Shown here piece after piece: positions 1 through 64,000 of a stretch of DNA of 64,000 nucleotides. Source of the stretch: a virus. Its lineage: Duplodnaviria; Heunggongvirae; Uroviricota; Caudoviricetes. Both the position numbers and the translations under genes were made by a program. The DNA lies in IMG/VR virus record IMGVR_UViG_3300018432_000003, positions 19,394 through 83,393 of that record; one strand, written 5' to 3'. The notes under the pieces are model-generated. The model was not told the DNA's origin, made no database searches, and was given only the letters and a program-made list of their open reading frames with translations. How positions within the stretch are numbered: the stretch's first letter is position 1; every line of letters starts with the position of its first letter.

Positions 1-47
1 TTAGTGCCTCGTCCTTTCGTCTGCTTTGCTGTCATATACTCTCCTAG

Positions 48-120
48 TAGACCACATAGGATTCGAACCTATACTGAGCGGTACTTAAAGCCGCTGCCTC
101 TGCCGTTGGGCTAGTGGTCC
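48..120 (-). tRNA. tRNA, anticodon UAA (Leu-like) but short variable arm; identity uncertain
   Basis: RC shows acceptor ggaccac/gtggtct, T-arm atagg-attcgaa-cctat, anticodon stem gcggt/gccgc around loop reading UUUAAGU on the - strand; C31.A39 mismatch. Confidence 0.6.
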
Positions 121-126
121 GAAAAG

Positions 127-209
127 TACCCACATTCGGAGTCGAACCGAAACGCACTAAGGGCACAGGGTTTTGAATCCTGCGTGTCTACCAATTCCAC
201 CATGCGGGC
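127..209 (-). tRNA. tRNA-Leu (CAA), type II
   Basis: T-arm ttcgg-agtcgaa-ccgaa, long variable region, anticodon loop UUCAAAA on - strand, 83 nt. Confidence 0.6.
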
Positions 210-220
210 ATATTGTGAAG

Positions 221-292
221 GGCGATGGACCGGACTCGAACCGGCACTTTAGCGGACACAACGCTAATTTCTGCCATTGAATTACCAACGCC
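221..292 (-). tRNA. tRNA-His (GUG)
   Basis: T-arm accgg-actcgaa-ccggc; anticodon stem tagcg/cgcta with loop UUGUGUC; extra 5' G(-1) opposite discriminator C as in His tRNAs. Confidence 0.65.
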
Positions 293-350
293 ATGATTGT
301 ACTTTGGGACGCGGGTACCGTTATAGCCACTGGACTTCTCCCAAAGTAAG

Positions 351-432
351 TACCGCCCACGAGAGTCGAACTCGTACGCCTGTGAAGCACTGACTCCTCA
401 AGCCAGCGTGTCTACCATTCCACCAGAGCGGC
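351..432 (-). tRNA. tRNA type II (long variable arm), anticodon tentatively GAG (Leu)
   Basis: T-arm acgag-agtcgaa-ctcgt, acceptor accgccc/gagcggc with G-U pairs, 82 nt; anticodon arm assignment ambiguous. Confidence 0.5.
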
Positions 433-483
433 ATATAGAGGTCAATAGCGGCGAAGGGGTTTCCTTAGCCGCCACTGCCCAAG

Positions 484-566
484 TACGAGTAGAGGGATTC
501 GAACCCACACGCCCGAAGGCACTGCGTTCTAAGCGCAGCCTGTCTACCAATTCCATGCATACTCGC
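484..566 (-). tRNA. tRNA-Leu (UAG), type II
   Basis: T-arm gaggg-attcgaa-cccac, variable hairpin gcc-cgaa-ggc, anticodon stem ctgcg/cgcag loop CUUAGAA on - strand. Confidence 0.65.
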
Positions 567-580
567 AAGTTGTGTAAAAG

Positions 581-669
581 CGGAGGTAGTAGGAGTCGAA
601 CCCACACGATGACACCTCTGCCACCATCACGGTTTTCAAGACCGATAAGCACGCCAATGCGTACCCCCG
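581..669 (-). tRNA. tRNA-Ser (UGA), type II
   Basis: T-arm gtagg-agtcgaa-cccac, 89 nt with long variable arm, anticodon loop CUUGAAA. Confidence 0.6.
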
Positions 670-673
670 TAAG

Positions 674-760
674 CGGAAAGCCTGGGACTTGAACCCAGAA
701 CGTGACGTTATGCACGCGCTTCCTTAGCAGGGAAGTTCCTCGTCCAGCCGGTCACTTTCC
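674..760 (-). tRNA. tRNA-Ser (GCU), type II
   Basis: T-arm ctggg-acttgaa-cccag, anticodon stem cttcc/ggaag loop CUGCUAA, 87 nt. Confidence 0.65.
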
Positions 761-874
761 ATATTGTCCAACGTGCCCCAACCAATCGCACGCCAGTTCG
801 GACGGCATAACGCGCCCTTACCATAATGTGCTGTGGAGCGAAGTCCACAGAGCGAGGGGGTTATGTTGTGTAAG

Positions 875-946
875 TGGGCCAGGAAGGATTCGAACCTACG
901 GCTTCCTCTTTGTAAGAGAGGCACTCTCCCGCTGAGTTACAAGCCC
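875..946 (-). tRNA. tRNA-Val (UAC)
   Basis: T-arm gaagg-attcgaa-cctac, anticodon stem cctct/agagg loop CUUACAA. Confidence 0.65.
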
Positions 947-954
947 ATTATAAG

Positions 955-1025
955 TACCGATACCCGGATTCGAACCGAGGCTACAACCTTGAGAGGGTTG
1001 CGTGCTACCGCTACACAATACCGGC
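955..1025 (-). tRNA. tRNA-Glu (CUC)
   Basis: T-arm cccgg-attcgaa-ccgag, anticodon stem caacc/ggttg loop CUCUCAA. Confidence 0.65.
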
Positions 1026-1031
1026 ATAAAG

Positions 1032-1102
1032 CTCCGGGCCGTGGAATCGAACCACGATTTCTGGATTCAGAGTCCAGCGTGCTGCCTTTACACCATCCCG
1101 AA
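1032..1102 (-). tRNA. tRNA-Gln (CUG)
   Basis: T-arm cgtgg-aatcgaa-ccacg, anticodon stem ctgga/tccag loop CUCUGAA; U1-A72 start as in Gln tRNAs. Confidence 0.65.
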
Positions 1103-1188
1103 ATAGATTGTTACCAACTGCGCTTTCCGAAGATACTCCAAGTGCGCTTAATCACCAGAATCTCCTTGTCATGTTGCCTCCTTTGTTG

Positions 1189-1262
1189 TGGACGTACTAG
1201 GACTCGAACCTAGGACTTCCTCTTTATGAGAGAGTTGCTCTAACCAACTGAACTATACGTCC
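1189..1262 (-). tRNA. tRNA with CAU anticodon (elongator Met or Ile-lysidine)
   Basis: Perfect acceptor ggacgta/tacgtcc, T-arm ctagg-actcgaa-cctag, anticodon loop CUCAUAA. Confidence 0.7.
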
Positions 1263-1267
1263 AAAAG

Positions 1268-1339
1268 AGACTCTAGTTGGATTCGAACCAACGTGTACGG
1301 GGTTGCAACCCGCTACCTCCACCACTCGGCCATAGAGTC
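1268..1339 (-). tRNA. tRNA-Cys (GCA)
   Basis: Perfect acceptor gactcta/tagagtc, T-arm gttgg-attcgaa-ccaac, anticodon loop UUGCAAC. Confidence 0.7.
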
Positions 1340-1351
1340 AATGAGATTATA

Positions 1352-1443
1352 CTTGGGGGCAGGGAATCGAACCGTGCCATTTGGAAGTAGCCTTCAACTA
1401 GAGGTTCCACGCATCCACGTTTTACCACTTAAACTACCCAAGT
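1352..1443 (-). tRNA. tRNA-like gene, type II length, anticodon not resolvable (possible aberrant or pseudo tRNA)
   Basis: T-arm caggg-aatcgaa-ccgtg and D-arm-like gttt-aagtggtaa-aaac present but acceptor stem has 2 mismatches and no clean anticodon stem found. Confidence 0.35.
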
Positions 1444-1538
1444 AAAATCATCTCGGATTTCCAGCCTCCAGGTCACCGAGGACTACGCCATGTAGCCATG
1501 CCTTGTTGTTTCATACCCTCGTGGTATGAACCCACCAG

Positions 1539-1612
1539 TCGGGAATGTTGGACTCGAACCAACGACCACTCGCATCCGAAGCGAGTACGCTACCAAACTG
1601 CGCCAATTCCCG
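1539..1612 (-). tRNA. tRNA-Pro (CGG)
   Basis: Perfect acceptor cgggaat/attcccg, T-arm gttgg-actcgaa-ccaac, anticodon stem ctcgc/gcgag loop UUCGGAU. Confidence 0.7.
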
Positions 1613-1646
1613 TTTGCGTGTTTTGGTGTGGTTGCACGCTCCACAG

Positions 1647-1720
1647 TTGGCGTGCTCGGACTCGAACCGAGAACCCCTGCGTTCCAAACGCAGCACTCTG
1701 ACCAATTGAGCTACACACCA
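1647..1720 (-). tRNA. tRNA-Pro (UGG)
   Basis: T-arm ctcgg-actcgaa-ccgag, anticodon stem ctgcg/cgcag loop UUUGGAA. Confidence 0.7.
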
Positions 1721-1729
1721 ATTGTAAAG

Positions 1730-1801
1730 TGGTTTCGGTAGGAATCGAACCTACGACACGATGGGCTTCAACCAACTGCTCTACCTCTGAGCTACGAAAC
1801 C
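1730..1801 (-). tRNA. tRNA-Phe (GAA)
   Basis: Perfect acceptor ggtttcg/cgaaacc, T-arm gtagg-aatcgaa-cctac, anticodon loop UUGAAGC (one stem mismatch). Confidence 0.6.
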
Positions 1802-1807
1802 ATGTTG

Positions 1808-1879
1808 CTCCCCGACTAGGATTCGAACCTAGGACATACGCATTAACAGTGCGCCGTTCTGCCGCTGAACTATCAGGGA
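1808..1879 (-). tRNA. tRNA-Asn (GUU)
   Basis: T-arm ctagg-attcgaa-cctag, anticodon stem acgca/tgcgc loop CUGUUAA, U1-A72. Confidence 0.65.
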
Positions 1880-1976
1880 ATGTTACCCGTTATCGCCCCC
1901 AACTGGTTTAGCCGATAGTGGGACTTCCGGCCTACGCAGCGGTCCCACAGGGCGTTGTAGCCACGGGTGGGGCTAG

Positions 1977-2058
1977 TGGATGCACTAGGATTCGAACCTA
2001 GGTAGCACATGGCAACAGGTTTACAGCCTGCCCTCGTTGTCCGCTTGAGTATACATCC
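1977..2058 (-). tRNA. tRNA-Tyr (GUA), type II
   Basis: T-arm ctagg-attcgaa-cctag, 82 nt with long variable arm, anticodon loop CUGUAAA. Confidence 0.65.
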
Positions 2059-2075
2059 ATATTGTATGCCCCAGA

Positions 2076-2117
2076 ACGCCAGTTCCAATGTTGGGAATCG
2101 AACCCGGAGCATATAGT
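2076..2117 (-). pseudogene. tRNA 3'-half remnant (acceptor 3' strand + T-arm only)
   Basis: ttggg-aatcgaa-cccgg T-arm-like motif but only ~40 nt before the next complete tRNA; no room for D/anticodon arms. Confidence 0.35.
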
Positions 2118-2191
2118 AATGACGGGTGGACTCGAACCACCGACGTACAGGATATGAGCCTGCTGTTCTGCCGACTGAACTACGCCATCAT
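2118..2191 (-). tRNA. tRNA with CAU anticodon (Met/Ile2-like; A1-U72, not initiator-like)
   Basis: Acceptor atgacgg/ccatcat, T-arm gtgg-actcgaa-ccac, anticodon stem acagg/cctgc loop CUCAUAU. Confidence 0.6.
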
Positions 2192-2196
2192 GTGAG

Positions 2197-2269
2197 CGGA
2201 AGTGACGAGAATCGAACTCGCTCTTGAACCGTGACAGGGTTCCGTGCAGGACCACCACACTACACCTCC
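2197..2269 (-). tRNA. tRNA-Asp (GUC)
   Basis: T-arm acgag-aatcgaa-ctcgc, anticodon stem gaacc/ggttc loop CUGUCAC, discriminator G. Confidence 0.7.
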
Positions 2270-2309
2270 GATGGGGCAGTTGTTTCAGGCACAGCTACCA
2301 AAGCCTCAT

Positions 2310-2378
2310 AGCGGGTTACAGAGTCGAACTGCAAACACGAGGACATGAACCTCGTATGTTACCTTTACACCAACCCGC
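2310..2378 (-). tRNA. tRNA with CAU anticodon (third CAU species: fMet/Met/Ile2 candidate)
   Basis: Perfect 7-bp acceptor gcgggtt/aacccgc, anticodon stem cgagg/cctcg loop UUCAUGU, weak T-stem. Confidence 0.55.
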
Positions 2379-2387
2379 ACGCTATAG

Positions 2388-2626
2388 TGGAACCGGCGGG
2401 GGTTGAACCCGCGTCTTGAATCGAATCATTGGGAGTAGTTCTTTGAGTGTTTCTATCCGTATTAGAGGGCTGCTACTAGTTCCCTTTCCTCTACGGTCAC
2501 AGTGTCAACGTCTGCGAGGAATGACTCAATCTCTGCCGCCAAGTCCTCAGCTTCCTGAGATACTACAATATCATTGCCGTGTGTTTGTTCTGCCCCTATC
2601 AATCCAATCGAAACCAGTACGGCCCC
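2388..2626 (-). ncRNA. ssrA: tmRNA (SsrA)-like RNA, compact ~239 nt; tag ORF at 2462-2536 (-) encoding AEIESFLADVDTVTVEERELVAAL
   Basis: The - strand 5' end GGGGCCGTACTGGTTTCGATTGG parallels E. coli ssrA GGGGCTGATTCTGGATTCGACGGG. The 3' end GACGCGGGTTCAACCCCCGCCGGTTCCA parallels GACGCGGGTTCAACTCCCGCCAGCTCCA. The 5' GGGGCCG pairs with 3' CGGTTCC and includes a G3.U70 wobble. An in-frame GCA resume codon lies ~90 nt from the 5' end and the ORF ends AAL-stop 45 nt before the T-arm. CCA is not encoded. Confidence 0.55.
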
Positions 2627-2915
2627 AAAAGGGTCGCCCCCGCTCCCCGAGAGAAGCGGGCACGATATAAGTTGGAAGGTGGGACTGTCATCCCACAACG
2701 AGAGGTAAAGCCTTGACATCGCAAGTCTGCTCTCGACCTCACACGCTCCCCGGTAAGGGTAACACAGTCTACTAACCCCTCGGCTTTCGGGCCTCACACG
2801 GTAATGTCCCGCTACATGGCACTCTTCTGCGTTGCACGTATGCGACATTATCCCCGACGCTTTACGGCAGGGATTTTTCTGCCACTTCCGGTAGCCAGCC
2901 GTCGCCAGCTACTAG

Positions 2916-2987
2916 TAGGACATGACGGATTCGAACCGACACCGGCCACCTTGAAAGGGTGGTGAGCTTCCGTTACTCCAATGTCCC
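2916..2987 (-). tRNA. tRNA-Glu (UUC)
   Basis: T-arm gacgg-attcgaa-ccgac, anticodon stem ccacc/ggtgg loop CUUUCAA. Confidence 0.65.
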
Positions 2988-3169
2988 AAGCGTACGTGGA
3001 GAGGGCGGGGCGGGTCGTCCACCCATCTTCTAATCCCACACGATTCCTAGCAGGACTCCACGTACAATCTTTATATACACTATCATTCAGTTGTCAATGT
3101 CCGTATAGCAGTTTCTCAACGCTATAATTACATTATACCACAGACTCGGCACTTTGTCAAGTCCGTCAG

Positions 3170-3237
3170 CACGGATGGTAGGAATCGAACCCACTTCCGC
3201 AGTTTTGGAGGCTGCGTAACCGCCTTGGCTCACCCGT
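3170..3237 (-). tRNA. tRNA-Trp (CCA), short D-region
   Basis: T-arm gtagg-aatcgaa-cccac, anticodon loop CUCCAAA with C31.A39 mismatch, acceptor acggatg/cacccgt. Confidence 0.5.
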
Positions 3238-3247
3238 ATATATCTTA

Positions 3248-3276
3248 ATTATACACCACATCGTGCAAGTTGTCAA
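3248..3276 (-). promoter_or_regulatory. sigma70-type promoter for the tRNA/tmRNA array (TTGACA-N17-TGTATAAT on - strand)
   Basis: RC of 3245-3280 reads gcacTTGACAacttgcacgatgtggtgTATAATtaa; predicted TSS ~3241, 4 nt upstream of tRNA-Trp 5' end. Confidence 0.6.
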
Positions 3277-3348
3277 GTGCTTCATGGGGTGTATAAAAAT
3301 TACCCCTCTACTTATAATGGAGACGATAGGTTCCGGGGGGTCCAAAAG

Positions 3349-3657
3349 TCAATCAGCAAAGTCGGGATTGTCTCCCCACATCTCCGCCCCGTACATATCA
3401 TCCACACTATTCTGCCACATCTTTCCTTTCTTCTGTCGCTCTCTGTGCCGTATGAGGAAGTTGGTTATCCCTCTCACTATATTATACCTCAGTTGGTCCT
3501 CATTGTCAACCTCTTTCTCCAAGGCGTTGATAAGACCCTCCTGCACGGCATCATCTATAACACTCATCTCCCCATTCTTACGGTCTATCCTACTCTCAGC
3601 TACAGTCCTAGCGTAAGGTATCAAGTCCAAGAGAAGGGCGTTCTTATCGCCATTCAC
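3349..3657 (-). CDS. hypothetical protein (102 aa)
   Basis: ORF in leftward operon, 14-nt overlap with upstream gene. Confidence 0.45.
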   Translation of the reverse strand: MNGDKNALLLDLIPYARTVAESRIDRKNGEMSVIDDAVQEGLINALEKEVDNEDQLRYNIVRGITNFLIRHRERQKKGKMWQNSVDDMYGAEMWGDNPDFAD

Positions 3658-4246
3658 TCGGCACCCTCTCCTTCACTATGGTTCGTATGCGCTTCTCACC
3701 GAAATCCTTCTCGTACTTGAGGAATAGGTTCCTGTGTGCATCTGCGGGTGCGATTCCACTTTCACGGTATCTAACAAACGCTGCTGCAACCTCATTGTAC
3801 TTGTCCTCCATCAGTGCTTCAGTGTGGGTTGTGTCTGCCACGGATGCACGACGAACGAAGATGTCCTCGTCGTTGATGAAGTCAGCCAGCCATGTTATCC
3901 CTTCATCTGCACACAGTAGGATGGTGTTCTTCGGGTTCTGCCGTCTAAGGAACTCCAAGTCACTGTGACCGGCTTCCGGGTGCATGAACACCGACAAGAT
4001 TCCATTATACCACTCTGGGTGCTCCCTGTCAAGTTCCGAGAGAGCGTACTCTAGTGTCGCGTAAGTCTCACCGATTACCGAGTTGCTGTCCATCCTAGCT
4101 TCCAACTCCGGGGTCATCGGCCAAGACTCTTCCGCACCGAAGTTGTCACCCGCTGGCACGTAGGCAGTCTGCGGCCCAGGTGGTAGGATGTTCATGTAAT
4201 CAGCAAGGAGCGTTGCTATATCCTTGCGTTTAATCTCGCTTGCCAT
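3644..4246 (-). CDS. hypothetical protein (200 aa), acidic
   Basis: First gene of leftward unit diverging from the 4247-4356 AT-rich promoter region. Confidence 0.5.
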   Translation of the reverse strand: MASEIKRKDIATLLADYMNILPPGPQTAYVPAGDNFGAEESWPMTPELEARMDSNSVIGETYATLEYALSELDREHPEWYNGILSVFMHPEAGHSDLEFLRRQNPKNTILLCADEGITWLADFINDEDIFVRRASVADTTHTEALMEDKYNEVAAAFVRYRESGIAPADAHRNLFLKYEKDFGEKRIRTIVKERVPSEWR

Positions 4247-4323
4247 CTAGTCTCCTGTTCTAAGGCGTGTAATTTATGACCATACTTACATTATAACACA
4301 CTAAGCATGTAATGTCAAGTCTC

Positions 4324-4352
4324 TTGACTTTTCGCAAGAGATGTGCTATAAT
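4324..4352 (+). promoter_or_regulatory. sigma70-type promoter TTGACT-N17-TGcTATAAT
   Basis: cTTGACTtttcgcaagagatgtgcTATAATg; 28 nt upstream of AGGAGG-ATG at 4381. Confidence 0.6.
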
Positions 4353-4380
4353 GTAAGTGTACCCTATAAACAGGAGGATA

Positions 4381-4746
4381 ATGAGTAAGAAGTCACGTAG
4401 AGCGGGACGGAGGAATCGCCCGAGTAGGGAAGAGCGTTTGCAGGCTAGGATTGAGGCAGGCGTCCCTCACGGAAGGCCGAAGGGTGGTAGCGTCCGTCAC
4501 AGGCTCCCAATGAACATGAACGAAGTGAGGCAGTTGCTCAGTGCGAAAGGCAAGCACAAGTATCTCCGACACCCTATCGGCGGTAAAGAGAATCGGTATT
4601 GGGATAAGCTATGGCAGTATAAAGGTCGTCCGTACAATAAGACACCTTATAAGGGCGACAGCAAGCGGCGTAAAATCCGTCAGGAGAGACAGAGCAAGTC
4701 GTGGAGGTTGAAGCGCGAGCGCAACAATCAGAAGAAGGTAGCGTGA
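4381..4746 (+). CDS. highly basic Arg/Lys-rich small protein (possible nucleic-acid binding)
   Basis: ATG at 4381 preceded by AGGAGGATA SD (ORF track starts at GTG 4357); about 30% R+K. Confidence 0.55.
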   Translation: MSKKSRRAGRRNRPSREERLQARIEAGVPHGRPKGGSVRHRLPMNMNEVRQLLSAKGKHKYLRHPIGGKENRYWDKLWQYKGRPYNKTPYKGDSKRRKIRQERQSKSWRLKRERNNQKKVA

Positions 4747-4752
4747 CCTATC

Positions 4753-5049
4753 ATGGTATGGATTGTATGTGGCGCGATGCTTATGTCGTCTTTATACCCA
4801 ATCCATCTGGCGGTGAACTATTTCCATTCACTATACACGTCAAGCAAAGGCCAATCAAATCAGGAGAGGTACCGGCACTATCGAGTCTCACTAGTTGCAC
4901 TCGGACAGCTTGTTCTGATAATGGGCCTTGCGATGTGTGCGTGGGGTGCAGCAAGCACGTACATACCGACCTCCGTGGTAGAAACTCGTTCGGCGGCAGA
5001 CTCGGATGGGAAAATCCCGGCGTATCCAGTCCATCCCATAGGTCCCTAG
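4753..5049 (+). CDS. hypothetical membrane protein (98 aa)
   Basis: ORF with two hydrophobic segments, start adjacent to upstream stop. Confidence 0.45.
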   Translation: MVWIVCGAMLMSSLYPIHLAVNYFHSLYTSSKGQSNQERYRHYRVSLVALGQLVLIMGLAMCAWGAASTYIPTSVVETRSAADSDGKIPAYPVHPIGP

Positions 5050-5065
5050 TGGAAGGACCGTTCAC

Positions 5066-5581
5066 ATGAAACCCAGATGGTTCTACGACTACATTGGCAT
5101 GGTAGCGAAGCACGACCATAAGCTAGGCTTGAAAGCGTGGGACGCTGAGCTTCTCGACCACGTTGCAATAGATGTAACGATAAAGCAGGAACACACTGAC
5201 ATATATGACCCTATTGACGGTATGGGCGGGAGTATAGCCACCTTACCAGGGTTCTCTCAGTTGTACGTTGATGTCAAGGACGTGCCAGTGGGGGATATAC
5301 CTCCAAGGTTTAATCCAATCAGGATGTGGGCGAGAGCCGATAGCTTGAACTACTACATCATCGACATGAACCCGGACAACGGTCAGTATCGACCGCTGTG
5401 CTTGTTCGAAAATATGTACATAGACTACGGCGCAGCGCAGCATTCATGGCGCGGTGGTAGGCTTGATGAAGAGTGGACACACTACGAGCGTTGGGTACCA
5501 GACGAGAAGTGGTACTTCATCTATCCGATGAACATGACTGTCAGTACAAAGAACAAGAGAAAGCAGATGGACCTGTGGTAA
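5066..5581 (+). CDS. hypothetical protein (171 aa)
   Basis: ORF, SD-like upstream, no recognisable motif. Confidence 0.5.
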   Translation: MKPRWFYDYIGMVAKHDHKLGLKAWDAELLDHVAIDVTIKQEHTDIYDPIDGMGGSIATLPGFSQLYVDVKDVPVGDIPPRFNPIRMWARADSLNYYIIDMNPDNGQYRPLCLFENMYIDYGAAQHSWRGGRLDEEWTHYERWVPDEKWYFIYPMNMTVSTKNKRKQMDLW

Positions 5582-5775
5582 TAACCCTAGTGTGCTTGGC
5601 GGTTGGTCTTGCCCTAGTGGGAGTAGGGTGTACCTCCCGAGCGAACAACATACGGTCGAACACTGAGTACAACTACTTGAAGTGGGTAGTGTACGACACG
5701 ATAGGTGTGATGTCCTTGAGCTTCGCAATGTTGGTGGCAGGGCTGTTGGCGTTCGTCCTCCTGTCCTTCTTATAG
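5575..5775 (+). CDS. small membrane protein (GTG start, ~66 aa)
   Basis: Two TM helices (VITLVCLAVGLALVGVG / VMSLSFAMLVAGLLAFVLL); start overlaps upstream stop. Confidence 0.35.
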   Translation: MVITLVCLAVGLALVGVGCTSRANNIRSNTEYNYLKWVVYDTIGVMSLSFAMLVAGLLAFVLLSFL

Positions 5776-5894
5776 TGAGAGAGGTTTCTTATCTATAGGT
5801 TAAAGAGAACCGTTAAATTAACAGTAGAAACATCCCTTATATATTACTATATAAAGATAAAGAGCGCGTGTGCGCACGCACGCACGAGGGTAAT

Positions 5895-6317
5895 ATGCGT
5901 AGATGGTTGACGGAGAAGATACTGGAAGCTGGATACAGTATGGACAATAGGGCGCTGAGTTGGTTGGAAGAGAACAACGAAAGGACGTTATCGAAAATGG
6001 GTTATCACGACAAGAACTTCGGAGTGCCTGGGCCGATACTCGGTGAGGTACCTAGCGGTGAGGAAGGCAGTTACGCCTTGACGCAGAAAGACCCTGAGAT
6101 TGCCAAGGTTAAGAGAGTTGCTGCCAGTAACGTACTGTGGGCGTACGCCGAAGGGTATACTTCAGGAGCGGCTGACTGCGAGAATGCGAATGCCGATAAG
6201 TTGCAGGATTACCTGAGAGCCATAGCAATCAATAACCCTAGCTTGAAGTTCATGGAGTACGGTGCTGTTGAGGACCTGATACGTCAGCAGTTGTATCGGT
6301 GCTACCCTGAGAGTTGA
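5895..6317 (+). CDS. hypothetical protein (~140 aa)
   Basis: ATG at 5895 after GAGGG SD (track start 5868); AT-rich leader upstream. Confidence 0.5.
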   Translation: MRRWLTEKILEAGYSMDNRALSWLEENNERTLSKMGYHDKNFGVPGPILGEVPSGEEGSYALTQKDPEIAKVKRVAASNVLWAYAEGYTSGAADCENANADKLQDYLRAIAINNPSLKFMEYGAVEDLIRQQLYRCYPES

Positions 6318-6342
6318 CAACGACCCCGATATGTGGTATAAT
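6314..6342 (+). promoter_or_regulatory. sigma70-type promoter TTGACA-N17-TGgTATAAT
   Basis: gTTGACAacgaccccgatatgtggTATAATg. Confidence 0.6.
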
Positions 6343-6385
6343 GTAATTATAACGGTTGACACCGAGCAGAAAGGACTGCACACAT

Positions 6386-7288
6386 ATGGGTTACTTGGAT
6401 GACTTCATCCATTGGTTGAATAACGAAGTCGGTGGGGAAGGACCCTTACCAGGGTTGGACCACGGTGACTTCGGACAGATTATGGGTGAGAGCCTCTCAA
6501 GGCACTACGCTGAGGACAGACAGAAGGGTGGCTTGCGAATGAGCAACATCGGCAAGCCTGCCGCAGTGCTCGCACTCGCCCACCTAGGGTACGTTGAACC
6601 TGAACCTAAAGGTAAGTCTCGCATAATCTTCCTGATGGGTGACATGTACGAGAACTGGTTGGAGGTCATGCTCAAGGTTTACGGATTTGAAATCATAGAG
6701 AGCCAGCCTGAGATGAACTTCATGGGTATTACAGGTCACGCCGACTTCGTGATTAAGAACCCTGAGAACGATGAACCACTCATCATTGAAGCTAAGACGA
6801 TGAGTGAAGGGTATGCGAGGATGTTCTCACGGGAACTCAACGACGACCGGGGGTACATATCACAGCTTGGCATGTACAGTCACGGTTATCGGAAGGAACC
6901 TACCGACTGTACTTGGGTGTGTTTCAATAAAGGGAATGCCGAGACATTCGAGTTGGTCCCACCGGAAGGGTTGATACTCCAAAGACTCGACCGCGCCGAA
7001 CAGGTCATCAAGAGGGTTCGGAGGGTTAAGTCCGTTGAGGACATCTTGGAACAGGTTAGGGTGCCCCCACCGAGGCCGGAAGTCTACCAGAAGAAGGAGA
7101 CTGGTAAGTTCCTCGTTCCAGGGTCCTTATCGTACAGTCCTTTCAAGCGTGCCCTCTACGTTACATCCGACGGAACTAACGGGTACGGTAAGCCTACCAC
7201 TTACGTGGATAGGGAAGCCGACAGTGCGCACTTGAAGAAGGAACTTGAACTACTAGTTGAGTCAGGTACGGTGATGCTCGATGGTTGA
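6386..7288 (+). CDS. PD-(D/E)XK nuclease, RecB/YqaJ-like exonuclease candidate
   Basis: GHADFVI...IIEAKT (D...ExK core) plus YISQLGMY; ATG 6386 after AAAGGA SD (track start 6356). Confidence 0.45.
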   Translation: MGYLDDFIHWLNNEVGGEGPLPGLDHGDFGQIMGESLSRHYAEDRQKGGLRMSNIGKPAAVLALAHLGYVEPEPKGKSRIIFLMGDMYENWLEVMLKVYGFEIIESQPEMNFMGITGHADFVIKNPENDEPLIIEAKTMSEGYARMFSRELNDDRGYISQLGMYSHGYRKEPTDCTWVCFNKGNAETFELVPPEGLILQRLDRAEQVIKRVRRVKSVEDILEQVRVPPPRPEVYQKKETGKFLVPGSLSYSPFKRALYVTSDGTNGYGKPTTYVDREADSAHLKKELELLVESGTVMLDG

Positions 7289-7583
7289 GCTTACGCATAC
7301 AGCATATGCGACGATTAGGGTTAATGACCCTAGGTATACTGAAAAACCTAGGTTCCTGCGTGCCGACGTTCTGAAGGCGCTGGCACTGATACACGCAACC
7401 CACAAGCAACTCTTTGGCGAGAAGTACGACGCCCCTTACGTTACAATCTACAAGGACAAGAAGAAGGTCACAATCAAGTACAGGTGGCCGCAGGATTGGA
7501 ACGGGCAAGACCCTATCTTTGGGGTTCTTCGGAAGGATGACATATACGAGCACGTCTTGGGGTTGGTGATGGATGGACGCTGA
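7281..7583 (+). CDS. hypothetical protein (100 aa)
   Basis: ORF, ATGGTTGA start-stop overlap. Confidence 0.45.
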   Translation: MVELTHTAYATIRVNDPRYTEKPRFLRADVLKALALIHATHKQLFGEKYDAPYVTIYKDKKKVTIKYRWPQDWNGQDPIFGVLRKDDIYEHVLGLVMDGR

Positions 7584-7890
7584 GAGGGCACAGACGTTCA
7601 GGGATACCATCAACGAGTATAGGGAGATACTGCTCACTAACGGAAAACCCAAGAAGGAAGAGAAGATTGAACTGTTCCTTAAATTCGACGAGACTTGGTA
7701 TGAGCCACTCTGCTTCGGGTACAACCTCATGGCCCCCTTCAACACGCCCCACCACATCAAGTCTCAGTGGCAGTTGGCTAAGGAAGTTGAGGAAGGTACG
7801 TTCTTCCTCTACCTCTCGCTAGGGTACGGGATTTGGATTGGACGTGAGCATCTGATGCACGCTATCGCAAACGCGGAGGATGAAGAATGA
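7573..7890 (+). CDS. hypothetical protein (105 aa)
   Basis: ORF. Confidence 0.45.
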   Translation: MDAERAQTFRDTINEYREILLTNGKPKKEEKIELFLKFDETWYEPLCFGYNLMAPFNTPHHIKSQWQLAKEVEEGTFFLYLSLGYGIWIGREHLMHAIANAEDEE

Positions 7891-8081
7891 TAGACCCGAT
7901 TAGTATTGATGATGCAGTTAACGACGCTATACGTTACATGAGAGATAACGAGGATGACATGTCTCAACGTCTTAACAGGGTTCTTAATGACCTCCTGCAC
8001 TCGATACACGTGCTGAAACTGCAACGGAAGGCGTTCGGTGATATGTACCTGGAGGAAGCTGAGAAGAATGAAAGGACTTGA
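7887..8081 (+). CDS. hypothetical protein (64 aa)
   Basis: ORF, 4-nt overlap with upstream. Confidence 0.4.
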   Translation: MIDPISIDDAVNDAIRYMRDNEDDMSQRLNRVLNDLLHSIHVLKLQRKAFGDMYLEEAEKNERT

Positions 8082-8388
8082 TATACTTGCAGCGCACATG
8101 GTGGGAGACTATATTCTCCAAACGAACGAAGAGGCAGTTGGCAAGACGGATTCACTTGTTCTACTTGCGAAGCACGTGGGTAAGTACACCCTCGCGCATG
8201 CCGTTGTGGGAGTGGTCCACGGACGTTCTCTCAGAAGAGGCATTGTCTATACTCTATCCGTTGGAGCCGTACATGCCATCACGGACTCCCGTAGGTGGGC
8301 TTCAGGACGCGAATGGCCCCCGAAACCCATCCTCGTTGACCAAGCACTGCATGCGGTGCAACTCGCAGCACTCGGAAGGTTGCTGTGA
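8068..8388 (+). CDS. hypothetical protein (106 aa)
   Basis: ATG 8068 (MKGLDIL...) preferred over overlapping R/S/P-rich alternative frame 8078-8395. Confidence 0.4.
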   Translation: MKGLDILAAHMVGDYILQTNEEAVGKTDSLVLLAKHVGKYTLAHAVVGVVHGRSLRRGIVYTLSVGAVHAITDSRRWASGREWPPKPILVDQALHAVQLAALGRLL

Positions 8389-8645
8389 TTACTAACACAG
8401 TAGACATGCTGATGGCAGAACCCTTCAAGATGCCTAGGGAGTATGCCCAGACGTACGGATACTACATCGACCAGATTGAGGAACGTCACCGTAACGACAT
8501 CCGTCACGTGGAGGAAGAGAAGAAAGAAGCCGACAAGAAAGCCCTAGAGTGGGAGAGATTGTACGACAGATTACTTACCAAAGTTGTAGAGTTGAGAGTC
8601 GAGAATAAGGTACTACAGAAGGAGTTGGAACAGTATGGCAATTAA
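8385..8645 (+). CDS. hypothetical coiled-coil protein (86 aa)
   Basis: ORF, charged heptad-like C-terminus. Confidence 0.45.
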   Translation: MITNTVDMLMAEPFKMPREYAQTYGYYIDQIEERHRNDIRHVEEEKKEADKKALEWERLYDRLLTKVVELRVENKVLQKELEQYGN

Positions 8646-8946
8646 CATTGAGTTCAACGCAGAGCAGACTCAGAGACTAGTGGATGCAGTGGAGAATGCC
8701 GCCTACGCATACGTGTACGCCACTGGTTACATGGGTCATGCACAGCAACTCATGGAACTTGAGAACGCCAAGAAAGGCCAGAGTTCCTATGCACTCAACG
8801 CTAGGGTTGATGCCAACAGCGAAGCATTCGTTAAGGCAACCCTCAATACGATAAAACAGATTATACAGGACCCTGAGTTTGATGAACTGACCAACCAGCA
8901 CATCGCAAAGAAGTTGGACTTCCAGAGTGAGGCAGCGAAGCGATGA
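8635..8946 (+). CDS. hypothetical protein (103 aa)
   Basis: ORF. Confidence 0.45.
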   Translation: MAINIEFNAEQTQRLVDAVENAAYAYVYATGYMGHAQQLMELENAKKGQSSYALNARVDANSEAFVKATLNTIKQIIQDPEFDELTNQHIAKKLDFQSEAAKR

Positions 8947-9197
8947 TTCTGTGTGATAACGGGTGTGGAACCGTTGTAGGCTCCACCGAAAACCCTTTTT
9001 ACCAACTAAGGGTCATTGATGCATTCGAATCTAGCGAGGCACACCACTTCTGCTCAGTAGGGTGCGCTTCTGATTGGTTGACCTTGACATCACAGGGGTT
9101 GAAGGCAATAAGGTGGGGGAATCTGCCTGGATTTGTATATGATTCGGGCACTGGTCAATATGAGGCCCGTTCTCGGGACCAAATGGTTACTGATTAG
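8943..9197 (+). CDS. small Cys-containing (putative zinc-binding) protein
   Basis: CDNGCG ... CSVGC motifs. Confidence 0.45.
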   Translation: MILCDNGCGTVVGSTENPFYQLRVIDAFESSEAHHFCSVGCASDWLTLTSQGLKAIRWGNLPGFVYDSGTGQYEARSRDQMVTD

Positions 9198-9233
9198 GAC
9201 TATACTTGGAATTCCATGTGAGAAAGGACTAGA

Positions 9234-9413
9234 ATGCCTAGAGATTCAACTAAGTACGGAGAGAACCCCGACGGCTCTCTGAAAGAGGGTGTGATTTTCC
9301 TAGACCCGACCGACGGCGAAGTGAAATCGGTACAGCCTGGGGAGAAGATTTGGTACCTTCATGGTGACCCCTTCACCGATGAACCGATACCGGATAGGGT
9401 CATCAAGGCTTAA
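9234..9413 (+). CDS. hypothetical small protein (59 aa)
   Basis: ATG after GAGAAAGGAC SD; below ORF-track cutoff. Confidence 0.35.
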   Translation: MPRDSTKYGENPDGSLKEGVIFLDPTDGEVKSVQPGEKIWYLHGDPFTDEPIPDRVIKA

Positions 9414-9889
9414 TGCCTCTTTGAAAAAACCTGTGGAGAGGTAGAGCATTCGTTGTAGGTATCAGGAAAAACTTAATGGGGGTGGGTGTATAGAATGGAC
9501 CTAGCCTTTGACATACTATGCCTCCCCTTGGGCTTTTTTACCCCCCCTACCCTTACTCAAACCGGGATACCTAAGCCACTCTGAGCGATTATGCGAACGG
9601 TTCTTGATTCGGTTGGAAGTATGCAATATACGGTAACATAGGAATGGTCTTTTGCCATAGTATGCGAGTTGGCAGTTCACTAGCCTCACCCAGAGTAATG
9701 AAACCCCACGAAATCCGCATACCTAAGCAACATATAGTCATCACTTGAAAAACATATAGTATCAGCATAATCCTAGCGTGATATCACGTACTATATGAAA
9801 TTAAAGTTCGAGCCTCACTCAACACGATGAGGCTAGACTGCCAGCATCGGTTTCATCGGTATCAGTGAGGCTATCATAACATCGCCTAT

Positions 9890-10075
9890 CATCTATACGC
9901 TTATCAGTATATATCAGTACATACCAACATATACGCTTAACAGTATGTATTGATGTATACGCTATATCGTATGTATATGTACTACCCTATGTATACGCTA
10001 TATCGTATGTATCTATAGCCCATGATGTATACGCTATACCGTATGTACTACCTATACGCTATACCGTATGTGTAC
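9890..10075. repeat. iteron array: ~6 direct copies (26-36 bp period) of dyad-symmetric core TATACGCT(A/T)TA(T/C)CGTATGTA
   Basis: Copies starting near 9894, 9930, 9956, 9992, 10027, 10053; core TACGCTATAYCGTA is an inverted repeat. Confidence 0.6.
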
Positions 10076-10133
10076 CCTTACTGTACTACCCTTACACTGT
10101 ACGTATACACTGTACAATACCCTTGATAACCCT

Positions 10134-10470
10134 TTGTTTTGCAATATCAAGAACTATTCCTATAATCGCTCTATCCCTGATACATATAGGCTATGATACT
10201 ACCGTTACACTTGACACTTTGTTTTGCAATTCGAGAGTAATAACTATTATTAGAATAGCTCAATCACTGATACTTATAGGCTATGATACTACCGTTACAG
10301 CTACCTTACCCTTGACAGATTGCGCCTATATTCCAAGAACAAGAACTATTCCTATAATCGCTCAACTTGGCTTATTTATCGGGAATAGTCCACTTTTACT
10401 ACCTTACTAGAATGATGTAACCCTTTACGGTGTAAGCTGAAATAAGAACTATTCGTGATTTCGCTCAATT
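10134..10470 (+). repeat. repeat cluster: TTGTTTTGCAAT (x3 + one at 10595), AAGAACTATTCCTATAATCGCT (x2 exact + variant), GATAC(A/T)TATAGGCTATGATACTACCGTTACA (x2)
   Basis: Direct repeats read from sequence; two copies form TTGCAA/TTCCAA-N16-TATAAT promoter-like units (10139-10166, 10331-10358). Confidence 0.55.
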
Positions 10471-11423
10471 CCCCCATTCTATCAGCATTCTGCCCACATC
10501 GCCGCTTGTAACATCATCGGGCTAGAAAAAAAGTTTGAAAGATTTCTCAAAAAGGCCGGATTTCAAGCCTATAGCGGCATCTGAGGCCATTTTGTTTTGC
10601 AATTCGGCCCTGCAAAAAGTGCTGTTTTGGCTTGTAACACCTTGCGGCATCCCGATTCTAGCTTTAAGGTTATACCCATGAAGTTGAGGCCGAGAGGGAC
10701 TCGGCGGCGAGGAAAGCGCCTAGACGCGAGAGCGAAGAACTTTCCGCTTGAAAATTGAATAGAGAGCGAATCGCCCGCAGGGAAGAAATTAAGCCCGCCA
10801 GCGGTACACTCCAAAGGGTTGAATAGCCCAAAGGTAACGCTCTCCCGGATGTTCAGCATAGGCGGCTGAAATAGGGTTGAAAGCCCGCTCACGTAGCGTC
10901 GTCACTGTTTAGCCTAGTGTGGCACATCTTAACGGGAGAACGCTCACGATAGCCCGCAAGCGCCACGGCGCAAGCGGTACCAGCATCGGCCAAGTAAGCT
11001 AAGAAATCACCGCTTGTAACAAAGAGGTTACAAAGAGGTACAAGCGGTTCAATCGGGAGAGCTAAAGGGTTAACGGTAGCTGATACCTAAGCGGTTCGTG
11101 GGAATGTAACCCTACGCAAAGGGTACAGTCTAAATCTCTATTCAAGGGTTACCTAATGTGGCTGGTAAGCACTTAGGGATACGGTAAAGGGTAACCCAAA
11201 ACATAGCGCCACGAACGGTTTTTAACCGCATTCTCGGAACGGTCTAGCGGCATGCTCCCGTTACTGTGGCGCGAAAAATGGGTGACGTTCGCCCAACATA
11301 GTCCCGAAAATCCCCAAGTAACTCCAGTTACTATATCCCACACTGATACGGTCCTACGGTAGTAATACCGTGGCACTTTTGCTCCCGTGGCACGGTATCA
11401 GTGCATGCTTCACAGTAACGTCT

Positions 11424-11699
11424 GAGGCGGAGCTATGTCCAATGTCCTCAGTTGCAGTACTTGATTGGCGCGGCCTTCGTACCCGCGCAAGGCGGAGCTA
11501 TGCAACAAATTAAGCAAGCATGCAGTACCGTAGGTACTCCGAAAGGCGGCACGGAGGATAATCCGTCGCATCTTTACACGTAAGGCGTGCGCATTCGGTT
11601 GGATGCCGAAAACGGCCATGTTCAATCATGGTGGCGAACCCGTTCGACTCGGGTATGCGTACCTACGCGCTCGTGGGTGGTCCACGAGGCGGAGCTATG
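11424..11699 (+). repeat. three copies of AGGCGGAGCTATG each preceded by a GC-rich palindrome, in a ~65% GC island
   Basis: Copies at 11424-11437, 11489-11502, 11686-11699. Confidence 0.5.
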
Positions 11700-11726
11700 C
11701 CCTAAAAGGGCAGAAAGGAGGGCCTC

Positions 11727-12143
11727 ATGGCTCTCAAGAACATCGAGGTTGCGGACCAGGGCACGAAGGTCGTTCTGTTCCCGAAGGCGAAGGAAGCGGG
11801 CACGCGGTTCACGCTCAACGCGAGCGAGAGCAAGCAGCTTCGCGCCCACGTCGCCCGCTACGTGGAGGCCGACTCCCGCGAGTTGCCGTACAACGACCGG
11901 CTTTCCGCCAACAAGCGCGTTGGCCTCAAGCGCAACAACGGCCTGCTCACGGGCGAGAACGCCCACGTGCTGGAGGCGCTCATGGCGGCGAAGGCTCGCG
12001 CCACGGGTAACGCCCCCGCGCAGTCCACGCCTGAGCCGCAGGCTGTCGCCGCTGGCAGCGGTCCTCGCAAGCGCACGAACAGCGACTTGACGAAGATGAC
12101 GAAGGCCGACTTGGTGAAGCTCATCCAGAAGCTCCAGTCGTAG
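11727..12143 (+). CDS. Ala/Arg-rich protein with C-terminal HeH/Rho-N-like motif (putative DNA binding)
   Basis: Strong SD AAAGGAGGG-ATG; C-terminus LTKMTKADLVKLIQKLQS; GC ~65% vs ~50% flanks. Confidence 0.5.
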   Translation: MALKNIEVADQGTKVVLFPKAKEAGTRFTLNASESKQLRAHVARYVEADSRELPYNDRLSANKRVGLKRNNGLLTGENAHVLEALMAAKARATGNAPAQSTPEPQAVAAGSGPRKRTNSDLTKMTKADLVKLIQKLQS

Positions 12144-12484
12144 CAACACGCACACGGGTGGTGCCCCGCGCATTGTGGGGCACTTCCCTCCCAACCGAAA
12201 GGATGCATCATGCAGATTCCCGCTCAGGAAGCCGCGTACACGTACTGCCGCACGGGTGTATGGATGGCATGGCTCGACGAGATGCCGATGTCGTACATGA
12301 AAGCGTTCTGGATGTGGGTCGATTCCTACGTGTAGACGCGCACGTTTTGGGGAAATTTCAACCGAAGCAAGGGGGTATGTTTTGAGGCATGCAACGCGGG
12401 AACGCAGGCACCCGCTAGGGGGTACGGGTAGGCGTCCGAACCGCATCTGGCGGGCACGTAGAGTGTTCAGCTACCGTTACAAGA

Positions 12485-12817
12485 ATGGGTTTTTCTTCTA
12501 GGAAGGTAGGGGGTATGCCTAACAAGCATGGGAGCAAGTGGATTCGCCCTGCAAAGCGCAGGCGCATATACGAGCGGGATGCATGGGAATGCTGCTACTG
12601 CTCGAAAAATCTGCACTTCGAGGTCGCGTCATCCCGCGAGAGGACGCTTGACCACATCGTGCCACGTGTACAAGGGGGTTCCAACGCAGAGACAAACCTC
12701 GTGACGGCATGCATAACGTGTAACAGCGCACGCGCTGACCGCGAACTGCCGAGCGAATTACTGGAAAAAGCCCTCGCATGGGCGGGGGTATGTCTACCGG
12801 GAGAGGCGGTTGCATGA
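12485..12817 (+). CDS. HNH endonuclease
   Basis: CxxC...LDHIVPRVQGGSNAETNLVTACITCNSAR; alternative start 12515 after AGGGGGT. Confidence 0.7.
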   Translation: MGFSSRKVGGMPNKHGSKWIRPAKRRRIYERDAWECCYCSKNLHFEVASSRERTLDHIVPRVQGGSNAETNLVTACITCNSARADRELPSELLEKALAWAGVCLPGEAVA

Positions 12818-13119
12818 TGCATTGCTTCGTGTGTGGTGAGGACAGCGCAGAACTGAAAGTCGATGGTGGTTGGAACAGGCACATCCATGCAGAATGCAAG
12901 GGGGTCTATCCGCTCGCGCAGGAGTATGCGGAGAGGTACACGTACCAGGAGACAGAGCAGGACGACGCCGTGCTGTATGGCATGGAGAAAGCCGCGCAGT
13001 TGATGGGGGTAGACTGGAACACTGAGGTAATCACGACGAGCCTACGCCTTGAGAACATGGCATACAACGAGTGGCGCAACGAGTCCATCGAAGAAAAACT
13101 CGCCAAAGGGGGTTGGTAG
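12790..13119 (+). CDS. hypothetical Cys-rich protein
   Basis: ATG after GGGGGT (track start 12778); CFVCGE ... HAEC. Confidence 0.45.
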   Translation: MSTGRGGCMMHCFVCGEDSAELKVDGGWNRHIHAECKGVYPLAQEYAERYTYQETEQDDAVLYGMEKAAQLMGVDWNTEVITTSLRLENMAYNEWRNESIEEKLAKGGW

Positions 13120-13120
13120 C

Positions 13121-13312
13121 ATGCACGAAACAGCCGACAGATTGATGCAACTGGCGGAGCAGAACGCACAGTGCGCCGTGAACAGGCTGCACGAACTCAA
13201 CAACCGAGTGTTCATCGTACCGGAGGAAGAACTCAGGAATGCGTTGGAGGACGTGCGTCGTGCAGAGCACCAGATACAGGGCGTCCTGTACATGATTGAA
13301 GGGGGTAGGTAA
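13121..13312 (+). CDS. hypothetical small protein (63 aa)
   Basis: ATG 13121 after AGGGGGTTGGTAGC (track frame starts 13049). Confidence 0.4.
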   Translation: MHETADRLMQLAEQNAQCAVNRLHELNNRVFIVPEEELRNALEDVRRAEHQIQGVLYMIEGGR

Positions 13313-13608
13313 TGCAGTTCAAGGACATCCCGAGTTACAGTGACCGTCTACGTCTACGTCAGGGCACGGTCGTCAGCGAGAACGGAGAGTCGTTGCTCGT
13401 CAGCACGATAGAGGTACCAGAGCCGTCCGAGTACGGGGGTTTCCGGTACGAGAGTGCAATCCTACTATGCGACGAGCAGGGGTTCGTACCTAGCTTCCCA
13501 GACACGAGGAAGGACATACTCCACTACATACGCACGAACGACGAGTTCGCAGCGAAGCTGTACCACATCGCCAACAAGCACAACGCGGCAGACCTGATAA
13601 GGGGGTAG
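13312..13608 (+). CDS. hypothetical protein (98 aa)
   Basis: GAAGGGGGTAGGTA-ATG, start overlaps upstream stop. Confidence 0.5.
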   Translation: MQFKDIPSYSDRLRLRQGTVVSENGESLLVSTIEVPEPSEYGGFRYESAILLCDEQGFVPSFPDTRKDILHYIRTNDEFAAKLYHIANKHNAADLIRG

Positions 13609-13612
13609 CAAC

Positions 13613-13783
13613 ATGACGTTCGTAATCGTCGAGTTCGACAAGGACACCATGCAGCAGAGGAACACGCGCCTAGAGTGCATGCTAATCCATGCAGCGTGGC
13701 GCATCGCCTCAACCATGAACAGGAACGAGAGGCGGAACGGCAACCGCAAGGCGTACACAATCCAGGCGTACTCATACGCATAG
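13613..13783 (+). CDS. hypothetical small protein (56 aa)
   Basis: AAGGGGGTAGCAAC-ATG; below track cutoff. Confidence 0.35.
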   Translation: MTFVIVEFDKDTMQQRNTRLECMLIHAAWRIASTMNRNERRNGNRKAYTIQAYSYA

Positions 13784-13793
13784 GGGGTTAGAC

Positions 13794-14066
13794 ATGCACC
13801 GCAGGGACTACGAAATCATGGACAGGGAAGGATGCACGTGCTGTGTATTTGACCCGTTCGTGATGGTTACACATCCACGCACAGGTGAAGTCGTAGACAC
13901 ATTCCCTGTGAATGTATGCGACAGAGGCGCAACGCTACGCTTGGCAGCAGGGTTGTTGGGCAGCAAGGTAGACAGTGCAGAAACCGTAGGCGAGAGGGAT
14001 GAGAGGCTGGAGAGGTTCTTCAAAGCACGTCACGCATACTTCGACCATGTACGGTACGGGAGGTAG
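13794..14066 (+). CDS. hypothetical protein (90 aa)
   Basis: TAGGGGGTTAGAC-ATG. Confidence 0.5.
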   Translation: MHRRDYEIMDREGCTCCVFDPFVMVTHPRTGEVVDTFPVNVCDRGATLRLAAGLLGSKVDSAETVGERDERLERFFKARHAYFDHVRYGR

Positions 14067-14133
14067 TCATGTGGGTAAGGGAACGAAGGGTTAACGGTTC
14101 GTGCGTGTTCTACGTCAGGGTTTGGAGGAAGGC

Positions 14134-14406
14134 ATGATTAGGGAAGCACACGAAGATTCACGCGACTTCGAAGGGATAAGCATGACCCCGGAGGATGTAC
14201 TCATCGGTTTCGTCACTGAACTAGAGAGCGGCATGCTTGCGAACGCGGTACTCGTGGCCGACAGCATGGGGGTTCGCTTGAACCTCACGAAGTACAGCAC
14301 AGTCATGGACATCGCCGCCCAGGTAATCGACGGCCTCGAAGAAATAGATGCATGGCGTGAGGCTGGCTACTGGCGTCGTAACTTCAACGTGATGGGGTGG
14401 CTGTAA
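14134..14406 (+). CDS. hypothetical acidic protein (90 aa)
   Basis: ATG 14134 after GGAGGAAGG (track start 14101). Confidence 0.45.
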   Translation: MIREAHEDSRDFEGISMTPEDVLIGFVTELESGMLANAVLVADSMGVRLNLTKYSTVMDIAAQVIDGLEEIDAWREAGYWRRNFNVMGWL

Positions 14407-14430
14407 CGTGCGCAGAGTATACAAGGTAAT

Positions 14431-14709
14431 GTGCTTGACCCGTGCAGTCATACGCATGGGTCGCATGACAGTACAATGGAAGGTAGGGGCATGAACGACA
14501 AGGTAATTCTGGACACGCAACGCCTGAACAACATCGTAGTAGAGTGTACAGCGAACATAGTCGTGGACGGCGAGGATGTAAGGCTGAGCGTAATGTCCTT
14601 CGGTGAAGGTGAGGTTGGTACGGAGAACGCATTCGGTAAGATGGAAAAGATACTCCCGAGCATAATGGGCGTCAAGTTCCAAGAGGTCGAAATTGTGAGG
14701 GTATACTAA
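14431..14709 (+). CDS. hypothetical protein (alt starts 14476/14491)
   Basis: ORF; internal ATG 14491 has better SD (AAGGTAGGGG). Confidence 0.4.
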   Translation: MLDPCSHTHGSHDSTMEGRGMNDKVILDTQRLNNIVVECTANIVVDGEDVRLSVMSFGEGEVGTENAFGKMEKILPSIMGVKFQEVEIVRVY

Positions 14710-14966
14710 TGCCTGACGTATTGATGGTAGCACACGACATAACGGAAGCATACCGTAAAGGCCACGAACTCCAACTGCAAGTGTGCATGGATGGGGGTTT
14801 CATTGACCTCTACAACATCACCACTGGCGAGCCTGTAACATCCTGGTCGGACGAGGAAATCATAGAGTACCAGGATGCAGAGAACAGGCTCCTACTCGCA
14901 GACATAATGCACACTGCGATAGAGTACGACGTGCCAATCAAGGTAGTGACGTGGGAGCAGACGTAA
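14709..14966 (+). CDS. hypothetical acidic protein (85 aa)
   Basis: ORF, TAATG overlap. Confidence 0.45.
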   Translation: MPDVLMVAHDITEAYRKGHELQLQVCMDGGFIDLYNITTGEPVTSWSDEEIIEYQDAENRLLLADIMHTAIEYDVPIKVVTWEQT

Positions 14967-14970
14967 AGGA

Positions 14971-15294
14971 GTGAATGTGAAATCTTCCCTAACAAAAATT
15001 GCGATTCTCATAATGGCGGCAACGCTGGCAATCACATTGCTGGCATACGTGCAGGAGGCCAACACCGCAACATTCCAAGACCGTTACATCATCTCGGCGG
15101 AGACATACAAGCAAGTCGTACCGACGAAGTACGGCAAGATTTATCGTCACGTCAAGCGTCACGACAAGAGTGCGGCGAGGACTATGGTTGACGCCGCGAG
15201 GGATGTATGCAAGAACACGGTCAATCGTGCGGTGTTCGTACAGCCAGGGAGTGAAAGCAATCACCCTGACTTCGACTGCTACACACGATTCTAA
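14971..15294 (+). CDS. secreted/membrane-anchored protein (N-terminal signal-like helix)
   Basis: GTG start after AAGGAG; LTKIAILIMAATLAITLLAYV hydrophobic N-terminus. Confidence 0.45.
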   Translation: MNVKSSLTKIAILIMAATLAITLLAYVQEANTATFQDRYIISAETYKQVVPTKYGKIYRHVKRHDKSAARTMVDAARDVCKNTVNRAVFVQPGSESNHPDFDCYTRF

Positions 15295-15462
15295 GGAGGA
15301 AGCATGACAGCATTCTACATTGCAATCTACCTCAACGAGTACAAAGGGGGTCAGGTAGGCCCCACGATATGGGCGAACACACTTGATGAGGCCCAACGTA
15401 AAGCAGAGAGCATGTTCGGCAACATCCCGGTGGTTGCCTGCTACGCATAATTATGCAGAAAG

Positions 15463-15837
15463 GTGAATAGAATGATTGACGAGCGCCTGTTCGGTTGGAC
15501 TGACGAGCAATGGAAGGAATGGAAGAAGCTCTGGCGTGAGAACGGTGCATACCTCGGAGACAGCAGGCGCAAGATGAGTGACGAGGAACGTGCAGAGTGG
15601 TACAGGAAGCAGGACGAAGTGACTGAGCGCAACCGTAGGGTAGAGCGTGCGTTGGAGGCTAAAGAGCAGGGGTTGGTAGGGAACAGCTACAGCGAGACTA
15701 CGCACGACAGGTTCTACGGGATTATACGTGAGAGTGAGCGTGTGATGGTACTGACCCCTGAACAGGAGGAAACGGCACAGAAATTCAACAGATGGTTGGA
15801 GCATGTTGAGGATGCAAGCGAAGTGACGGGAGAGTGA
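15463..15837 (+). CDS. hypothetical charged helical protein (124 aa)
   Basis: ORF. Confidence 0.5.
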   Translation: MNRMIDERLFGWTDEQWKEWKKLWRENGAYLGDSRRKMSDEERAEWYRKQDEVTERNRRVERALEAKEQGLVGNSYSETTHDRFYGIIRESERVMVLTPEQEETAQKFNRWLEHVEDASEVTGE

Positions 15838-16325
15838 GCATGTCTATCGAGCAAGCAGTTGACCGTGGTGCGCAGATGTTGTACGAGACTGTCGGCCCAC
15901 GTTGGGCTAACGGCATCGACTTGGAGACTCTGGACTTGGGTGACAGCACACTCTGTGTCCTCGGCCAGTTGTACGGCACATACGACAAGGGTGTTGAGGA
16001 ATTGTATGGCCCGAACTATTGGGAAGATTGGAAGGAAGGGTTCAACGTAGGACTGTTGGGTTGCAGTGCAGACGAACTCACTGATGAATGGAGGTATCGC
16101 ATCGACAATCTACAGAAGGCATACACTGGGTGGGATGACATACGAGAGGAAGGCTCCCACCTGTTCACTGTAAGTGCGAGGTTCACTGTACGAATCGGCC
16201 TGACGAAAGAGGAAATCGGTGGCCTGTACATTGAGGCGCAGAGGCAGAACACGACCCTGGAGGAACTGCTTGAAGATAAGATAGGACAGCAGGCAAGTGA
16301 AGCCAAGTATAGTCTGGAGGCATAG
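15834..16325 (+). CDS. hypothetical protein carrying one copy of a novel paralogous domain (..W.NG.DL.TLDLGD..C.LGQLYG.Y..G..)
   Basis: ANGIDLETLDLGDSTLCVLGQLYGTYDKGVEEL resembles domains in 16327-17106 and 53595-53975. Confidence 0.5.
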   Translation: MSMSIEQAVDRGAQMLYETVGPRWANGIDLETLDLGDSTLCVLGQLYGTYDKGVEELYGPNYWEDWKEGFNVGLLGCSADELTDEWRYRIDNLQKAYTGWDDIREEGSHLFTVSARFTVRIGLTKEEIGGLYIEAQRQNTTLEELLEDKIGQQASEAKYSLEA

Positions 16326-16326
16326 C

Positions 16327-17106
16327 ATGAGGTACGAGAACGAGGCAGTCAACAATGGTATCGAGCTACTGAACGAGTACTTCGGTAGCACGTCGTGGGT
16401 GAACGACGTTGACGTGGACAGGATAAACCAATACTCACTCACTGACTGTGTAATCACCCAGTTGTTCGGCGGATATAGTGACGGCATAGACATTCTCCTG
16501 TCGGACATCGACGAGGACAGTCAGGTGGATGTGCAGTACGACCACGGGTTCGATTGGGACGGTAGCTTCTCCCGACTGGACGACGAGTGGAAGTTGCGCA
16601 TACAAGACCTACAGGAAGGAAACATGGTCAGCGAAGTACCTAGCACTCACGCCGAAGCGGTGGACAACGGTGTTGAGAGGCTGAACGAGTACTTCGGCGG
16701 TACGCATTGGATTGATAACATCGACACGAGCATACTCGCTCAGCATAACCCACGCAAGTGTGTCATCGGACAGCAGTGGGATGGAGAGTTCATCATTGGT
16801 CTGGAGGCTCTCGGTATTCGGGACCATGCGAGTGACTACGGTTACTCCATCGGCATGTGGGGCAGTTACCAGGACTTGACGGATGAGTGGGTTGAGCGCA
16901 TTGAGAGTATGCGTGCTGAGAATCCTACCTCTCCTACCACGACACTCTCCCTGCACATCTGCACGACTGTCACGGTTGACGTGGATGACACTACGCTCGG
17001 TAGACTGTACCGTGAGGCTAGGGAGTACGGCGTTAACGTCGAGACTCTCTTGGAGGAACGATTCACTGAGGTTGCGATAGAGGCTACGCATGAGATTGAT
17101 GTCTAA
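16327..17106 (+). CDS. hypothetical protein with two tandem copies of the same paralogous domain
   Basis: NGIELLNEYFGSTSWVNDVDVDRINQYSLTDCVITQLFGGYSDG... and NGVERLNEYFGGTHWIDNIDTSILAQHNPRKCVIGQQWDG...; ATG 16327 (track 16297). Confidence 0.5.
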   Translation: MRYENEAVNNGIELLNEYFGSTSWVNDVDVDRINQYSLTDCVITQLFGGYSDGIDILLSDIDEDSQVDVQYDHGFDWDGSFSRLDDEWKLRIQDLQEGNMVSEVPSTHAEAVDNGVERLNEYFGGTHWIDNIDTSILAQHNPRKCVIGQQWDGEFIIGLEALGIRDHASDYGYSIGMWGSYQDLTDEWVERIESMRAENPTSPTTTLSLHICTTVTVDVDDTTLGRLYREAREYGVNVETLLEERFTEVAIEATHEIDV

Positions 17107-17134
17107 TCTAAAGCGTGCTGGCGAGTGGGGTCTG

Positions 17135-17163
17135 TTGACCCTGCTCGTCGGGTATGGTATACT
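17135..17163 (+). promoter_or_regulatory. sigma70-type promoter TTGACC-N17-TATACT
   Basis: gTTGACCctgctcgtcgggtatggTATACTc, 28 nt before AAGGAGG-ATG 17192. Confidence 0.5.
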
Positions 17164-17191
17164 CTGGTGGTACAGTCGATAAGGAGGCAAC

Positions 17192-17479
17192 ATGAACTGC
17201 GAGCATCGTCCCTGGCATGGTGTATGTTACGAGTGCATCGAGCTAAGGCAGGAGATTGAGGAAGCATACACTGAGATGGGCGAGATGCAGGCGTCACTGA
17301 ACACCGCACGTGAGACAATCGAACGGTTGCAGGAGGACAACAACGACAGCATGCATGACGTTCACACCCTAGCTATGCGTGAGGTTGAGACTATTGATGC
17401 TCTGAGGGAAGGGTTGAAGAACCCCAACCTCCTGCGTCTGGTCGTGCAGGGTATAATCTTCGACTACGAAGGAGAGTAA
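17192..17479 (+). CDS. hypothetical protein (95 aa), CxxC N-terminus, coiled coil
   Basis: ORF with SD AAGGAGG. Confidence 0.5.
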   Translation: MNCEHRPWHGVCYECIELRQEIEEAYTEMGEMQASLNTARETIERLQEDNNDSMHDVHTLAMREVETIDALREGLKNPNLLRLVVQGIIFDYEGE

Positions 17480-17647
17480 TGCTTACTGAGCAGACCATCA
17501 AAGATAACCTCAGCACAGCACAGCAGGGGCAGGATGCACTGTCGGAAGGAGGCATTGAGGAAGCATACGAAGCACTGGTGAGCATAAGAGAGGCTATGCA
17601 GTACATCCTTGAGAACTACAAGGTGCTGTTCATACCGAAAGGGGTAG

Positions 17648-17896
17648 GTGGTGAGTGATTATACTTGGGCGGAGATAGAGACTGCGAGAGACAAGCACCC
17701 AAGACCCTCGCGTGATGAGGAACTTGGCTGGCCGCGTAGAGTCGATGAGGCTGTCGATGAGATTGCCAGGGAGTTGGGGCTGACTCCTATAATGTATGCA
17801 GCTAAGCCTGACGCATACGCTAGGTACATCGCACCATACAGGCTTGAGATGTTGTTGGAGGCCATCAAAGCTGACAAGGAAGTGGGGCTGATATGA
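17648..17896 (+). CDS. hypothetical protein (82 aa)
   Basis: ORF (GTG start). Confidence 0.4.
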   Translation: MVSDYTWAEIETARDKHPRPSRDEELGWPRRVDEAVDEIARELGLTPIMYAAKPDAYARYIAPYRLEMLLEAIKADKEVGLI

Positions 17897-18273
17897 AGGT
17901 AACGACTGTAAACATGGCGGGTCCGAATAATGGGCTGGAACTCCCTGGCACGCACTTCAAGGGTACTGAGCAGACGCATCCTTCTTTGGAGGCTGCTATG
18001 GAGTACATCAATGAGCACGTGCAGGATTACTACCTAGGTAACATAACCTACATACCAGTCATCACGTCCGTCGAGGACACGGCGAGGGAGCAGTTCATAG
18101 AGGATGCGAAAGGTGCCATAGATGCCTTCGCTGGTGCGCTTAACCACATGAGTGACAACAACCCTCACTTGCGGAAAGTGAATGGAGTGTGGAGGTACAC
18201 CGACGCCCTAGACGGTACCAAGGTGAGGGCCGAAATCAAGGTAGAGCAGCGATATGGCACTGACTACCGCTGA
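17893..18273 (+). CDS. hypothetical protein (126 aa)
   Basis: ORF. Confidence 0.5.
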   Translation: MKVTTVNMAGPNNGLELPGTHFKGTEQTHPSLEAAMEYINEHVQDYYLGNITYIPVITSVEDTAREQFIEDAKGAIDAFAGALNHMSDNNPHLRKVNGVWRYTDALDGTKVRAEIKVEQRYGTDYR

Positions 18274-18508
18274 GCTAGAGTACGTGCAGTACGACTACGA
18301 ATTGGAGGACAGGATGACTGTACAGGAAGTGCTCGTATCTGCGGAGCGCATGGCTGACCATCTCGGCATTGACATCACAATCCCGGCAGTGTTGGAGTTC
18401 GGTGACTTGGAGGATATCACCTGGACGTTCGACCTGTACGGGTACGGCGAGTACGGTGAGGAAATCAAGAATCGTTACATACATGCAGAAGGGGCTATGG
18501 CCGCATGA
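18254..18508 (+). CDS. hypothetical acidic protein (84 aa)
   Basis: ORF. Confidence 0.45.
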   Translation: MALTTAELEYVQYDYELEDRMTVQEVLVSAERMADHLGIDITIPAVLEFGDLEDITWTFDLYGYGEYGEEIKNRYIHAEGAMAA

Positions 18509-18682
18509 CATTAGTATGGCTGGTCATGTTGGTGTCCTGCGTCCAGAGCATATGGGGGTTCCTGGTAGGAGTGCTGCTACTCTTCCTAGGCATACTCTCA
18601 GGGGCAGAGGAAGCGCCCATACTAGCTGTAATCCTGTTCGTCACAGGATGCATACTCGTAACGGTGAGCGTAGTTTCTTAGG
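18506..18682 (+). CDS. small two-TM membrane peptide (~58 aa)
   Basis: MTLVWLVMLVSCVQSIWGFLVGVLLLFLGIL...; preferred over overlapping R/S-rich track ORF 18369-18695. Confidence 0.3.
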
Positions 18683-18783
18683 AGGTGTTGTATGAGGTGG
18701 AGACTTTCCTTGTAATCTTAGCGTTAATCATACTGATGTTGCTCGCTTACTACGGGTCATCAACGAAGAAACAATAGGAGGTA

Positions 18784-19170
18784 ATGATGCTTAGGGTTTT
18801 AGACGATTTTGATTGGCAGGAGGCGTTCGAGTATGGGGTCAGCCCTCGCGGTGCAGTCCCTACTGAGGAATACGACCTCTCTGACGTTAAGATAGAGGAT
18901 GTTGCGGTCGTACTGTGGATGGATGAAGGCGAGAACGACGGTCCTGACTGGATAATCGCTGGCGTCCTGAATGACAACCGAGGGTTCTTCCTGTCGGCTG
19001 GCTGCGACTACACTGGTTGGGACTGTCAGGCTGGTGGTGAGGCTGTCGTATGCAACAGCATTGAAGAGATGCTGATGTTCGCTATAGACGACGGTAACAA
19101 GGACAGGTTCGGGATATACATGCTAGGGCATGAGTCCATCAACACGGAGGACATATACGATGTGGATTGA
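18784..19170 (+). CDS. hypothetical acidic protein (128 aa)
   Basis: ORF with AGGAGG SD. Confidence 0.5.
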   Translation: MMLRVLDDFDWQEAFEYGVSPRGAVPTEEYDLSDVKIEDVAVVLWMDEGENDGPDWIIAGVLNDNRGFFLSAGCDYTGWDCQAGGEAVVCNSIEEMLMFAIDDGNKDRFGIYMLGHESINTEDIYDVD

Positions 19171-19345
19171 GGAAGTGAGCAACTACGGCAAGGAAGTGAC
19201 GTTCGGCACTACTGGTTCGCTTGCGCCTGTGCTAACTGAGGCTGTTGAGTATGCAGTGAAGTGGAACTTCAACATCGACGGAGTGAGCACACACATGGGT
19301 AACACATACGATGAAACCCTAGTGTCAGTGACGTACACAGACTGA
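19160..19345 (+). CDS. hypothetical protein (61 aa)
   Basis: ATGTGGATTGA start-stop overlap (track frame 19130). Confidence 0.4.
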   Translation: MWIEEVSNYGKEVTFGTTGSLAPVLTEAVEYAVKWNFNIDGVSTHMGNTYDETLVSVTYTD

Positions 19346-19755
19346 TGCTAGAAAAAGCCTTACATAAAGGGGTTGTGATGACCATACCTGTAGTGAAGTG
19401 GAACATGTTCGGTAGCGCGAAGAAGGTTGCCGACTGGTTCAAGGAGCATGTGGGATTTTACGTTGGGGCTGTTGAGGAACCAGAGGACTGCCCGCTGAAG
19501 AATTACCTGAAGGAGACTCACCCGAACATCGACGACATATCCGTAGGTGACACGTACACTACGTACAGGAACAGCAGGGGTGAGACTGTACGCATACAAA
19601 ACCCACAGTGGGCTGGCAAGTTCGTCCGTACACTCGACCGTGAGTGTGGCACGTACATAGATGATGACGTGTACGGTGAGGAAGTGTTCGTACCGGATGT
19701 CACTGGTGGACAGGCGTTGAACATACTGAGGAAGGTGACTAACTACCGTGTTTGA
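19345..19755 (+). CDS. hypothetical protein (136 aa)
   Basis: ORF; alt start 19378. Confidence 0.45.
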   Translation: MLEKALHKGVVMTIPVVKWNMFGSAKKVADWFKEHVGFYVGAVEEPEDCPLKNYLKETHPNIDDISVGDTYTTYRNSRGETVRIQNPQWAGKFVRTLDRECGTYIDDDVYGEEVFVPDVTGGQALNILRKVTNYRV

Positions 19756-20056
19756 GCGTATAAGGCAGAGAACGCAGGAGTTGAAGGACTACCATTCCAT
19801 CATAGGATGGGACGACTATCCACTGGCAGCACGCACTGAGAACGGCTTGAAAGTGTTGGACTACGTGCCTAACGAGAACCCTGATTTCAGTGGTCAGGGT
19901 GGACTGATGTGGAAGGTGTACTACTACAAGAAGTCCGGTGAGTTCCAGACATTCGGCCCGATGGATACACGTGAACTCCGGCAGATGCATACCGAACTGT
20001 ACATGGCACCAATTGACTGGACCAACCACGGAGTAGACGCAAGGGAGGTAGGATGA
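19748..20056 (+). CDS. hypothetical protein (102 aa)
   Basis: ORF. Confidence 0.45.
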   Translation: MFERIRQRTQELKDYHSIIGWDDYPLAARTENGLKVLDYVPNENPDFSGQGGLMWKVYYYKKSGEFQTFGPMDTRELRQMHTELYMAPIDWTNHGVDAREVG

Positions 20057-20301
20057 GCGTCACGATAGAGGATGCCTATGCATTAGGCTACAAGTTTGCC
20101 TACATCAAAACCCCTGCTGGAGGGATTCTACGTAAGTTGATGATGCAACGCATACCAAACACTGGTGAGCGAGTTGCTTGGGGCAATCAATCATACAAGG
20201 TTGCTAACATAATGACTGTGGTTTCCCCGGAGGGTGAGGACAGGGTGGCAGGGTATGACTTGCCTGTAGCTACGTACATCATATTCGTGGAGATGCCATA
20301 A
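20053..20301 (+). CDS. hypothetical protein (82 aa)
   Basis: ORF. Confidence 0.45.
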   Translation: MSVTIEDAYALGYKFAYIKTPAGGILRKLMMQRIPNTGERVAWGNQSYKVANIMTVVSPEGEDRVAGYDLPVATYIIFVEMP

Positions 20302-20513
20302 TGCATAGAGTACACACTATAAACGGTGAAGTGTCCAACAAGGATATGGTGCTGAACGTGGCACGTAACCTACTCACGATTGCGGAGGTGGTAATCAGCG
20401 AGATTGAGGACTTCGACCAATTGGACGAGACTGACTTGCAATGGTTTGCCGAGAGAGTGAGCGAAGAGAACTACGTCATTGAACAGCTACATGAGGATTG
20501 GAAGGCACAGTAA
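20301..20513 (+). CDS. hypothetical acidic protein (70 aa)
   Basis: ORF. Confidence 0.45.
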   Translation: MHRVHTINGEVSNKDMVLNVARNLLTIAEVVISEIEDFDQLDETDLQWFAERVSEENYVIEQLHEDWKAQ

Positions 20514-20956
20514 TGGGTTATTACAGGGTAGAGTACAGCAGCAACAATAGTGGCGGCAGTTGGTGGCTCTCTGACAGTGATTGGAAGGCGTTGGAGGATG
20601 CCGGTTGGGACGTTGATTGGTTTAAGGACGACGACTACCACAGCGGTGACAGGTTCCTAGACGGACTGGCATCTAGGGCGAGCAAGACCTTAGAGGCACC
20701 CAGTGAGGGACTCGCTGAGAACTGGGCGATAGCAGAGTGGGAAGAGATTACCGGAGAGTACTCAGAGGACAGCGGTTGCTCATGCTGCGGCCCGCCCCAC
20801 TACTTCTACACTGACGCAGTGGACGAGCCTGAGAAGAGTGACGAGGAACTGCTCGCTGACTTCGATGCTGCGGTGCGTGCATTGTATGATGATGGTTTCA
20901 GTGACATACAACTTACCACTAGGGTAGAGAACATATTCTATCGGGAGGATGTTTGA
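20513..20956 (+). CDS. hypothetical acidic protein (~147 aa)
   Basis: ATG 20513 overlapping upstream stop (track 20498). Confidence 0.45.
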   Translation: MGYYRVEYSSNNSGGSWWLSDSDWKALEDAGWDVDWFKDDDYHSGDRFLDGLASRASKTLEAPSEGLAENWAIAEWEEITGEYSEDSGCSCCGPPHYFYTDAVDEPEKSDEELLADFDAAVRALYDDGFSDIQLTTRVENIFYREDV

Positions 20957-21207
20957 TAGTACAGGCGTTTGGACTGGTGGGCGCAAGCCTAGTGTTGCTG
21001 GCACACTGGATGATATCAAGCGGTAGGTTTGCCCCTGCCAGTATTCAAGCGGTAGGGGTGAACATCATGGGTTCTGTGACTTTACTTGGTGTCGCCATAG
21101 AGACGTTCCAGATAGGGTACATAATCCTGAATGCCGCATGGTTCTTCATATCGGCCAGGATATACCTGAGAAGGGATAAGATAGCGTTCGAGGAAAGGTA
21201 CAAGTGA
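20953..21207 (+). CDS. membrane protein (84 aa, 3 predicted TM)
   Basis: Hydrophobic segments throughout. Confidence 0.45.
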   Translation: MIVQAFGLVGASLVLLAHWMISSGRFAPASIQAVGVNIMGSVTLLGVAIETFQIGYIILNAAWFFISARIYLRRDKIAFEERYK

Positions 21208-21232
21208 TGGACACACAGTTGATTAGTGATGC

Positions 21233-21907
21233 ATGCCTGACGTGGGGCACGTACGCATACGGTATAGCATGCACAGGTGGTGGCGTAGCCATAGGGGTAG
21301 CGTGGTGCAAGTGGCGGTGGTAGATTATACTCAGACGGATTACACTCAGGCTACACGTTCAGAGCTAGAGTGGTGGTTGCTGTTCAGTATAGCGGTGGCT
21401 GGCACTGGCAGTGACATGACTGCGAAGGCGTTAGGGAGGTTCAAGTTCTACATCGACAGCCCTGAGTTCCCTCTGATGCACATTGCAGACGTGCTGGAGG
21501 ATGACCCTGAAGTGTACGATTGGGCCATCTTCAACGCGAGGTTCAGGTTCATACAGAGGACTAAGCGTGCATTCGCTGACGCAGCACGTAGGTTCTGGTG
21601 CCGTGACCTGAGAGAGTTGACCGTCGATGAACTGGAGGAATGCTATGGAGTCGGACCTAAGACAGCGAGGTTCTTCCTCTTTACCGCTACCCCTGGCGCT
21701 AGATATGCAGCACTTGACACGCATATCCTCAAGTGGCTCTCTGCCCTCGGGTACCCCAACATACCGAAGAGCACGCCTAGCGGTAAGAATTACAAACGCA
21801 TTGAGCAATACTTCCTACAGGAAGCTGACGAGAGAGGAATTGAACCTTCGAAGCTAGACTTGGCAGTGTGGACTGCCTACAAGAATGGAGGTGTGTATGA
21901 AGGCTAG
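21233..21907 (+). CDS. HhH-GPD superfamily protein (endonuclease III-like base-excision glycosylase)
   Basis: ECYGVGPKTARFFL (HhH-GPD hallmark) and LDTHILKWLSALGY (cf. Nth VDTHIFRV); real start probably downstream near 21416. Confidence 0.55.
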   Translation: MPDVGHVRIRYSMHRWWRSHRGSVVQVAVVDYTQTDYTQATRSELEWWLLFSIAVAGTGSDMTAKALGRFKFYIDSPEFPLMHIADVLEDDPEVYDWAIFNARFRFIQRTKRAFADAARRFWCRDLRELTVDELEECYGVGPKTARFFLFTATPGARYAALDTHILKWLSALGYPNIPKSTPSGKNYKRIEQYFLQEADERGIEPSKLDLAVWTAYKNGGVYEG

Positions 21908-22151
21908 TGTGCTTGAGTTCTTAGCGATACTGTTACTTGGTGTCATGCTTGCTGTTGCAGGGTTGGGGTTGTTATCCGGCGCTACGGTTAGGTTGGGTGA
22001 CCCGCATGACAAGATAACGATTGAGCGATGGGACAACGACGAGTGTATAGTATTGGTGGACAACGGTGAGGAAGTTGCGCCAGTAGAGCCGCCATTCAGT
22101 TGTGCAGAGGCGCAGGATGAGTACCCGCAAGCTAACTATAGGGAGCTTTAA
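21897..22151 (+). CDS. small membrane/secreted protein
   Basis: ATG 21897 after GGAGGTG; N-terminal TM VLEFLAILLLGVMLAVAGLGLL. Confidence 0.4.
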   Translation: MKASVLEFLAILLLGVMLAVAGLGLLSGATVRLGDPHDKITIERWDNDECIVLVDNGEEVAPVEPPFSCAEAQDEYPQANYREL

Positions 22152-22152
22152 G

Positions 22153-22314
22153 ATGGAACCGACACTAGCTGATTTCGTGTGGTGGTTGGAGGAAGTAGGG
22201 ATGGTGTGGGACGACTACATGATGGAGACAATAGGAGACTTCGAGAGGTACTGGTATGAGGACTACGAGAAACTCCCACAGTACCCGCCGAACAGTGTGC
22301 CGATGGACTGGTAA
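22153..22314 (+). CDS. hypothetical small protein (53 aa)
   Basis: ATG 22153 (track 22102). Confidence 0.35.
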   Translation: MEPTLADFVWWLEEVGMVWDDYMMETIGDFERYWYEDYEKLPQYPPNSVPMDW

Positions 22315-22389
22315 TGACCCCAGGGGTGTTCATAGTAGTCATCCTAATGATGGCATGTGCAGCGGAGTGTGTAAATCGACTGTTAGGAG

Positions 22390-22608
22390 ATGAGGATGAG
22401 CGAGACTAAAAGGCTTAATGTAAAATCCACCGTAAAAAATTCTGGACTGTACATTGGTCACCATCTTTGCACTGCCAAACTTGAGAGCGGTGAGGAAGTT
22501 GACATGATTGGAGGACCTTACGACCTGATTGTACAGGTGTATGGCAGTGACAAGTCCGTACTGATAAGCTACGAGGACATCATTAGGGAGGTACTGAAAG
22601 TTGCCTGA
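22390..22608 (+). CDS. hypothetical protein (72 aa)
   Basis: ORF. Confidence 0.45.
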   Translation: MRMSETKRLNVKSTVKNSGLYIGHHLCTAKLESGEEVDMIGGPYDLIVQVYGSDKSVLISYEDIIREVLKVA

Positions 22609-22843
22609 GAACAAGTGGGCAGAAGCAGCACAGGCGGATACACAGGAGGTAGCTGATAGACTGTTCCGAGAGTTGTACATTGAGATGGCGAACACTGACC
22701 CATACGTAGACACTGATGCAATCAAGGAACGGGTCGTGTCAAACATACTCTGGATGTCAGGGTACTACGGCGAGGAAGTAAGCAAGCGGGCTGGTAGGTT
22801 CTACAGTCACAAGTCACCATACAGGAGGCAGTATGTACGATAA
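22601..22843 (+). CDS. hypothetical protein (80 aa)
   Basis: ORF. Confidence 0.45.
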   Translation: MPENKWAEAAQADTQEVADRLFRELYIEMANTDPYVDTDAIKERVVSNILWMSGYYGEEVSKRAGRFYSHKSPYRRQYVR

Positions 22844-23141
22844 CAGGGCAGACAACGTGCAGAACGCGATGGAAGAGGCTGTAGCTCTCTTGGAGAGGTT
22901 GCAGCAGGAAGTAGGCATCGAGGAAGAGTATGGGAGTGATATCGAGCAAGTCCTGTCGGACATGAGGTATGCGGACAGTGACCTCGACGACCTCGACACT
23001 GACCTCTACAATGCTGCGGAGTCTGAGGACTACGAGGAACGCGCTTCTGAGTTGGAGGAATTCATCAGCACCACGTCATCCGACATCGACAGCGTGATAG
23101 CGGACCTGGAGACTATACGTAGGGACTTGGATTATGCCTAG
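22833..23141 (+). CDS. highly acidic protein (102 aa; possible DNA mimic)
   Basis: About 35% D+E, helical. Confidence 0.45.
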   Translation: MYDNRADNVQNAMEEAVALLERLQQEVGIEEEYGSDIEQVLSDMRYADSDLDDLDTDLYNAAESEDYEERASELEEFISTTSSDIDSVIADLETIRRDLDYA

Positions 23142-23301
23142 GGTTAGAGCAGAAGAATACCCGGAGGATTCATTCAGGAGGATGCATCTAAGTAATCTTG
23201 CACTACTCTTGGATGGAGAGTACGACGGCGACGAGGAAAGTTACTTCGCTCTCGCCGGTTTCGCTTCACACGAATGGTTTGAGGAAAGGGGCATTGATTA
23301 T

Positions 23302-23755
23302 GTCTAGGATGCTTAGTGATGTACTGCGGAGTGACGAGTACAATCAAGGGAATGGCATGCTCTTCTACAAGGACGGTGACACTCAGCTTAACTGTTGCCT
23401 TGGTGTCATGGAGTGTGAGATGGGGATGGAGTTCACTCACGACGGGTACGACCTATGGCGTGACAACTTCGGTGGCACTGAGATGCCTAGGACCCTGGTG
23501 CTTGAGATTACGGCACTCGACTTCCAGATAACCGACGAGGAAATCCGTTACATTGAAGATGCATACGATGTTATGGACCTCACCGTTGAGTACACTCGCG
23601 CTAATGTGCTCGCCACTCTGAACGATGATGGTGTCAGCTTCATAGGCATCGCTGAGGCACTGGAGATACTAGGGTGGGACGTTGACCTAGACTACGCAAA
23701 GAGGGCGTTCGAGTCGCATATTGCTGGCGTAGGAGGTGTGAGTGTTAGAGTGTAA
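23302..23755 (+). CDS. hypothetical protein (~150 aa)
   Basis: ATG 23302 after GGAAAGGGG (track 23198). Confidence 0.45.
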
Positions 23756-23787
23756 GGTTACAGTCAGTGGCGTTTGAGTAGAAAGGA

Positions 23788-24477
23788 TTGTACGTGGGAT
23801 TAATGATGGAGGACCTTCCCGTTGAAGGGAAGATGGTAGAGAACATCCTGCATGTGTGGGACTCAGCTAACGAGCGTGACATCACGAACGGAACGTCATG
23901 GTATGAGAATACCCTGGCGTTATGCTCTGCACTCGCTGACATGTTCGACTACCCTGCCACTAACGTGGTTGGGGCATATGCAGTGATTAGCCCCGCTCTC
24001 GACAAAGAGATGAACGACAAGGCAATCATCAAGATGCTACCAGTCCATAAAGCAGGGTTGGACTTCGAAGATTGGTGCAGGGTTGGCACATACGGCAAGC
24101 GTAACCGTGCGAAGGCATACCAATGTCTCTCCGGTGACCTGTCGTATGTACGTGGCGAGAAGGTGACTGCCTTCTTCAACAACATCCTCGGCCTGCCACA
24201 GCGACCGACCATCGACAGGTGGGCGGTTAGGGTTGCACTGTTGGACCCTACGTTGAATGGTGACAAGATTGCAGTAGGGAGCAAGCGAGTCTACAACCAG
24301 ATTGCTGACGCATACATTGAGGCTGCTGAGAGGCGTGGAGTGACCCCGGCAGTCATGCAGGCCGTGACATGGGAGACATACAGGAACAGGCACTACGGTG
24401 CTGGAAAGCGTGGTGATAACGCCAAGCTGTACGGAGAGAAGTACGAGCAGCTACGGAAGGACATAGGTTTACAATGA
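23788..24477 (+). CDS. hypothetical protein (229 aa)
   Basis: ORF, no motif recognised. Confidence 0.5.
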   Translation: MYVGLMMEDLPVEGKMVENILHVWDSANERDITNGTSWYENTLALCSALADMFDYPATNVVGAYAVISPALDKEMNDKAIIKMLPVHKAGLDFEDWCRVGTYGKRNRAKAYQCLSGDLSYVRGEKVTAFFNNILGLPQRPTIDRWAVRVALLDPTLNGDKIAVGSKRVYNQIADAYIEAAERRGVTPAVMQAVTWETYRNRHYGAGKRGDNAKLYGEKYEQLRKDIGLQ

Positions 24478-24677
24478 CAGAGGACACGGCAATAGTCAGT
24501 CTCACTAAGGTGTGCGACAGTGCTGCGGAAGCTGGTATGTTCGCTGACCACATGGAAGGATACATCGGAGGGCTGACTGTAGGTGAGTGCATAACACGAA
24601 CCGACTACGGTAAGTGGCAAGTGACACTTTACGCACAGGGTGAACTCATAGAAGCATGGGAGGCGAACGTCTGGTGA
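24474..24677 (+). CDS. hypothetical protein (67 aa)
   Basis: ORF. Confidence 0.4.
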   Translation: MTEDTAIVSLTKVCDSAAEAGMFADHMEGYIGGLTVGECITRTDYGKWQVTLYAQGELIEAWEANVW

Positions 24678-24976
24678 GAATAACGGTTCGGATACCAGCC
24701 GAGCCACGGTTTGCTGCGAGGACTCTGCGTTTCATCGTGGAGTCCTTCTCTTACATGTACGGTGGTTCTACCATCACAGAGGCGAGAGGCACGTGGCTTG
24801 ACAACAACTGTGAGATGGTATATAATCGAGTGTGGGTTGTAGAGGCGTACGAGAACTACAACAAGGACATCGGCATAGTCGGTTGGGAGGTCTACGAGTT
24901 AGCTGAGGAAGCAAAGACCATACTCGGTGAGGACACTATAATGTATACAATCAACGACAATGCATACTTTTCTTAG
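24656..24976 (+). CDS. hypothetical protein (106 aa)
   Basis: ORF. Confidence 0.4.
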   Translation: MGGERLVRITVRIPAEPRFAARTLRFIVESFSYMYGGSTITEARGTWLDNNCEMVYNRVWVVEAYENYNKDIGIVGWEVYELAEEAKTILGEDTIMYTINDNAYFS

Positions 24977-24985
24977 GAGGAAGTA

Positions 24986-25939
24986 ATGCCAGCACACTTT
25001 GAAAGTGGAGTGTTCAATCAAACAGGAGCATGGCATGGTATGGGAGTCGTGTTCGAGGGCGACGGTCCTTTGCATGCTGACATCGCCATCAAGCTCGCCA
25101 ACTTGGATTGGGAAGTCGAGAAACGCCCGTCGTACACTCTCAACAGCGAGGGTGAGTTCGTCGTAACCCCTGGTAGGTATGAGGTTGTCCGCAAGACTGA
25201 CGATAGGGTTCTCACTGATAAGTCAGTCGGCAAGAGGTATCAGGTAATCCAGAATGCACAAGGGTTCCAGTACCTCAATGACCTCGTGGACAATGACGGT
25301 CTTGAAATCGAGACTGCCATAAGCATCTATGATGGGTCTGTCGTGACCATCGTGGCTCGCTTGCCGGAGGACATGGTTATCGCAGGCGAGAGGGTTGCAC
25401 AGTACATTGTGTTCACTAACCCTCACACTGGCATCGGTAGTGCTAGGTTGCTCGCCACCCCTGTACGTATAGTCTGCGCCAACACCCAGAGGGCTGCATT
25501 GCAGGGTGCTAAGCGTTGGTACCCAATCCCCCACACTGCCGGTGGTGAGATTAAGTTGCAGGAGGCTCGTGATGCCATACAGTTGAGCTTCAAGTACAAC
25601 AACGAGTTGAAGGTACTCGGTGAGGAACTCGCCTCACAGAAGATTGGTGGCGGCAAGGGGTTCATGACTTTCCTCCGTCAGCTTGTACCTCTCCCGGATG
25701 CGGCAGACCATCCGAAGGCGTACGATAATGCGTTCGACATCATGCGCAGCATCGGCACGATATACAAGTACGAAGAGAACTTGAACGACATTCGTCCTAG
25801 CAAGTGGGGCGCGTATCAGGCAGTGTTGCAGCACGTTGACCACAACAAGAAGTACAGCACGCCTCAGCGTAGGTTCGAGAAGCTCATGGAAGGTGACGAC
25901 TTGATTAAGAGGGCGCAAGAGATACTGGTGGCCGCGTAA
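24986..25939 (+). CDS. DUF932-like (phage/plasmid-related protein family) protein
   Basis: N-terminal TGAWHGMG motif typical of the family, ~317 aa; SD GGAGGAAG. Confidence 0.5.
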   Translation: MPAHFESGVFNQTGAWHGMGVVFEGDGPLHADIAIKLANLDWEVEKRPSYTLNSEGEFVVTPGRYEVVRKTDDRVLTDKSVGKRYQVIQNAQGFQYLNDLVDNDGLEIETAISIYDGSVVTIVARLPEDMVIAGERVAQYIVFTNPHTGIGSARLLATPVRIVCANTQRAALQGAKRWYPIPHTAGGEIKLQEARDAIQLSFKYNNELKVLGEELASQKIGGGKGFMTFLRQLVPLPDAADHPKAYDNAFDIMRSIGTIYKYEENLNDIRPSKWGAYQAVLQHVDHNKKYSTPQRRFEKLMEGDDLIKRAQEILVAA

Positions 25940-26199
25940 TGTTGTACGGTGACAGCATACACATCTACGACATGGACTGCGGTGAGCTTCGGGATAAGGC
26001 GTGGGAAGTTGCCATCATGGTAGACGAGTTCGGGTTCGACTACATGCATAACGTCCTCGATGGTGACACAATCTACAGCAAGTACCACGGTCCCTCTCAG
26101 GAGGCTGAGGATGCAGCCAACGAGAAGCTCGCATCAATGACAGGGTATGGTCTTGACGGTGAGCCTTGGGCACCCGACCAGTCTGTAGAAATCTACTAG
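25939..26199 (+). CDS. hypothetical acidic protein (86 aa)
   Basis: ORF. Confidence 0.45.
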   Translation: MLYGDSIHIYDMDCGELRDKAWEVAIMVDEFGFDYMHNVLDGDTIYSKYHGPSQEAEDAANEKLASMTGYGLDGEPWAPDQSVEIY

Positions 26200-26241
26200 A
26201 CCACCGAATGTGGGGGTAGACCACCTGCCCCCACCTTATTT

Positions 26242-26628
26242 ATGGGAAGGCATGGAATGACCGACAAGATGGAAAGCCTGAAAGACATCAACGCAAAGAT
26301 TGTAGACTTGAAGGATGCATTCAAGGACTACCAGTACGACTATGGGTTGGTTGAAGCATTCGACGATGCTGACGCTACCTTGGCACGCGCTATAGCTACT
26401 GGTATACGTCTGGAGGAAGAAGAGAAAGAGAACAGTGCCGAAGTGTGGACTGTCAGCTTCATCGCTACTGACAGGCATCCTGCATTCTCCGCTGGACACG
26501 TCAGCAGTGGTACTCTCAGGTATAATCGAGAGACTGCACAGACGAAACTAGAGAAGGCCCGCACTACGTGGGACGACAGGCGTGGAACTCCGATATGGGT
26601 TCCCTTCATAGAGAGGGTTGTAGCATGA
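26242..26628 (+). CDS. hypothetical protein (128 aa)
   Basis: ORF. Confidence 0.5.
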   Translation: MGRHGMTDKMESLKDINAKIVDLKDAFKDYQYDYGLVEAFDDADATLARAIATGIRLEEEEKENSAEVWTVSFIATDRHPAFSAGHVSSGTLRYNRETAQTKLEKARTTWDDRRGTPIWVPFIERVVA

Positions 26629-26951
26629 TAAACATTGACGGGTTAGTGCAAGAGGTTGAACTTGAAATCCAGGCATCATTCGATGAGCATGTAGTCTCTG
26701 ACTTCCCTGAGATGGCGGATTGGGAGAACAGGCGTGAGTTTGATGCAGCATTGAATGAACTCACTGCCATACTCTACAACAAGCTGGAAGGGTTGCTTGA
26801 TTCCAAGCTGGAGAGAGCATTGGATGACTTGCATGATGTCTTGGGTGACTCCAGTGAGTTCTTCTTGCAAGACTTCGACGGAGATAACTTCTTCTTGCAG
26901 CATAAGGAAACTGGCATTGACCTTCGACTTGAGGTTGAGGAAGCTGATTGA
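26626..26951 (+). CDS. hypothetical acidic protein (~108 aa)
   Basis: ATGA overlap start 26626 (track 26568). Confidence 0.45.
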
Positions 26952-27095
26952 GCGGAGTAACGGAACCCATGTTTCGTGGGTACTTGCATGGTGCCTGGGC
27001 GAAGGAACACTTCTCTGAAATAGAGTACTACCAAGGCTTACGGCACCTACGCAAGAAGGAGTACTTGATAGGCTGGACTAGAGGAAGGAGTACAC

Positions 27096-27476
27096 GTGCA
27101 AGAATTAGAGTCCGTCTTGCCAAAACTCAAGGTGAAGATTGAGACTATACGTAAGGTTGACATCAACGACCTTGAGGAATGGCTGTCCTACACGTTCAAC
27201 GTACCTCGCAACTACATAAGCCTACAGGCGGACAATGAGTGGGGTAATGATGGCATATACACCATCTACGTTGAGGACCACAGCGATAGTGAGAGGGGAT
27301 TGAAGTACGAGATAGATTTGTGGGATAGTGTACCTAACTCATACGACAACATACATAGACTCCTGCGTGGTGAGCCTGTAGATGGTAGGGACATACCACG
27401 TGCATCCTCGCTGCTGGACTATGCAGCGACGGCTGGTTGGATAGACGAAGGCGAGTATGTGGTGGAGATATGGTGA
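27096..27476 (+). CDS. hypothetical protein (126 aa)
   Basis: GTG after GAGGAAGGAG. Confidence 0.45.
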   Translation: MQELESVLPKLKVKIETIRKVDINDLEEWLSYTFNVPRNYISLQADNEWGNDGIYTIYVEDHSDSERGLKYEIDLWDSVPNSYDNIHRLLRGEPVDGRDIPRASSLLDYAATAGWIDEGEYVVEIW

Positions 27477-27667
27477 TGGATTGGAGGCCAGTATACGAAG
27501 AAGGTAGGTATGTGAAAGGCCAGTTGGACGAGGATGATTTCTACTCCATAGTCTGTTTCCTTGAATGGTTGAGGGAGCGCGGCATAGTGAACTGCATAGC
27601 TACTGACGAAGAGTTGTTACATGACTATAACGTGAAGCAGATGAGGGAAGAGAGGGTGTACAGCTAA
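27476..27667 (+). CDS. hypothetical protein (~63 aa)
   Basis: ATG 27476 (track 27437). Confidence 0.4.
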   Translation: MDWRPVYEEGRYVKGQLDEDDFYSIVCFLEWLRERGIVNCIATDEELLHDYNVKQMREERVYS

Positions 27668-28167
27668 TGGATAACCCTTGCGCTGAGATTGCGATTGAGA
27701 ACGAGAGGTTCTCAGTGCCTACTCTCTTAGGTGCGACTGTCCGTGTTCACTGGCACTTGCGTGAGAAGAAGTGGAGTGTCAGTTACTACAGCCACCTAAA
27801 GAGAGGGTGGCGTGTAGTCAGGAACGCCCTAGGTGACCAGATATTGTATACAAAGGTGGTGTTGAGGGATGTCAAGTTCACGGTCAGGGAGAGCGGACGG
27901 CAGCGCGTCCTGGCAGAGCATCGCAAGAACGTACACGCATGGATGGAGGGTACACTCCTATCCGCCAGTACTACAGAGACAACCGCGAGTGTTCCGTGCG
28001 GTATTGCGGTAATGTATAGTCCCTATAAGTTCCACGCATTCTACCATGAGTGGCCTGACGATGACTACCCTACCGCTGTGGAGGGTGCTGAGTTCGTTGC
28101 CGCTGGCACTGAGAATGGTGTACTAGTACCGGAGTGGGCTTTCAAGTGGAGTAATGTACCAGACTAA
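27667..28167 (+). CDS. hypothetical protein (166 aa)
   Basis: ORF. Confidence 0.5.
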   Translation: MDNPCAEIAIENERFSVPTLLGATVRVHWHLREKKWSVSYYSHLKRGWRVVRNALGDQILYTKVVLRDVKFTVRESGRQRVLAEHRKNVHAWMEGTLLSASTTETTASVPCGIAVMYSPYKFHAFYHEWPDDDYPTAVEGAEFVAAGTENGVLVPEWAFKWSNVPD

Positions 28168-28176
28168 GGAGGTTAC

Positions 28177-28401
28177 ATGACGTATACTCTACCAGAATCA
28201 GGGGCGGGATTCACTGACGAAGAGTTCGAAGAGTATGGTGACGCTGTTCTAATGAATTGGAGGCATTGGAATAATTTGAGAGATATCGTACAGGAGAGGC
28301 ACGAGGAAGCAGCAAGTGATGGCATGGACCCTGCCGTGAGGTCAGGATACAGGGCTGCACTTAATTGGGTGATGCAAACTATGGATGAGACACTAGCATG
28401 A
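28177..28401 (+). CDS. hypothetical protein (74 aa)
   Basis: AAGGAGG SD. Confidence 0.5.
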   Translation: MTYTLPESGAGFTDEEFEEYGDAVLMNWRHWNNLRDIVQERHEEAASDGMDPAVRSGYRAALNWVMQTMDETLA

Positions 28402-28631
28402 CATACAGCATACTTGACAACTACTTGCACGACTTCGACAGGCATAAGAGGGAGGCTGATGAGGCGTTAGAGAATGGAGACTTGTACGCTATGGAGGATG
28501 CCATTGACAAGATGGACCAGTGCGTGCAGCCTGTCATGAGCGAAGCATCCGGCATGGAGTATGAGGTAGAAGAGTACTGGCAGAGATGGGACGAACTGGA
28601 GACTAGATTGGACGCTACGAATGAACTATAG
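28398..28631 (+). CDS. hypothetical acidic protein (77 aa)
   Basis: ORF. Confidence 0.45.
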   Translation: MTYSILDNYLHDFDRHKREADEALENGDLYAMEDAIDKMDQCVQPVMSEASGMEYEVEEYWQRWDELETRLDATNEL

Positions 28632-28723
28632 TCCGCCGTTAGACTTCGACATGGGGTTCTTGCCTGGAGACTTCTGGGATTACAACCCTGCATGGGACGT
28701 ACACCCTGAAGAGAAGGAGGGAC

Positions 28724-28752
28724 TTGACTTAGAGGGCGAAGTGTGGTATAAT
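28724..28752 (+). promoter_or_regulatory. sigma70-type promoter TTGACT-N17-TGgTATAAT
   Basis: cTTGACTtagagggcgaagtgtggTATAATg. Confidence 0.55.
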
Positions 28753-28790
28753 GGAAGTAGTGAAGATAAAGAGGAAGAAAGGAAGTCAGT

Positions 28791-29369
28791 ATGAATGTAC
28801 GCATGAATGAGGATGGGGTCGAGGTACAGGGCGGATTGAATGTAGTCGTAACTGACGAGTCCGTTGCAATTGAGGACGGTAAGCTCATCGTCAGCAAGAA
28901 AGGCGAAGGATATCTCGTCCAGGCGGAAGGGTTCGCCACGATTGAGGCCAACACGGACAGTGCTTCGTACAATGCTCCGCAGTACGACCAGCACTACTAC
29001 AGTGGTGGCAACAACTACCTGAGCATAACGCAGAGCGTGGCGCGTGCGATGTCTCGCATTGATGGCATGCTTGACGAGAAGTACCTCGAAGAGATTACTG
29101 ACGCTGAGTATGACCTCGTGGCTGACGTAGTGAAGGGCATCATCGAGGATACGGACACTCAGGGTCGTCACACAGTGTACAAGGTTGCCGGTGGAGTCCT
29201 CTCTGGTATGCATGACGGTACCTACGAGGGTGTTCCCTTCGCATGGCTGTTTAAGGGTGTTGTGGAGGGTCACATCACTCCCCCTGAGCAGTTCGCTCCC
29301 GCAGTACCGCAGGGCGGCGTAGCTGAGGCGTTGACTGCATACCCGATGTACTTCGGTCGGGGTGCCTAA
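28791..29369 (+). CDS. hypothetical protein (192 aa)
   Basis: ORF downstream of promoter. Confidence 0.5.
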   Translation: MNVRMNEDGVEVQGGLNVVVTDESVAIEDGKLIVSKKGEGYLVQAEGFATIEANTDSASYNAPQYDQHYYSGGNNYLSITQSVARAMSRIDGMLDEKYLEEITDAEYDLVADVVKGIIEDTDTQGRHTVYKVAGGVLSGMHDGTYEGVPFAWLFKGVVEGHITPPEQFAPAVPQGGVAEALTAYPMYFGRGA

Positions 29370-29829
29370 CAGGAGAAAACTCCCTAAGTTCCTCACGGCC
29401 AAGCAGTATGCTGCGAAGATAGGTAAGTCGAAAGAGTGGGTGTTGGGTATGTTAAGGGAGGAACGCATACCTGACGCCCAACTCCTTCCTGTCGGCTGGA
29501 TTATACCAGAGGATGCGCAGATTATACTTAGGCGGGCCGACATGTTGCTGCCCCCTGAATTCATCAAAGGCGTGAAGCCTAGGGAGGAACCTGTATATTC
29601 TCCACGTGGGAAGAACATGGACCCTGACAAGCCTTACCACACTGTGGAGGTACCGGGGTTCGAGCGTGTGGTGCTAGGGTACAGTCAGAGGGAAGTGTAC
29701 GAGAGGACTAAGGTGCATCCGATAACACAACGTAGAATCCGTGATGGCAAGCCGGTAGCTGTAGATGTAGTGCGCCGTCTAGCGTTCGGTATGGGTGTAC
29801 ACATTGACGAGCTACTCAGGAGGAAGTAG
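29362..29829 (+). CDS. DNA-binding protein with two helix-turn-helix-like segments (putative transcriptional regulator)
   Basis: N-terminal LTAKQYAAKIGKSKEWVLGMLRE (MerR/excisionase-like HTH); C-terminal second HTH-like stretch. Confidence 0.45.
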   Translation: MPNRRKLPKFLTAKQYAAKIGKSKEWVLGMLREERIPDAQLLPVGWIIPEDAQIILRRADMLLPPEFIKGVKPREEPVYSPRGKNMDPDKPYHTVEVPGFERVVLGYSQREVYERTKVHPITQRRIRDGKPVAVDVVRRLAFGMGVHIDELLRRK

Positions 29830-30048
29830 ATGCCAGAGCGTGTATTCGACGGGGTTCTCAACTTTGATGATGCCTACTTTGACTCACGATGTGTAGAGTG
29901 CAACTCAATCATTGATTGGGAGGAAGCTGGTGAGGGTTTCTGGTTCCACAAGTGTTGTGGTAGGTACTACCAGATTCAGATTTACACTGTACTGCGGACC
30001 ATAGAACAGGAGGGATTGTTAGATGCCGTTAAGCGAACCGGAGAGTAA
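29830..30048 (+). CDS. small Cys-rich (zinc-ribbon-like) protein
   Basis: CVECN ... HKCC. Confidence 0.45.
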   Translation: MPERVFDGVLNFDDAYFDSRCVECNSIIDWEEAGEGFWFHKCCGRYYQIQIYTVLRTIEQEGLLDAVKRTGE

Positions 30049-30316
30049 CCCTTTCGGCAGTGACGTATTGGAGTTCGACGTGTACCAGTCGCAAGTTAAC
30101 TGCTTGCGGGAGGCGATAGCGCAGTACCGTGAGGAAGCTATCCGCCCACTGGATTGGAGGGTTCAGCACGTACACATGCTAGTCTATCTAGGTGAGATGG
30201 AAACACACACCCTAATTGAAGCCTTGAATGGACAGGGTTTGAATGGTAGAATAGTGTGGCAGGAGACATTGAAGGCATTCCAACGGTTGCACGGGAAGGA
30301 TGACGATGAAGGCTAG
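30023..30316 (+). CDS. hypothetical protein (97 aa)
   Basis: ORF. Confidence 0.45.
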   Translation: MPLSEPESNPFGSDVLEFDVYQSQVNCLREAIAQYREEAIRPLDWRVQHVHMLVYLGEMETHTLIEALNGQGLNGRIVWQETLKAFQRLHGKDDDEG

Positions 30317-30485
30317 GGTTCTTAGTGGTCACCCAAGGAGTGTGAACGAGAGTCTCCCGGAATACCTGGAGAATGGGTGGAGAGTGACACACATGCACAG
30401 TTATGGACTGTCACACGTCACTGAACACAGCAGCAGTGTGAGCCATGTGGTCACGCTAGTGATAGAGAAGGAGGAAGATGATTGA
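30300..30485 (+). CDS. hypothetical protein (61 aa)
   Basis: ORF. Confidence 0.4.
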   Translation: MTMKARVLSGHPRSVNESLPEYLENGWRVTHMHSYGLSHVTEHSSSVSHVVTLVIEKEEDD

Positions 30486-31245
30486 AGAAGCTCGTGAATC
30501 CTATAAGCGTGGTTGGTCCCTCATTCCTCTCCACGAAGGCGATAAACGTCCTAATCTGGCTATTGGTCACCCATACCTCTCAAGGCGACCCACTAGAGAA
30601 GAGTATCAGGGCTTTACTTTCGGGAACTACGGAGTCGTATGTGGAGAACTATCAGGCATCTGTGTTCTCGATGTCGATGGAGAGAAAGGTGTTGAAGCTC
30701 TCAGAGCGAGGGATATAGAACCTGAGCACGACTTCTGGACTCCTACAGTGGTGACCCCTGGTGGGACTCACTACTACTTCAAGTATAACCCTAGGGTTCA
30801 GACTGGTGTACACATACTAGGGAAGGGTTCTCACGTTGACATACGTAGCGATGGTTCATACGTCGTTGGCCCAGGCAGTACCGTTGACGGTGTTGCTTAT
30901 CGTTGGGTTGAGGACCTTAACCCGGAAGAGGTAGACTTCCAAGAGCCACCGGACTTCATGTTCGAGCATAAGCGTGCATTGAAGTTGGAGGTCGCTGACG
31001 AGGATAACCCTTACATGCTCGCAGGGTTGATAACGGAGGGTTCTCGCAACCTGACGTTGCTGAGCGTCGGTGGTTTGCTTGTGAAGTACCGCTCAGTGCA
31101 GTATGAGGTCATGAGGGCATGTCTCCACTTCCTGAACGATAATCTGATGGAGACACCACTCCCTGACGATGAAGTGGACACGATAGCGAAGAACGCAGAG
31201 CGTTACAGGGAAGATAACTACGAAGGGATATACAATGCTCGGTGA
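30478..31245 (+). CDS. bifunctional primase-polymerase (Prim-Pol N-terminal domain + PriCT_1)
   Basis: VLDVDGEKG ... TPTVVTPGGTHYYF ... DIRSDGSYVVGPGS, then PriCT_1-like GSRNLTLLSVGGLLVKY...LPDDEVDTIAKNAERY. Confidence 0.6.
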   Translation: MIEEARESYKRGWSLIPLHEGDKRPNLAIGHPYLSRRPTREEYQGFTFGNYGVVCGELSGICVLDVDGEKGVEALRARDIEPEHDFWTPTVVTPGGTHYYFKYNPRVQTGVHILGKGSHVDIRSDGSYVVGPGSTVDGVAYRWVEDLNPEEVDFQEPPDFMFEHKRALKLEVADEDNPYMLAGLITEGSRNLTLLSVGGLLVKYRSVQYEVMRACLHFLNDNLMETPLPDDEVDTIAKNAERYREDNYEGIYNAR

Positions 31246-31528
31246 CCAACTGTACGATAGGGCCATGCGTATATGGATTGCACGGAGGGAGGGCTTGAAA
31301 GAGCCTGACAAGGTGTATGACATCACGTTCGAGGACATACACCACGGCTACTGTGAGACTTGTGACTTCACGACTGTAGGCATAACGTACGCCTACGAGG
31401 GTAAGGACGCGCCTAGGATGGGCGACGTTGACATAGAATACCTCGGGCCTGCCGTGTTGATACGGGAGGTCAGCCAGATTATACAAGAGCTTAGAGAGGA
31501 GGATAGCGGTAGGATATATCTAGCGTAG
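31235..31528 (+). CDS. hypothetical protein (97 aa)
   Basis: ORF. Confidence 0.45.
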   Translation: MLGDQLYDRAMRIWIARREGLKEPDKVYDITFEDIHHGYCETCDFTTVGITYAYEGKDAPRMGDVDIEYLGPAVLIREVSQIIQELREEDSGRIYLA

Positions 31529-31576
31529 TACCCAGAGAGGAAGTGTGTAAAAAGATGGTAGCGAAAGGAAAGTATA

Positions 31577-32443
31577 TTGGGTAAGGGACTAACGACACTC
31601 ATTGGGATTGCGGTGGCAGCACTGCTTGCCCTCATCATCGCCCTGTTCATCTTCACTTGGGGGTCAACGGAGCGGGATGAGTACGGTCTAGTGTACTCCG
31701 CAGGACCAATTGAGGGACAGCACTTCCAGAAGTTTGTCGCTCCTGGTAGCTCGCTCCAGTTCCTCGGTGTCCTCGACTACATGGACACCCTACCAGCCAA
31801 TCAGCGGACCTACATCGTAGGCGAGCGTGGAGATGATGTTGACCATCCTATCGTCGTAACTGACGGTGCGGGTGTGGAACTCGGCTTCAAGACTTCCAGC
31901 ACGTTCGAACTGGTGAGCAATCCTGACGAACTCAATACGTTGAACGTCGAGATTTGCACCAAGTACGACGGCTGTGATGACGAGGGCTGGACCTACATGC
32001 TTAACGACTACTATCGTAAGGCGCAGGAATCTGCTCTACAGACTGTCGCAAGGCAGTACACCACTGATGAACTCATGAAGGGTAACCTCACCGAGTTCAA
32101 TCAACAGGTTGCGGACGAAACGCAAGAGAGGGTCGCGGCTAACCTAGGCGGCAACTACCTCACTGACGTAACCTTCCAGATTCAGCGTCCGATAGCGCCA
32201 ACGAGCGTGCAGGACAGGTATGATGCAATCAAGGCTGCATCGTTGCAGACTGAGGTTAGGAAGCAGGAAGTCAAGCAGGCCGAACAGCAGGCTAACGCCG
32301 CTGAGAAGCTGCAAAAGACTCTTGAGAATAACCCTAGCTACATCGAGTGGCAGAAAACTGAGGCGCTCAAGGAGGCCGTGGACAACAAGAACATTGAGTT
32401 CTGGGTCCTCCCTTCTGACTCTCAGGTTGACATCAACAAGTAG
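31577..32443 (+). CDS. SPFH/band-7 (prohibitin/HflK-like) membrane protein
   Basis: N-terminal TM, SPFH-like core, C-terminal coiled coil QEVKQAEQQANAAEKLQ; TTG start after AGGAAAG. Confidence 0.55.
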   Translation: MGKGLTTLIGIAVAALLALIIALFIFTWGSTERDEYGLVYSAGPIEGQHFQKFVAPGSSLQFLGVLDYMDTLPANQRTYIVGERGDDVDHPIVVTDGAGVELGFKTSSTFELVSNPDELNTLNVEICTKYDGCDDEGWTYMLNDYYRKAQESALQTVARQYTTDELMKGNLTEFNQQVADETQERVAANLGGNYLTDVTFQIQRPIAPTSVQDRYDAIKAASLQTEVRKQEVKQAEQQANAAEKLQKTLENNPSYIEWQKTEALKEAVDNKNIEFWVLPSDSQVDINK

Positions 32444-32450
32444 CATCATT

Positions 32451-32492
32451 GCGGGTGTGTCTCTTCGCGGGGGCACACTCGCCTTTATTATA
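32451..32492 (+). terminator. rho-independent terminator
   Basis: 9-bp stem GCGGGTGTG/CACACTCGC (one G-U), 14-nt loop, then CTTTATTATA. Confidence 0.5.
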
Positions 32493-32500
32493 GGAGGTAA

Positions 32501-32830
32501 GTGATGTATGCACCGGGAGAGACAAACCTAATACGCAAGAGATTCCATCAGGCTATCCTAGACGGCAAGATGTCCAGACAGGAAGTCAACATTGCAATGG
32601 AGGCATTGGGCCTCAAGTATAATCCTCCGATAAAGGTGTCTGCCGAGGGTTATCTGTTCAACCAAGGCTCCACTAGGTTGTCCATATGCCAAGAGCCGTT
32701 CGGCACCAGAGAAACGCAACGTGAAGGTGATAAGTACGTTGACAAGTGGTTGCAGGACCAGATTGTAGAGCAGCACGGTCATGGTTGGGGTGGCACTAGG
32801 GTTAAGGTCACTATTGAAGAGGTCCTATAG
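32501..32830 (+). CDS. hypothetical protein (109 aa)
   Basis: ORF after AGGAGG. Confidence 0.5.
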   Translation: MMYAPGETNLIRKRFHQAILDGKMSRQEVNIAMEALGLKYNPPIKVSAEGYLFNQGSTRLSICQEPFGTRETQREGDKYVDKWLQDQIVEQHGHGWGGTRVKVTIEEVL

Positions 32831-33059
32831 TGAGCAATGACAACGACTTCCTCATACTGATACTCATAATCGGTGGAGCAGCCCTTCTATTCTTCGGAGG
32901 CATGTAAAAGTGTTGTATACAAAGAGGGACATACCTAGGTTGGAGAGGCAGTCGGAGGACAGCAACCTCGGACCTACGGTGAGACAGTACTACAAGGATT
33001 GCATCGCTGAGATACAGAAGAACGGTAAGGTGGACACACAGAGACTAAAGGAGCGTGAC

Positions 33060-33233
33060 AATGGCGACGAGTCGTAGTGTAGAGCAGATAAGGTGGAACG
33101 TGTCGAACGGCGTGTCATCTTACGAGGACCTGAAGGTGATTCTAACCCGTTACGACCAACTGATGGAGGACGTGAAGGAAATCGACAAGCTGACGTGGAA
33201 ACAGTACAAGCGAAGGGAGAAGGACCCAGAGTA
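33060..33233 (+). CDS. hypothetical small charged protein (57 aa)
   Basis: MATSRSVEQIRWN...; preferred over overlapping track ORF 33093-33290. Confidence 0.3.
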
Positions 33234-33319
33234 AAGTCCTTAATGTCACTTCTCCCGCAAAAAATTTGGGAATTGGACTTTTACCCTTAATCTTCCATTC
33301 GGAAAGGCGGTGATTTTCA

Positions 33320-33895
33320 GTGAGCGACTGGCCTGATAGGTTCCGGGAGCTAGACCTACAGGAGATGCAGTTCGACATACAGACCATTACATGCTATCTC
33401 CCCGACCCTTGGTACAGGATGCCTGTATGCTACGGCATCACTGCCATGATGTTCGGCGGGTTTGGGTTGATGGGTCTTGCAGCACTGTGTACAACTACGT
33501 TCGGACCAGTGTGGACGTTCTTTACGTGCGGCGTAGCAAGTATAGTCCTATCTATGATAATCCTGTGGAAGTACGACGACTGGACTGATGACCCTTGCAG
33601 TATAATCCTAGACAAGAAGATGTACAGGGAGACTGAGGCTGCTGGTGCTTTGTTCAGTTCACACTCGAAAGTGAATGACCATGTACTCGACCGTGCAGTA
33701 CAACAACTCGAACTCGAACGTATAATCCGGGAGGAAGAGGAAGCTAGAGGGGCTGAGATGGCTGCGGAGATAGAGAGATGGGAGTCACTAACCCCAGAGG
33801 AACGCAGGAGGGAGTTGCAGGAGGAAATCATAGACCACATTAAGAGGACCGCAATCGCAGGCAACATGCTTATCTATGGAAAGGAACCGTTCTAA
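33320..33895 (+). CDS. membrane protein (191 aa, 2 TM) with charged C-terminal coiled coil
   Basis: GTG start; TM segments GITAMMFGGFGLMGLAALC and FFTCGVASIVLSMIIL. Confidence 0.5.
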   Translation: MSDWPDRFRELDLQEMQFDIQTITCYLPDPWYRMPVCYGITAMMFGGFGLMGLAALCTTTFGPVWTFFTCGVASIVLSMIILWKYDDWTDDPCSIILDKKMYRETEAAGALFSSHSKVNDHVLDRAVQQLELERIIREEEEARGAEMAAEIERWESLTPEERRRELQEEIIDHIKRTAIAGNMLIYGKEPF

Positions 33896-34245
33896 TGAAT
33901 GTCATAGAAGAGTTGGAGGACATCTTCTCACTCGCTGAGCGTGACGAGCAGTGGCACATACGTAATGCCATCATCGAGATTGAGAAGGCGCACGCACGAA
34001 GGGTTGACCCCGATGATTTAACTGACCTCGACGGGTTGCAGGAAGAGTACGAGTGGCACATTGAAGAGGGTATTCCTCGTAGGGACTGGCCTAACAGTGT
34101 GCTGAACTATGAGGCGTACGAGGTTGTTGGTAATGTGAACGGTAGTGGTGGTGACCAGCCTATGGTGAACAGACCCATAAGACTGGACGCCCCGGAGCAT
34201 TGGGGTATCGCAGACGTTTACCCCATCACAGAAATGGAGGAATAA
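33895..34245 (+). CDS. hypothetical acidic protein (116 aa)
   Basis: ORF. Confidence 0.45.
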   Translation: MNVIEELEDIFSLAERDEQWHIRNAIIEIEKAHARRVDPDDLTDLDGLQEEYEWHIEEGIPRRDWPNSVLNYEAYEVVGNVNGSGGDQPMVNRPIRLDAPEHWGIADVYPITEMEE

Positions 34246-34508
34246 TGTACAACACTGACCGTTTGATAGGGTACGACGAGCACGGTGGTGTGGAATTCGT
34301 AGAGATTCCTGGGGTTTTCGAGCCGAGAGGTAAGGAATTCGCTCGGGGGTACGAGACTGATTACCCCAACCCTCTGTATGAGGTAGGTACTGGTTTCGGT
34401 AGGCATCCTTTCGATATAAGGAACATATTGAGGGCGTGGGACCTACTACCAGGGCTGCTTTATGACCTACACTACAACAGGAAGCGGGCGGGGGTAAAGC
34501 AGGGTTGA
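34245..34508 (+). CDS. hypothetical protein (~87 aa)
   Basis: ATG 34245 after GGAGGAATA (track 34200). Confidence 0.45.
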   Translation: MYNTDRLIGYDEHGGVEFVEIPGVFEPRGKEFARGYETDYPNPLYEVGTGFGRHPFDIRNILRAWDLLPGLLYDLHYNRKRAGVKQG

Positions 34509-34517
34509 CCCCCTGGC

Positions 34518-34546
34518 TTGACTTCTGCCGAAAAGTGTGCTATAAT
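34518..34546 (+). promoter_or_regulatory. sigma70-type promoter TTGACT-N17-TGcTATAAT with ~140-nt AT-rich leader
   Basis: cTTGACTtctgccgaaaagtgtgcTATAATg. Confidence 0.55.
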
Positions 34547-34685
34547 GTATATATAAGTTACACTACTTAAAGGAGAGTTTATTAGTATATTAATATACTT
34601 AACGGTTAAAGGTTACTTATCTATCTGTAAGTAGCAGGGCTTATTTACTAGTCCTAGACAAAGGTTATTGAGAGTAGGAGGTTGG

Positions 34686-35060
34686 GTGCAGAAGTTACGG
34701 CAGTTGAATGACGAGGACTGCTTCATAACATCAGTGGCGTGCATCACTGAGTTGGACAGGAGTGAACTCCCGCAGATAGTACCCACCAATGTACCCAACG
34801 ACATTGAGGGTGTGTGGACTGAGTGGGGTGATGAGTACGGGTATGCATTCGACATATACTCGGATGACCCTGGTGGTTTGAGTGTAGCACTCCTGAAGGT
34901 TGAAGGTGAGTGGGCACACGAGCAGACTAAGAAGTACGGTACGGATTACATTGTTCACGCCGTAGTGTGGCACTCAGGGTTGTATTGGGACCCTTACCGT
35001 GGCGTCACTGATTGGTTTGGTGACGTGGATAAGTTCGTTAAGATAGAGAGGGCGAGATGA
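34686..35060 (+). CDS. hypothetical protein with conserved Cys/His (possible papain-fold/permuted peptidase)
   Basis: GTG after AGGAGG; DEDCFITSVACITE ... VHAVVWHSGLYWDP. Confidence 0.4.
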   Translation: MQKLRQLNDEDCFITSVACITELDRSELPQIVPTNVPNDIEGVWTEWGDEYGYAFDIYSDDPGGLSVALLKVEGEWAHEQTKKYGTDYIVHAVVWHSGLYWDPYRGVTDWFGDVDKFVKIERAR

Positions 35061-35235
35061 CTACACTTGATAGGGAAGAGGTAGTGGAGACACTGGACGA
35101 GGTACTATCCGCGTTTGAACTCTTCACGGATAAGGTTGATTGGGGTAAGGCATTCTTGGATGCGGAGACTATACGTAGGACGAACAATGCCTTCGTGCAT
35201 GGTAACTTCGTGTTGAGGGAGGAAGGTAAGCGGTA

Positions 35236-35562
35236 ATGGCAATCATCGCTGAGTTCGTGATAATGTCATTGATACTCATGTTCGTCGCCTACTTCGTTGT
35301 GGTCAAGGTTGTGCAGCCTAAGTTGAAGGCAAGGAAACAGGACAACACACTGATAGACAGTCTGCATGACTCCTTGGAGGAAGCGCAGAGCAGGCGTGCG
35401 AGGGCTGACAGGGAGATGGAAGGCATGTCGTGGACCCACCCTGATTTCGTTAGGTGGAACCAGCTTAGGATACGTGCCAACGCCGACGTGCGTAGATATG
35501 AGGATGCTATAGAAGAGTACCACATACAACAGGAGGAAGAGAGGATGCTGAATGGCAGCTAA
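35236..35562 (+). CDS. membrane-anchored protein (N-terminal TM)
   Basis: MAIIAEFVIMSLILMFVAYFVVV then charged domain. Confidence 0.45.
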   Translation: MAIIAEFVIMSLILMFVAYFVVVKVVQPKLKARKQDNTLIDSLHDSLEEAQSRRARADREMEGMSWTHPDFVRWNQLRIRANADVRRYEDAIEEYHIQQEEERMLNGS

Positions 35563-35827
35563 GACGATAGATGAATACCTCTGGAACGTGAAGGAGTACG
35601 ACGAGTGGAAGCACAGGTACATCGCGGAGACTGACGACGAGAAGATTAAGCAGGACAGCTACATGACTGCGCACGAGAGGGCAGCTAAGGCAGCGTGGAG
35701 TGCCCTGGCACCGCTGAAAGGCCGAAGGGTTATCGTAGATGGTATTGTATACCTTATACGTGAAGATGATGAGAAGTACGACTGGAATGAACTGATAGTG
35801 GAACAGAAGGAGGGAGTGCTTGCATGA
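35552..35827 (+). CDS. hypothetical protein (91 aa)
   Basis: ORF. Confidence 0.45.
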   Translation: MAAKTIDEYLWNVKEYDEWKHRYIAETDDEKIKQDSYMTAHERAAKAAWSALAPLKGRRVIVDGIVYLIREDDEKYDWNELIVEQKEGVLA

Positions 35828-37887
35828 GCGAGCGTTACTATGGATTATCTTTCAGACTGGATGACGATTTCGTTGAGTCTTACATCAATCGTGATGTCCC
35901 TTGGGGCTTTGGTGTTCTCTCTGAAGTCTCTTTCTTACGTTCGTACTCTCGACAGAAAGACGTACGAACTGGAACGTCATGGCCCTACGACACGGGAAAC
36001 CTTGAAGATTTCCAGTACGGAGGGAAGGAAGCATGGTGGGAGACATGCGAGCGAGTAATCTGTGGCATGTACAGCATACAGAAGGACCACGTGCTGAACA
36101 TGAGGATGGAGTGGGACGAGGATAAGGCACAGAAGTCTGCACGTGAGGCGTACGACAGACTGTTCAATCTAAAGTGGAGTCCTGCTGGCCGTGGTCTGTG
36201 GGCGATGGGTACGTACCTAGTCAACTACAAGAAGGATAGCAGTGCGCTCTACAACTGCTTCTTCGTGTCCACAAAGGACATTGACAAGGACTTCACTGAA
36301 CCGTTCACATTCTTGATGGATGCAAGCATGATGGGAGGCGGAGTTGGATTCGACACTCGCGGAGAGTACGCGGGAGTTACGCTGGAAGAACCTGTTGGGG
36401 CCTTTGGATACAAGATACCCGACTCTAGGACAGGTTGGGTCAAGTCAGTTGAGCTTCTGCTTCGAGCTTACCTTGGCGGACCCATCCCGAGGTTCGACTA
36501 CTCTGACATACGACCAGAGGGCGCTCCTATCATTACTTTCGGAGGGACAGCCCCCGGACCCAAGCCCCTCAAAGTCCTTCACAGAAAACTTAAAATCCTA
36601 CTCGATGCCTACGTGGGGCAGGCGGTAGACTCACGTCTAATCGTTGACATAATGAACCTGATTGGTGTCGCAGTGGTGTCCGGTAACGTACGGCGCAGTG
36701 CTGAGTTGGCCTTGGGGGAGTATGAGGACGGTGAGTTCTGGCACTTGAAGGATTACAGTGCGAAGAACAGCTACCGTAAGAAGCACGGTTGGATGTCCAA
36801 CAACTCCTTGATAGTCACGCACGCAACACAGGTTGACTACGATAAGATTGCAAAGAGGATTGCAAGGGAGGGCGAACCAGGGTTATTCTACATTGAGAAC
36901 GCCCGCAACTACGGAAGGATGAAGAATGGTCCTGACTATGCGGACATTGATATCGAAGGTGCGAACCCTTGCGTTGAGATTGGGTTGGAGGACCACGAAG
37001 CCTGCAACCTCATCGAGCAGTTCATCAACAACGCCAATAACCTGGAGGACTTTCTCCGCACGCAGAAATTCGTATACCTATACGGAAAGACGGTTACCCT
37101 CCTGCCGACACACTGGCCGAAGGTAAACCAGAAGCAACTGCGTAACAGGCGAATAGGTGCAAGCCTGACTGGTGTCGCACAGTTCGTGGACGGCAACAGT
37201 TATGACGAGCTAAAGCATTGGATGGAGTTAGGATATGAGACTCTCCGTGAGTGGGATGAGGAATACTCCCGTTGGCTTTGTGTCCGAGAGTCGATTAAGG
37301 TCACTGCAATCAAGCCATCCGGTACTGTATCACTCCTGGCAGGCTCGACTGCCGGAGTACATTGGCCTACATCCAACTCTTACATTAGGCGAATCACCCT
37401 CCCGAAAGACTCGGCCCTTGTGGGTCCGCTTACGGAGGCTGGATACCGCATTGAGAAATCAGCGTATAGCCCCGATACCTCCGTTGTTGCAGAAATTCCC
37501 ATACTTGTTGGCGATGCGCGTTCTGAGGACGAAGTTAGTATCTTCGAGAAGATTGGCCTCGTTGCGCTCGCACAGGAGTATTGGGCGGACAACATGGTTA
37601 GCAACACACAAGTTTTCGACCCGTACCACGAGGTTGAATCGCTCGCGGCTGCACTACGACTTAATGCAGACAAACTCAAGTCGGTGTCCGCACTACCCAG
37701 AAGCAATGGAGTATACGCACAGATGCCTGAGCAGCCGTTTCCAGAGGGAGCAATTAGGCATATCCTAGAGAACGACCTGAAACCAGTGGACTTCTCTGAC
37801 ATATATGCAGGGAGGGTTCTCTCTGACGACGCACAGCGGAGCCTAGGTTGCGACACTGACGTGTGTGAAATCCCGAGCAGAAAGTAG
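35824..37887 (+). CDS. ribonucleotide reductase catalytic subunit (no beta subunit seen; possibly class II B12-dependent)
   Basis: NCFFVS...SMMGGGVGFD and ANPCVEI...EACNL motifs, 687 aa. Confidence 0.65.
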   Translation: MSERYYGLSFRLDDDFVESYINRDVPWGFGVLSEVSFLRSYSRQKDVRTGTSWPYDTGNLEDFQYGGKEAWWETCERVICGMYSIQKDHVLNMRMEWDEDKAQKSAREAYDRLFNLKWSPAGRGLWAMGTYLVNYKKDSSALYNCFFVSTKDIDKDFTEPFTFLMDASMMGGGVGFDTRGEYAGVTLEEPVGAFGYKIPDSRTGWVKSVELLLRAYLGGPIPRFDYSDIRPEGAPIITFGGTAPGPKPLKVLHRKLKILLDAYVGQAVDSRLIVDIMNLIGVAVVSGNVRRSAELALGEYEDGEFWHLKDYSAKNSYRKKHGWMSNNSLIVTHATQVDYDKIAKRIAREGEPGLFYIENARNYGRMKNGPDYADIDIEGANPCVEIGLEDHEACNLIEQFINNANNLEDFLRTQKFVYLYGKTVTLLPTHWPKVNQKQLRNRRIGASLTGVAQFVDGNSYDELKHWMELGYETLREWDEEYSRWLCVRESIKVTAIKPSGTVSLLAGSTAGVHWPTSNSYIRRITLPKDSALVGPLTEAGYRIEKSAYSPDTSVVAEIPILVGDARSEDEVSIFEKIGLVALAQEYWADNMVSNTQVFDPYHEVESLAAALRLNADKLKSVSALPRSNGVYAQMPEQPFPEGAIRHILENDLKPVDFSDIYAGRVLSDDAQRSLGCDTDVCEIPSRK

Positions 37888-37893
37888 GAGAGA

Positions 37894-38766
37894 ATGGCTA
37901 CAAAGAACCTGATAATCTACGACGCTGACCCTGATGGATTCGGGTGTGCGTACGCTGCGTGGAAAGCCCTGCCTGACGGCGAGACTGACTTCATGGAGAT
38001 ACTCCACGGTTCGGATATACCTCCTGGGTGCTCAGCGTATGAGAACGTGTACATACTAGACCTGTCGTTCAGCAGGGATGAGATGGAGTCACTAGCCTCT
38101 TTCAGTAAGGTGACGGTCATAGACCACCACCCGAGTGCGAAGGAGGATGTAGAGAAGCTGAGGCTGAACCCCTTCCCCTTCAACACTGAGGAAGCCGCCT
38201 GCGTACAGTCCTGGGACTTCTTCCATCCGTACGAGCCTCGCCCTAAGATACTACAGTACGTTGGGGATAGGGACACGTGGACTTTCGAGTTGCCTGCGAG
38301 TGAAGCAATCAACCAGTACATCTACACTGTGGACCAGACGTTCCTTGAGTGGAGTTGTGCGAACGAGGTCATAGAAACACAGTGGGAGTATGCCATGTCG
38401 GTAGGGAATCGCCTGCTCAAGTACCGCGACAGGCTAGTGGACGAGATTGTAAAGGAAGCCACGACCCCAAACAACTGGCAGGGTGCGTACTCAATCTACG
38501 GCATACCGTTCGTGTCGGCACCAGTCCTCCACAGTGAAGTCGGCCACAGGTTGCTGGACGAACACCCGAATGCCCCCTTCGCAGTCACATTCTATGACGA
38601 GAAGGATAAAGGGACCCGCAAGTACAGTCTCCGTAGCGAGGACCATAGGGTTGATGTAGGGAAGTTCGCTTCAGAGAGGGGCGGTGGCGGTCACCACAAC
38701 GCCGCAGGATTCAGGAGGTCACTGGACGACATCTGGAAGGAAGGACATGCGGCAGTACGAGGATAA
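37894..38766 (+). CDS. DHH-DHHA1 phosphoesterase (NrnA/RecJ-like)
   Basis: IIYDADPDGFGC ... VIDHH ... GGGGHHNAAGF. Confidence 0.65.
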   Translation: MATKNLIIYDADPDGFGCAYAAWKALPDGETDFMEILHGSDIPPGCSAYENVYILDLSFSRDEMESLASFSKVTVIDHHPSAKEDVEKLRLNPFPFNTEEAACVQSWDFFHPYEPRPKILQYVGDRDTWTFELPASEAINQYIYTVDQTFLEWSCANEVIETQWEYAMSVGNRLLKYRDRLVDEIVKEATTPNNWQGAYSIYGIPFVSAPVLHSEVGHRLLDEHPNAPFAVTFYDEKDKGTRKYSLRSEDHRVDVGKFASERGGGGHHNAAGFRRSLDDIWKEGHAAVRG

Positions 38767-39073
38767 CGTAGGCGAGAGGGTCATTGCGGGTGATAACATT
38801 GTAGGCTTGCAGGACGGTCAGTGTACAGCATACAAGATGGACTGGCCGATGTACGAACAGAACCCTGTGTACATGTTCGTAGTGGAGGTACTCAGTACGG
38901 GTGAGCAGCATGCATTCACTCGCCCGTTCACCATATACTTCCGCAATGGATGGCCTAGCTTAGTGTGGGAGATTAGTAATGGACAACTAGTAGCCGTACC
39001 TATCACCAGGGCTGCACTGAAGCAGGCCGGTAGCGTGTGGCTTGTGGAGGAAGCTAATGAGAACGTCAACTAA
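38747..39073 (+). CDS. hypothetical protein (~108 aa)
   Basis: ATG 38747 (track 38684). Confidence 0.4.
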   Translation: MRQYEDNVGERVIAGDNIVGLQDGQCTAYKMDWPMYEQNPVYMFVVEVLSTGEQHAFTRPFTIYFRNGWPSLVWEISNGQLVAVPITRAALKQAGSVWLVEEANENVN

Positions 39074-39080
39074 CTTCAAG

Positions 39081-40472
39081 ATGACCCCGAGGTTATACAG
39101 CCTTGCGGGTGCCTTCGAGAGTAGGGGGTATGAGTTCTACTTCGTCGGTGGTTTCGTCAGGGACACACTGATGATAAGCTCTTCGAAGGATGTAGACGCC
39201 ACAACCAACGCACCCCCGAGCGAGATAAAGGCCATACTCCGACAGCACTTTGGGGATAGCCTCGACGCAATGTACACCGTAGGCGAGAAGTATGGTACCA
39301 TCGGTCTGAAGATTGGTGTCCTCGACGTTGAGATTACGACGTACAGGACTGAGCAGTATGAGGATGGGAGTCGAAAGCCGGAGGTTGCGTTCGGTAGTAG
39401 TCTCTATGAGGACCTGTCGCGTAGGGATTTCACCATCAATGCCATCGCATGCGATAAGGATGCAAACATAATCGACCCTTACGGCGGGTTGGATGATATA
39501 CAGGAAGGAGTTGTTCGCTTTGTCGGTAAGCCTTATGAGCGCATATTGGAGGACCCACTGCGCCTTCTACGGGCAGTTCGCTTTGCAGCCCGTTATGACT
39601 TCGCTCTACCTCAACTGTTTGCTATACGAGTCGATTCGTCCGCGCTCCTTGAAGTCTCGAAGGAGAGGATAAGGGACGAACTCTGCAAGATGCTGGTGGA
39701 CGAGAAGCCCTCACGTGCAATCCGCATGCTGAAGGAGGCTTGGCTGCTGAGGTACGTAACCCGTGAGGTTGACAGGCTTGACACTGTTGAGCAGATAAGC
39801 CCCTACCACTATGAGAACGCCTTCGACCACACCATGAGGGTCCTTGACGAGAGCTACCCTGAACTAGACCAGAGGCTTGCTGCACTACTGCACGATACTG
39901 GTAAGTTCGACACGATAGAGTACCACAACGACCCTGACGAACGCACCACGTTCTACGGGCATGAGGAAGCGTCTGCGAGGTTTGCACATCGCATGCTGCA
40001 CAGGCTCAGGTTCCCTCACGTGATAGTGAACAAGGTCACCCACATGGTGGCGTGTCACATGCGTCCACTCCAACTCTACAATGAACTGGATGCTGGTAAG
40101 ACCCCTTCCAACCGTGCAATCCGCAGATTCATCAAAGCATGTCAGGCAGACAACTGCACTGTGGAGGACGTGTTGGAGCTTAACTACGCTGACATGAAGG
40201 GCCATGCAGAGCCGAACATGGACAACTTCTATCAGCTTGAGCGTCTAGTCAAGACTGTACGCACCGACGACAACTTCCAGCCGGAGGAAGCAGACAGCCC
40301 GCTGGATGGTAACGAGTTGATGGAACTCTTCAACGGAAAGGCAGGCCCAGGACCGTGGATTGGAGCTACTAAGGCACACTTGACAAACCTCGTAGTTGAT
40401 GGTATAATAGAGGTAGACGATAAAGAAGGTGCCAAGAGGGAGGCCCTAGACTATTGGAATCGAAGAAAGTAA
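39081..40472 (+). CDS. cca: tRNA nucleotidyltransferase (CCA-adding enzyme) with C-terminal HD domain
   Basis: GGFVRD ... DVD ... RRDFTINAIA ... EDPLRLLRAVRFAARY head domain; LLHDTGK HD motif; track start 39042. Confidence 0.65.
   Translation: MTPRLYSLAGAFESRGYEFYFVGGFVRDTLMISSSKDVDATTNAPPSEIKAILRQHFGDSLDAMYTVGEKYGTIGLKIGVLDVEITTYRTEQYEDGSRKPEVAFGSSLYEDLSRRDFTINAIACDKDANIIDPYGGLDDIQEGVVRFVGKPYERILEDPLRLLRAVRFAARYDFALPQLFAIRVDSSALLEVSKERIRDELCKMLVDEKPSRAIRMLKEAWLLRYVTREVDRLDTVEQISPYHYENAFDHTMRVLDESYPELDQRLAALLHDTGKFDTIEYHNDPDERTTFYGHEEASARFAHRMLHRLRFPHVIVNKVTHMVACHMRPLQLYNELDAGKTPSNRAIRRFIKACQADNCTVEDVLELNYADMKGHAEPNMDNFYQLERLVKTVRTDDNFQPEEADSPLDGNELMELFNGKAGPGPWIGATKAHLTNLVVDGIIEVDDKEGAKREALDYWNRRK
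40380..40408 (+). promoter_or_regulatory. sigma70-type promoter TTGACA-N17-TGgTATAAT inside 3' end of cca
   Basis: cTTGACAaacctcgtagttgatggTATAATa. Confidence 0.5.
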
Positions 40473-40858
40473 TCATAGCGGGGAGCAGGGACATCACACT
40501 TGCTCCCTTCGCTATCTCTGAGATTATACGATTGGCGGGGTACGAAACCTCGTCAACCCTCGCTGAGATAGACGACAAGCCGGTGATAACGGAGGTAGTG
40601 TGCGGTAAGGCAAGAGGCATCGACACGTCCGGGGAAGAGTGGGCGCACACTGCTGGAGTACACGTGATGGAGTTCCCTGCAAATTGGGGGTTCCACGGTA
40701 AGGCTGCTGGTCCGATACGCAACAAAGAGATGGCTGACTACGCCGACGACTTGGTGTTGATATGGAACGGGCGTAGTACTGGCAGTGGCAGCATGAAGTC
40801 TATAATGTTGGGGGTTGGTAAGCCAGTGTACGAGGTCATAATCAAAGGGTGGTCATGA
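40454..40858 (+). CDS. DprA-like SLOG-superfamily Rossmann protein (DUF2493/YspA-like)
   Basis: VIIAGSRDIT ... VVCGKARGIDTSGEEWAH ... IRNKEMADYADDLVLIWNGRSTGSGSM; TTG start. Confidence 0.5.
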   Translation: MESKKVIIAGSRDITLAPFAISEIIRLAGYETSSTLAEIDDKPVITEVVCGKARGIDTSGEEWAHTAGVHVMEFPANWGFHGKAAGPIRNKEMADYADDLVLIWNGRSTGSGSMKSIMLGVGKPVYEVIIKGWS

Positions 40859-41031
40859 GAGCAGTAGAGCTAAACAAGCAAGACTTGCAGACGTGTGGGG
40901 AGTGTGGTAGGTTATTCACAGCGGCAGTACCGATGGCCTTCTGCCCTCCGTGCCACGTCTACATGGAGTTCATGGTACTGTGGAATGCATACCTATACAA
41001 CAGATGGAAGGTGTTACCGTACAATGATTAA
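40855..41031 (+). CDS. small zinc-ribbon protein (58 aa)
   Basis: CGECG ... CPPC; ATGA overlap. Confidence 0.4.
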   Translation: MRAVELNKQDLQTCGECGRLFTAAVPMAFCPPCHVYMEFMVLWNAYLYNRWKVLPYND

Positions 41032-41386
41032 GTGGTTCTGCCAGTGGTATCTGAGGAAGTTCCCTCCGCGTACACCGGAAGGTAAGCACCCCGCACTCGA
41101 ACCGTGGGTTGTGGCGGTGACCCTCACCACTGACTCTGGCAGCAAGGAAGTCAGGTACGTTGAGTTCAAGAAGGATAGCCTGATGTACTGGAGTGGTCAT
41201 GAGGACTGGACTACGGCTAGGGAGTACGCACTCAGCAGGGCCGACAGCATAAAGAAGAACGGTTTCACTGAGTGGGTTGATGACCTAAAAAACCACTACC
41301 CTGTGCATCGAGTCCATCTAGTGCAGGCGTTCCCTAAGCCTACACAGCCGAAGGTGAGTGTTGCAGTTGACGACACCAACGTATAG
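41023..41386 (+). CDS. hypothetical protein (121 aa)
   Basis: ATG 41023 (MIKWFCQ...); upstream part of track ORF 40895 looks non-coding. Confidence 0.45.
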
Positions 41387-41873
41387 TTTCAGTGAACAGC
41401 TTGAGCGTGGTCAGCATTGGGAGGGTATATTAGACGAGTACTTTGAGCGTTGGTACAACATAAGGGAAGCTACTAGGGACGAACAGCGGAGGGGCATTGA
41501 CAGGTGGTTCAGGTACATCCCAGGCCCCGGTGGTCAGGACATAACCCGCACTCACCCTGCACAGATACCTGTAGAGTATAAGGCCGACGATAAGACCTCC
41601 ACAACTGGTAATGTGTTCATCGAGACTGACAGTATAGTTGAGAAGGACAAACCAGGGTGGGCTTGGAAGAGTGAGGCTGAGATATTAGTGTACCTCGCTA
41701 TACCCGACACTCTCTACATCGCAAAGATGAAGAACGTGCGCAGGAGAATACGCCAGTGGAGAGGACTGTACGGCAGCAGGAGAGTGAAGAACGAGTACTG
41801 GACTTCACGTGGGATTCCAGTACCGGAGGAAGAATTTGCAAGGGTATGCGACAGCGTTAGGAGACTACCGTAA
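41358..41873 (+). CDS. hypothetical protein, possible PD-(D/E)XK nuclease
   Basis: GIDRWF ... IPVEYKAD core; TTG start after AAGGTGAG. Confidence 0.35.
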   Translation: MLQLTTPTYSFSEQLERGQHWEGILDEYFERWYNIREATRDEQRRGIDRWFRYIPGPGGQDITRTHPAQIPVEYKADDKTSTTGNVFIETDSIVEKDKPGWAWKSEAEILVYLAIPDTLYIAKMKNVRRRIRQWRGLYGSRRVKNEYWTSRGIPVPEEEFARVCDSVRRLP

Positions 41874-42103
41874 TGTACACTAAGATGGCGAACACCTACA
41901 TACCTAATCAGGCAGTTGAGGCCATAACCCTCGACCCTGACAAGGGTAATGGTAAGGTGATAATAAGGCTCCTGAGCGGGCATAGTTTCGAGAAGAGGGT
42001 TACCCACACCACCTTCACTGAGTTGCAGGAGTTGTTGGAGAGTCACGTAGACTACGACCTGAATGGAGTGGGGCTTAATGAAGCTGATAAAGATTCAAGC
42101 TGA
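41873..42103 (+). CDS. hypothetical protein (76 aa)
   Basis: ORF. Confidence 0.45.
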   Translation: MYTKMANTYIPNQAVEAITLDPDKGNGKVIIRLLSGHSFEKRVTHTTFTELQELLESHVDYDLNGVGLNEADKDSS

Positions 42104-42305
42104 CGCTGGTGATGCATTCGTCAACCTTGAAGCCGTGGCGGAGACAGCCATACAGGGGAGGTATGTATACATAGAGAAGGTGAGTGGGACTGTACTTAAA
42201 CTGAACTTGGCCTCCGAGCAGGAGGCTGCGAGACTGAACAGGTTGCTGACGAACAGCATGGAGTCGTACAGCAACCATAAATTCAACGGAAAGGTGTTGG
42301 TATAA
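42078..42305 (+). CDS. hypothetical protein (~75 aa)
   Basis: ATG 42078 (track 42063). Confidence 0.4.
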   Translation: MKLIKIQADAGDAFVNLEAVAETAIQGRYVYIEKVSGTVLKLNLASEQEAARLNRLLTNSMESYSNHKFNGKVLV

Positions 42306-42541
42306 TGGCAGAAATAGCGGAGATTACACAGGTCATCAAGTTCCTCAAGCGCGGACAGCAGCGGGAGGCGATGGATTACATGCACGACGTGTTGGATGGT
42401 GCTGACCTCACTGAGATTTCTCAGATGGGTACTCGCATCACTGCGTTGGCTGACAGCGTGAGCAACATCAAGTCTCGTGAGCGTGAAGCATCAAGGCGCT
42501 CCGTAGGAGGTCGCACGGCGAGTGACTGGACAGCAGTATAA
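42305..42541 (+). CDS. hypothetical protein (78 aa)
   Basis: ORF. Confidence 0.45.
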   Translation: MAEIAEITQVIKFLKRGQQREAMDYMHDVLDGADLTEISQMGTRITALADSVSNIKSREREASRRSVGGRTASDWTAV

Positions 42542-42794
42542 CAGTTGGAAACCTGAAAAGATAGACCAGGAGAAGGTACGGGACCTCACTAATCATGTGA
42601 GGTTCTACCTTACTCGGATACAGAATGCGGTATCACTGCGTAGTTACATGACGGAGGACTACTACGGTGACATGTTCGAGTGTGTTGAGGAATTATACAA
42701 CGTACTGGATATTAATGCACTGGCGCAGGACAACCGTCGTCGATTCGAGACTGAGAAGAAGAGGGTGAGGAAGCACTATGGCTCAGGTAGTTAA
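42522..42794 (+). CDS. hypothetical protein (90 aa)
   Basis: ORF. Confidence 0.4.
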   Translation: MTGQQYNSWKPEKIDQEKVRDLTNHVRFYLTRIQNAVSLRSYMTEDYYGDMFECVEELYNVLDINALAQDNRRRFETEKKRVRKHYGSGS

Positions 42795-42972
42795 CAACTA
42801 CTGTGATAACCCTGTATGTGGTAAAGTAATGAGAACTAGTCGCAGGGTTAGGGTTAGGCAGGAGTGGGATAGTAGGTGCCACTTCGGTAGGGAGTACTGT
42901 TCCACGCAGTGCGCTATGGAGAACATGGCTGACTTCGCTTTCGAGTCACAACAGAGAAGCAGGAGTTGCTAG
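42778..42972 (+). CDS. small zinc-ribbon protein
   Basis: CDNPVCGK ... CSTQC. Confidence 0.45.
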   Translation: MAQVVNNYCDNPVCGKVMRTSRRVRVRQEWDSRCHFGREYCSTQCAMENMADFAFESQQRSRSC

Positions 42973-43232
42973 TGTACGAGATGAACATAGTAGAGTTCAA
43001 CGACGGGGAGTGGGTCAACCTATACTGGATGGCCTACACCACAAGCCGCAGAGTTTTCGTGGAAGAGACTGGCGACAGTTACATAGACATCACATTCCAC
43101 TTCGCAGACGGTAGGGGTACGAAGTACCACACTAAGACTACCGACGAGGGTCTTGACATCATACGGGAGGCAATGTATAATGGAAGTGAGACACTGCCCG
43201 AGTTGCAGCAGCACGAAGCTGAGGAAGGCTAG
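42966..43232 (+). CDS. hypothetical protein (88 aa)
   Basis: ORF. Confidence 0.45.
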   Translation: MLVYEMNIVEFNDGEWVNLYWMAYTTSRRVFVEETGDSYIDITFHFADGRGTKYHTKTTDEGLDIIREAMYNGSETLPELQQHEAEEG

Positions 43233-43605
43233 GAAAAAGCAGGAGCACGTTAATGTAGACTACGAGACTTACCAGGGATACTACCGTGCAATTTGCGACA
43301 AGTGTGGTTGGGCTGGTAACATATTCCCTGACGACGAGAAGGATGTGCCTAAGACGGACTGGCCTATACATGTGACTGTAGGGTTGCACGGGAGTAAGGA
43401 TGGTGTGGCTGAGGAATTCTACGAGACATTCGCAGACGAGGATGTGAATGAGGACGAGTTCGAGGCGTGGGAAGGAAGGAACCAGTACAACTACGTGTAC
43501 GTCGGTAATGAGGTCATCATGCACATCGCAGCGTATGAGGACGGCACCACTAGGGTGACAGCCTTGGAATGCAACGGGAAGATGTACTACGAGCCACAGA
43601 GGTAA
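43183..43605 (+). CDS. zinc-ribbon protein (~140 aa)
   Basis: ATG 43183; HCPSCSS ... CDKCG. Confidence 0.45.
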   Translation, partial: EVRHCPSCSSTKLRKARKKQEHVNVDYETYQGYYRAICDKCGWAGNIFPDDEKDVPKTDWPIHVTVGLHGSKDGVAEEFYETFADEDVNEDEFEAWEGRNQYNYVYVGNEVIMHIAAYEDGTTRVTALECNGKMYYEPQR

Positions 43606-43620
43606 CAGGAAAGGGGGCAC

Positions 43621-45372
43621 ATGCCAGTATATGTAGACGTTGAGACTACGGGGCTAGACCCCCGTCAGGATAAGCTGCGTCTGGTGCAATTCGCTTGGCA
43701 AGGGTTCAGTGGTGTGTTTGACGTGTGGGAGGATGAAGCCAGGGAGTACGTCACCAGACACTTAGGTTATGCTAACGAGCGAGGGGAGACATTCGTAGCA
43801 CACAACGCACAGTTCGACCTCGACTTCCTACAGGAGCACCTTGGCATCAAGTGGGAGGGTAAAGTCTTTGACACTATGGTGGCCTTCCAGATACTCACCA
43901 ACGGTATACACGAACTGCGTCCTACTAAAGAGGGTCCTAAGATGCTCCCTCTCAAGAACGGCTTGGATGATGTAGTTGTGCGGCTTCGTCCGAAGGTACC
44001 AGTGTTCCAGCGTCACGGTGAGTGGGAACCCTACACTATGGACAAGACGTACCAGAAGCCTGAGTGGTATGCAGACCCATACTTCCAAGGTGAGCGCAGC
44101 AGGGTTATGCAGTACGCTGGTGAGGATACCGCTGTCTTGGAACTGATACATCCGGTGTTGGAGGACACCCTGAAAGAGAACCCTAAGCTGTACGACCTCT
44201 TCAAGTTGGAGATGCGGGTACTGCCGATTATACTTGAGGCGACACGGAAGGGTATACGGATAGACGAGGAACGTGCCTCGGAGATTGCACGTACACTCCA
44301 AGGTGAAGTCGATTGGCTGGAAGAGTTCGAAGTGATACCTAACGTGCCGGAGGATGACATCGACGAGTTCAACCCACGCTCGCCAACTGAGATGTCTCGG
44401 TACTTCGACCTCCCTGACGCAACGGAGGATACGTTTAGGGAGTACGTGAAGAACACTAAGGATGCCTTGGCGGAGGCAGTGATGGAGATGAAGAAGAGGA
44501 TGAAGAAGCAGTCCTCTGTGGAGAAGCAGCTACTTGAGAGGATAGCATACGATGGACGTATACATCCCCGGTTCAATCAAACGGGTACGGAGACTGGTCG
44601 CTTTAGCTCTAGCGGTCCCAATCTTCAGAATCAGGACAGGGGTGCTGACATTCGGGGGTTGTTTGTTCCCGCCCCTGGCTGTAAGTTTGTCATTGCTGAT
44701 TATTCTCAGCTTGAACTGAGGCTTGCAGCACTGTTCAGTCGTGACGAGGTAATGCTGGAGGCGTACCAGAAGGCGGAGTCAGACCTACACGGTGAGACAC
44801 AAAGGAGAATCTTTGGCGACCCTGATAAGATGGATAAAGAGACAGCAAAGAAAACTAGAACACTCAGCAAGAACATCAATTTCGGCTTGGTCTTTGGCGG
44901 TGGACATGGTACGCTTATTAAGTTCGCTGCTAAGATGGGCGTTGAAATAGGGGAGGATGAGGCGATTGAGTACAAGGAAGCCTTCCGACAGACCTACCCA
45001 GGACTCTACAGGTGGCAGCGAATTCAAGGGAATGTCAAACCTAACCATGTCACCACGGTCAAGGGACGCCGCCGCTTCATCGAGAGTGGTAAAGCGTATT
45101 GTACGAGGATTAATCACCCTGTACAGGGCAGTGCGGCGGACGGTATGAAGTCAGCACTGATACGTGTCTACCAGGAGGGTATACTCCCGTTGGTGAACGT
45201 CCACGACGAGTTGCTGTGCGAGGTTCCGGCTGAGTATGCGGAAGAGGCAGCGGCGACAGTGATACGTTGCATGGAAGAGGGCATGTACAGTGCTACCGAG
45301 ATGAACCCGGATAACCCTATAGTACCTATCGTAGTTGAAGGAGGCGTGGCAGATTCATGGGCAGAAAAATAG
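43621..45372 (+). CDS. family A DNA polymerase with 3'-5' exonuclease domain
   Basis: Exo motifs VDVETTGLDP and HNAQFDLDFL; pol motifs KKTRTLSKNINFGLVFGGG, RRFIESGK...HPVQGSAADGMK, VHDELLCEVP. Confidence 0.75.
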   Translation: MPVYVDVETTGLDPRQDKLRLVQFAWQGFSGVFDVWEDEAREYVTRHLGYANERGETFVAHNAQFDLDFLQEHLGIKWEGKVFDTMVAFQILTNGIHELRPTKEGPKMLPLKNGLDDVVVRLRPKVPVFQRHGEWEPYTMDKTYQKPEWYADPYFQGERSRVMQYAGEDTAVLELIHPVLEDTLKENPKLYDLFKLEMRVLPIILEATRKGIRIDEERASEIARTLQGEVDWLEEFEVIPNVPEDDIDEFNPRSPTEMSRYFDLPDATEDTFREYVKNTKDALAEAVMEMKKRMKKQSSVEKQLLERIAYDGRIHPRFNQTGTETGRFSSSGPNLQNQDRGADIRGLFVPAPGCKFVIADYSQLELRLAALFSRDEVMLEAYQKAESDLHGETQRRIFGDPDKMDKETAKKTRTLSKNINFGLVFGGGHGTLIKFAAKMGVEIGEDEAIEYKEAFRQTYPGLYRWQRIQGNVKPNHVTTVKGRRRFIESGKAYCTRINHPVQGSAADGMKSALIRVYQEGILPLVNVHDELLCEVPAEYAEEAAATVIRCMEEGMYSATEMNPDNPIVPIVVEGGVADSWAEK

Positions 45373-45665
45373 ACTCTACTTGGACGGCGCGGGAGTTGGA
45401 GATGCTGTCGGAGATGCGGGAAGTTGAGGACACACTAGCACACGTACTGCACTACCCGTTCACTGATTACGGGTATGCTATTGGCGACCACACCGCTGTG
45501 ACGTTGGCGAAGGAAGCTGCACGTAAGCTGAGAGAGAACGACAGCCTAATCACTGACATCGTTGGTGACATGGAGAGTGAGGCGATAGGGGAGTGTGGCA
45601 AGTGCGGCACTCTCCTGTTCTCTGAAGGTGACATGTGTGCCTGCGACATGTTCGAGGGGGAGTAA
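45357..45665 (+). CDS. hypothetical Cys-rich protein (102 aa)
   Basis: ECGKCG ... CAC. Confidence 0.45.
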   Translation: MGRKIDSTWTARELEMLSEMREVEDTLAHVLHYPFTDYGYAIGDHTAVTLAKEAARKLRENDSLITDIVGDMESEAIGECGKCGTLLFSEGDMCACDMFEGE

Positions 45666-46033
45666 TGGCTGTAGTGTGGCCGTGGAGCGGTAAGCAAGAG
45701 CACATCGAGAACATGGACCCTGACATGTACGTGTGGACTATACGTGCTAACGAGCCTGACCCTACGAGCATATACACTAGCATCGACGGGTTATTGTGTG
45801 ACTGTGCGTGGACTAAGAGGAAGGAAATCTACTCCCACCACTGGTTCGAGAAGGGCAAACCCCAACCCCACATACTGAGCATGACTCTCTTGGAATACTT
45901 GAAGCTGAACTTGGCAGAGGTTGAGGGCATGAACCCCTTCTGGACTATCGGCAGGCATGAGTTCTTGGATGCCTGGACGGGACACCACGGACACCACGGG
46001 GAGATAGCGACAGCCCTAGCGAGTAGGTTGTAG
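45665..46033 (+). CDS. hypothetical protein (~122 aa)
   Basis: ATG 45665 (track 45635). Confidence 0.45.
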   Translation: MAVVWPWSGKQEHIENMDPDMYVWTIRANEPDPTSIYTSIDGLLCDCAWTKRKEIYSHHWFEKGKPQPHILSMTLLEYLKLNLAEVEGMNPFWTIGRHEFLDAWTGHHGHHGEIATALASRL

Positions 46034-46191
46034 ATGCCGTGTGAGACTTGTCAGATGGATACGTGCGTGTGTGGCAGAGAGCCGTACAGCGAAGAAGAGG
46101 AATACGTACAGGTCATCGACCACACGACTGCCTGCATAATGGATGGCATGCCGGAGTGTAGTTGTCCAGCGAGCACTGTGAGGATAAGGAT

Positions 46192-46575
46192 ATGATTATA
46201 CCCAACGGTACGGAAGTGAACGTGACTTACGAGGACCTCGGAGTTGGTGAGGTAATCAAGCACGGCAAGAACGTAATCAACCAGGACAGGTACCTAGTTG
46301 AGTTTAGTGACGGTGAGAGGCGGTGGCTGCACTGGAGCCATATAGACCAGCCCTTGCCAAACCTAAAAGAGTATGGTACAATAAGACTGTACGACAAACT
46401 GGATGTAATCGAGACTGAGGATTGGACAGTCATTAAGGTGAATGGTTTGACGCAGTACAGTGGGCATAACATAGATGGTAGGGACTTGTTGAACGTGCTG
46501 AAGATAAAGCACAACTACCTGTACGTTGATGACCCTGAGCAGTTCGACTACATAGTGGAGAGCATGTATGGCTGA
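46192..46575 (+). CDS. hypothetical protein (~127 aa)
   Basis: ATG 46192 (track 46162). Confidence 0.45.
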   Translation: MIIPNGTEVNVTYEDLGVGEVIKHGKNVINQDRYLVEFSDGERRWLHWSHIDQPLPNLKEYGTIRLYDKLDVIETEDWTVIKVNGLTQYSGHNIDGRDLLNVLKIKHNYLYVDDPEQFDYIVESMYG

Positions 46576-47059
46576 GTATGATACGTACGTAACTGGCGCT
46601 GGTGAGGTCTTGCGTTACTGTCACACATCGGACAAGTGTGCCGGTGACTACTGCCCGATACACAACCCTTCCCCACATGCGGAGTCGATTGGTTACACGA
46701 GTTGGCGTTACGACCGCAAGATAATGGAGAGGATATGTGAGCATGGAGTCGGACACCCCGACCCTGACGACATTAATATACGTGAGGGCGGGTACTATGC
46801 GGGTGTGCATGGGTGTGACGGTTGCTGCAACGTCCTGCACATGGCGCAGGACGAGAGCGGCACGTACGGTATACCTCCTGCCCTAGACGAGAACGGAGAT
46901 GTGATAAGGGTGGACAATGGTAGTCCAGTCAGTTACAAGGAATCTTGGAATGATTTGAAGTCCGCCATCAAGGGGGTGAAGCAACTGTACGGTGATGACG
47001 AAGTGAGCATCGAACTACTCTTGGCATACATGGAGAAGAAGGAGAAGCGAATGCAATGA
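46568..47059 (+). CDS. Cys/His-rich putative metal-binding protein (163 aa)
   Basis: CHTSDKCAGDYCPIHNP ... CEHGVGHPD ... HGCDGCCN. Confidence 0.45.
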   Translation: MAEYDTYVTGAGEVLRYCHTSDKCAGDYCPIHNPSPHAESIGYTSWRYDRKIMERICEHGVGHPDPDDINIREGGYYAGVHGCDGCCNVLHMAQDESGTYGIPPALDENGDVIRVDNGSPVSYKESWNDLKSAIKGVKQLYGDDEVSIELLLAYMEKKEKRMQ

Positions 47060-47283
47060 ACCCTGAAATCAAGCTACCAGAGAGTGAACTGTCGGAAGTC
47101 AAGATAAACGTGCTACAGACGTGGGGTGATTTAGAGCACATCCTAAAGTACAGCGACCAGGAGGATACCGTTGAGGCCCTCGCGTGGTGTGCGAAGAATC
47201 ACGTTGACTACCTGTGGTGCCTAGTAACTGGAGAGCATCTGCATGAAAAAGGCGGACGAGGCGCTATTAGAGAGTCGCATTAG
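47056..47283 (+). CDS. hypothetical protein (75 aa)
   Basis: ORF. Confidence 0.4.
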   Translation: MNPEIKLPESELSEVKINVLQTWGDLEHILKYSDQEDTVEALAWCAKNHVDYLWCLVTGEHLHEKGGRGAIRESH

Positions 47284-47425
47284 CACAATCAATGTGGCGT
47301 TGATACAACTGAAGAAGGACGTGGAGGACGAGTGTCTCCCGTGCTTGGAACACCACCAGAAGGTGATAACTGACACGTTGTATGAGATATCCTTCGACCT
47401 GGAGGAAAAACTTGAGCAGCAATAA
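47243..47425 (+). CDS. hypothetical coiled-coil protein (60 aa)
   Basis: ORF. Confidence 0.35.
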   Translation: MKKADEALLESRISTINVALIQLKKDVEDECLPCLEHHQKVITDTLYEISFDLEEKLEQQ

Positions 47426-48014
47426 GACGCTCTACATCGACATAGACTCCACGATATGGGCACCCGAGCCTGAGTATGACAAGGTGGAGTATGCGATGTA
47501 CGGCACCACTCGCTTGAGTAAGGAGTGGTTCGAGCCTGACGAGTTGGTGGAGATATACGGCCCTGACTTCAAGCAGATATTCTGGAAGGCCCTCGCGCCT
47601 GAGAAGGTTGCAGAGAGGGAGATGTTCCCACACGTCGGGGAGACTCTGGACCAACTGAACTTCATGGGGTACAACATCCACTTCCTGACCCACACCCACT
47701 TCCCTGACGAGATGCGTAAGCCTCTACATGCGTGGATAAGTGAATGTACGTTAGCACCCTTCGAGATAACCCCTACGGAGGAAGCGAACGACAAGATTGA
47801 CATAATTGCAGAGGACCCATCTGCGTGGGGGGTTATTGAGGATAGGGTGTCCACACTCACAAAGGCAGTGGAGGAAGGATACTACGCCTTCGGTAAGCGC
47901 ACCCACGTGAACGACGTGGACATCCCAGGTGTTCGTTGGTTCGACGATTGGAGGCTAATCCCTAGCAAAGTGAGGTTCGCTGAGGCGCAGGACGCATGGA
48001 GGGTACCGGCTTGA
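47412..48014 (+). CDS. HAD-superfamily hydrolase (putative nucleotidase/phosphatase)
   Basis: Motif I LYIDIDSTIW (DxDxT); TTG start after GGAGGA (track 47382). Confidence 0.45.
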   Translation: MSSNKTLYIDIDSTIWAPEPEYDKVEYAMYGTTRLSKEWFEPDELVEIYGPDFKQIFWKALAPEKVAEREMFPHVGETLDQLNFMGYNIHFLTHTHFPDEMRKPLHAWISECTLAPFEITPTEEANDKIDIIAEDPSAWGVIEDRVSTLTKAVEEGYYAFGKRTHVNDVDIPGVRWFDDWRLIPSKVRFAEAQDAWRVPA

Positions 48015-48039
48015 CATTGACGGCGGAACGTGGTATAAT
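48011..48039 (+). promoter_or_regulatory. sigma70-type promoter TTGACA-N17-TGgTATAAT
   Basis: cTTGACAttgacggcggaacgtggTATAATg. Confidence 0.55.
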
Positions 48040-48073
48040 GGAAGGTAGTTTAGTCGAAGTAAAAGGAGAGAGT

Positions 48074-48607
48074 GTGACGGATTTCAAAGAAGCGCAGAGG
48101 TTCGGTGGTTCTGACTTCACGCCAGCGCCAGGGGTTTTCCTCACTGAGCCGGAGGAAGAGGACCTGAACCAGTTGGTTGAGTTGCTGTTGAGTATCGACA
48201 TCGACCCCGCCGACTTGCAGGAACTCGATACGTTCGAACAGATGTTCGCTGCGTTGTATGCGTGGAAGTTCAAGACTATGATTTCCAAGCAGAAGGACTA
48301 CGGTCCTGAGAACATATCCAAGGCTGGCGAGAAGGGTATAATCACACGGACGCAGGATAAGCTCGAAAGGAATAAGGTACTCATTGGTGACGAGGAACAG
48401 CAGATTAAGCGCATCAAGCGCCTGCTCTCTGAGGACGAGCCTGAGACTCTCACTGAGATGAACAACTTCCTCAACACCCTGGACAGTATAATCTACCCGG
48501 AGGCCCAGAACGAGAGCATCCTCGACACTTGGGGTGACATGGGTAACTACGGAGACATCGGTGTGACTGTACACGTCGGTGCGTGGCCTAAGCCTCTCGC
48601 GTCATGA
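48074..48607 (+). CDS. hypothetical protein (possible DUF1599/MazG-like nucleotide-metabolism helper)
   Basis: GTG after AAAGGAGAG; QKDYGPENISKAGEKGIITRTQDKLERNKVL segment. Confidence 0.35.
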   Translation: MTDFKEAQRFGGSDFTPAPGVFLTEPEEEDLNQLVELLLSIDIDPADLQELDTFEQMFAALYAWKFKTMISKQKDYGPENISKAGEKGIITRTQDKLERNKVLIGDEEQQIKRIKRLLSEDEPETLTEMNNFLNTLDSIIYPEAQNESILDTWGDMGNYGDIGVTVHVGAWPKPLAS

Positions 48608-48840
48608 ACGAAGAACCTAAGTACGAGTTGACGAACCACAGAGCGAGAGAGTACTCAGCACCTTGGACGGAGGGTAACATGACGAAGAACGCCGCACCAC
48701 TGACTGGTGACTTCGAAGAGTTCACGAAGAAGAAGGACCGCAACTTTAGGTTCGGCTTGGAAGTAACCAGGAACGAATGGGTAATGATTGCGTGGGCCTT
48801 GGGTGCCACCATCCTCGGTGGGATAATCACAGGGCTGTAA
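48604..48840 (+). CDS. small membrane protein (C-terminal TM)
   Basis: WVMIAWALGATILGGIITGL. Confidence 0.45.
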   Translation: MNEEPKYELTNHRAREYSAPWTEGNMTKNAAPLTGDFEEFTKKKDRNFRFGLEVTRNEWVMIAWALGATILGGIITGL

Positions 48841-48943
48841 ACAGGGGCCTAGAATCCTCTCTCCCGTTTGGGGGGTGTCTAACTACCTAGACGCCCTCCA
48901 ATCGCGTCAGTGAGGCCAGGAGAGGGGCTACAGAGGACGTGAC

Positions 48944-49144
48944 ATGATTGAAGTCAGGGACTACAAGGATAATCTCATTGCTACGGTGCATTCTGACAGA
49001 CCTGTGCCTAGGAAGGATGAGACTTTCATCAATAACACATCAATGTACCTAGTGAATGCTGTACACCATGAGTACAAGAGTGGTTATTACCACCGTACTG
49101 TCATACTGGTGTCGTTCACTGCTGATATAGGATACGGAGGTTAA
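48944..49144 (+). CDS. hypothetical protein (66 aa)
   Basis: ORF. Confidence 0.4.
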   Translation: MIEVRDYKDNLIATVHSDRPVPRKDETFINNTSMYLVNAVHHEYKSGYYHRTVILVSFTADIGYGG

Positions 49145-49145
49145 C

Positions 49146-49430
49146 GTGGAGGGAATGTTCCTGGTGACTGGTGGGTATGACTACGAGGGTGAAGTCCCTC
49201 TGATGCCCACCAGCACCTTAGAGGGTGCCGTTGAAACGTGTGTGCGGTACGCTGAGTACGACTATCACGACAGCTACCAGATATACCTCATGGAGTTGGA
49301 CGAGGAAGTGGAAGAGTTGTGGTGGTTCCGACCGAGTAACCTCAGAGGCGTTGGACTGGAGGCAGTGGATTACATAGTACAGAATATACTTGCCGAGAGG
49401 GATAAGTCTGCACCTGGATGGAGGGCGTGA
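49146..49430 (+). CDS. hypothetical acidic protein (94 aa)
   Basis: ORF. Confidence 0.45.
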   Translation: MEGMFLVTGGYDYEGEVPLMPTSTLEGAVETCVRYAEYDYHDSYQIYLMELDEEVEELWWFRPSNLRGVGLEAVDYIVQNILAERDKSAPGWRA

Positions 49431-49636
49431 TGGTGAAAGCCATAGTGATAGGTACTGGTATAGTCGGCGTCTTTGTAGCGGTTAGGGCGCTGAGGAAGAA
49501 CGTACAGGATAGTGTTGAGAGACAGGAGAGGTATGAGCAGGCGGTGAGGACCAGGAAGCACCAGCCAGTTAGGAGAAGGGAGAGCACATACACTAGTCCT
49601 GGCAGCATGCTCGCTCCCGGAATGGGGATGGGATAA
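49418..49636 (+). CDS. small membrane protein (N-terminal TM)
   Basis: VKAIVIGTGIVGVFVAV. Confidence 0.4.
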   Translation: MEGVMVKAIVIGTGIVGVFVAVRALRKNVQDSVERQERYEQAVRTRKHQPVRRRESTYTSPGSMLAPGMGMG

Positions 49637-49911
49637 TGTACAAGAAGTTACTGGCCGTAGTGATGACCCTGGTGGTTGCACTCACCATGTCACTCGCAAC
49701 ACCTGAGCCTGCACATGCGAGCATCAGTTGTTACGGGAACACGCACTACCATAGACACTGGCACCCACCTGTGAAGCACGTCAACACTGGTGCCACATAC
49801 TCACCTGACCGTGTAGTGTACCGCATATGGGATAAGAAGGTGGACCGCAACCGCGACGGCAACTACAAGCACCAGAAGTACTTGCTCGCATCCTGTGGGT
49901 ACCCAACATGA
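49636..49911 (+). CDS. secreted small protein (signal peptide ... AHA)
   Basis: MYKKLLAVVMTLVVALTMSLATPEPAHA. Confidence 0.45.
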   Translation: MYKKLLAVVMTLVVALTMSLATPEPAHASISCYGNTHYHRHWHPPVKHVNTGATYSPDRVVYRIWDKKVDRNRDGNYKHQKYLLASCGYPT

Positions 49912-50015
49912 TTAGGCATAAGATACAACTCGGGTGGCAGTGGTGGACTGTAGGTGTTGGTTTACTCATAGGACTCGCTGCTATACATGATGTATTCTAC
50001 ATGTAGGAGGTATTA

Positions 50016-51368
50016 GTGGCACAGATACAACGACCTAATGAGGTAGACGGTGAACGCGAACTTCTTACTGCGTGTTTCAGGAGCGAGAACCCCAACTTCG
50101 ACAAAGAGGATTGCATCAAGTATACTCTTTCCGGGTTGGATGCTAACCACTTCGCACACCCGTGGTATCAGAAGATATACGTGTCATTGCAGGAGGCTGT
50201 AGCTGACGCTGGTAAGGGGGAGGTATCCTGGGCTGACGTACTAGGTTACATTGCAAAGGAATCACAGGCTAGGACTGTACTTAGGGAGATGGCTACGGCT
50301 ACGGATGTCAAGCCGGTCACCCCTAAGAGAGTTGAACGTATAATCGGTAACATCCAGACTGCCTACCAGAACCGGCGTGTGGCTACGCTGGCGAAACAGG
50401 TTGAGGCTAGGGCGGAGGTCAACGACAGTACTGCCATCGAGATAATGATGGATGGACTGTACGAGATTACACGTAATAGGTTCACTGCCGGTGCTCAGCC
50501 TATCGAGCACTACATTGATGGTGTTAAGGAAGAGGTTACACGTAGACGGAACACGTCCGGTGTTGTGGGTATCCCCACTGGAATGACCCCCTTCGATGAC
50601 GTAATCGGTGGGTTGCAGAAGAAGATGCTAGTGTATATCGGGGCACGCCCTGGTATGCGTAAGAGTGTCGTCGTGAATGAGTTAGCGTACAACATCGCAG
50701 AGCATGTGGGCAAGCGTTCCCTGATTGCAAGCCCTGAGATGGCAGCAGAGCAGTACATTATGCGGAATGCATGCCACCTTGCTGGCGTTGACTACGACCT
50801 CTACAACAAAGGTACGTACACTGAGGAACAGGAGGCTAAGATACAGTCTGTCCTTGAGCATCTCAGGGGCAAGAACATAATCATCAATGAGGCTGGCGAG
50901 CAGGGTATTCACAGTATACGACAGGACCTCATTCGGTACCAGCCGGATGTACTGTTGGTGGACTACGCACAGTTGTTCCTACCTTCACGCCCGTCATACA
51001 ACGAGTACAAGGATGTCAGCATGTTCAGCCGGGAGTTGAATGCCTTGAAGAAGGATTTCAACATACCCATCGTAGCTGCTGTGCAGTTGTCGAGGAAGGT
51101 CGAGGAACGTAACCCTCCCCGTCCGATTGCAAGTGACCTCCGTGCCACTGGACAGCTTGAGCAGGATGCCGACGCAATCTTCATGCTCTACCATGCAGCA
51201 TTCTACGCTGACGTTGACGACTTCGGGAACTACACGTTGGGTGGGGAGACTGTAGACCCGACTATACTTGAGTTCATCTGCGCGAAGAACCGTCACGGGA
51301 AGCCGATTGACACTGACATGTATGTGAAAGATGGCGAGATGTGGCTCTACAATGAGTACCCCGAGTGA
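50016..51368 (+). CDS. dnaB: replicative DNA helicase, DnaB-like
   Basis: GIPTGMTPFDDVIGGLQ ... GARPGMRKS (Walker A) ... SPEMAAEQYIMR ... VQLSR ... DLRATGQLEQDAD; GTG start after AGGAGG. Confidence 0.75.
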   Translation: MAQIQRPNEVDGERELLTACFRSENPNFDKEDCIKYTLSGLDANHFAHPWYQKIYVSLQEAVADAGKGEVSWADVLGYIAKESQARTVLREMATATDVKPVTPKRVERIIGNIQTAYQNRRVATLAKQVEARAEVNDSTAIEIMMDGLYEITRNRFTAGAQPIEHYIDGVKEEVTRRRNTSGVVGIPTGMTPFDDVIGGLQKKMLVYIGARPGMRKSVVVNELAYNIAEHVGKRSLIASPEMAAEQYIMRNACHLAGVDYDLYNKGTYTEEQEAKIQSVLEHLRGKNIIINEAGEQGIHSIRQDLIRYQPDVLLVDYAQLFLPSRPSYNEYKDVSMFSRELNALKKDFNIPIVAAVQLSRKVEERNPPRPIASDLRATGQLEQDADAIFMLYHAAFYADVDDFGNYTLGGETVDPTILEFICAKNRHGKPIDTDMYVKDGEMWLYNEYPE

Positions 51369-51882
51369 CACTCCTTTGAGGCGTTGTTGCGGTGATGGCC
51401 CGTCCGGGACACCGCCTCACTTTACTGACCCTAAGAAGTTTAGCAAGGACAAGACTACTGGCAACAGGCGGGGTCAGTGTAAGGACTGCAACAAGATTGT
51501 GAACACACGGAGGAACCCTAGGACTAACGCAGACCCTAAGTATGACCCTGCGAGGGCTAGGGCGAGGGAACGTCGTCAACAGTTGGAGGAACGTGCGTGG
51601 ATTGAACCAGGGTGGAACAAACCGAAGTCACTAGCATTCTGGGGCAGGCGTTGTTACATCTGCGGACAGGAGATTGAGGGCCTGATACACTACGACCACG
51701 TTATACCAGTGACGAAAGGGGGAGAGTGGAGTGTAGCTAACGTGCGTCCAACACACGAGCCTTGCAACCTGTGGAAGAGTGACACACTGTTGCAGGATTT
51801 AGACTGGTCACAGGTGCCCTTGACAAGTGAACAGAAGTGTGGTATAATGTATATAGAAGGTCAGAAAACGGAGGGAGTTTGA
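51331..51882 (+). CDS. HNH endonuclease
   Basis: CYICGQ ... HYDHVIPVTKGGEWSVANVRPTHEPCNLWKSD; 38-nt overlap with dnaB 3' end. Confidence 0.65.
   Translation: MARCGSTMSTPSDTPLRRCCGDGPSGTPPHFTDPKKFSKDKTTGNRRGQCKDCNKIVNTRRNPRTNADPKYDPARARARERRQQLEERAWIEPGWNKPKSLAFWGRRCYICGQEIEGLIHYDHVIPVTKGGEWSVANVRPTHEPCNLWKSDTLLQDLDWSQVPLTSEQKCGIMYIEGQKTEGV
51820..51848 (+). promoter_or_regulatory. sigma70-type promoter TTGACA-N17-TGgTATAAT inside HNH gene 3' end
   Basis: cTTGACAagtgaacagaagtgtggTATAATg. Confidence 0.5.
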
Positions 51883-52034
51883 TGGTATACTTGGTGTTTG
51901 ATGCAGACGGGAAGTTCGTCGCAGCACACAGGAATCAGCAGAAGGCTGAGGACATCGAGGACATGGAAGTGGGCGGTACCGGAGAGGTAATACCCTTCGA
52001 GAGCGCACTAGTGTACAACGACAGGGAGGCGTAA
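51882..52034 (+). CDS. hypothetical small protein (50 aa)
   Basis: ATG after GGAGGGAG. Confidence 0.35.
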   Translation: MVYLVFDADGKFVAAHRNQQKAEDIEDMEVGGTGEVIPFESALVYNDREA

Positions 52035-52036
52035 AG

Positions 52037-52426
52037 TTGGGTGAGTTCAATGCCAACGACAGTAAGCACCTAGTACGGCTGCAAGGTACACCGTACATCA
52101 CAGTCGTGGGTTTGCAGGCACGCCTTGCAGACCAGAAGAAGGTTGTATCCAGAACCGACTCTGACTTGATTCAGATTCCCGACGACACCAACGAGAATGT
52201 TGCTATCGTCCGTTACAAGGTCTGGGTTGCTTTCAAGAACGACCAGGGCGAGGTCATAGAGCGTGGTCCTTACACCGCACTAGGTGATGCAAGCCCGAAG
52301 AACGTGAACAGCAAGCTGTCGAGCGCACTGATTCGTATGGCTGAGACTCGCGGTTATGGCCGTGGGTTGAGGGTAGCTACTAGGGCGGACTACACCGCAC
52401 TGGAGGAACTACCGCCTAGTGAATGA
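52037..52426 (+). CDS. hypothetical protein, possible ssDNA-binding/recombination protein (context with SSB)
   Basis: ORF; RMAETRGYGRGLRVA segment; function inferred only from neighbourhood. Confidence 0.35.
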   Translation: MGEFNANDSKHLVRLQGTPYITVVGLQARLADQKKVVSRTDSDLIQIPDDTNENVAIVRYKVWVAFKNDQGEVIERGPYTALGDASPKNVNSKLSSALIRMAETRGYGRGLRVATRADYTALEELPPSE

Positions 52427-52703
52427 CGAGAAACTGATTCAGGAGTTCCTAGAGGAACATGAGCAACGGAAAGGAGTGTACGACAAGGAACAGTATCAGG
52501 CGCTTGTGAATGTAGTGAAGGAGTTGGAAGGATACCTCGCAGACGACGAGGGAGATGCCATCCTGATTGCAGGGAGGCGTCTTGAGAATGCCGGTAAGAG
52601 TCTACAGCAGCATGGTGACAATGTGTGGACTCGCTACAAGACCGCAGAGATACTAACTGAGGTGGCTCAGCAGGAGTCGTCTATACAGAAAGAGAGTGAC
52701 TGA
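52419..52703 (+). CDS. hypothetical protein (94 aa)
   Basis: ORF. Confidence 0.45.
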   Translation: MNDEKLIQEFLEEHEQRKGVYDKEQYQALVNVVKELEGYLADDEGDAILIAGRRLENAGKSLQQHGDNVWTRYKTAEILTEVAQQESSIQKESD

Positions 52704-53078
52704 ATGGCTTACAGCAAGACGATAATTGAGGGCAACATTGCACGGATGGACGAACTGACTCAGACGAAGGGTGGGCATGATGTCCTCAACTTCTCAGTGG
52801 CAGTTGACAGGGACTTCAACAAGGATGGAGTCACTGACTTCTTCCCTGTGACCGCGTGGAGGAAGCTCGCGGAGAATGTTGCAAGGCTCAAGAACGTCGG
52901 TGACCCAGTGTTGGTTGAGGGTCGCTTGCAGTTTGACCCGTACGAGAAGGACGGCCAGAAGCGTATATCGACTTCCCTCGTAGCCGATAGGGTCGTGTTC
53001 CTTCGCGGTGGTAAGAACGAGGGTGGTGGAGGCAACGCAACTACGACTAGCGGTGACACTGAAGATGTCCCGTTCTAA
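52704..53078 (+). CDS. ssb: single-stranded DNA-binding protein
   Basis: OB-fold pattern IEGNIARMDELTQTKGG ... DFFPVTAWRKLAENV ... GRLQFDPYEKDGQKR; Gly-rich linker and acidic tail TEDVPF. Confidence 0.7.
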   Translation: MAYSKTIIEGNIARMDELTQTKGGHDVLNFSVAVDRDFNKDGVTDFFPVTAWRKLAENVARLKNVGDPVLVEGRLQFDPYEKDGQKRISTSLVADRVVFLRGGKNEGGGGNATTTSGDTEDVPF

Positions 53079-53595
53079 AGCAGAACTGCTTAGTGACTGG
53101 CTGGAGCTATTACGCTCCGGCCAGTACGAGCAGACACGTGGAGAACTACACAACAGGCAGGGTTATTGCTGCCTTGGGGTTGCAGCCGAAGGGTTGTTCA
53201 ACGTCGAGTGGGAATTTGACAGCACTAATGAGTGGTACGAGTACCAGGATGGCGAAGAGTACGCCTGCGACAACACCCTGATTCCGTCACACGCAGAGGC
53301 TATGGGTCTTGACCAGGACATTGGTTTCGATGAACTCGAAGTGTACAACGGCATAGTCAAGTACATCGCGCAGGACTGGAACGAGGAAGAGCAGCACGAC
53401 CTCTTCGACGCCGTGTTTGGTCTGGTAGCCGGGGCGTCAAGAGAGAACTACCTGATACACCTTAACGACCACGGGTTCTCTTTCAAGGATATCGCAATGT
53501 TCGTACAGCTTGCGGGTTGGATACCGGAGGCGAGAGCACAGGAACGCATTGCAGAGTTGGAAGCATTCACACAAGAGATAGAAGGGAAGGTATAA
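53068..53595 (+). CDS. hypothetical acidic protein, possibly a divergent copy of the 15.8-kb paralogous domain
   Basis: ATG 53068 overlapping ssb end; LELLRSGQYEQTRGELHNRQGYCCLGVAAEG. Confidence 0.4.
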   Translation, partial: SRSKAELLSDWLELLRSGQYEQTRGELHNRQGYCCLGVAAEGLFNVEWEFDSTNEWYEYQDGEEYACDNTLIPSHAEAMGLDQDIGFDELEVYNGIVKYIAQDWNEEEQHDLFDAVFGLVAGASRENYLIHLNDHGFSFKDIAMFVQLAGWIPEARAQERIAELEAFTQEIEGKV

Positions 53596-53975
53596 TGACA
53601 CCAGCAGAGAAGATTGCAACCCTCTTGGACGAGGTACGTCCGAACTGGTACAACGAAGTTGACCTGAAAACCCTGGACATGGACAACAGCCAGGAGTGTC
53701 TCATGGGCCAGCTTTACGGCCAGTACAATGTCGGCATGCATGCAGTCGGCCTGAATGTTAAGGACGGCGAGGCGTACGGCGTGTGTGTGAGTGATGTGGA
53801 GTCTACGGACCCGAACACCACTGACGACATGCTGGAGGCATACTTCGATGCCGAGAATGAGCGCCTGATGTTTGCCATCGCTGACGAGGTAAACGCTCGC
53901 CGTAGGTTCGACGCTGAGGTTGATTCCATGAGAGCCGAGGAACGAGAGCTTGAGTTGGTGGCTGAGTATGCCTGA
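53595..53975 (+). CDS. hypothetical protein carrying the paralogous W.N.VDL.TLD...C.LGQLYG.Y..G domain
   Basis: PNWYNEVDLKTLDMDNSQECLMGQLYGQYNVGMH; GGTATAATG at start. Confidence 0.45.
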   Translation: MTPAEKIATLLDEVRPNWYNEVDLKTLDMDNSQECLMGQLYGQYNVGMHAVGLNVKDGEAYGVCVSDVESTDPNTTDDMLEAYFDAENERLMFAIADEVNARRRFDAEVDSMRAEERELELVAEYA

Positions 53976-54225
53976 GAAGGTAGACATCCTAGATGCCCAA
54001 GAAGAATCCCAGGAGAAGTGGACTGAACTAGATACTCGCAGGCTTGTCCATCGGAATAGGATTAATAAGGTCACTGACTTGGTGGAGGACCTATCGTTCG
54101 CACTGAAGCAGGACTTCTACTACGACGAGGACGTTCGCGGTACTGCTTACGACGCACTGAAACTGATTGACGACATAGAGGGTAGACTGGATGACATACG
54201 GGCGGAGGTATTCGCCCAAGTATAA
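53971..54225 (+). CDS. hypothetical coiled-coil protein
   Basis: ATG 53971 (track 53950). Confidence 0.4.
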   Translation, partial: PEKVDILDAQEESQEKWTELDTRRLVHRNRINKVTDLVEDLSFALKQDFYYDEDVRGTAYDALKLIDDIEGRLDDIRAEVFAQV

Positions 54226-54313
54226 TCATGGCCCCCCTTCCTTCTGTGCCCTGCCAGCATGACACCGCTCCCTCTCTACGCTGGCGGGGCACACTTTCAT
54301 GTGAAAGGAGAAT

Positions 54314-54520
54314 GTGAATACCAAGTACAGGGGATTGATATTCCTAGAGAACGGCAAGACCATCGAGATGCTGTCTCATGAGGAAATCAAGAAGCACACT
54401 GCAAAGGAGTTGAACAGCGACTTCGACTGGTACTACTACAAGTACGAAGGGCAGAGTATAACCGTTAAGGTGCGACCAGAGAGCGTGCAGGCTGTGATAC
54501 AGAATGTGAGGGAAGAATGA
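54314..54520 (+). CDS. hypothetical protein (68 aa)
   Basis: AAAGGAGAATG SD. Confidence 0.45.
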   Translation: MNTKYRGLIFLENGKTIEMLSHEEIKKHTAKELNSDFDWYYYKYEGQSITVKVRPESVQAVIQNVREE

Positions 54521-54792
54521 ACATAACAGCAGGGGAGAAGGTAACACTTAACCCCAAGAATAGGGACGAGAGGATTGCGCTTAGGGTGGCTGCATTCCTT
54601 CTCGGTAGTGAGAAGTTGCAAACCCTAGTTGACAAGTACACAGGGAAGGGAGAGGGTACTGCCGACAGCGCCACTCATGACCCTAATGAGCCTATCCCTA
54701 GGGACAAGTTCCTAGACTTCTTCAACGAAGAGTCCGAGTTTGCCGATGTAATGGTGGTATTCAGAGATAGGAGGGACCATGCCAAGAACTGA
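54517..54792 (+). CDS. hypothetical protein (91 aa)
   Basis: ORF. Confidence 0.45.
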   Translation: MNITAGEKVTLNPKNRDERIALRVAAFLLGSEKLQTLVDKYTGKGEGTADSATHDPNEPIPRDKFLDFFNEESEFADVMVVFRDRRDHAKN

Positions 54793-54970
54793 CAGGAAGG
54801 TTGAGGACGAGTTCGCGTTCCTTGTTAGACAGTGGTTGAAGCGTAAGAAGTACACTGACGACGCCCGTGATAAAGGTGACCACGCTGAGTTGGACACCCA
54901 GGTGAGGCGTCTGAAGGACACTGCACGCAGGATGAAGGCCATGCTGGAAGGCAAGCGAGTATTGCGATGA
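54779..54970 (+). CDS. hypothetical basic protein (63 aa)
   Basis: ORF. Confidence 0.4.
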   Translation: MPRTDRKVEDEFAFLVRQWLKRKKYTDDARDKGDHAELDTQVRRLKDTARRMKAMLEGKRVLR

Positions 54971-55149
54971 CGAACCGGCAGAAGATTGCAGGGTTCTTGC
55001 GTTGGCTTGAGAATAAGAAGTGGATTGAACTCGTTGAGATGATGAACGAGTACGGTGAGGAAGGTAATATAAAGAGGACCTACGACACGGACGAGGTGAT
55101 GGAATTGTACGAAGAGTACTTGGAAGATATGGCGGGGTTCAACGTATGA
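54967..55149 (+). CDS. hypothetical protein (60 aa)
   Basis: ORF. Confidence 0.4.
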   Translation: MTNRQKIAGFLRWLENKKWIELVEMMNEYGEEGNIKRTYDTDEVMELYEEYLEDMAGFNV

Positions 55150-55910
55150 AGTACACATTGCGTTGGTCCATCATAATCCTGTTCATCGTAGCTATGGCCC
55201 TCCTGCTGACTAACGTAGCGTCAGCTAAGGAGTGGGGTCAGTTCGACGTTACGAATGCAGGACAGATTGCCAAGGTGTGGGAACACACTAGGTACGACGA
55301 GGCGTGGAACAAGACCAGGAAGCAGTTGAACAACCTTGCGCGTGAGCGCGGTGTTACATTCAACGAGCAGGGTCATAGGGGAACCCCCGGTATCGCGTAC
55401 GAAGTTGAAATCAAGGATGCCCTCCTTGTCATGGGCATCGGTGGTACTGACTACAATCACATATTCTGTGAGGATGGCAAGTGCCGTTCTTGGTCAACCG
55501 TCACGATAAGTACTAGGTACCCTGGTCAGCTTCCCACTATGCGACACGAGTTAGGTCACGTACTGTCAGCCCCACACCACAGGTGCAGGGTCCACACTGT
55601 CATGGTTGGTGCCCCTTACGTACCATGCACTGGCGTCAACAACCGAGAGTCATATTACACTAGGCACGACAAGCGTGACTACGCAGAGAACAGGCGTGAA
55701 GGAGTGTACGACGACCGACTCGGACTTAGAGTGTCAGGTGTGAGCATGGAGGCGTCAAACCTATCGGAAGCTAAGGAGATTGCATACTTCCACAGTAATG
55801 CAGACTACGTAACTGAGACAAAGAAAAATGGTGGCACCCTGTTAACCATGAAGTACATCCCCCACAATGGGTTGGACAGACTTCACGAGAGTACAGAGCA
55901 CCACCACTAA
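55146..55910 (+). CDS. secreted zinc metalloprotease-like protein (signal peptide + HExxH)
   Basis: Signal peptide MKYTLRWSIIILFIVAMALLLTNVASA; zincin motif HELGHVLSAPHH; last gene of the + block. Confidence 0.5.
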   Translation: MKYTLRWSIIILFIVAMALLLTNVASAKEWGQFDVTNAGQIAKVWEHTRYDEAWNKTRKQLNNLARERGVTFNEQGHRGTPGIAYEVEIKDALLVMGIGGTDYNHIFCEDGKCRSWSTVTISTRYPGQLPTMRHELGHVLSAPHHRCRVHTVMVGAPYVPCTGVNNRESYYTRHDKRDYAENRREGVYDDRLGLRVSGVSMEASNLSEAKEIAYFHSNADYVTETKKNGGTLLTMKYIPHNGLDRLHESTEHHH

Positions 55911-55918
55911 TATACCTC

Positions 55919-55973
55919 GTAGGACTGTACATGGGGCGGCATGGCAAGTACTGACCCACACGTACAGTCCTAC
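55919..55973. terminator. bidirectional terminator-like hairpin between convergent + and - blocks
   Basis: Perfect 12-bp inverted repeat GTAGGACTGTAC ... GTACAGTCCTAC with 31-nt loop, lying between the stops at 55910 (+) and 55991 (-). Confidence 0.4.
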
Positions 55974-55990
55974 CCCCTTCTATCTATCTG

Positions 55991-56221
55991 TTACCTCCTC
56001 GGCGGACGCCACAGATTCTCCGGCTCCTGTGAGCCTTCCAAGAATTTTCTAACAGTCTGTCTACTGTACACGAACTGTCTCACTGCCCCGAATCCACCAG
56101 CTAGTACGAACGCCTCTACGATGAACGATACGGCCTCATACTGCTCTGGAACCAGGGTGAAATTGAGTAGTGTCAAGACAGCCGTGATAACACCCATGAT
56201 TAGGGCTGCTTCCTTGTTCAT
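55991..56221 (-). CDS. small membrane protein (2 TM; holin-like)
   Basis: ALIMGVITAVLTLLNFTLV and FIVEAFVLAGGFGAV. Confidence 0.4.
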   Translation of the reverse strand: MNKEAALIMGVITAVLTLLNFTLVPEQYEAVSFIVEAFVLAGGFGAVRQFVYSRQTVRKFLEGSQEPENLWRPPRR

Positions 56222-56289
56222 GTATAATCCTTTCGTTAAAAAGTGTGTGGGGGAAGGCCACAGCTTCCCTCCCCCACGGTAAAGGTAGT

Positions 56290-56526
56290 TTACGCGAAGT
56301 ACGCTGCTTCTCCTGAGAGCGGTGCAGGGTATCCCTTCGCCGCCTCATCCAAGCGGTTCTCCAGTGAAGCACTGAATACGCCTGCGTCACGTAGTGATGC
56401 CGCCTCTGCCGGGGTTACGTAAACTGCTACACGCCCCTCAGCAGCACTTAGGTTACCCTTGTCCACATTCTTGCTGAACGTATGGGTACCCGCTACGTTG
56501 AAGTTCTGGTTTGGTCTATTAGCCAT
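56290..56526 (-). CDS. hypothetical protein (78 aa)
   Basis: ORF in late leftward operon. Confidence 0.4.
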   Translation of the reverse strand: MANRPNQNFNVAGTHTFSKNVDKGNLSAAEGRVAVYVTPAEAASLRDAGVFSASLENRLDEAAKGYPAPLSGEAAYFA

Positions 56527-56577
56527 GTTCTACCTCCTTCCTATTCACTATGCATAGTGTACAATTGCTGTGGTGGG

Positions 56578-57276
56578 TTAGTTATTGCCTGCGATGAATG
56601 GTGAGTCAACTTGGAAGTGACCGTGGTCAAGGTGACGTGACGGCACTAGTGCCTGAGAGCCACCACTCCACTGGCGACGGATAGGCTCGTAATCGAACCA
56701 ACCCTGCCCGTGGTTCATCCAGTTCCACCATATGATGTAGTTAAGGTTGAGCTTACCCCAATTACGGAGTGCCCAATTAACTAGCCTGTCGCCCGCATTC
56801 TCTTCTGCATTGTTAGCCTTCTGGCCGAACTTGCTGACCATCGCATCAATGCCGAACTTGATACCAGTCGTGCCGTGACCGATGTAGGTTGCGCACACAA
56901 TCGGCCTACCACTCTTGCTCTGCGCCTTGCGCCTGATAAGCCCAACAGTACGCCTAGTTCTGTCGTGCCACGCATGACCGTTCCTAGCCCCCGCGTAGGG
57001 AGGCCAGCCAGTCGGCGTAGAGTCAGGTAGGATAATCTTCCTTCCCACCTTGAACGATGCCGTCAGGTTTACCTCCGCATCCTCGCCAGTTATTGCACCT
57101 ACGAGGTTCTCAGCGGCGTCAGTGAGGGGGTTCTCTAATATAGGGTCGGCAGGCTCAAGACCCACCTGGATTGCCTTCTCACTGTCAGGGATGTGGTCGA
57201 ATACTTCGATGTTGTTCTTGTCAATGAAGTCTAGTACAACTTCCTTGTCCGGGAATGCTCCACAGATATTACTCAT
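56578..57276 (-). CDS. putative peptidoglycan endopeptidase (M23/LytM-like HxxxD ... HxH motifs)
   Basis: HAWHD ... HLDHGHF; adjacent to GH25 muramidase; assignment tentative. Confidence 0.4.
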   Translation of the reverse strand: MSNICGAFPDKEVVLDFIDKNNIEVFDHIPDSEKAIQVGLEPADPILENPLTDAAENLVGAITGEDAEVNLTASFKVGRKIILPDSTPTGWPPYAGARNGHAWHDRTRRTVGLIRRKAQSKSGRPIVCATYIGHGTTGIKFGIDAMVSKFGQKANNAEENAGDRLVNWALRNWGKLNLNYIIWWNWMNHGQGWFDYEPIRRQWSGGSQALVPSRHLDHGHFQVDSPFIAGNN

Positions 57277-57278
57277 GA

Positions 57279-57950
57279 TTACCCCGCAATACGGTCGAGT
57301 GCTGCCTTGTCGAATGTGTAGTTCACGTCAACGTAGAGGTTTGACACCTTACCAGTGCTGGTGAACTGACCCATAACCCTCGGCGGTGGCTCATTACCAC
57401 CGAACCATGAAGTGCGCTTCCACCAAGCCTCTAAGTTACGGAAGTACTTCTTCGGTGCGTTGTGCTTCTTCATGTCAGCGTAGTGTGCGCTCCAGATGCC
57501 GTCAACGCCATACTGTGAGGCGTCACCACTCGGGTCGCCACCCTCCCAGAACCCTGGTCCACTGTAGAGTAGGACCTTCTTGCCTGGGAACCTCTTCTTC
57601 ACGCTCGCAACGAACCTCTTCAACTGTGAGTTGCTTGGGGTCTTGTGCGGTGCGTTGTTGTACTCTTCGAAGTCTACGATTAGGACGCGGCCTTTAGCGC
57701 CACCTACCTTACGCACTTGCTTCTCGAAGTTCGCAGCCTGCCTGATTGGGTCGCTGTTAGTCAGGAAGTGGTAGTAACCTACGTACTTGAACTTCTGCTT
57801 CTTGATTCTACGTACGAAGAACCTCAACCCTTTCGGGATGTATCCAGTGCCTTCCGACACCTTAACGAATACGAAGTCGTAACCTTCCCTCTTAACGCCC
57901 TTGAACCTCAATAGCAATTGATATACTGGATGTACGTCAATGCCAAACAT
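57279..57950 (-). CDS. GH25-family muramidase (lysozyme)
   Basis: FGIDVHPVYQ ... YDFVFVKVSEGTGY ... typical GH25 N-terminus. Confidence 0.65.
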   Translation of the reverse strand: MFGIDVHPVYQLLLRFKGVKREGYDFVFVKVSEGTGYIPKGLRFFVRRIKKQKFKYVGYYHFLTNSDPIRQAANFEKQVRKVGGAKGRVLIVDFEEYNNAPHKTPSNSQLKRFVASVKKRFPGKKVLLYSGPGFWEGGDPSGDASQYGVDGIWSAHYADMKKHNAPKKYFRNLEAWWKRTSWFGGNEPPPRVMGQFTSTGKVSNLYVDVNYTFDKAALDRIAG

Positions 57951-57960
57951 GCTTACCTCC

Positions 57961-58656
57961 TTATGCTGCTCTCGTCTGTACTGCCGTCACTGCCTCAAAT
58001 TGTCCGAAATTCCACAGTGCCTTCAATCCATTCAAAGACATGTAGAAGCTGCCGCCATCACCGTAGTCGTCACCCCAACTGTTCTGGAAGTAGTACCTGT
58101 TCTGCTCATCCTTCCCATACAGTAGGTAGCAGTGCCCACCACGGACCCCACTGTTGACATCCACTTGCACGAAGTTGCTGGAAGTCAGTGTGTCCATGCT
58201 CCTGTACCAGTTGCTTGCGACTACGACTGGTCCTTTAGTGAGCAACCATGCATCTAACTCGTCGAGGCTCCTAGCCCACAAGTATGTGTCCAAGAGGAAC
58301 CTCTCAAGCATGGTCTTAGCGCCAGCCCTCACACTGGTTCCTTCATAGTCAGTCCCAGGCCATGCATCATTCTCCTGCGCACGCCTGTATATGCCGAAGC
58401 AGTACGTGTTGTCAACCTGATTCATGTACCCTTTAGGCTTGCAGTTGTGCCAGTTACCCCAACCGAACCCAACGCAGGCACCCTCCCTACCTTGGTCGGT
58501 GGAATCCCCTCGCTCCCACACTGTGGCGTCAGGTACCTCAATTACATCATTAAGGTTGTCACCCATAGTGAATAGTGCATCTCTACTGTCTTTATGAGGA
58601 AAGTGGCCTAACCCTTTACTCATGTGACCTCCTGTTGTTAATGAAGTTACGTACAA
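57961..58656 (-). CDS. papain-like cysteine peptidase (C1 family)
   Basis: QGREGACVGFGW (Q ... C), GGHCYLLYG (His), NSWGDDYGDGGSFYM (Asn-Ser-Trp-Gly). Confidence 0.6.
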   Translation of the reverse strand: MYVTSLTTGGHMSKGLGHFPHKDSRDALFTMGDNLNDVIEVPDATVWERGDSTDQGREGACVGFGWGNWHNCKPKGYMNQVDNTYCFGIYRRAQENDAWPGTDYEGTSVRAGAKTMLERFLLDTYLWARSLDELDAWLLTKGPVVVASNWYRSMDTLTSSNFVQVDVNSGVRGGHCYLLYGKDEQNRYYFQNSWGDDYGDGGSFYMSLNGLKALWNFGQFEAVTAVQTRAA

Positions 58657-58939
58657 TCTTAATCCACCCTAGGGTTATGAATGTGCTGTACAGTGCGTTA
58701 GTGAACCACACTGACCAAAACATAGTCTCCGGCAGACTGTTTGCGAGCGCACCACCAAGGAAGCTGACGCCTCCCCAGAAGAGTGCAATCCCAAGTGCCC
58801 CGAATGCCCCGACGAGTAAGACCCTATCAAAGAAGTCCGTCGTTTCAGGTGGCTCTTTCTGCATGATTACGAAAATCAGCAGTATTAACGTCAGCGTTGC
58901 CCCAATCAACAACAGACCCGTAATTGATAGTCCTACCAC
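58616..58939 (-). CDS. holin-like membrane protein (3 TM)
   Basis: LSITGLLLIGATLTLILLIFVI, VLLVGAFGALGIALFWGGVSFLGGAL, LYSTFITLGWIKIV. Confidence 0.5.
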   Translation of the reverse strand: MVGLSITGLLLIGATLTLILLIFVIMQKEPPETTDFFDRVLLVGAFGALGIALFWGGVSFLGGALANSLPETMFWSVWFTNALYSTFITLGWIKIVRNFINNRRSHE

Positions 58940-58943
58940 GCGC

Positions 58944-59453
58944 TCATCCCCTCTCTATAATGTCCTTACAACGCTTGTCAGATAGTGGTAGTACCTTTAT
59001 GGTTTCGTCACCGACCTCATTAATGTTCTGGTAAGTCGGTACGACGTAGAACATCCTCCCATCTAGTTTACCCTGCAACCCGAAGTGGTAAACCCCAGGC
59101 TCCAACGGTGCTGACCTCACGGCAACTGATGACTTGATTGTTCTAGGGTACGGCTCCAAGTCAAGAGGCTCATACTCCCATGAATCAACCACTTCCTCGT
59201 TCTCGTTCAGCATCAATGCAGCCCCTTCCTCCAGGTGACCGATGCTGTAAGGACCACTACGCACCTCAGACACGTAGCTGCTGTCGAACGCCTCCAGCGG
59301 ACATACTTCCGGGGGTACGTTCTTCCACCCGTAGAACTCGAATGGATGGTATGGGGTTATGAACCCCGCCAACGATATTGCGAACACTAGAACCGCAAGG
59401 GTTATCCCGTATGCATTGAATCTAACGTACCAAGGCTGTTCCTTCAAAGCCAT
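58944..59453 (-). CDS. membrane-anchored protein (N-terminal TM)
   Basis: GITLAVLVFAISLAGFI. Confidence 0.45.
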   Translation of the reverse strand: MALKEQPWYVRFNAYGITLAVLVFAISLAGFITPYHPFEFYGWKNVPPEVCPLEAFDSSYVSEVRSGPYSIGHLEEGAALMLNENEEVVDSWEYEPLDLEPYPRTIKSSVAVRSAPLEPGVYHFGLQGKLDGRMFYVVPTYQNINEVGDETIKVLPLSDKRCKDIIERG

Positions 59454-59719
59454 TAACTACCACCACCTATCCAAAGTGACAGAACGACCGAAAGTACCGT
59501 CAGGACTAGGTTGGACCCCATCACAGTGAATATAAGTTTCCAGGCGTACTCCCTCTTGTCCCACTTCAACATGAATTCCTTCACGATAGCCATGTCTTTC
59601 ACTAGGCCAGCGTGGTTAATCTGCGCATCACCGAAAACCGCCTGTTCAATCCTCTGCACTGCGCCCCACGCCTCGATGAGCGTAGGTTCTTTTCTTTGCT
59701 CACTCATCGACATCCACAT
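59453..59719 (-). CDS. small C-terminally anchored membrane protein (holin/antiholin-like)
   Basis: LIFTVMGSNLVLTVLSVVLSLWIGG. Confidence 0.4.
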   Translation of the reverse strand: MWMSMSEQRKEPTLIEAWGAVQRIEQAVFGDAQINHAGLVKDMAIVKEFMLKWDKREYAWKLIFTVMGSNLVLTVLSVVLSLWIGGGS

Positions 59720-59722
59720 CCT

Positions 59723-60151
59723 TTACCAAACTATTGCTGCTATGTTCTCCAAGGTTAGGGGCGGTCTACCGTTCCTACCGAGGTCATTAAGTGCATTAGT
59801 CTTGTTGATGAAGTTGGTCCTCGCTGCCGTCACTGCAACTGTTCTAGGGTCTGACTTGAACTCAAAGTACAACACTAGCCCGACAGCTATCTGCGTACCA
59901 TACTGAGTGTCCCAGACGTTTTGGAATGCAGCCTCCAGTTCTTTCTGCTTCCGCTGCTTTGCCACGGGTACAGCTTGACCGTCTGCCCAAGCCTGTAGTG
60001 CCTCGTAACTAGCGGGTCTAGGCCCAAGTAAAGTCTCATTCCATAGTATAATCTCTAGGTTACCATCCCCGTCCTCGTCATCGAAACTAAAATCTACCCC
60101 AGGAATTGCTTCCGGGTGCTGCATCTTTATCACTGTTCCTATGTCAACCAT
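59723..60151 (-). CDS. hypothetical protein (142 aa)
   Basis: ORF. Confidence 0.45.
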   Translation of the reverse strand: MVDIGTVIKMQHPEAIPGVDFSFDDEDGDGNLEIILWNETLLGPRPASYEALQAWADGQAVPVAKQRKQKELEAAFQNVWDTQYGTQIAVGLVLYFEFKSDPRTVAVTAARTNFINKTNALNDLGRNGRPPLTLENIAAIVW

Positions 60152-62025
60152 TATATTACGTTATCTCCTAAGTACGTTATCATTAACCTACATGCCGTCA
60201 CTGTTCTCAAGGCGGACTCACTCGTGTTTGCACACCTTACGAATATCCTGTGACCGACTCCACCAGACGCCTCGATACCCTGCAACGGCAACTGTATGCT
60301 GCCGCTAATACCACCATCACCGCTGATTGCCGGGGCTATCTGAGATGCCAACTGGTACTCGGTGTTCACACCTGAAAGCTGAGAACGTATGTACAGGATT
60401 AGCCTGTTATTACCGTCAACACCTGATAGGGTCCACAGTACGTTACTTGATATCAAGTACAGTCCCTTGCGGTATATCTGTACGTAGTTCACTGAGGACA
60501 TGTTCTGCGAGCCACCGAAGTTGTAGTCATACACCATCGTGTCAAGGTTGATGGTACCTGTCACACCATTACCTATGTTCTGATTAGTGCTCTGCCGTAC
60601 GTGTACCGCTGGTGTTATCTCAATCTGCCCGAACTCTAGCTCGTTACGTGCTATGTTCGGTATACTGTACTTCGAAGGTGCAGTGCTGATAGGGTCTACT
60701 TCCTCCACCATGTAGTTGTCTACCCGCATGGTGTTGGTAGTACCAGAGCCTATTGTCCTGCGACCCTTAGCCTCCAGGCGGGGTCCTATTGCACCTACAG
60801 TAGAGTCTGACGCTATTGCATCGTGCTGGAACTTCACGAACACACGCTTGCTCTCTCCAGGGTCCAACGATACTTCCGCACCAGTGGCCTTCACTTGCCA
60901 CGTGCCGGTCCTAGTGTTGATGTCCGATGCATTGTCCGCAGTACCTACACGAATCTGTGCGTACTGCCTGTTAGCCGTCTGCAAGTTCGTAACGTATACC
61001 GACGCAATGTACCACTGTCCTGGTTTCAACCTGTCTGCGGTAGGATTATTGGAGGTCGTACCTATATTAGAGGCTGGTGTCCACCAAGCATTATCTCCGT
61101 TCGCCAGGAAGTAATAACCTAGACCGTTAGTGGTACCGTTTACAGTACCCTGAGCCACACCGTTTACTGTGATAGGACCCTCGAATGCTGCCAGTGATGC
61201 CTTACTGAACGGTAGTACGTTGGCACCCTCACCGAAGGCAAGCTGTGCTGGTGTCAACTCACCCGCACGTGGGGTCGGTGCCGCATACTTGCTCGGGAAG
61301 CTGCGACTGTCATTCACAATCTCAAGCATGTTCCAGTTGTACCCTGTGTACGGGTACTGAATTATATCGTACAGTATCCTGTGATGTATCCTAATCCAAG
61401 GCTTGCCAATCGGTACCGTAAACTTTGCATATATCCTAGCCTGATTCCCTGCTTTACCCTCCAGCGGGGTTAGTCCTGCGGGGGTATTAGTGTTAGTGAA
61501 GATGTTACTGTTGCCAGCACCAGCAGCATCACTAGCCGCCTGCACCCTCAAACCAAGGTATCTGGTTGCACTATTATCATCCCACGGTGGTACTATTGCA
61601 CTGTAACTGTAGATGTACGTCTGACCTTCAACCAACTTTATGTATGCATCTGTTAGTTTATCCAAGTACGGTAGGTGGAATGTAGCAGGGTCACCACCGG
61701 CAGGGTCTACGACAAGCATGTTGAACCCTAGTGTATTCTCAACCCACGAGTCTCCCTCACCACCAGTGTCGTACAGCACGTCAAAGTCGTCAGGGTAACC
61801 TTCATACTCAGCCCACTTTGCAGGGAGTAGGTTTGGACTCATCCCGTTAGGGAGGTACTCCTGCCCAACAGCACCTTCCTCTGCGAACGTACCGTAACGC
61901 ACCTCGTTAATACGCCTGTCTGCACCGACGGCCTGCTGCACAGCCTCCGCCATCGCACGACCACCTAACTCCTGCTGTACCATCTCTTTAATAGAGCTAC
62001 CAGAACCCCTACGTCTACCCATCAC
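60151..62025 (-). CDS. tail fibre / receptor-binding-like structural protein (624 aa)
   Basis: Large Gly/Thr/Asn-rich ORF upstream of lysis genes; beta-rich composition. Confidence 0.45.
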   Translation of the reverse strand: MMGRRRGSGSSIKEMVQQELGGRAMAEAVQQAVGADRRINEVRYGTFAEEGAVGQEYLPNGMSPNLLPAKWAEYEGYPDDFDVLYDTGGEGDSWVENTLGFNMLVVDPAGGDPATFHLPYLDKLTDAYIKLVEGQTYIYSYSAIVPPWDDNSATRYLGLRVQAASDAAGAGNSNIFTNTNTPAGLTPLEGKAGNQARIYAKFTVPIGKPWIRIHHRILYDIIQYPYTGYNWNMLEIVNDSRSFPSKYAAPTPRAGELTPAQLAFGEGANVLPFSKASLAAFEGPITVNGVAQGTVNGTTNGLGYYFLANGDNAWWTPASNIGTTSNNPTADRLKPGQWYIASVYVTNLQTANRQYAQIRVGTADNASDINTRTGTWQVKATGAEVSLDPGESKRVFVKFQHDAIASDSTVGAIGPRLEAKGRRTIGSGTTNTMRVDNYMVEEVDPISTAPSKYSIPNIARNELEFGQIEITPAVHVRQSTNQNIGNGVTGTINLDTMVYDYNFGGSQNMSSVNYVQIYRKGLYLISSNVLWTLSGVDGNNRLILYIRSQLSGVNTEYQLASQIAPAISGDGGISGSIQLPLQGIEASGGVGHRIFVRCANTSESALRTVTACRLMITYLGDNVI

Positions 62026-63092
62026 TCGCCATCCTTTATAGTTATGGCATCACCGCTGACTGCCATGTTTGCAACACCAGGGTTGTCCCTAGTAGCAGCC
62101 TGATAGTTGACCGTGATATCCCCACTGATAACCCCTTTGTAGGTGTATATCAAGTCACGGTGGTGTGCCTTAACCTGTAATGTGTCGTACAACTCCAAAG
62201 TAGGGTTCATCGGCAACTCGAACGTGAAACCGAAGTCTCCCAATCTCAACCAACGTGCAGTCTCCGCAGCCTCCTGCTGTGCTGACGCTGCATCCCCCAT
62301 GAAACCAAGCACCGGATAGATACTCTTCGGGGGCGGCTGGAACAACTGCCTCTTGCCAATCCTCTGAGAGTACAATCCAAGTTCAGTCCCATCCTTGGCA
62401 ACCCTCTGCACTGTCACCTTCGCATACGATACCTCAGTTGAGGGGGTTAACGTGAAGGAGTCAACCCTATACTCTGACGGGTCGTAACTCTCCTTGAACG
62501 TACCGCCGACGCCAGGACGCGGACGCTTCCTGAACAGCCTCTTGCCAACCGGCTGGTCCATTCCAATGTACTGCGCCTGCTCGCACAGTGATGATGCAAT
62601 CTCACCGAGGGTATTATTCCAAACGTACAGTTCATCCCCTTCAATGGTGAACTCACCACCACCCTTAATCTCAACCTCACCACGCTTGTATGCAGCCTTG
62701 CGTATCAAGTCCTCCAATGCATCACGGAGGGTGAATCCGCTGTAGGTTTTCTCTTCCTCCAACGACTGGTCTGCCATCAGCCTGTACGGGCCGAAGGCGT
62801 TGCTTGAAGTGTAATCCAGCCTAGGGAAGTACTGTGGACGCATCATCCTACCAGTGAAGTACGGCACGAAGTCATTCCCATACCCCAACGAAAGTACAAT
62901 CGGAGCATTATCGTACGCCTGTAGGTTCCCGCGCAGCACCATCTGACAGCCACTCCCACCACCATCTGACGTGTAGGTGATATCCGCAGTCCGTAAGTTC
63001 TCCGTGAAGTTCTCACCACCAATCCACAGGCGATGCGTGGGAGCGTACTCTGCGCCCTTCCTTGGCAACTTGCTAATCTCACTCAAGTTCAT
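62022..63092 (-). CDS. structural (tail/baseplate-like) protein (356 aa)
   Basis: ORF in late operon, 4-nt overlap. Confidence 0.4.
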   Translation of the reverse strand: MNLSEISKLPRKGAEYAPTHRLWIGGENFTENLRTADITYTSDGGGSGCQMVLRGNLQAYDNAPIVLSLGYGNDFVPYFTGRMMRPQYFPRLDYTSSNAFGPYRLMADQSLEEEKTYSGFTLRDALEDLIRKAAYKRGEVEIKGGGEFTIEGDELYVWNNTLGEIASSLCEQAQYIGMDQPVGKRLFRKRPRPGVGGTFKESYDPSEYRVDSFTLTPSTEVSYAKVTVQRVAKDGTELGLYSQRIGKRQLFQPPPKSIYPVLGFMGDAASAQQEAAETARWLRLGDFGFTFELPMNPTLELYDTLQVKAHHRDLIYTYKGVISGDITVNYQAATRDNPGVANMAVSGDAITIKDGE

Positions 63093-63093
63093 G

Positions 63094-63987
63094 TTATAAG
63101 TCCTGTATTCCGATTACCTCAGCCCTTGGCATTGTCACGACGAACCTGTAGAAGTCCTCATCCTCGTCAGGTATCGCAATGTGACTGGCGCGGCGAGTCT
63201 CAAACTCAATCGGTTCGATGATACGTACCTCGTATATCACGTCGTCGTACTCAATCATGAACGTACTGTCACCCTTACCTATGTTGTTACTGATGTCGTC
63301 CAGCACACTCTCCCTGAACACGTTAAGCTCGAACGGCTCAATCCATGCAGTAGGGTTGTCACTACCCCACGTGGTGAACCCTCCGCTGCCGTCGTCCATC
63401 TGGTGAACCTCCACCAGCCTCCTGTCAACTGGCGGTGACATGTTATTTATCAGCGTACCACCGAGGTACTCTTCCCCGTTAGGCTTGAGCAACGTCGGGT
63501 ACTGGCGCTTGACGTTCAAGTATACTCCCTTGAGGATAGGTGAAGTGTCAACGTCAGTGGTCGTCAAGGTCGCCTTGATTTCATACCATCTGTTCTTAGG
63601 TACGTCCTCCAAGTCGGTGAAGTATGCACTGTACGTGCCGTTCTTCGTGGCTGCTGATGCAATCTCCAGGGTTATGCTAGTGTTGTCATCCTCATCGCCA
63701 GTGAAACCGTACGCCAGTAGGTCAATAGGCGCACCCAGGATGTCAGTCGGCAAGTCCTTGTCGCACCCTGCCGTGATACTGTCGAACCTAACCTTAGTGT
63801 ATCCGGTAGTAGAGTGTCTTGTTGTGAATGCCGTGGCACTCGCAGCCTTCTCAAACTGTAGTGCCTGGAATCTGTAAGTACCCTGCCCTACATTGTTCCT
63901 GTCGTACGTGATGTACGCAGCGTCATCGGGTGTGGTGAACGTCTTGCTGTACCTCTTCCACTCAGTCTCGATATCATCGAAGTCCAC
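63094..63987 (-). CDS. structural protein (297 aa)
   Basis: ORF in late operon; further upstream - gene continues past window end. Confidence 0.4.
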   Translation of the reverse strand: MDFDDIETEWKRYSKTFTTPDDAAYITYDRNNVGQGTYRFQALQFEKAASATAFTTRHSTTGYTKVRFDSITAGCDKDLPTDILGAPIDLLAYGFTGDEDDNTSITLEIASAATKNGTYSAYFTDLEDVPKNRWYEIKATLTTTDVDTSPILKGVYLNVKRQYPTLLKPNGEEYLGGTLINNMSPPVDRRLVEVHQMDDGSGGFTTWGSDNPTAWIEPFELNVFRESVLDDISNNIGKGDSTFMIEYDDVIYEVRIIEPIEFETRRASHIAIPDEDEDFYRFVVTMPRAEVIGIQDL

Positions 63988-64000
63988 TAGGTATGCCTTC

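Follow-up and report, generated by a model that had tools for sequence, protein, structure and literature searches.

What do repeated promoter-like modules control in a stretch of phage DNA that appears to hold no gene? Within the window, the whole 64,000-nucleotide stretch analysed here, such modules lie in an intergenic gap, and the original prediction was that they may drive small non-coding RNAs, act as a promoter decoy or sponge, or serve as host-takeover promoters. The gap has two halves: repeat-packed, AT-rich DNA at ~9600-10500 (34-41% GC vs 52% for the genome), and a structured RNA at ~10655-11726. The repeat families of the first half are genome-specific iterons, the modules, TTGTTTTGCAAT, and TTGACA boxes. 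The gap and its borders are as follows.

9414 to 11726, no strand assigned: ORF-free intergenic gap of 2.3 kb that houses the modules, repeats, and structured RNA.
9465 to 9555, no strand assigned: conserved left block AAAAACTTAATGGGGG ... GGGCTTTTTT, with 80% identity to positions 7912-8003 of the related phage L002.
11727 to 12143, + strand: gene for a 138-aa protein, always the next gene after the gap.

The left block is also found in L008, L010, and L011. Terminator-like hairpins and T-runs are located at ~9520-9540, and the block is probably a terminator region that closes the upstream operon. The 138-aa protein belongs to no Pfam or PHROG family, and its AlphaFold model (pLDDT 74) has no fold match in the PDB.

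The modules themselves were found where they had been described and are far above chance. Of the 26-nt module AAGAACTATTCCTATAATCGCTCAAT there are four + strand copies (10149, 10239, 10341, and 10444) and one inverted copy (9580-9605), and a search of the 64 kb identified none outside the gap.

10149 to 10174, + strand: module m1; TTGCAA (10139-10144), a 16-nt spacer, and TATAAT (10161-10166).
10239 to 10264, + strand: module m2, AATAACTATTATTAGAATAGCTCAAT; -10-like TAGAAT at 10251-10256.
10309 to 10366, + strand: CCCTTGACAG-N9-ATATTCCAAGAAC followed by module m3 (10341-10366), with TATAAT at 10353-10358.
10444 to 10469, + strand: module m4, AAGAACTATTCGTGATTTCGCTCAAT, without a -10-like hexamer.
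9580 to 9605, - strand: inverted module m5, AAGAACCGTTCGCATAATCGCTCAGA, then GGCTTAGGTATC; degenerate orthologues in L002 and L011.
10401 to 10420, + strand: invariant 20-mer ACCTTACTAGAATGATGTAA, with a second -10-like box (TAGAAT) and a small CUUAC/GUAAG hairpin after it.
10134 to 10145, 10219 to 10230, and 10592 to 10603, + strand: three exact copies of TTGTTTTGCAAT (0.08 expected).
10179 to 10209 and 10269 to 10299, + strand: two copies of the 31-nt element GATACATATAGGCTATGATACTACCGTTACA.

The modules share the frame AAGAAY-AAGAAC-TATTnn-(-10)-CGCTCAAT, and the rightward copies are spaced ~90-100 bp apart. Positions 10149-10171 and 10341-10363 each carry a perfect copy of the 23-mer AAGAACTATTCCTATAATCGCTC, and none of 100 shuffles gave a match. 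Both predicted promoter-like units, TTGCAA-N16-TATAAT at 10139-10166 and TTCCAA-N16-TATAAT at 10331-10358, are present, as is the degenerate third copy at ~10444, which is 76-83% identical to the reference copy. The proposed duplication of a 31-nt element also holds, at 10179-10209 and 10269-10299. A fourth motif placed at ~10595 does exist (10592), but it is really the third copy of the 12-mer TTGTTTTGCAAT. Features that the first reading overlooked are the module at 10239 (AATAACTATTATTAGAAT...), the inverted copy at 9580-9605, and the iteron array at 9930-10074.

The claim that no credible reading frame follows the modules stands: three independent gene callers find nothing between 9413 and 11727, nor in the equivalent gap of the relatives. 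That the module region nevertheless encodes a small protein is highly improbable. Its frame would span 10123-10410 in the window (95 codons), 39 aa in L002, and 49 aa in L004; it is open in these three genomes, has a common TAG end in the window and L002, and falls in a 177-nt alignment free of indels. However, the window frame, which crosses the modules, starts with TTG rather than ATG or GTG and lacks a Shine-Dalgarno sequence, whereas the genes of this phage carry strong AAGGAG sites. In L004, a 1-nt indel shifts the frame upstream, and the gene callers pass over the region in the window, L002, and L011. Blocks of 21 nt and 12 nt are identical with 0 synonymous changes, although the neighbouring protein is just 60% identical. 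When substitutions are counted by codon position (24/14/19), third positions show no excess, in a test of low power because the control gene itself gives only 25/20/30. Consistent with a non-coding gap, tblastx yields only short matches in which the frame keeps shifting.

Comparison with related phages is informative about which parts of the gap are held constant. These relatives were obtained solely via protein searches followed by contig look-ups. Near and distant DNA searches with the gap against known phages gave no match, nor did tblastn with the neighbouring protein; IMG/VR pattern scans were also negative for the module, for the leader motif, and for two proteins that flank the gap, as was the leader pattern in JGI metagenome contigs and GTDB genomes. 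The absence of pattern matches in these public collections indicates that the phage group is evidently missing from them. Every relative found keeps an ORF-free gap (1.5-2.3 kb) upstream of the 138-aa gene, and the search for the module that the original prediction called for showed it to be conserved, in the same place, in five related metagenomic phages. Matches to a position weight matrix of the module are confined to the gap (window 5, L002 2, L004 2, L010 1), with 0 in the remaining ~60 kb of the window or the flanking DNA of the relatives. L011 has AAGAACTATTCCTATAATCGC identically, and ATTACA-17-TATAAT was read there by eye. Module m2 is the orthologue of the first module in L002, L004, L011, and L010, while m1 is an extra copy specific to the window. 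The conserved unit at 10309-10366, which includes m3, is nearly invariant in L002, and RAGAATGAT from the 20-mer at 10401-10420 is also present in L004 and L011. Overall, the module regions of the window and L002 consist of invariant blocks split by variable spacers. Four of the five window copies point rightward, at the RNA, as does every strong copy in the relatives.

The sequence at which the modules point is, on comparative grounds, a conserved structured RNA backed by compensatory changes.

10655 to 11105, + strand: type A core domain, with a long-range closing helix (10655-10659 with 11101-11105).
10838 to 10942, + strand: three-way-junction subdomain with invariant loops GGUUGAAAGCCCG and ACUGUUUAGCCUAGUGUGGCAC; 33 pairs, 10 compensatory.
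11491 to 11571, + strand: nearly invariant 3' block GGCGGAGCTATGCAA ... CCGTAGGTACTCCGAAAGGCGGCACGGAGGATAATCCGTCGCAT.

The type A core, found in the window and L002, has 86 pairs, of which 20 are compensatory and 0 are broken (slid controls gave 0-2), and its alifold energy is -79 vs -33 for column shuffles. A type B core is carried by L004, L011, and L012+L003; between L004 and L012+L003 it has 199 pairs, 29 compensatory, and an energy of -182 vs -114 for shuffles. Other sequences occupy this position in L006, L008, and L010. A covariance model of the type A three-way junction finds no match in L004, L006, L008, or L010, and the core is therefore not detectably common beyond the window and L002. 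Single-sequence folding z-scores are -5.7 for the window, -2.7 for L002, -6.0 for L006, and ~0 for type B. The 34 best-supported core pairs are strand-neutral with respect to G-U pairs, which do not by themselves fix the strand of the core; purine richness was discarded as a strand marker because coding controls are equally purine-rich.

Other elements of the gap share the + strand: the tRNA-like structure, both hairpins and the Shine-Dalgarno sequence of the leader, and nine out of ten copies of GCTTGTAACA.

11587 to 11663, + strand: tRNA-like structure with an 8-bp acceptor stem, 5-bp D stem, UGGA loop, and T loop UUCGACU.
11670 to 11726, + strand: leader, with covariation across five to six sequences.
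11670 to 11688, + strand: leader hairpin CUCGUGG-GUGGU-CCACGAG.
11698 to 11712, + strand: leader hairpin UGCCC-UAAAA-GGGCA.
11713 to 11720, + strand: Shine-Dalgarno sequence GAAAGGAG of gene 11727.
10504 to 10513, 10630 to 10639, and 11012 to 11021, + strand: copies of the GCTTGTAACA motif.

The count for GCTTGTAACA covers the gaps of all relatives. The acceptor (6-8 bp), D (5 bp), and T (5 bp) stems of the tRNA-like structure pair in all six sequences, with covariation, and the T loop reads UUCGA(C/A/U)U, which fits the UUCRANY form of tRNAs. The "anticodon" arm is variable, ranging from 7 to 31 nt among the relatives; in the window it has a 6-nt loop, and ARAGORN calls the element "tRNA-???" with a 2-nt "anticodon". 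The structure thus lacks the 7-nt anticodon loop, readable anticodon, and model score of a tRNA: RF00005 gives no match, and with the tRNA-Sec model, whose gathering threshold is 47, the L004 copy reaches only 27 bits. It is not a tmRNA either, as it closes locally and no tmRNA model matches there; the tmRNA of this phage is located at 2385-2626, outside the gap. CCA is not encoded at the structure.

Searches of the RNA region with Rfam families, including the GOLLD and ROOL covariance models, gave no match at E <= 10 in the window and L004, none at E <= 1 in L008, L010, L006, and L012, and none in L002 at the gathering score, the sole threshold applied there. Rfam CRISPR-DR families, whose presence behind a promoter would suggest a CRISPR repeat mimic (RNA anti-CRISPR), were likewise without a match at E <= 10 in 9300-11800. 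Judged by its sequence and covariation, the RNA downstream of the modules is a large folded non-coding RNA, previously undescribed, that ends in a tRNA-like structure. Because the modules are conserved and lie just upstream of this RNA, they most likely form its transcription control region. We would give even chances to a specific form of this proposal, in which the modules work as tandem promoter/operator units, under regulation, from which the non-coding RNA, tRNA-like element, and downstream genes are all expressed.

How far do the modules resemble promoters? Under sigma-70 scoring, m1 (TTGCAA-16-TATAAT) reaches 10/12, and m3 (TTCCAA-16-TATAAT) and m2 (TTTGCA-16-TATTAT) each reach 9/12; m4 fails the hexamer and spacer criterion. 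The window also contains 14 TTGACA-17-TATAAT sites scoring at least 11/12; the spacer is 17 nt in each, and each runs in the direction of the genes. To judge by these promoters, the host clearly uses canonical sigma-70 signals. None of the ordinary promoters of the phage, which are perfect, falls in the gap, so that the modules belong to a separate class of weaker sites. Module m1 is the top + strand sigma-70-like site between 6314, itself a perfect promoter, and 17135, and the next perfect + strand promoter is at 24798, so gene 11727 and ~35 small genes need a promoter here.

The predicted promoter character is accordingly borne out in part. The modules are sigma-70-like, with m1 at 10/12, and are aimed at non-coding, structured-RNA sequence, but sigma-70 does not explain the core AAGAACTATT ... 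CGCTCAAT, whose positions are the most conserved of the module and are not sigma-70 contact positions. Across the six genomes, the -10-like hexamer of the first rightward module reads TATAAT, TAGAAT, TAGAAT, TATAAT, TATAAT, and TAGAAA, with A at position 2 in 6/6 and T at position 6 in 5/6. The -35 position varies among relatives, the orthologous second modules of L002 and L004 have TGGAAA in the -10 place, and the L002 gap has no + strand sigma-70-like site of at least 9/12. That the -35 is not kept, that TGGAAA stands in these two second modules, and that m4 lacks a -10 all speak against a promoter. The inverted full and partial copies do so as well, together with the inversion of TTGTTTTGCAAT in L002, as occurrence in either orientation is expected of protein-binding sites more than of promoters. 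Moreover, since perfect consensus promoters occur elsewhere, a weak one here needs the extra assumption of regulation.

Other promoter classes were considered as well. A phage-specific class, read by a T7-like RNA polymerase or phage sigma factor, shows no genome-wide recurrence: the weight matrix and core patterns are found only in the gap across the 64-kb window and ~100 kb of related loci. The spacing, judged by inspection, is wrong for ECF-sigma, sigma-54, and sigma-32. A leftward small RNA from the inverted module was also rejected: a good -10 is present only in the window (CATAAT; CATACA in L002 and CAACAT in L011), the alignment is without covariation, and L002 carries a second inverted AAGAAC copy at 7815, to the left of the left block. 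The suggested host-takeover role is a poor fit, given that the strong promoters of this phage are the 14 (near-)perfect TTGACA-17-TATAAT sites elsewhere.

The features directly upstream of the modules bear on a different function.

9930 to 10074, no strand assigned: iteron-like array, six copies of ~22 nt (TATACGCTATAYCGTATGTA) with an internal ATACG..CGTAT dyad.

Every relative has its own iteron sequence in this position, equivalent arrays being evident in L002, L010, and L011, and in every genome the modules are directly preceded by six to eight iterons that contain internal dyads. As regards the TTGTTTTGCAAT motif, L008 carries TTTGTTTTC five times. Direct repeats of ~17-25 bp beside an AT-rich stretch, as in iteron-type origins, are thus present at 9930-10074. 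The modules could, with the iterons, TTGTTTTGCAAT boxes, and inverted copies, be DNA-binding sites of a nucleoprotein complex (a replication origin, a partition or packaging site, or a silencer), in which the TATAAT-like stretch would be part of a recognition sequence or an unwinding element. The occurrence of module copies in both orientations, the conservation of positions outside sigma-70 contacts, the retention of the TGGAAA variant in two genomes, the iterons, and the AT-richness of the region would all suit such a complex. Many metagenomic contigs break in this region, which would also suit it, although the breaks fall at tandem repeats, an ordinary cause of assembly breaks. Yet the gap contains no DnaA box (TTATCCACA, up to 1 mismatch), and no initiator, ParA/ParB, or terminase gene was found beside it, the flanking proteins having no Rep, HTH, Pfam, or PHROG assignment. 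GC skew does not turn at the gap but elsewhere, with a cumulative minimum near 4000, a site of divergent transcription. This is the main alternative, but under it no promoter would remain for the structured RNA, for the tRNA-like structure, or for the genes clustered behind them, and we regard it as rather unlikely. Differing iterons beside conserved modules are as expected if conserved machinery (RNA polymerase) reads the modules and a co-evolving phage protein reads the iterons.

Alternatively, the modules may act as RNA, transcribed from upstream (e.g. by read-through from 6314) as the 5' part of the non-coding RNA or leader, where they could bind proteins or ribosomes or pair with the inverted copy. 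Over 26-41 nt, that copy (9566-9606) shows 78-85% complementarity to m1 and m3, and in each genome it and the direct copies seem to co-vary; the gaps of the relatives are without a strong promoter. Against these points, comparison of the window and L002 module regions reveals no compensatory helices, the inversion of TTGTTTTGCAAT in L002 would not be tolerated in an RNA motif, and the hairpins and T-runs at ~9520-9540 lie upstream. We consider this function quite improbable.

Decoys or sponges for RNA polymerase, or promoters that each drive their own small RNA (e.g. the 31-nt GATAC... element), have a very small probability. Several -10-like boxes do fall within 400 bp, and the 31-nt element starts ~12 nt downstream of those of m1 and m2. 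That element, however, is not conserved in the relatives, which have GGCTTAGGTATC-type tails instead; there are no terminators between modules, and Rfam small-RNA families and CRISPR repeats have no match in the module region at E <= 10. Instead of a set of small RNAs, one per module, we find one long region at ~10655-11726 comprising the folded domain, the tRNA-like structure, and the gene 11727 leader. Nothing was found in support of a decoy or sponge, and five sites would be unable to titrate RNA polymerase away from the 14 perfect promoters that this genome carries.

Under the preferred reading, in which the modules are regulated tandem promoter/operator units, expression of the locus could proceed as follows. 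Transcription of the upstream operon would probably end in the block at 9465-9555. A phage regulator that evolves fast would presumably bind the iteron array, in ~900 bp of AT-rich DNA. The rightward modules, two to four in tandem and each with a TATAAT/TAGAAT -10-like box, would allow host sigma-70 RNA polymerase to initiate ~7 nt past the -10, and a protein that reads the conserved non-sigma-70 positions would probably help or gate the polymerase. The rightward transcript would then cross the leader with its strand-specific GCTTGTAACA motifs; cover the structured RNA (core 10655-11105, to ~11575) and the tRNA-like structure (11587-11663); and end as the mRNA of gene 11727 and the small-gene cluster behind it. 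RNase P/RNase Z-type enzymes might cut at the tRNA-like structure, parting a stable RNA from the mRNA. Here, we infer four elements: module firing, regulator binding, a continuous transcript, and a tRNA-like processing site.

The arrangement is similar to that of E. coli rrn operons, which have tandem P1/P2 promoters, upstream activator sites, an antitermination leader whose nascent RNA binds NusB/NusE at boxA, and 16S-tRNA-23S processing. Shared features include: putative promoters in tandem, ~100 bp apart, with 16-nt spacers and G+C-rich DNA (CGCTC) following the -10; repeated putative protein sites in AT-rich DNA farther upstream; a strand-specific leader motif, GCTTGTAACA, that resembles boxA (GCTCTTTAACA) by eye only; and a large structured RNA behind which lies a tRNA-shaped element with a possible role in processing. 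In contrast to rrn, the RNA here is not rRNA and protein-coding genes come after it, and the conserved AAGAAC-TATT core of the modules is not known from rrn promoters.

Phages provide further parallels. In T7-type early regions, the tandem host promoters A1/A2/A3 precede a leader that is non-coding, and in the phi29 central control region divergent promoters occur with p4 sites; like these, the gap is a phage non-coding region of clustered tandem or divergent host-type promoter candidates interleaved with repeated putative regulator sites. It differs in that strong consensus promoters are located elsewhere and the modules are weaker, and in its position mid-genome between co-oriented gene blocks with a leader that is a ~1 kb structured RNA. 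In iteron-type origins and parC-type centromeres, iterons flank a promoter. The gap similarly has five to eight short direct repeats of genome-specific sequence, with internal dyads, beside a promoter-like element, but no adjacent initiator or partition gene and no DnaA boxes, and its conserved modules are apart from the iterons.

For the RNA itself, the closest counterparts are GOLLD (RF01998) and ROOL (RF03087), large ornate phage RNAs of over 0.5-1 kb that hold no ORF and occur in tRNA-gene-rich phages (PMC12286853). One half of GOLLD is variable and the other conserved, and it may carry covalently linked tRNAs (PMC12286853). The present RNA shares the large elaborate fold without an ORF in a tRNA-gene-rich phage, and, as in GOLLD, a variable core (types A and B) lies between conserved flanks and is joined to a tRNA-like structure. 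It differs in that neither of these two covariance models matches even at E <= 10 and other motifs are conserved; it is also ~7 kb from the tRNA array, on the opposite strand, and fused to an mRNA leader. tRNA-like 3'-end processing elements are known from MALAT1 mascRNA and the tRNA-miRNA-encoded RNAs of MHV68, and tRNAs punctuate polycistronic transcripts. The element at 11587-11663 resembles these in its acceptor, D, and T arms, its non-decoding anticodon arm, and its place at the junction of a long non-coding RNA and downstream sequence. Here, however, the virus is bacterial, and CCA is not encoded, though the phage has its own CCA-adding enzyme (39042-40472).

Large structured phage non-coding RNAs such as GOLLD and ROOL are rare, and their functions are still an open problem. 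We tentatively suggest, as a possibility short of an even chance, that the gap encodes an undescribed phage RNA family of ~1-1.3 kb, in which a conserved 5' flank and 3' tRNA-like structure enclose an exchangeable core. Its expression would rely on its own rrn-like, regulator-gated tandem promoters, and its release on tRNA-processing enzymes, with possible CCA addition by the phage enzyme; the product may form a GOLLD/ROOL-like RNA assembly or a decoy for tRNA-targeting host defences. The locus unites a candidate new RNA family, a putative 3' tRNA-like processing element, and an identifiable control region, and it gives experimental handles in start-site mapping, RNase P cleavage, and regulator binding. 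For this one locus the phage, which otherwise relies on perfect consensus host promoters, retains a conserved promoter-like class of its own, and this suggests that the RNA is specially regulated.

The best-supported model is that the ORF-free gap at 9414-11726 would be a dedicated control region, in which rightward transcription would begin at tandem copies of a 26-nt promoter-like module. The transcript would run from a leader through a large structured RNA and a tRNA-like element into the mRNA of a 138-aa protein gene (gene 11727) with its cluster. A phage regulator would bind iterons specific to each genome, and the tRNA-like structure would serve as a processing signal. By resemblance only, the architecture recalls stable-RNA operons (rrn P1/P2, boxA, tRNA spacer), and the RNA with its tRNA-like element recalls GOLLD, an RNA described with covalent tRNA linkage (PMC12286853).

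The original prediction described repeated promoter-like units with no ORF after them. All of the elements it listed are present in the window and are non-random as judged by shuffles, expected counts and a repeat search. The 23-mer AAGAACTATTCCTATAATCGCTC recurs without mismatch at 10149 and 10341 (matches in 0/100 shuffles), perfect copies of TTGTTTTGCAAT stand at 10134, 10219 and 10592 (0.08 expected), and a 31-nt GATAC(A/T) element occurs twice, at 10179 and 10269. The repeat search adds three further module copies, one of them degenerate and one inverted. The left half of the gap (about 9465-10500) falls to 34-41% GC, against ~52% for the genome, with a C-rich top strand, and is organized as follows:

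9465-9555: left block starting AAAAACTTAATGGGGG, hairpins then T-runs
9580-9605: inverted module copy (m5)
9681-9705, 9811-9830, 9849-9873: CAGTGAGGCTA repeats
right of these: iterons, TATACGCTATAYCGTATGTA, six copies
10149, 10239, 10341, 10444 (+): rightward modules m1 to m4, m4 degenerate; two to four per genome, interleaved with TTGTTTTGCAAT and CCCTTGACAG boxes
after the rightward modules: invariant ACCTTACTAGAATGATGTAA block

Matches to a module weight matrix (26 nt, from ten copies) are confined to the gap: the rest of the window (~60 kb) and the flanking DNA of relatives have none. The absence of an ORF after the units was borne out by three independent gene callers, which leave all 2.3 kb empty between blocks of + strand genes on both sides. 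In three genomes a small ORF stays open through the module region, but it lacks start codon context and, in what is a weak test, shows no coding substitution pattern.

The window belongs to a metagenomic phage contig of 86 kb (Logan SRR6958552_156708) that is very distant from sequenced phages: its PolA has a best match only 28% identical, and its structural proteins matched no PHROG family. Class II ribonucleotide reductase, DnaB and a CCA-adding enzyme (39042-40472) are also encoded. DNA searches and pattern scans of public collections yielded no relative. Relatives were instead reached through protein searches with the 138-aa protein after the gap (ten homologues, the window's own counted) and the Zn-ribbon protein before it (two), followed by contig look-ups. 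A large ORF-free gap precedes the gene 11727 homologue in every contig (L-numbers) reaching far enough:

L002: gap 7729-10057; modules at 8684 and 8786
L011: gap 4736-6482; module at ~5454, with AAGAACTATTCCTATAATCGC the same as in the window
L012 plus L003 (joined by an exact 141-nt overlap): gap present
L004: gap cut by the contig end; modules at 7 and 186
L008: gap ~2.2 kb; degenerate module form
L010: gap ~1.8 kb; module at 566
L006: gap 1.0-1.5 kb

Conservation in related phages, by which the original prediction proposed to judge the repeats, is thus found, as modules recur in L002, L004, L010 and L011 and, in degenerate form, in L008. The order of elements is conserved too. The module is common to all genomes, whereas the iteron sequence differs from one to the next: TACGTACAGTGTAAGT in seven copies in L011, a 25-mer in five copies in L010 and a 19-mer in seven copies in L002. 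The window has three to four copies of the CAGTGAGGCTA family, direct and inverted, L011 has five (4943-5442) and L002 one; copies lie left of the iterons, and in L011 one more stands between the iteron array and its first module. The iteron/module region is also where many contigs of this phage group end (L013-L019, L004, L010), and a poly-G run opens L010. The most likely cause is assembly breakage at tandem repeats; alternatively, a physical genome end may lie here.

Fourteen sites in the window (3132-6342 and 24798-51848) match TTGACA-17-TATAAT at 11/12 or better, all with a spacer of exactly 17 nt and co-oriented with the genes. This use of consensus promoters is unusually uniform for a phage, and as read from such signals the host plainly uses canonical sigma-70. 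L002 shows the same uniform pattern. None of the 14 sites falls in the gap, and the modules match more weakly (m1 10/12; m2 and m3 9/12). Nevertheless, m1 is the best + strand site from 6314 to 17135, the next perfect + strand promoter being at 24798, and a -10-like hexamer (TATAAT, TAGAAT or TAGAAA) is kept in the first rightward module in 5/5 genomes. Several points tell against a promoter role: the -35 is not conserved, TGGAAA stands in place of the -10-like hexamer in the second module of L002 and L004, m4 lacks a -10, the bases conserved best (AAGAACTATT and CGCTCAAT) lie outside sigma-70 contacts, and copies occur in both orientations. With moderate confidence, the modules may be taken as promoter/operator units under regulation, not as simple constitutive promoters.

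In the main rival reading, the modules would be bound by proteins as part of an origin-like or other DNA complex. Their independence of orientation and the adjoining iterons speak for this, but the gap has no DnaA boxes, no initiator gene was found next to it, GC skew does not turn at the gap, and the structured RNA would be left without a promoter.

That RNA lies downstream of the modules. Window and L002 (type A core) align over 10235-11756 at 63% identity, with invariant blocks between variable stretches and indel sizes that are not multiples of three; tblastx gave only short matches with repeated frame changes. Across 10640-11110, RNAalifold predicts 86 pairs, 20 with compensatory double changes and 0 broken. 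Sliding the pairing partners 1-3 columns leaves 0-2 compensatory pairs; after column shuffling the count averages 8 (maximum 14) and the energy is -33, versus -79 observed. A three-way junction (10838-10942, 105 nt) has compensatory changes in 10/33 pairs. Because 34 pairs of the core (14 compensatory) are predicted on both strands, G-U evidence leaves its strand unfixed. L004 and L012+L003 carry a different core sequence in the same place (type B; 65% identical where the RNA region aligns), which is structured too (199 pairs, 29 compensatory; energy -182 vs -114 in shuffles). Full-length sequences compared numbered two per type. A covariance model of the type A junction found no match in other lineages, and no Rfam family was matched by type A, type B or the other relatives' RNAs searched. 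A mini-ORF at 10679-10759 (+) begins at conserved CCATGAAGTT and encodes 26 arginine-rich residues (MKLRPRGTRRRGKRLDARAKNFPLEN); L004 has a comparable Arg-rich 25-aa frame, the ATG is absent from L008 and L010, and neither length nor sequence is conserved. The frame probably arose as a by-product of G+C-rich, purine-rich RNA.

At the 3' end (11588-11663), ARAGORN calls a 'tRNA-???' whose anticodon is 2 nt long, and likewise at the equivalent site of L002. In a manual structural alignment, the acceptor (6-8 bp), D (5 bp, loop UGGA) and T (5 bp, loop UUCGAnU) stems pair in all six sequences, with many compensatory changes. As the 'anticodon' arm ranges between 7 and 31 nt among relatives and the L004 copy scores a sub-threshold 27 bits against the tRNA-Sec model, the element is, by its predicted fold, tRNA-like and not a decoding tRNA. 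Downstream of it (+) come two hairpins, the first covarying and with a GUGGU loop, and then the Shine-Dalgarno GAAAGGAG and the ATG at 11727. These features are strand-specific and point to + as the transcribed strand, the direction of the modules. Across relatives, 9/10 copies of the motif GCTTGTAACA lie on the + strand; the window has three copies. The 3' part of the gap holds three copies of GGCGGAGCTATG (+; 11426, 11491, 11688), which is also present in L002 (twice), L006 and L010.

Gene 11727 (11727-12143) has 64-68% GC, versus ~52% for the genome. The 75-aa N-terminal domain of its product is conserved in ten relatives and matched no Pfam family, PHROG family or PDB fold; by eye only, the C terminus (KMTKADLVRLIEEAGL) resembles a helix-extension-helix or SAP-type motif. 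An HNH endonuclease gene, at 12485-12817 in the window, is found one to three genes past the 138-aa gene in most relatives, and its varying position suggests a mobile homing endonuclease.

At the far left of the window, ~20-21 tRNA genes and a short tmRNA (2385-2626; 47.4 bits, just at the Rfam threshold) form an array at 47-2987 (-), which recurs with the tmRNA in L002 and L006. The L006 array contains a match to the manA RNA motif that stays below threshold (1686-1929, -; 46.3 bits, gathering score 55.2; E = 8e-9). Sulfatase (PF00884) and NlpC/P60 genes stand beside or within the array of the 96-kb contig L002 (1-30 and 505-888), possibly as auxiliary genes or hints to the host.

What the first reader, a model, noticed from the sequence alone, without database searches (positions are those of the whole stretch)
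37894..41873. Candidate anti-defence / RNA-repair module: DHH-DHHA1 phosphoesterase, CCA-adding enzyme with HD domain, own-promoter SLOG (DprA-like) protein, Zn-ribbon and PD-(D/E)XK-like proteins
Established knowledge of the families involved:
- DHH-DHHA1 enzymes (NrnA, GdpP, Pde2) hydrolyse nanoRNAs and cyclic di/oligonucleotides.
- SLOG/DprA-like Rossmann domains are ligand-binding modules for nucleotide-derived signals in CBASS, Thoeris and related systems.
- CCA-adding enzymes with HD (2',3'-cyclic phosphodiesterase) domains repair tRNA 3' ends.

In this phage these three co-localise at 37.9-40.9 kb directly downstream of RNR. The SLOG gene has its own strong promoter embedded in cca. The genome also carries about 24 tRNAs and a tmRNA without encoded CCA.

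Hypothesis: a combined countermeasure to tRNA-targeting nucleases (tRNA repair) and to cyclic-nucleotide immune signalling (signal degradation by DHH, sequestration by the SLOG protein).
Basis: inference. Interest (0 to 1): 0.7.

Follow-up and report, generated by a model that had tools for sequence, protein, structure and literature searches.

The report
Phage DHH, CCA and SLOG genes

Summary
Observation confirmed. On the + strand, directly after a class II ribonucleotide reductase, lie:
- an intact DHH/DHHA1 phosphoesterase;
- a CCA-adding enzyme with an HD domain;
- a 134-aa SLOG (YAcAr, DprA-like) protein behind a perfect sigma-70 promoter;
- a 4-Cys zinc ribbon;
- a protein with a PD-(D/E)XK-like motif.

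All 21 tRNAs and a tmRNA lack an encoded CCA.

Interpretation weakly supported. The "module" is not conserved.
- RNR, DHH, orf168 and PolA are kept in all four related lineages. CCA and SLOG are found only in the window phage and its closest relative, where an HNH endonuclease separates them.
- More distant DHH relatives also sit among replication or nucleotide-metabolism genes.
- The SLOG promoter is one of 11 perfect promoters in the window and starts a separate transcription unit running towards PolA.
- Two lineages carry 18-27 CCA-less tRNAs but no CCA gene in the parts I could read.
- No RNA ligase, kinase-phosphatase, Macro, NADAR or Nudix gene was seen over window 11-64 kb.

Most likely reading, all inferred: the DHH enzyme recycles oligonucleotides for dNTP supply, the CCA enzyme completes the phage's own tRNA and tmRNA ends, and the SLOG ligand is unknown. 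Anti-signalling roles for phage DHH and SLOG proteins were already predicted in print (PMC7824862, PMC9503650), and I found no experimental test.

The parts
35824..37887 (+). Class II (B12-dependent) ribonucleotide reductase, immediately upstream. It is the conserved neighbour of the DHH gene.
   Evidence: PF17975, PF21995 and PF02867; phrog_367 at 3e-107. RNR-DHH linkage is seen in L002, L004, L006 and L012.
37894..38766 (+). Stand-alone DHH/DHHA1 phosphoesterase, 290 aa, NrnA/NrnB-like. The motifs DxDxD, D56, DHH77-79, DRD125-127 and GGGGH263-267 are intact.
   Evidence: Homologues are named COG2404 NrnB/cAMP/cGMP PDE by JGI.
38747..39073 (+). orf108, unknown function. It overlaps both neighbouring genes and is shared only with L006.
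   Evidence: Gene call; no family hit; 49% identity in L006.
39057..40472 (+). Class II CCA-adding tRNA nucleotidyltransferase with a C-terminal HD domain, 471 aa.
   Evidence: PF01743 7e-32, PF12627 and PF01966. TIGR02692 at 278 bits over positions 8-465 of 466. phrog_2244 at 4e-72. GGFVRD, DVD, EDLSRRD and LLHD are read from the sequence.
40380..40408 (+). Sigma-70 consensus promoter with an extended -10, inside the 3' end of the CCA gene, 46 nt upstream of the SLOG start.
   Evidence: 12/12 match. One of 11 perfect matches against 0 expected. An 11/12 version with conserved leader and RBS is kept in L006.
40454..40858 (+). SLOG-superfamily protein of the YAcAr/DprA-like family, 134 aa. It is the first gene of the transcription unit that runs towards PolA.
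   Evidence: PF10686; phrog_289. Homologues in 569 phage records and more than 1000 metagenomic homologues. Invariant GSR, GxAxGxD, AGPIRN and SxG. AF2 pLDDT 96.7; fold hits 3uqz, 7uxs, 8zva and 4ljk.
40855..41031 (+). 58-aa four-cysteine zinc-ribbon protein.
   Evidence: CGEC...CPPC in the sequence. PF12773 is marginal at 0.02. Homologues in L006, L004 and L012.
41024..41386 (+). orf120, unknown function, shared only with L006.
41367..41873 (+). orf168, a conserved core protein with a PD-(D/E)XK-like motif (E19, D45, E70-x-K72). Probably a nuclease.
   Evidence: Present in all four lineages. Motif invariant or nearly invariant. Family of 829 clusters. Only marginal PD-(D/E)XK clan hits among members. 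No PDB match.
43621..45372 (+). Family A DNA polymerase with a 3'-5' exonuclease domain. It anchors the block as a replication module.
47..2987 (-). Array of 21 tRNA genes, none encoding CCA. These are the likely substrates of the CCA enzyme.
2385..2626 (-). tmRNA gene without an encoded CCA, with a 33-aa tag.
   Evidence: Rfam RF00023 at 47.4 bits. 3' end read. Tag. 86% identical to the ARAGORN-called tmRNA in L020.

Best explanation
This is a tightly packed part of the replication and nucleotide-supply block of a novel phage of about 86 kb. The block runs Prim-Pol ... RNR ... PolA ... DnaB, SSB.

1. The DHH/DHHA1 protein is a conserved core gene linked to RNR. It most likely works as an NrnA/NrnB-type exonuclease or phosphoesterase on short oligonucleotides. 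These would come from host RNA breakdown and from the many 4-9 nt spacers released when the highly transcribed tRNA array is processed. The resulting mononucleotides would feed the RNR and polymerase pathway. This step is inferred.
2. The CCA-adding enzyme is an accessory gene. It completes and repairs the 3' ends of the phage's 21 or more tRNAs and its tmRNA, none of which encodes CCA. The substrates are shown; the activity is inferred from family membership.
3. The SLOG protein belongs to a very widespread phage family. It begins a separate transcription unit, driven by the host RNA polymerase, that runs towards the polymerase gene (another perfect promoter lies at 43153). It binds or processes a nucleotide-like ligand that remains unknown.
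4. orf168 is probably a PD-(D/E)XK nuclease of the replication or recombination apparatus.
For: - Domain and fold assignments.
- Synteny: RNR, DHH, orf168 and PolA are present in all four related lineages. CCA, SLOG, orf108 and orf120 are present only in the window phage and L006.
- DHH lies within about 1.5 kb downstream of RNR in L002, L004, L006 and L012.
- More distant DHH relatives sit next to PolA, PDDEXK and SNF2 helicase (L010), or next to Dam, MazG, deoxyribosyltransferase, dGTP diphosphohydrolase and endonuclease VII (L011).
- In L006 an HNH endonuclease separates CCA from SLOG, yet the promoter is kept.
- There are 11 perfect promoters in the window, five of them upstream of the tRNA array.
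- No tRNA or tmRNA encodes CCA.
- Tested NrnB enzymes are 3'-5' exonucleases on short RNA and short DNA. They did not act on c-di-AMP in three homologues, or on pAp in B. subtilis NrnB (PMC12709177, PMC10570053).
- No defence-related hit for DHH or SLOG in PADLOC.
Against: - No biochemistry exists for any of these proteins.
- Sequence and fold cannot separate a nanoRNase from a cyclic-nucleotide phosphodiesterase. GdpP, CnpB/Rv2837c, Pde2 and PggH are all among the fold hits.
- Two related lineages carry 18-27 CCA-less tRNAs with no CCA gene in the roughly 42 kb read from each. The phage CCA enzyme is therefore not obligatory for tRNA maturation and may give a conditional, possibly defence-related, advantage.
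- In N4-like phages the SLOG homologue is an early gene near DUF4326 and an ADP-ribosylglycohydrolase. This fits the published anti-ADP-ribose-signal prediction (PMC9503650).
- In phiCbK the DHH gene lies near an HD-type PDEase.
- DHH is only 59% identical between the two closest phages, against 87% for RNR, so it evolves relatively fast.
Confidence: 0.55

Rival explanations
1. The three genes form a combined countermeasure: DHH degrades cyclic di- or oligonucleotide immune signals, SLOG sequesters or hydrolyses nucleotide-derived signals, and the CCA-HD enzyme repairs tRNA 3' ends damaged by host nucleases or toxins.
For: - Host DHH enzymes do degrade immune signals. Examples are NrN on SAM-AMP (PMC10600005) and a membrane DHH-DHHA1 nuclease on the type III second messenger (reference 164 in PMC7824862).
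- Iyer et al. predicted these roles for phage DHH, SLOG and CCA genes.
- The SLOG fold resembles the ThsA SLOG domain bound to 3'cADPR.
- N4-like SLOG genes are early genes near ADP-ribose-processing genes.
- CCA is accessory in this lineage, as counter-defence genes often are.
Against: - The synteny is not conserved, and DHH is a core gene tied to RNR and PolA.
- SLOG is in a different transcription unit.
- No partner RNA-repair genes were seen: no ligase, kinase-phosphatase or 2H enzyme. No Macro, NADAR or Nudix gene appears among the recorded Pfam hits.
- There is no resemblance to any validated sponge or signal-degrading phage protein in the fold hits.
- The NrnB proteins tested were inactive on c-di-AMP (PMC12709177).
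Confidence: 0.12
2. A DNA-processing reading. DHH acts as a RecJ/GAN-like exonuclease on DNA flaps or RNA primers, since the phage PolA has no 5'-3' exonuclease domain. SLOG acts as a minimal DprA-like single-strand-binding or recombination mediator. orf168 is the partner nuclease.
For: - DHH, SLOG and orf168 all lie between RNR and PolA.
- The PolA Pfam hits are the 3'-5' exonuclease and polymerase domains only.
- The best SLOG fold match is DprA, and the GSR and RN motifs are conserved.
- In Vibrio phage H188 the SLOG gene sits between a Cas4-type exonuclease and a helicase.
- L010 places DHH beside a PDDEXK protein and helicases.
- B. subtilis NrnB also cuts short DNA (PMC10570053).
Against: - The DHH protein lacks the OB-fold and extra domains of RecJ, and RecJ ranks below the NrnA-like hits.
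- The SLOG protein lacks the DprA accessory domains. Its own Pfam scan matched only PF10686, not the DprA family PF02481.
- SLOG is absent from two lineages that keep the rest of the replication block.
Confidence: 0.15
3. A tRNA 3'-end maturation pair. The NrnB-like 3'-5' exoribonuclease trims the short 3' trailers of the phage tRNAs, and the adjacent CCA enzyme then adds CA or CCA.
For: - DHH and CCA are separated by one small gene.
- Nearly all tRNAs in four lineages end N73-C74-(U/A)75, with spacers of 4-9 nt.
- All lineages with such arrays that could be checked carry the DHH gene.
- NrnB enzymes degrade from the 3' end (PMC12709177).
Against: - DHH is conserved without CCA in two lineages.
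- DHH sits about 35 kb from the tRNA array, next to RNR.
- DHH relatives also occur in a small phage (Vibrio phage P2, 46 kb) where only one tRNA gene was annotated in the 10.8 kb examined.
- The protein lacks the C-terminal extension that correlates with activity on long RNA (PMC12709177).
Confidence: 0.08

Closest known systems
NrnB/NrnA-type stand-alone DHH-DHHA1 nanoRNases (COG2404; B. subtilis NrnB, H. pylori NrnB, M. smegmatis NrnA)
   Same: Two-domain DHH plus DHHA1 architecture of about 290-350 aa. All DHH motifs and the GGGH motif are present. The best fold hits are 6mtz (an H. pylori DHH protein) and 4ls9 (mycobacterial NrnA). JGI names the close homologues COG2404.
   Different: Only 15-18% identical to any solved structure. 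Pfam scores fall below the gathering cut-offs. The gene is phage-encoded and linked to RNR. It has no long C-terminal extension. Its substrate is untested.
Cyclic-nucleotide DHH phosphodiesterases (GdpP, CnpB/Rv2837c, Pde2, PggH, CRISPR-associated NrN)
   Same: Same fold and catalytic motifs. These proteins appear in the same fold-hit list with similar scores.
   Different: No GGDEF, PAS or membrane domains. No association with a signalling or CRISPR locus. No sequence feature available here separates the two activities.
Bacterial class II CCA-adding enzymes with an HD domain (actinobacterial type, TIGR02692; E. coli Cca)
   Same: Head, neck and RNA-binding domains plus an HD domain. Full-length alignment to TIGR02692. 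GGxVRD, DxD and EDxxR motifs are present.
   Different: The score of 278 bits is below the equivalog cut-off of 438.8. The gene is phage-encoded and accessory within its own phage lineage.
Phage YAcAr/YpsA-like SLOG proteins (PF10686, phrog_289), annotated 'GTP-binding domain' or 'DprA' in N4-like and many other phages
   Same: Same family, size and conserved motifs. 40-46% identical to homologues in Vibrio, Salmonella, Escherichia and Aeromonas phages.
   Different: Its genomic neighbours differ. Here it sits in a replication block behind its own promoter. In N4-like phages it is an early gene near DUF4326 and an ADP-ribosylglycohydrolase.
DprA Rossmann-like domain and the ThsA SLOG domain
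   Same: Closest solved folds (3uqz at 4e-4, 7uxs at 1e-3). The GSR and RN motifs are shared with DprA.
   Different: A minimal 134-aa domain without the SAM and winged-helix domains of DprA and without the SIR2 domain of ThsA. Identity is 14-20%.

Membership tests
DHH/DHHA1 phosphoesterase superfamily | DHH motifs I-IV (DxD, D, DHH, D) | tested here: met
   D10, D12 and D14, then D56, D77-H78-H79 and D125-R126-D127. D14, D56, D77-H78-H79 and D125-R126-D127 are invariant and D10 and D12 nearly invariant (at least 90%) in 21 homologues.
DHH/DHHA1 phosphoesterase superfamily | DHHA1 domain with the GGGH motif, and the two-domain fold | tested here: met
   G263-G266 and H267 are invariant. The AF2 model has pLDDT 94.6. 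75 PDB matches at E<=1e-3, and all 50 listed are DHH-family proteins.
NrnB (COG2404) nanoRNases | 3'-5' exonuclease activity on 2-5-nt RNA, and placement in an NrnB clade | not testable with these tools
   Only indirect support: JGI's name for homologues and the top fold hit 6mtz. No phylogeny or assay was done.
Cyclic di/oligonucleotide DHH phosphodiesterases | Hydrolysis of c-di-AMP, cGAMP, cOA or SAM-AMP | not testable with these tools
   Fold hits include GdpP, Rv2837c, Pde2 and PggH at similar scores. No discriminating motif is known to me.
Class II CCA-adding enzymes | PolyA_pol head domain with GGxVRD, DxD and EDxxR(RD) motifs | tested here: met
   PF01743 at 7e-32. GGFVRD, DVD and EDLSRRD are read in the translation.
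Class II CCA-adding enzymes | Equivalog-level match to a curated CCA model | tested here: not met
   TIGR02692 at 278.5 bits against a cut-off of 438.8, although the alignment is full length. The protein is family-level, not an equivalog.
CCA enzymes with a repair HD domain | HD domain with H...HD...H/D residues | tested here: met
   PF01966 at 2.5e-7, 31.4 bits against a cut-off of 22. DHT...LLHDTGK...YGHEE is in the sequence. Phosphodiesterase activity was not tested.
SLOG superfamily, YAcAr family (PF10686) | Pfam match above the gathering score, and a Rossmann-like SLOG fold | tested here: met
   35.3 bits against 28.2. Fold hits are DprA, ThsA SLOG and ShosA.
DprA/Smf | PF02481 match, a Rossmann domain of about 200 aa plus accessory domains, and ssDNA or RecA binding | tested here: not met
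   The query hits only PF10686. It is 134 aa long and covers about a third of the DprA chains (TMt 0.32-0.39). Binding was not tested.
Validated phage signal sponges and signal-degrading enzymes (Tad1, Tad2, Acb1, Acb2, Acb4, Acb5, Apyc1, AcrIII-1) | Sequence or fold relationship to a validated member | tested here: not met
   None appears among the PDB fold hits for either model. PDB sequence searches returned only DHH-family chains for DHH and nothing for SLOG. The papers I read report no DHH or SLOG member.
PD-(D/E)XK nucleases (orf168) | E...D...(D/E)xK catalytic motif on a restriction-endonuclease-like fold | tested here: inconclusive
   E19, D45 and E70-x-K72 are invariant in the four close homologues and at least 90% conserved across the wider family alignment. 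Three single-member marginal hits, all to clan members: RE_MjaI, NOV_C and PDDEXK_5. No PDB or hhalign support. No structure model was made.
Conserved functional gene module (DHH + CCA + SLOG) | Co-occurrence and adjacency kept across related and unrelated genomes | tested here: not met
   The three occur together only in the window phage and L006. L002 and L004 have DHH without CCA or SLOG. L012 has DHH and SLOG without CCA. The host-genus distributions of the three families among GenBank phages differ.

The most novel reading that the evidence does not exclude
The phage DHH/DHHA1 enzyme is a new class of phage-encoded immune-signal phosphodiesterase acting on cyclic oligonucleotides or SAM-AMP-like signals. 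The widespread minimal SLOG protein would be a binder or hydrolase of ADP-ribose-derived or other nucleotide signals. Two very common but uncharacterised phage protein families would then be counter-defence factors.
Probability: 0.12. Interest if true: 0.65.

Novelty: new member of a known kind. Interest (0 to 1): 0.3.

Why it matters
The result shows how easily adjacent genes in a densely packed phage genome can be read as a module. Comparison with four related lineages separates a core RNR-DHH-nuclease-polymerase set from accessory CCA and SLOG genes.

Phage DHH and YAcAr-SLOG proteins are common. This search found them in 110 and 569 GenBank phage records, and the SLOG search returned more than 1000 metagenomic homologues. 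I found no experimental function for either family in phages.

The lineage offers natural with/without comparisons for testing what a phage CCA enzyme adds when every phage tRNA lacks CCA. As it stands, this is an ordinary annotation result with an already published speculative overlay.

Tried and rejected
- Megablast of the region against GenBank phages found nothing.
- Back-translated pattern search of IMG/VR with the DHH protein found no relative.
- PADLOC gave only spurious Cas3-HD hits to the CCA HD domain and nothing for DHH or SLOG.
- Sequence searches of the PDB with SLOG and orf168 gave nothing usable.
- hhalign of orf168 against two PD-(D/E)XK phage proteins gave no relationship.
- A literature search for DUF2493/YAcAr returned almost only caiman papers.
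- Searches for experimental work on phage DHH, phage SLOG or phage CCA enzymes as counter-defence found predictions only.
- I considered treating the SLOG promoter as special. I rejected this because it is one of 11 identical-consensus promoters in the window.
- I considered the CCA enzyme obligatory for phage tRNA maturation. I weakened this after finding relatives with CCA-less tRNA arrays and no CCA gene in the parts I could read.
- I could not confirm that PDB 6mtz is the H. pylori NrnB studied in PMC12709177.

Full report
WHAT IS THERE

The window is part of a phage contig of about 86 kb assembled from one sequencing run (Logan SRR6958552). It has no nucleotide-level relative among GenBank phages and no close DHH relative in IMG/VR.

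From about 5 to 56 kb the genes run on the + strand. Those with recorded families are Prim-Pol, a Band_7 protein, class II ribonucleotide reductase, family A DNA polymerase, DnaB, SSB and HNH endonucleases. Lysis and tail genes follow on the - strand.

The finding covers the stretch directly after RNR (35824-37887). The genes overlap one another by 4-20 nt:
- DHH/DHHA1, 37894-38766
- orf108, 38747-39073
- CCA-adding enzyme, 39057-40472
- SLOG, 40454-40858
- a four-cysteine zinc ribbon, 40855-41031
- orf120, 41024-41386
- orf168, 41367-41873

CHECK OF THE OBSERVATION

Each family assignment holds.

- DHH. It matches phrog_4771 at 2e-57 and gives weak Pfam DHH and DHHA1 hits. The catalytic residues are invariant or nearly so in an alignment of 21 homologues that reach down to 30% identity. 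They are D10/D12/D14, D56, D77-H78-H79, D125-R126-D127 and the GGGGH motif at 263-267. The AlphaFold model is confident (pLDDT 94.6), and all 50 listed PDB matches are DHH-family proteins, 75 in total reaching E<=1e-3.
- CCA. It has the PolyA_pol head domain (7e-32), the RNA-binding domain and an HD domain. It aligns end to end with the actinobacterial CCA model TIGR02692, though below that model's equivalog cut-off.
- SLOG. It passes the Pfam gathering score for YAcAr. Its model (pLDDT 96.7) is closest to DprA and to the ThsA SLOG domain.
- Promoter. The promoter inside the 3' end of the CCA gene is a perfect TTGACA-17-TATAAT with an extended -10.
- tRNAs and tmRNA. The window holds 21 tRNA genes and a tmRNA found by Rfam. 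None encodes CCA.
- orf168. The PD-(D/E)XK label is the weakest part. The E19/D45/E70-x-K72 motif is conserved across a large family. Only three marginal hits to clan members support the fold, and no structure was made.

IS IT A MODULE?

I recovered the same region from related phages through DHH homologues. I then compared all genes by tblastn.

- RNR, DHH, orf168 and PolA are present in every lineage: L006, L002/L003 and L004/L005.
- CCA, SLOG, orf108 and orf120 are present only in the window phage and its closest relative, L006.
- In L006 an HNH homing endonuclease is inserted between CCA and SLOG. The SLOG promoter, leader and ribosome-binding site are nevertheless kept.
- A further relative, L012, has RNR, DHH, ThyX and a SLOG gene but no CCA.
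- Still more distant DHH homologues lie among replication or nucleotide-metabolism genes. In L010 the neighbours are PolA, a PDDEXK protein and an SNF2 helicase. In L011 they are Dam, MazG, a deoxyribosyltransferase-like protein, a dGTP diphosphohydrolase and endonuclease VII.

So the constant partner of DHH is the DNA-precursor and replication machinery, not CCA or SLOG.

The promoter is also not special to SLOG. It is one of 11 perfect-consensus promoters in the window, where none is expected by chance. Five of them sit upstream of the tRNA array and six are spread along the + strand block. It therefore places SLOG in a different transcription unit from DHH and CCA, one that runs towards the polymerase gene. 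Another perfect promoter lies at 43153, just upstream of it.

THE CCA ENZYME AND THE tRNAs

Twenty of 21 tRNAs and the tmRNA end N73-C74 followed by T or A, never CCA. The enzyme therefore has at least 22 phage-encoded substrates.

I tested whether the enzyme tracks the tRNA array. Using a conserved protein next to the array, I fetched the equivalent region from three relatives. All three carry large arrays of 18, 27 and 20 genes with the same C74-without-CCA signature. No CCA gene is present in the roughly 42 kb read from each of the two lineages that lack it in the RNR-PolA block.

Unless the gene hides in the unread halves of those contigs, the host enzyme is enough for maturation. The phage copy would then be an accessory that raises capacity or gives a conditional advantage. 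This leaves some room for a repair or counter-defence role.

Nothing else points that way, however. No RNA ligase, polynucleotide kinase-phosphatase, 2H, Macro, NADAR or Nudix gene is recorded across window 11-64 kb.

WHAT THE DHH PROTEIN MOST LIKELY DOES

The best structural match is an uncharacterised H. pylori DHH protein (6mtz). It is followed by mycobacterial NrnA, a PAP phosphatase, Borrelia DhhP, Rv2837c/CnpB, TM1595, Pde2, GdpP and RecJ, all at 13-18% identity.

JGI names the close homologues COG2404, the NrnB/cAMP/cGMP PDE group. Characterised NrnB proteins degrade short RNA, and short DNA, from the 3' end. Three homologues did not act on c-di-AMP, and B. subtilis NrnB did not act on pAp (PMC12709177, PMC10570053).

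Given the conserved position beside RNR, the most economical reading is oligonucleotide recycling into the nucleotide pool. The 4-9 nt spacers released from the heavily transcribed tRNA array would add to that load. All of this is inference. Fold and motifs cannot exclude cyclic-nucleotide hydrolysis, and host DHH enzymes that degrade immune signals are known (NrN on SAM-AMP, PMC10600005).

Distant phage homologues give mixed hints. In phiCbK the gene lies near an HD-type PDEase. In Acinetobacter phage ME3 it lies near a metallophosphoesterase.

THE SLOG PROTEIN

This is a member of a very large family of stand-alone proteins of about 115-135 aa. Homologues occur in 569 GenBank phage records and in more than 1000 metagenomic sequences. 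The invariant motifs are GSR, GxAxGxD, AGPIRN and SxG.

Its neighbours vary from phage to phage:
- a Cas4-type exonuclease and a helicase in Vibrio phage H188;
- RNR, a deoxyribosyltransferase and PnuC in Aeromonas phage BUCT695;
- early genes including DUF4326 and an ADP-ribosylglycohydrolase in an N4-like phage.

Iyer, Burroughs and Aravind predicted that viral YpsA-like SLOG domains sense or cleave ADP-ribose-derived signals (PMC9503650). The same group also proposed that phage DprA-like SLOG proteins bind ssDNA, that phage DHH enzymes counter cyclic-nucleotide signals, and that phage CCA enzymes repair tRNA (PMC7824862).

Neither model resembles a validated sponge or signal-degrading phage protein.

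VERDICT

The interpretation as a combined anti-defence and RNA-repair module is only partly supported.

My best explanation, at confidence 0.55, is three independently acting functions inside a replication and nucleotide-supply block:
- a core NrnA/NrnB-like oligonucleotide phosphoesterase tied to RNR;
- an accessory CCA-adding enzyme serving the phage's CCA-less tRNAs and tmRNA;
- a widespread SLOG protein whose ligand is unknown.

Novelty is that of new members of known families. Interest is modest at 0.3. It comes mainly from the natural with/without comparisons this phage lineage offers and from the lack of any biochemistry for two very common phage protein families.

Noticed in passing
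window 3132-4318 (- strand); 6314, 24798, 40380, 43153, 48011, 51820 (+ strand): Eleven perfect TTGACA-N17-TATAAT promoters, most with an extended -10 TG, where none is expected by chance. Five are stacked just upstream of the tRNA array. This suggests very strong transcription by the host RNA polymerase and a host with a canonical sigma-70 consensus.
   Followed up: partly
window 47-2987 (-); L018 1874-7610; L019 344-7583; L020 60-6644: Nearly every tRNA gene in four related phage lineages encodes C at position 74, followed by T or A and never by CCA. Counts are 20/21, 18/18, 25/27 and 18/20. Spacers between genes are often only 4-9 nt. This conserved 3'-end signature implies a specific processing route.
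   Followed up: partly
window 2385-2626 (-); L020 6173-6411 (-): A phage tmRNA of about 240 nt sits just above the Rfam threshold. ARAGORN missed it in the window. It carries an unusually long acidic tag of 33 aa, VSQEAEDLAAEIESFLADVDTVTVEERELVAAL. It is 86% identical to the copy in a relative, with compensatory changes in the T-arm.
   Followed up: partly
L006 5080-5778: An HNH endonuclease gene is inserted between CCA and SLOG in the closest relative. Downstream of it, a 23-codon relic resembling the CCA C-terminus still carries the SLOG promoter and leader.
   Followed up: partly
L019 3603-5108; L020 2758-4194; L018 3874-4803: Relatives carry a sulfatase/phosphodiesterase-family gene or an ornithine/aspartate carbamoyltransferase gene embedded in the tRNA array.
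   Followed up: no
window 41367-41873: orf168 belongs to a large uncharacterised family of 829 clusters at 50% identity, mostly proteins of about 160 aa. It has no Pfam model. It has a conserved E/D/ExK motif and is a core gene just upstream of PolA in all relatives.
   Followed up: partly
window 11588-11663 (+); L020 14065-14155 (+): ARAGORN reports tRNA-like structures with abnormal anticodon loops (two-base 'anticodons'), far from the main array and on the opposite strand, in both the window and a relative.
   Followed up: no
window 6356-7288 (+): A conserved protein of about 280-310 aa next to the tRNA array has no Pfam hit. It carries a D...EAK stretch (GHADFVI...IIEAKT) suggestive of another PD-(D/E)XK-type exonuclease. 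It is present in all relatives at 51-87% identity.
   Followed up: no

Follow-up and report, generated by a model that had tools for sequence, protein, structure and literature searches.

VldE (Spr1875; PDB 9flh-9fln) is a secreted autolysin of Streptococcus pneumoniae, with LysM as its N-terminal domain and a long linker. It was shown experimentally to be a peptidoglycan L,D-endopeptidase, whose activity needs H301, D308, H375, H370, D372 and H373 (PMC11667670). The VldE/MT3 fold was first characterised biochemically in 2024, with this pneumococcal enzyme. The family belongs to MEROPS clan MD, and both VldE and the M23 peptidases are members of the LAS group, with a common H...D / HxH logic of the zinc site (PMC11667670). 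MT3 stands for motif 3 in tape-measure proteins of the mycobacteriophage TM4 type (Piuri and Hatfull 2006, cited in PMC11667670). There the domain forms part of a protein of >1000 aa, which sets the tail length and acts at infection.

Lysis genes split into single-domain units have been described in Gordonia phages. The endolysins of BetterKatz (gp29-32) were published as a cysteine-protease-like gene and a separate glycoside hydrolase gene (PMC4982276). In GMA2 (Orf35-39), Aleemily (gp26-30) and Mareelih (gp106-110), as in BetterKatz, the tail genes are followed by a series of single-domain lysin genes. Among cysteine peptidases, CHAP and NlpC/P60, two other papain-fold families of clan CA, are standard peptidoglycan peptidases. 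We know of no wall substrate for the papain family (C1) itself, and in a literature search no C1-family enzyme was reported to cut peptidoglycan.

The window analysed here, a stretch of 64,000 nt, comes from an uncultured, large, novel and tRNA-rich tailed phage. The phage encodes RNR, PolA, DnaB, a primase, a Cas4-like exonuclease, a CCA-adding enzyme and 21 tRNAs. Megablast of the cassette DNA against 50,697 phage records gave no match. In tblastn the PolA protein did not exceed 29% identity to any phage record, with matches mixed across phages of Actinobacteria, Firmicutes and Proteobacteria; because of this low identity the phage is considered unrelated overall to the Gordonia phages.

The lysis genes make up one compact minus-strand operon where the tail genes end (Table 1). 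A sequence-only reading of this DNA had listed six ORFs extending over 56578-59719. An ORF check returned all six at the same positions on the minus strand, but the block reaches 55991, which adds a 78-aa soluble protein and a 76-aa 2-TM protein. The gaps and overlaps among p88, p169, p107, C1, GH25 and p232 range from -8 to +10 nt, and several cassette genes have strong Shine-Dalgarno sites. A promoter and terminator scan found fewer sites than in shuffled sequence. The boundary gene matched XkdW with E = 4e-4 (20.5 bits, below the Pfam cut-off of 24.6); the match was equally weak in the orthologues from the relative L003 and the P0012 contig, and the gene is kept with 31-56% identity in L003, L088 and L089. 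In L003 the cassette has the same position after tail-region genes. C1, GH25 and p232 all lack TM segments and signal peptides, and four membrane proteins flank the trio. We think that the locus is probably a late-gene lysis module, in which split single-domain enzymes are released by small membrane proteins. The earlier reading of the locus as a lysis cassette was retained, with three separate cell-wall hydrolase candidates: the GH25 muramidase, the C1 peptidase and the VldE-type p232.

Table 1. Genes of the lysis operon and its boundary gene (positions in the window)
Feature	Position	Strand	Description
XkdW-like protein, 142 aa	59723..60151	-	boundary; last tail-region gene before the membrane-protein genes
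p88	59453..59719	-	C-terminal TM segment (62-80), soluble N-terminal part; lysis accessory or holin-type candidate
p169	58944..59453	-	type-II membrane protein; N-terminal TM 14-32, extracytoplasmic domain of ~135 aa
p107	58616..58939	-	holin candidate; two strong TM segments, weaker aromatic-rich third, basic tail RNFINNRRSHE
C1 cysteine peptidase, 220 aa	57961..58623	-	putative peptide-cutting lysin
GH25 muramidase (lysozyme), 223 aa	57279..57950	-	catalytic domain only
p232, 232 aa	56578..57276	-	VldE/MT3-type LAS-fold zinc peptidase; catalytic domain ~residues 95-225
p78	56290..56526	-	small soluble protein; GGAAGGAGG ribosome-binding site
p76, 76 aa	55991..56221	-	conserved 2-TM protein; closes the operon; second holin candidate

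The GH25 protein matched PF01183 with E = 3.5e-20 (73.5 bits, cut-off 27), as well as the endolysin PHROGs 291, 3084, 6745 and 6219. Among solved structures the autolytic lysozyme 4kru matched it best (5e-7), with GIDV (D5) and D93-F-E95 of the phage protein aligned to the D-x-E of the lysozyme. The family match and the D5 and D93-x-E95 motifs confirm the earlier identification of a muramidase.

The second enzyme had been called a C1 peptidase. PF00112 scored 27.9 bits on the protein (cut-off 20.7), the match being confined to residues 129-208, and PHROG 16701, annotated as 'peptidase', matched with 4e-32. The family profile (A4) matched 121 solved C1 structures, the best being xylellain (3ois, E = 1.3e-14), with which both lobes aligned. 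In an alignment with the papain sequence, Q44, C50, H164, N181 and W183 of the phage protein correspond to Q19, C25, H159, N175 and W177; the Gln, Cys, His, Asn and Trp of the active site are likewise in register with xylellain and other bacterial C1A peptidases. Gln, Cys and His were invariant in the homologues (117/117) and Asn was present in 115/117. The strings QGREGAC, GGHC and NSWG, on which the earlier assignment had been based, are all present. A non-peptidase fold or an inactive triad had been named as the finding that would speak against this assignment; this objection fails, since the profiles indicate a peptidase, none of them pointing to a non-peptidase fold, and all the catalytic residues are preserved. 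Judged from its sequence, the protein is a member of papain family C1. It differs from xylellain and papain in being phage-encoded, in a lysis context, and compact (about 220 aa), and it has no long I29-type propeptide, no signal peptide and no papain-type disulfide cysteines (none were seen in the alignment).

The span proposed earlier for this gene, 57961-58656, has to be shortened. Since AGGAGG precedes ATG 58623 and the homologues are 217-222 aa long, this ATG, giving 220 aa, is most likely the start, rather than TTG 58656. The p107 stop overlaps it by 8 nt.

Homologues of C1 (27-30% identity, tblastn) stand immediately ahead of the holin gene in the lysis cassettes of GMA2, Aleemily and Mareelih. 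In L006 a homologue stands beside spanin-like genes. Other homologues lie outside lysis cassettes: in Streptomyces phage Wakanda the gene adjoins the terminase, in the Stenotrophomonas jumbo phage RAS14 its neighbours are unrelated genes, and a further copy is in the crAss-like L005. In the search for a host, a genome scan that used C1 as its only query gave no match. The alignment-based scan found relatives at the 25-46% level only, mostly in Actinomycetota and also in Gemmatimonadota, Acidobacteriota, Planctomycetota and Tissierellales.

Separate genes in place of one fused polypeptide, as the sequence-only reading had noted, were confirmed, but the rarity that it ascribed to the arrangement and to the C1 enzyme was overstated: split lysins are routine in annotated Gordonia phages, three of which (GMA2, Aleemily and Mareelih) carry the C1 homologue. 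The arrangement is moderately unusual, not unprecedented. In the Gordonia phages the homologue is accompanied by a C39-type protease and an Amidase_2, with lysin B as a further enzyme in Aleemily. Here its partners are GH25 and the VldE-like enzyme, and a lysin B was not found. The Gordonia holin follows the enzymes, whereas here membrane proteins are encoded on both sides.

The third enzyme, p232, had been taken for an M23-like endopeptidase with the motifs HxxxD...HxH. PF01551 (M23) did not match p232 at E <= 0.1, nor p232 and five homologues at E <= 10. The HxxxD candidate is not conserved (H101 in 2/20, D105 in 4/34 aligned homologues), whereas H134 and D144, separated by 9 residues, are. 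The HxH part of the motif stands, within a larger HxDHxH. An AF2 model built from 42 sequences (an earlier model from 7 sequences had pLDDT 35 and was unusable) was compared with known folds; p232 does not have the M23 fold of the lysostaphin/LytM type and has the LAS alpha/beta fold as in 9flh. The missing profile match, the variable HxxxD and the fold comparison together rule out M23.

The p232 protein had no match in PHROG, NCBIfam or a copy of Pfam that did not contain PF26571. Precomputed assignments to PF26571 exist for P0001-P0006 and for the L003 and L089 orthologues of p232. A domain profile made from 27 sequences matched 9flh with E = 6.8e-14 over profile positions 3-116/117. H215-L-D217-H218-G-H220 is an exact match to the HxDHxH motif of VldE and is 91-100% conserved; D144 (95% conserved) aligns with VldE D308. 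H134 (81% conserved) is three columns off VldE H301 in the HMM alignment, because the His-Asp loop is longer by 3 residues in p232 (9 residues, 6 in VldE); it is longer still in the VldE-like protein of L088. As the spacing differs and the alignment is off by three columns, H134 is named here as a presumed ligand. Other differences from VldE are the identity of only about 22%, the phage origin, the lack of LysM and signal sequence, and an unrelated N-terminal domain of ~95 aa with invariant Cys5-Gly6. We conclude that p232 is a VldE/MT3-type enzyme (PF26571), which has only the broad LAS active-site logic in common with M23.

Gene order in relatives was compared in 89 fetched loci. C1 and the VldE-like gene are neighbours in L003, L088 and L089 as they are in the window, that is, in the close lineage only; in L013 a VldE-like ORF is ~3.3 kb away from C1. 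The gene that follows C1 in L004 encodes a 175-aa protein that resembles VldE weakly: it scored 9.5 bits against the profile, and in a two-sequence BLASTP comparison it was 29% identical to the L088 protein (E = 4e-6). This is suggestive of a VldE-like protein. The P0012 contig has a gene of 184 aa after C1. GH25 is on the other side in L088 and L089, and is absent from L004 and the P0012 contig. The pair of C1 and the VldE-like gene is conserved in relatives, while GH25 moves or drops out.

Neither p107 nor p76 reaches the threshold of any holin family. The p107 protein has TM segments, a charged C-terminus and a gene beside the endolysin genes, as expected of a small-membrane-protein holin. 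It was without a holin family match in Pfam, PHROG and NCBIfam, and only 5 close, near-identical homologues were found, none with a Pfam domain. It is absent from three of the closest relatives (L003, L088, L089); in the P0012 contig a 105-aa gene, matched by position, takes its place. The protein is lineage-specific. Size, topology (with a weaker third segment) and position agree with the 3-TM holin proposed earlier, whereas the lack of a holin family and the absence from L003, L088 and L089 do not, and a holin role for p107 is plausible. The second candidate, p76, has two hydrophobic segments and orthologues (35-38% identity) at the matching terminal position in L003, L088 and L089; in L004 this position is taken by an 80-aa 2-TM gene. 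Holin_SPP1 was found on three p76 orthologues with E = 0.018-0.057, all below the cut-off, and not on p76 itself.

The two small membrane proteins described upstream, p88 and p169, were recovered with one strong hydrophobic segment each (hydropathy 2.23 in p88), and neither has a family match in Pfam, PHROG or NCBIfam. The stop of p88 overlaps the p169 start by 1 nt. Positional counterparts of p88, 92-99 aa long and of equal topology, are present in L003, L088 and L089. An XhlA-like identity had been considered for p88 on account of its C-terminal TM segment and the neighbouring XkdW-like gene; this was rejected, with no Pfam support even at E <= 10. Proteins of the p169 type occur in a single copy in the window and as two paralogous copies in L003, L088 and L089. 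The p78 protein has no TM segment and no family match in Pfam, PHROG or NCBIfam; one to three small soluble genes are at its position in the relatives, without sequence similarity to p78.

In the mechanism that we favour, the module would be the last part of the minus-strand structural operon to be transcribed, and the three signal-less soluble enzymes would accumulate in the cytoplasm. Permeabilisation of the membrane by one or more of p107, p76 and possibly p88 would then let them reach the wall, where they are expected to cut complementary bonds. GH25 would hydrolyse the MurNAc-GlcNAc glycan bond. By homology to VldE, p232 would most likely cut the stem peptide at L-Ala-D-iGlu/Gln, with H134, D144 and H220 as predicted Zn-binding residues, together with H218, D217 and H215 of HxDHxH. 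C1, through Cys50/His164, would most likely cleave a different peptide bond of the wall, which may belong to the stem, the cross-bridge or a wall-linked protein. In effect, the cassette may be a modular actinophage-style 'lysin A' split into single-domain genes, which can be shuffled as genes. Which of the membrane proteins is the holin, and the bond specificities and holin dependence of the enzymes, are predictions of this scheme, as is the action of C1 on the wall at all; the gene structure, family and fold assignments, intact catalytic residues and synteny in relatives are observations.

The wall-cutting role of C1 has a serious, if less probable, competitor: C1 may be a protein-directed protease encoded beside lysis genes, which processes or activates a lysis protein such as p232 with its N-terminal domain, degrades a host envelope or S-layer protein, or disarms a host factor. 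The characterised C1 enzymes matched by the profile are all protein or peptide proteases (cathepsins, cruzain, xylellain), and the homologues in Wakanda, RAS14 and L005 are away from lysis genes. The Gordonia phages with a homologue already own separate protease and amidase lysin A genes, and the adjacency of C1 to the VldE-like gene in the window, L003, L088 and L089 is also in keeping with a protease. The VldE-like partner in L088 and the weakly similar L004 protein, however, have no N-terminal domain, so processing of that domain cannot be the general role of C1. In unrelated phages the gene recurs next to holins or spanin-like genes, which points to a role in lysis, and CHAP and NlpC/P60, the papain-fold kin of C1, are generally known to act on peptidoglycan. 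We prefer a lysin role for C1.

It is improbable that p232 is a virion-associated, wall-piercing entry enzyme whose gene closes the tail operon, comparable to MT3 of the tape-measure proteins, with which it has the domain family in common. A canonical MT3-like member, a distant relative of p232, matches 167 cultured-phage records (Mycobacterium, Corynebacterium, Gordonia) of the 50,697, and these fall under tape-measure protein genes among the matches listed; p232 and a second member of its subfamily gave no tblastn match to the same records. The fold matches of p232 in BFVD include Gordonia phage tape-measure proteins, and its gene is in one operon with the tail genes. Against an entry role, p232 is free-standing and has neither the context nor the length of a tape-measure protein, and its gene lies inside the lysis block, as it is bounded by membrane-protein genes and GH25 upstream and by the conserved 2-TM gene downstream. 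Elsewhere the VldE-like domain is fused to GH25 (P0138) and Amidase_2+SPOR (P0136, P0146), in endolysin-like architectures, and to Amidase_2+Glucosaminidase (P0148), which argues that it serves as a lysin domain. Very improbable is the original combination of M23 endopeptidase, GH25 muramidase and C1 peptidase with p107 as 3-TM holin. The strings HAWHD and HGH do exist in p232, the zinc-site logic of the LAS group is common to M23 and VldE (PMC11667670), two of the enzymes were confirmed, and p107 is holin-like in size, topology and position; the M23 part, however, is refuted by the profile, conservation and fold evidence.

Endolysins are mined as antibacterials, and the catalogue of lysis catalytic domains is thought nearly closed. 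The cassette suggests that the VldE/MT3 fold also works as a stand-alone lysis enzyme, and C1, encoded beside holins here and in Gordonia phages, may represent a new lytic activity; as a candidate it is concrete and cheap to test. The novelty is modest and the current understanding of phage lysis is not overturned. It would go further, and we find it rather doubtful, to regard C1 and the free-standing VldE/MT3-type L,D-endopeptidase as a conserved two-gene, peptide-cutting endolysin core of the lineage; if true, C1 would be a new catalytic class of endolysin and the MT3 fold would have been recruited from a tape-measure (entry) to a lysis (exit) use. The movement and loss of GH25, while both peptidases stay, is a gene-level counterpart of the domain shuffling in fused lysins.

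The N-terminal domain of p232 has an invariant Cys-Gly...Pro motif, which is reminiscent of the cysteine switch of matrixins. The domain could be a latency prodomain that blocks the zinc site until release.

All six ORFs named in the sequence-only reading of this region were present on the minus strand where it had placed them, and the lysis cassette that it proposed proved to be real, correctly located and right in two of its three enzyme assignments. The lysis genes form part of one tightly packed operon, which runs on from large tail-region genes (63987 to 60151). The stop codon of p88 and the start of p169, both genes of small membrane proteins, overlap by 1 nt, and the gene of the holin candidate p107 starts 4 nt after p169. 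The gap between the C1 peptidase and GH25 genes is 10 nt, that between GH25 and p232 is 2 nt, and GH25 has an AAGGAGG site. A weak terminator-like hairpin between p78 and p76 is probably not meaningful, because terminator-like sites in the region are fewer than in shuffled sequence.

Features of the window (cassette in gene order) and of the loci compared with it
Locus	Feature	Position (strand)	Remarks
Window	p88	59453-59719 (minus)	small membrane protein
Window	p169	58944-59453 (minus)	small membrane protein; single p169-type gene
Window	p107	58616-58939 (minus)	holin candidate; fills second p169-type slot
Window	C1	57961-58623 (minus)	predicted papain-family cysteine peptidase
Window	GH25	57279-57950 (minus)	muramidase
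Window	p232	56578-57276 (minus)	predicted VldE-like enzyme
Window	p78	56290-56526 (minus)	78 aa, soluble
Window	hairpin	56246-56262 (minus)	weak, terminator-like
Window	p76	55991-56221 (minus)	76 aa, 2-TM; second holin candidate
Window	254-aa ORF	55146-55910 (plus)	convergent on lysis operon end
Window	tRNA array	47-2987 (minus), 39042-40472 (plus)	dense
Window	"tRNA-???"	11588-11663 (plus)	two-base anticodon
L003	lysis genes		C1 identity 71%; enzyme order as in window; second p169-like paralogue in place of p107
L003	p169-type tandem	7017-7989
L089	lysis genes	3316-5354	C1 identity 73%; GH25 ahead of C1, then VldE-like
L089	p169-type tandem	2334-3312
L088	lysis genes	3328-5266	C1 identity 70%; GH25 ahead of C1; VldE-like protein without N-terminal domain
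L088	p169-type tandem	2371-3328
P0012 contig	lysis genes		C1 identity 74%; C1 then 184-aa gene; GH25 absent
L004	lysis genes	6001-7217	C1 identity 54%; C1 then 175-aa gene; GH25 absent
L006	C1 locus	5474-7862	C1 identity 39%, more distant
GMA2	cassette with C1 homologue	Orf35-39
Mareelih	cassette with C1 homologue	gp106-110
Aleemily	cassette with C1 homologue	gp26, gp27, gp29, gp30	"lysin A, protease C39 domain", "lysin A, amidase domain", "cysteine protease", "holin"

The 232-aa protein p232 had been read as M23-like. This is wrong at both family and clan level, as profile, structure model and Foldseek all place the protein with the VldE type. p232 had no match in Pfam, PHROG or NCBIfam, and a precomputed PF26571 domain, labelled "VldE" in the gene table, is recorded for the few close homologues that it has (48-63% identity). 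The 75 relatives that came out of an exhaustive profile search have only the region from about residue 95 to 225 in common. Conserved in the family are T130, Y131, H134, G135, G138, D144, G162, D163, Y180, I182 and W193, together with the C-terminal motif H215-x-D217-H218-x-H220. The HxxxD zinc motif on which the M23 reading relied (H101...D105) is kept in only 2/20 and 4/34 sequences, and is thus a chance string. A 27-sequence profile of the domain matched pneumococcal VldE (9flh) over the whole domain with E = 6.8e-14. The AlphaFold2 model, built from a 42-sequence alignment, was confident (pLDDT 86.6, pTM 0.84), and its sole credible Foldseek matches in the PDB were five VldE entries (probability 0.90-0.99), so that the predicted structure agrees with the sequence profile.

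Experiments have characterised VldE as a zinc L,D-endopeptidase that acts on cross-linked peptidoglycan, where it cleaves the L-Ala-D-iGlu bond of the acceptor strand; zinc is bound by H301, D308 and H375, and H370, D372 and H373 are essential too (PMC11667670). In p232 the HxDHxH motif is reproduced exactly and D144 aligns with VldE D308, whereas the H134 loop is three residues longer, which makes H134 a putative first zinc ligand. The loop is longer still in the L088 orthologue, which shows that the His-Asp spacing varies within the VldE-like family.

Residues 1-95 of p232 contain a Cys5-Gly6 pair that is invariant in all seven close homologues and is usually followed 3-4 residues later by a proline (ICGAFPD, NCGAVTP, TCGGNLP and so on). 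The CG...P pattern is also present in P0129, P0130 and P0149. Matrixins carry a PRCGxPD cysteine switch, and by analogy the p232 element could keep the zinc site latent; model confidence falls below 50 at residues 1-5.

Is p232 a lysin? In a set of metagenomic fusion proteins that also includes P0166 and P0196, the VldE-like domain was joined to GH25 (P0138), Amidase_2 and SPOR (P0136, P0146) or Amidase_2 and Glucosaminidase (P0148), domain combinations that are classical for modular endolysins or autolysins. These fusions, and the place of p232 between GH25 and a conserved 2-TM gene, argue for a lysin. The domain also occurs inside proteins of 1600-2140 aa with M23 or SLT domains, those of the fusion set having 1782-2140 aa and M23, M10 or SLT domains, and a canonical member of the VldE/MT3 family (MT3 being the related tape-measure-protein motif) matched 167 cultured-phage records, the matches listed all lying under tape-measure protein genes; both observations speak against it. 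The p232 subfamily itself had no tblastn match in 50,697 cultured-phage records, so by these collections a free-standing VldE fold in a lysis cassette is undescribed in cultured phages. We regard this use of the fold as the main novelty; what is modestly new is that a VldE/MT3-type enzyme stands free, has a Cys-Gly domain at its N-terminus and is conserved as the partner of the C1 peptidase.

The C1 gene was present, although its start is most likely the ATG at 58623 (220 aa) rather than the TTG at 58656 chosen earlier, because this ATG is overlapped by the p107 stop codon and preceded by AGGAGG, and because homologues have 217-222 aa. The protein matched PF00112 with 27.9 bits (threshold 20.7), confined to residues 129-208, and PHROG 16701 "peptidase" at 4e-32. 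A 49-sequence family profile matched 121 solved C1 structures, the best being xylellain (3ois, 1.3e-14); cathepsins B, S, K, F and cruzain came next. The alignment with xylellain covers both lobes and pairs DQGregaCVG with DQGRIGSCTA. In an alignment of 117 homologues with what we take to be the papain sequence, Q44, C50, H164, N181 and W183 correspond to papain Q19, C25, H159, N175 and W177; none of the homologues departs from Q, C or H, and 115/117 keep N. Profile and alignment revealed neither a non-peptidase fold nor a broken catalytic triad, so the protein is, by sequence, a papain-family enzyme, as had been claimed.

C1 homologues were found in 41 phage records, and a literature search for a Peptidase_C1 endolysin found no paper. 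In three different groups of Gordonia phages (GMA2, Aleemily and Mareelih) a C1 homologue is part of the annotated lysis cassette, where it follows split lysin genes and stands directly upstream of the holin. Split lysins are therefore not new, and cassettes with a C1-type cysteine protease have at least been annotated, which weakens the earlier claim that such an enzyme is uncommon in lysis cassettes. Homologues also occur away from lysis genes, adjoining the terminase in Wakanda, in jumbo phage RAS14 and at the crAss-like locus L005, so that a substrate other than the wall is a serious rival.

The GH25 assignment was confirmed by profile (PF01183, E = 3.5e-20, 73.5 bits against a cut-off of 27), by matches to four endolysin PHROGs and by motif: the N-terminal GIDV and D93-F-E95 align with solved relatives, the closest being autolytic lysozyme 4kru and putative lysozyme 2wag.

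Among the related loci, the succession of C1 and VldE-like genes was constant where testable (window, L003, L088, L089); the successor in L004, ending in HYKHLH, weakly resembles the L088 VldE-like enzyme. GH25 is mobile, lying before C1 (L088, L089), after it (window, L003) or being absent (L004, P0012 contig). Lysin genes are shuffled as whole genes within one phage lineage. p107 is specific to its lineage: only five homologues were found, all of them near-identical. A 2-TM gene of about 75 aa closes the operon at every lineage locus compared, and three p76 orthologues gave repeated Holin_SPP1 matches, all sub-threshold. The p169-type protein, with an N-terminal TM segment and an ectodomain of about 135 aa, matches no known family; its gene is tandem-duplicated in three relatives.

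The data show how the genes are arranged, to which families and folds the proteins belong, that catalytic residues are intact and that synteny exists; that lysis depends on a holin, which bonds are cut and that C1 acts on the wall are inferred. The C1 peptidase, GH25 and the VldE-like enzyme, soluble and without signal sequences, would build up in the cytoplasm until p107 and/or p76, perhaps with help from p88, opened lesions in the membrane and so released them. The glycan would then be the target of GH25, L-Ala-D-iGlx in the stem peptide that of the VldE-like enzyme, and another peptide bond that of the C1 peptidase.

At the distant locus L006 the lysis block starts with two small TM proteins and C1; after these come a 166-aa protein (PHROG 3108), a TM protein of 117 aa and a lipoprotein of 114 aa (LSAC lipobox), which look spanin-like together. 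Spanin-type arrangements are used by phages of Gram-negative hosts. The window has no spanin-type lipoprotein, which would fit a monoderm host.

The window is clearly phage. It also encodes ribonucleotide reductase, PolA, DnaB, primase, a Cas4-type exonuclease and a CCA-adding enzyme (tRNA nucleotidyltransferase, PHROG 2244 at 4e-72). The cassette DNA had no megablast match in the 50,697 phage records and PolA identity to any of them was <=29%; judged by sequence, there is no close cultured relative among them. ARAGORN found 21 tRNA genes, including three tRNA-Met and four tRNA-Leu; with the array and the CCA-adding enzyme the phage carries its own tRNA supply and repair set. The "tRNA-???" call lies inside overlapping ORFs and could therefore be spurious, or else a degenerate element resembling a tRNA. 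The 254-aa ORF encodes a signal-like hydrophobic segment at the N-terminus (IIILFIVAMALLLTNVASA) and the zinc-metalloprotease motif HELGH; its sole match was Reprolysin_3, weak (E = 0.036), and it may be a secreted metalloprotease. A protein 100% identical to p107 (P0202) is recorded on a contig of 85,983 nt, for which Logan is the only listed source; the source contig of the window, of 95,940 nt, is listed under JGI, so these may be two assemblies of one phage or of nearly identical ones.
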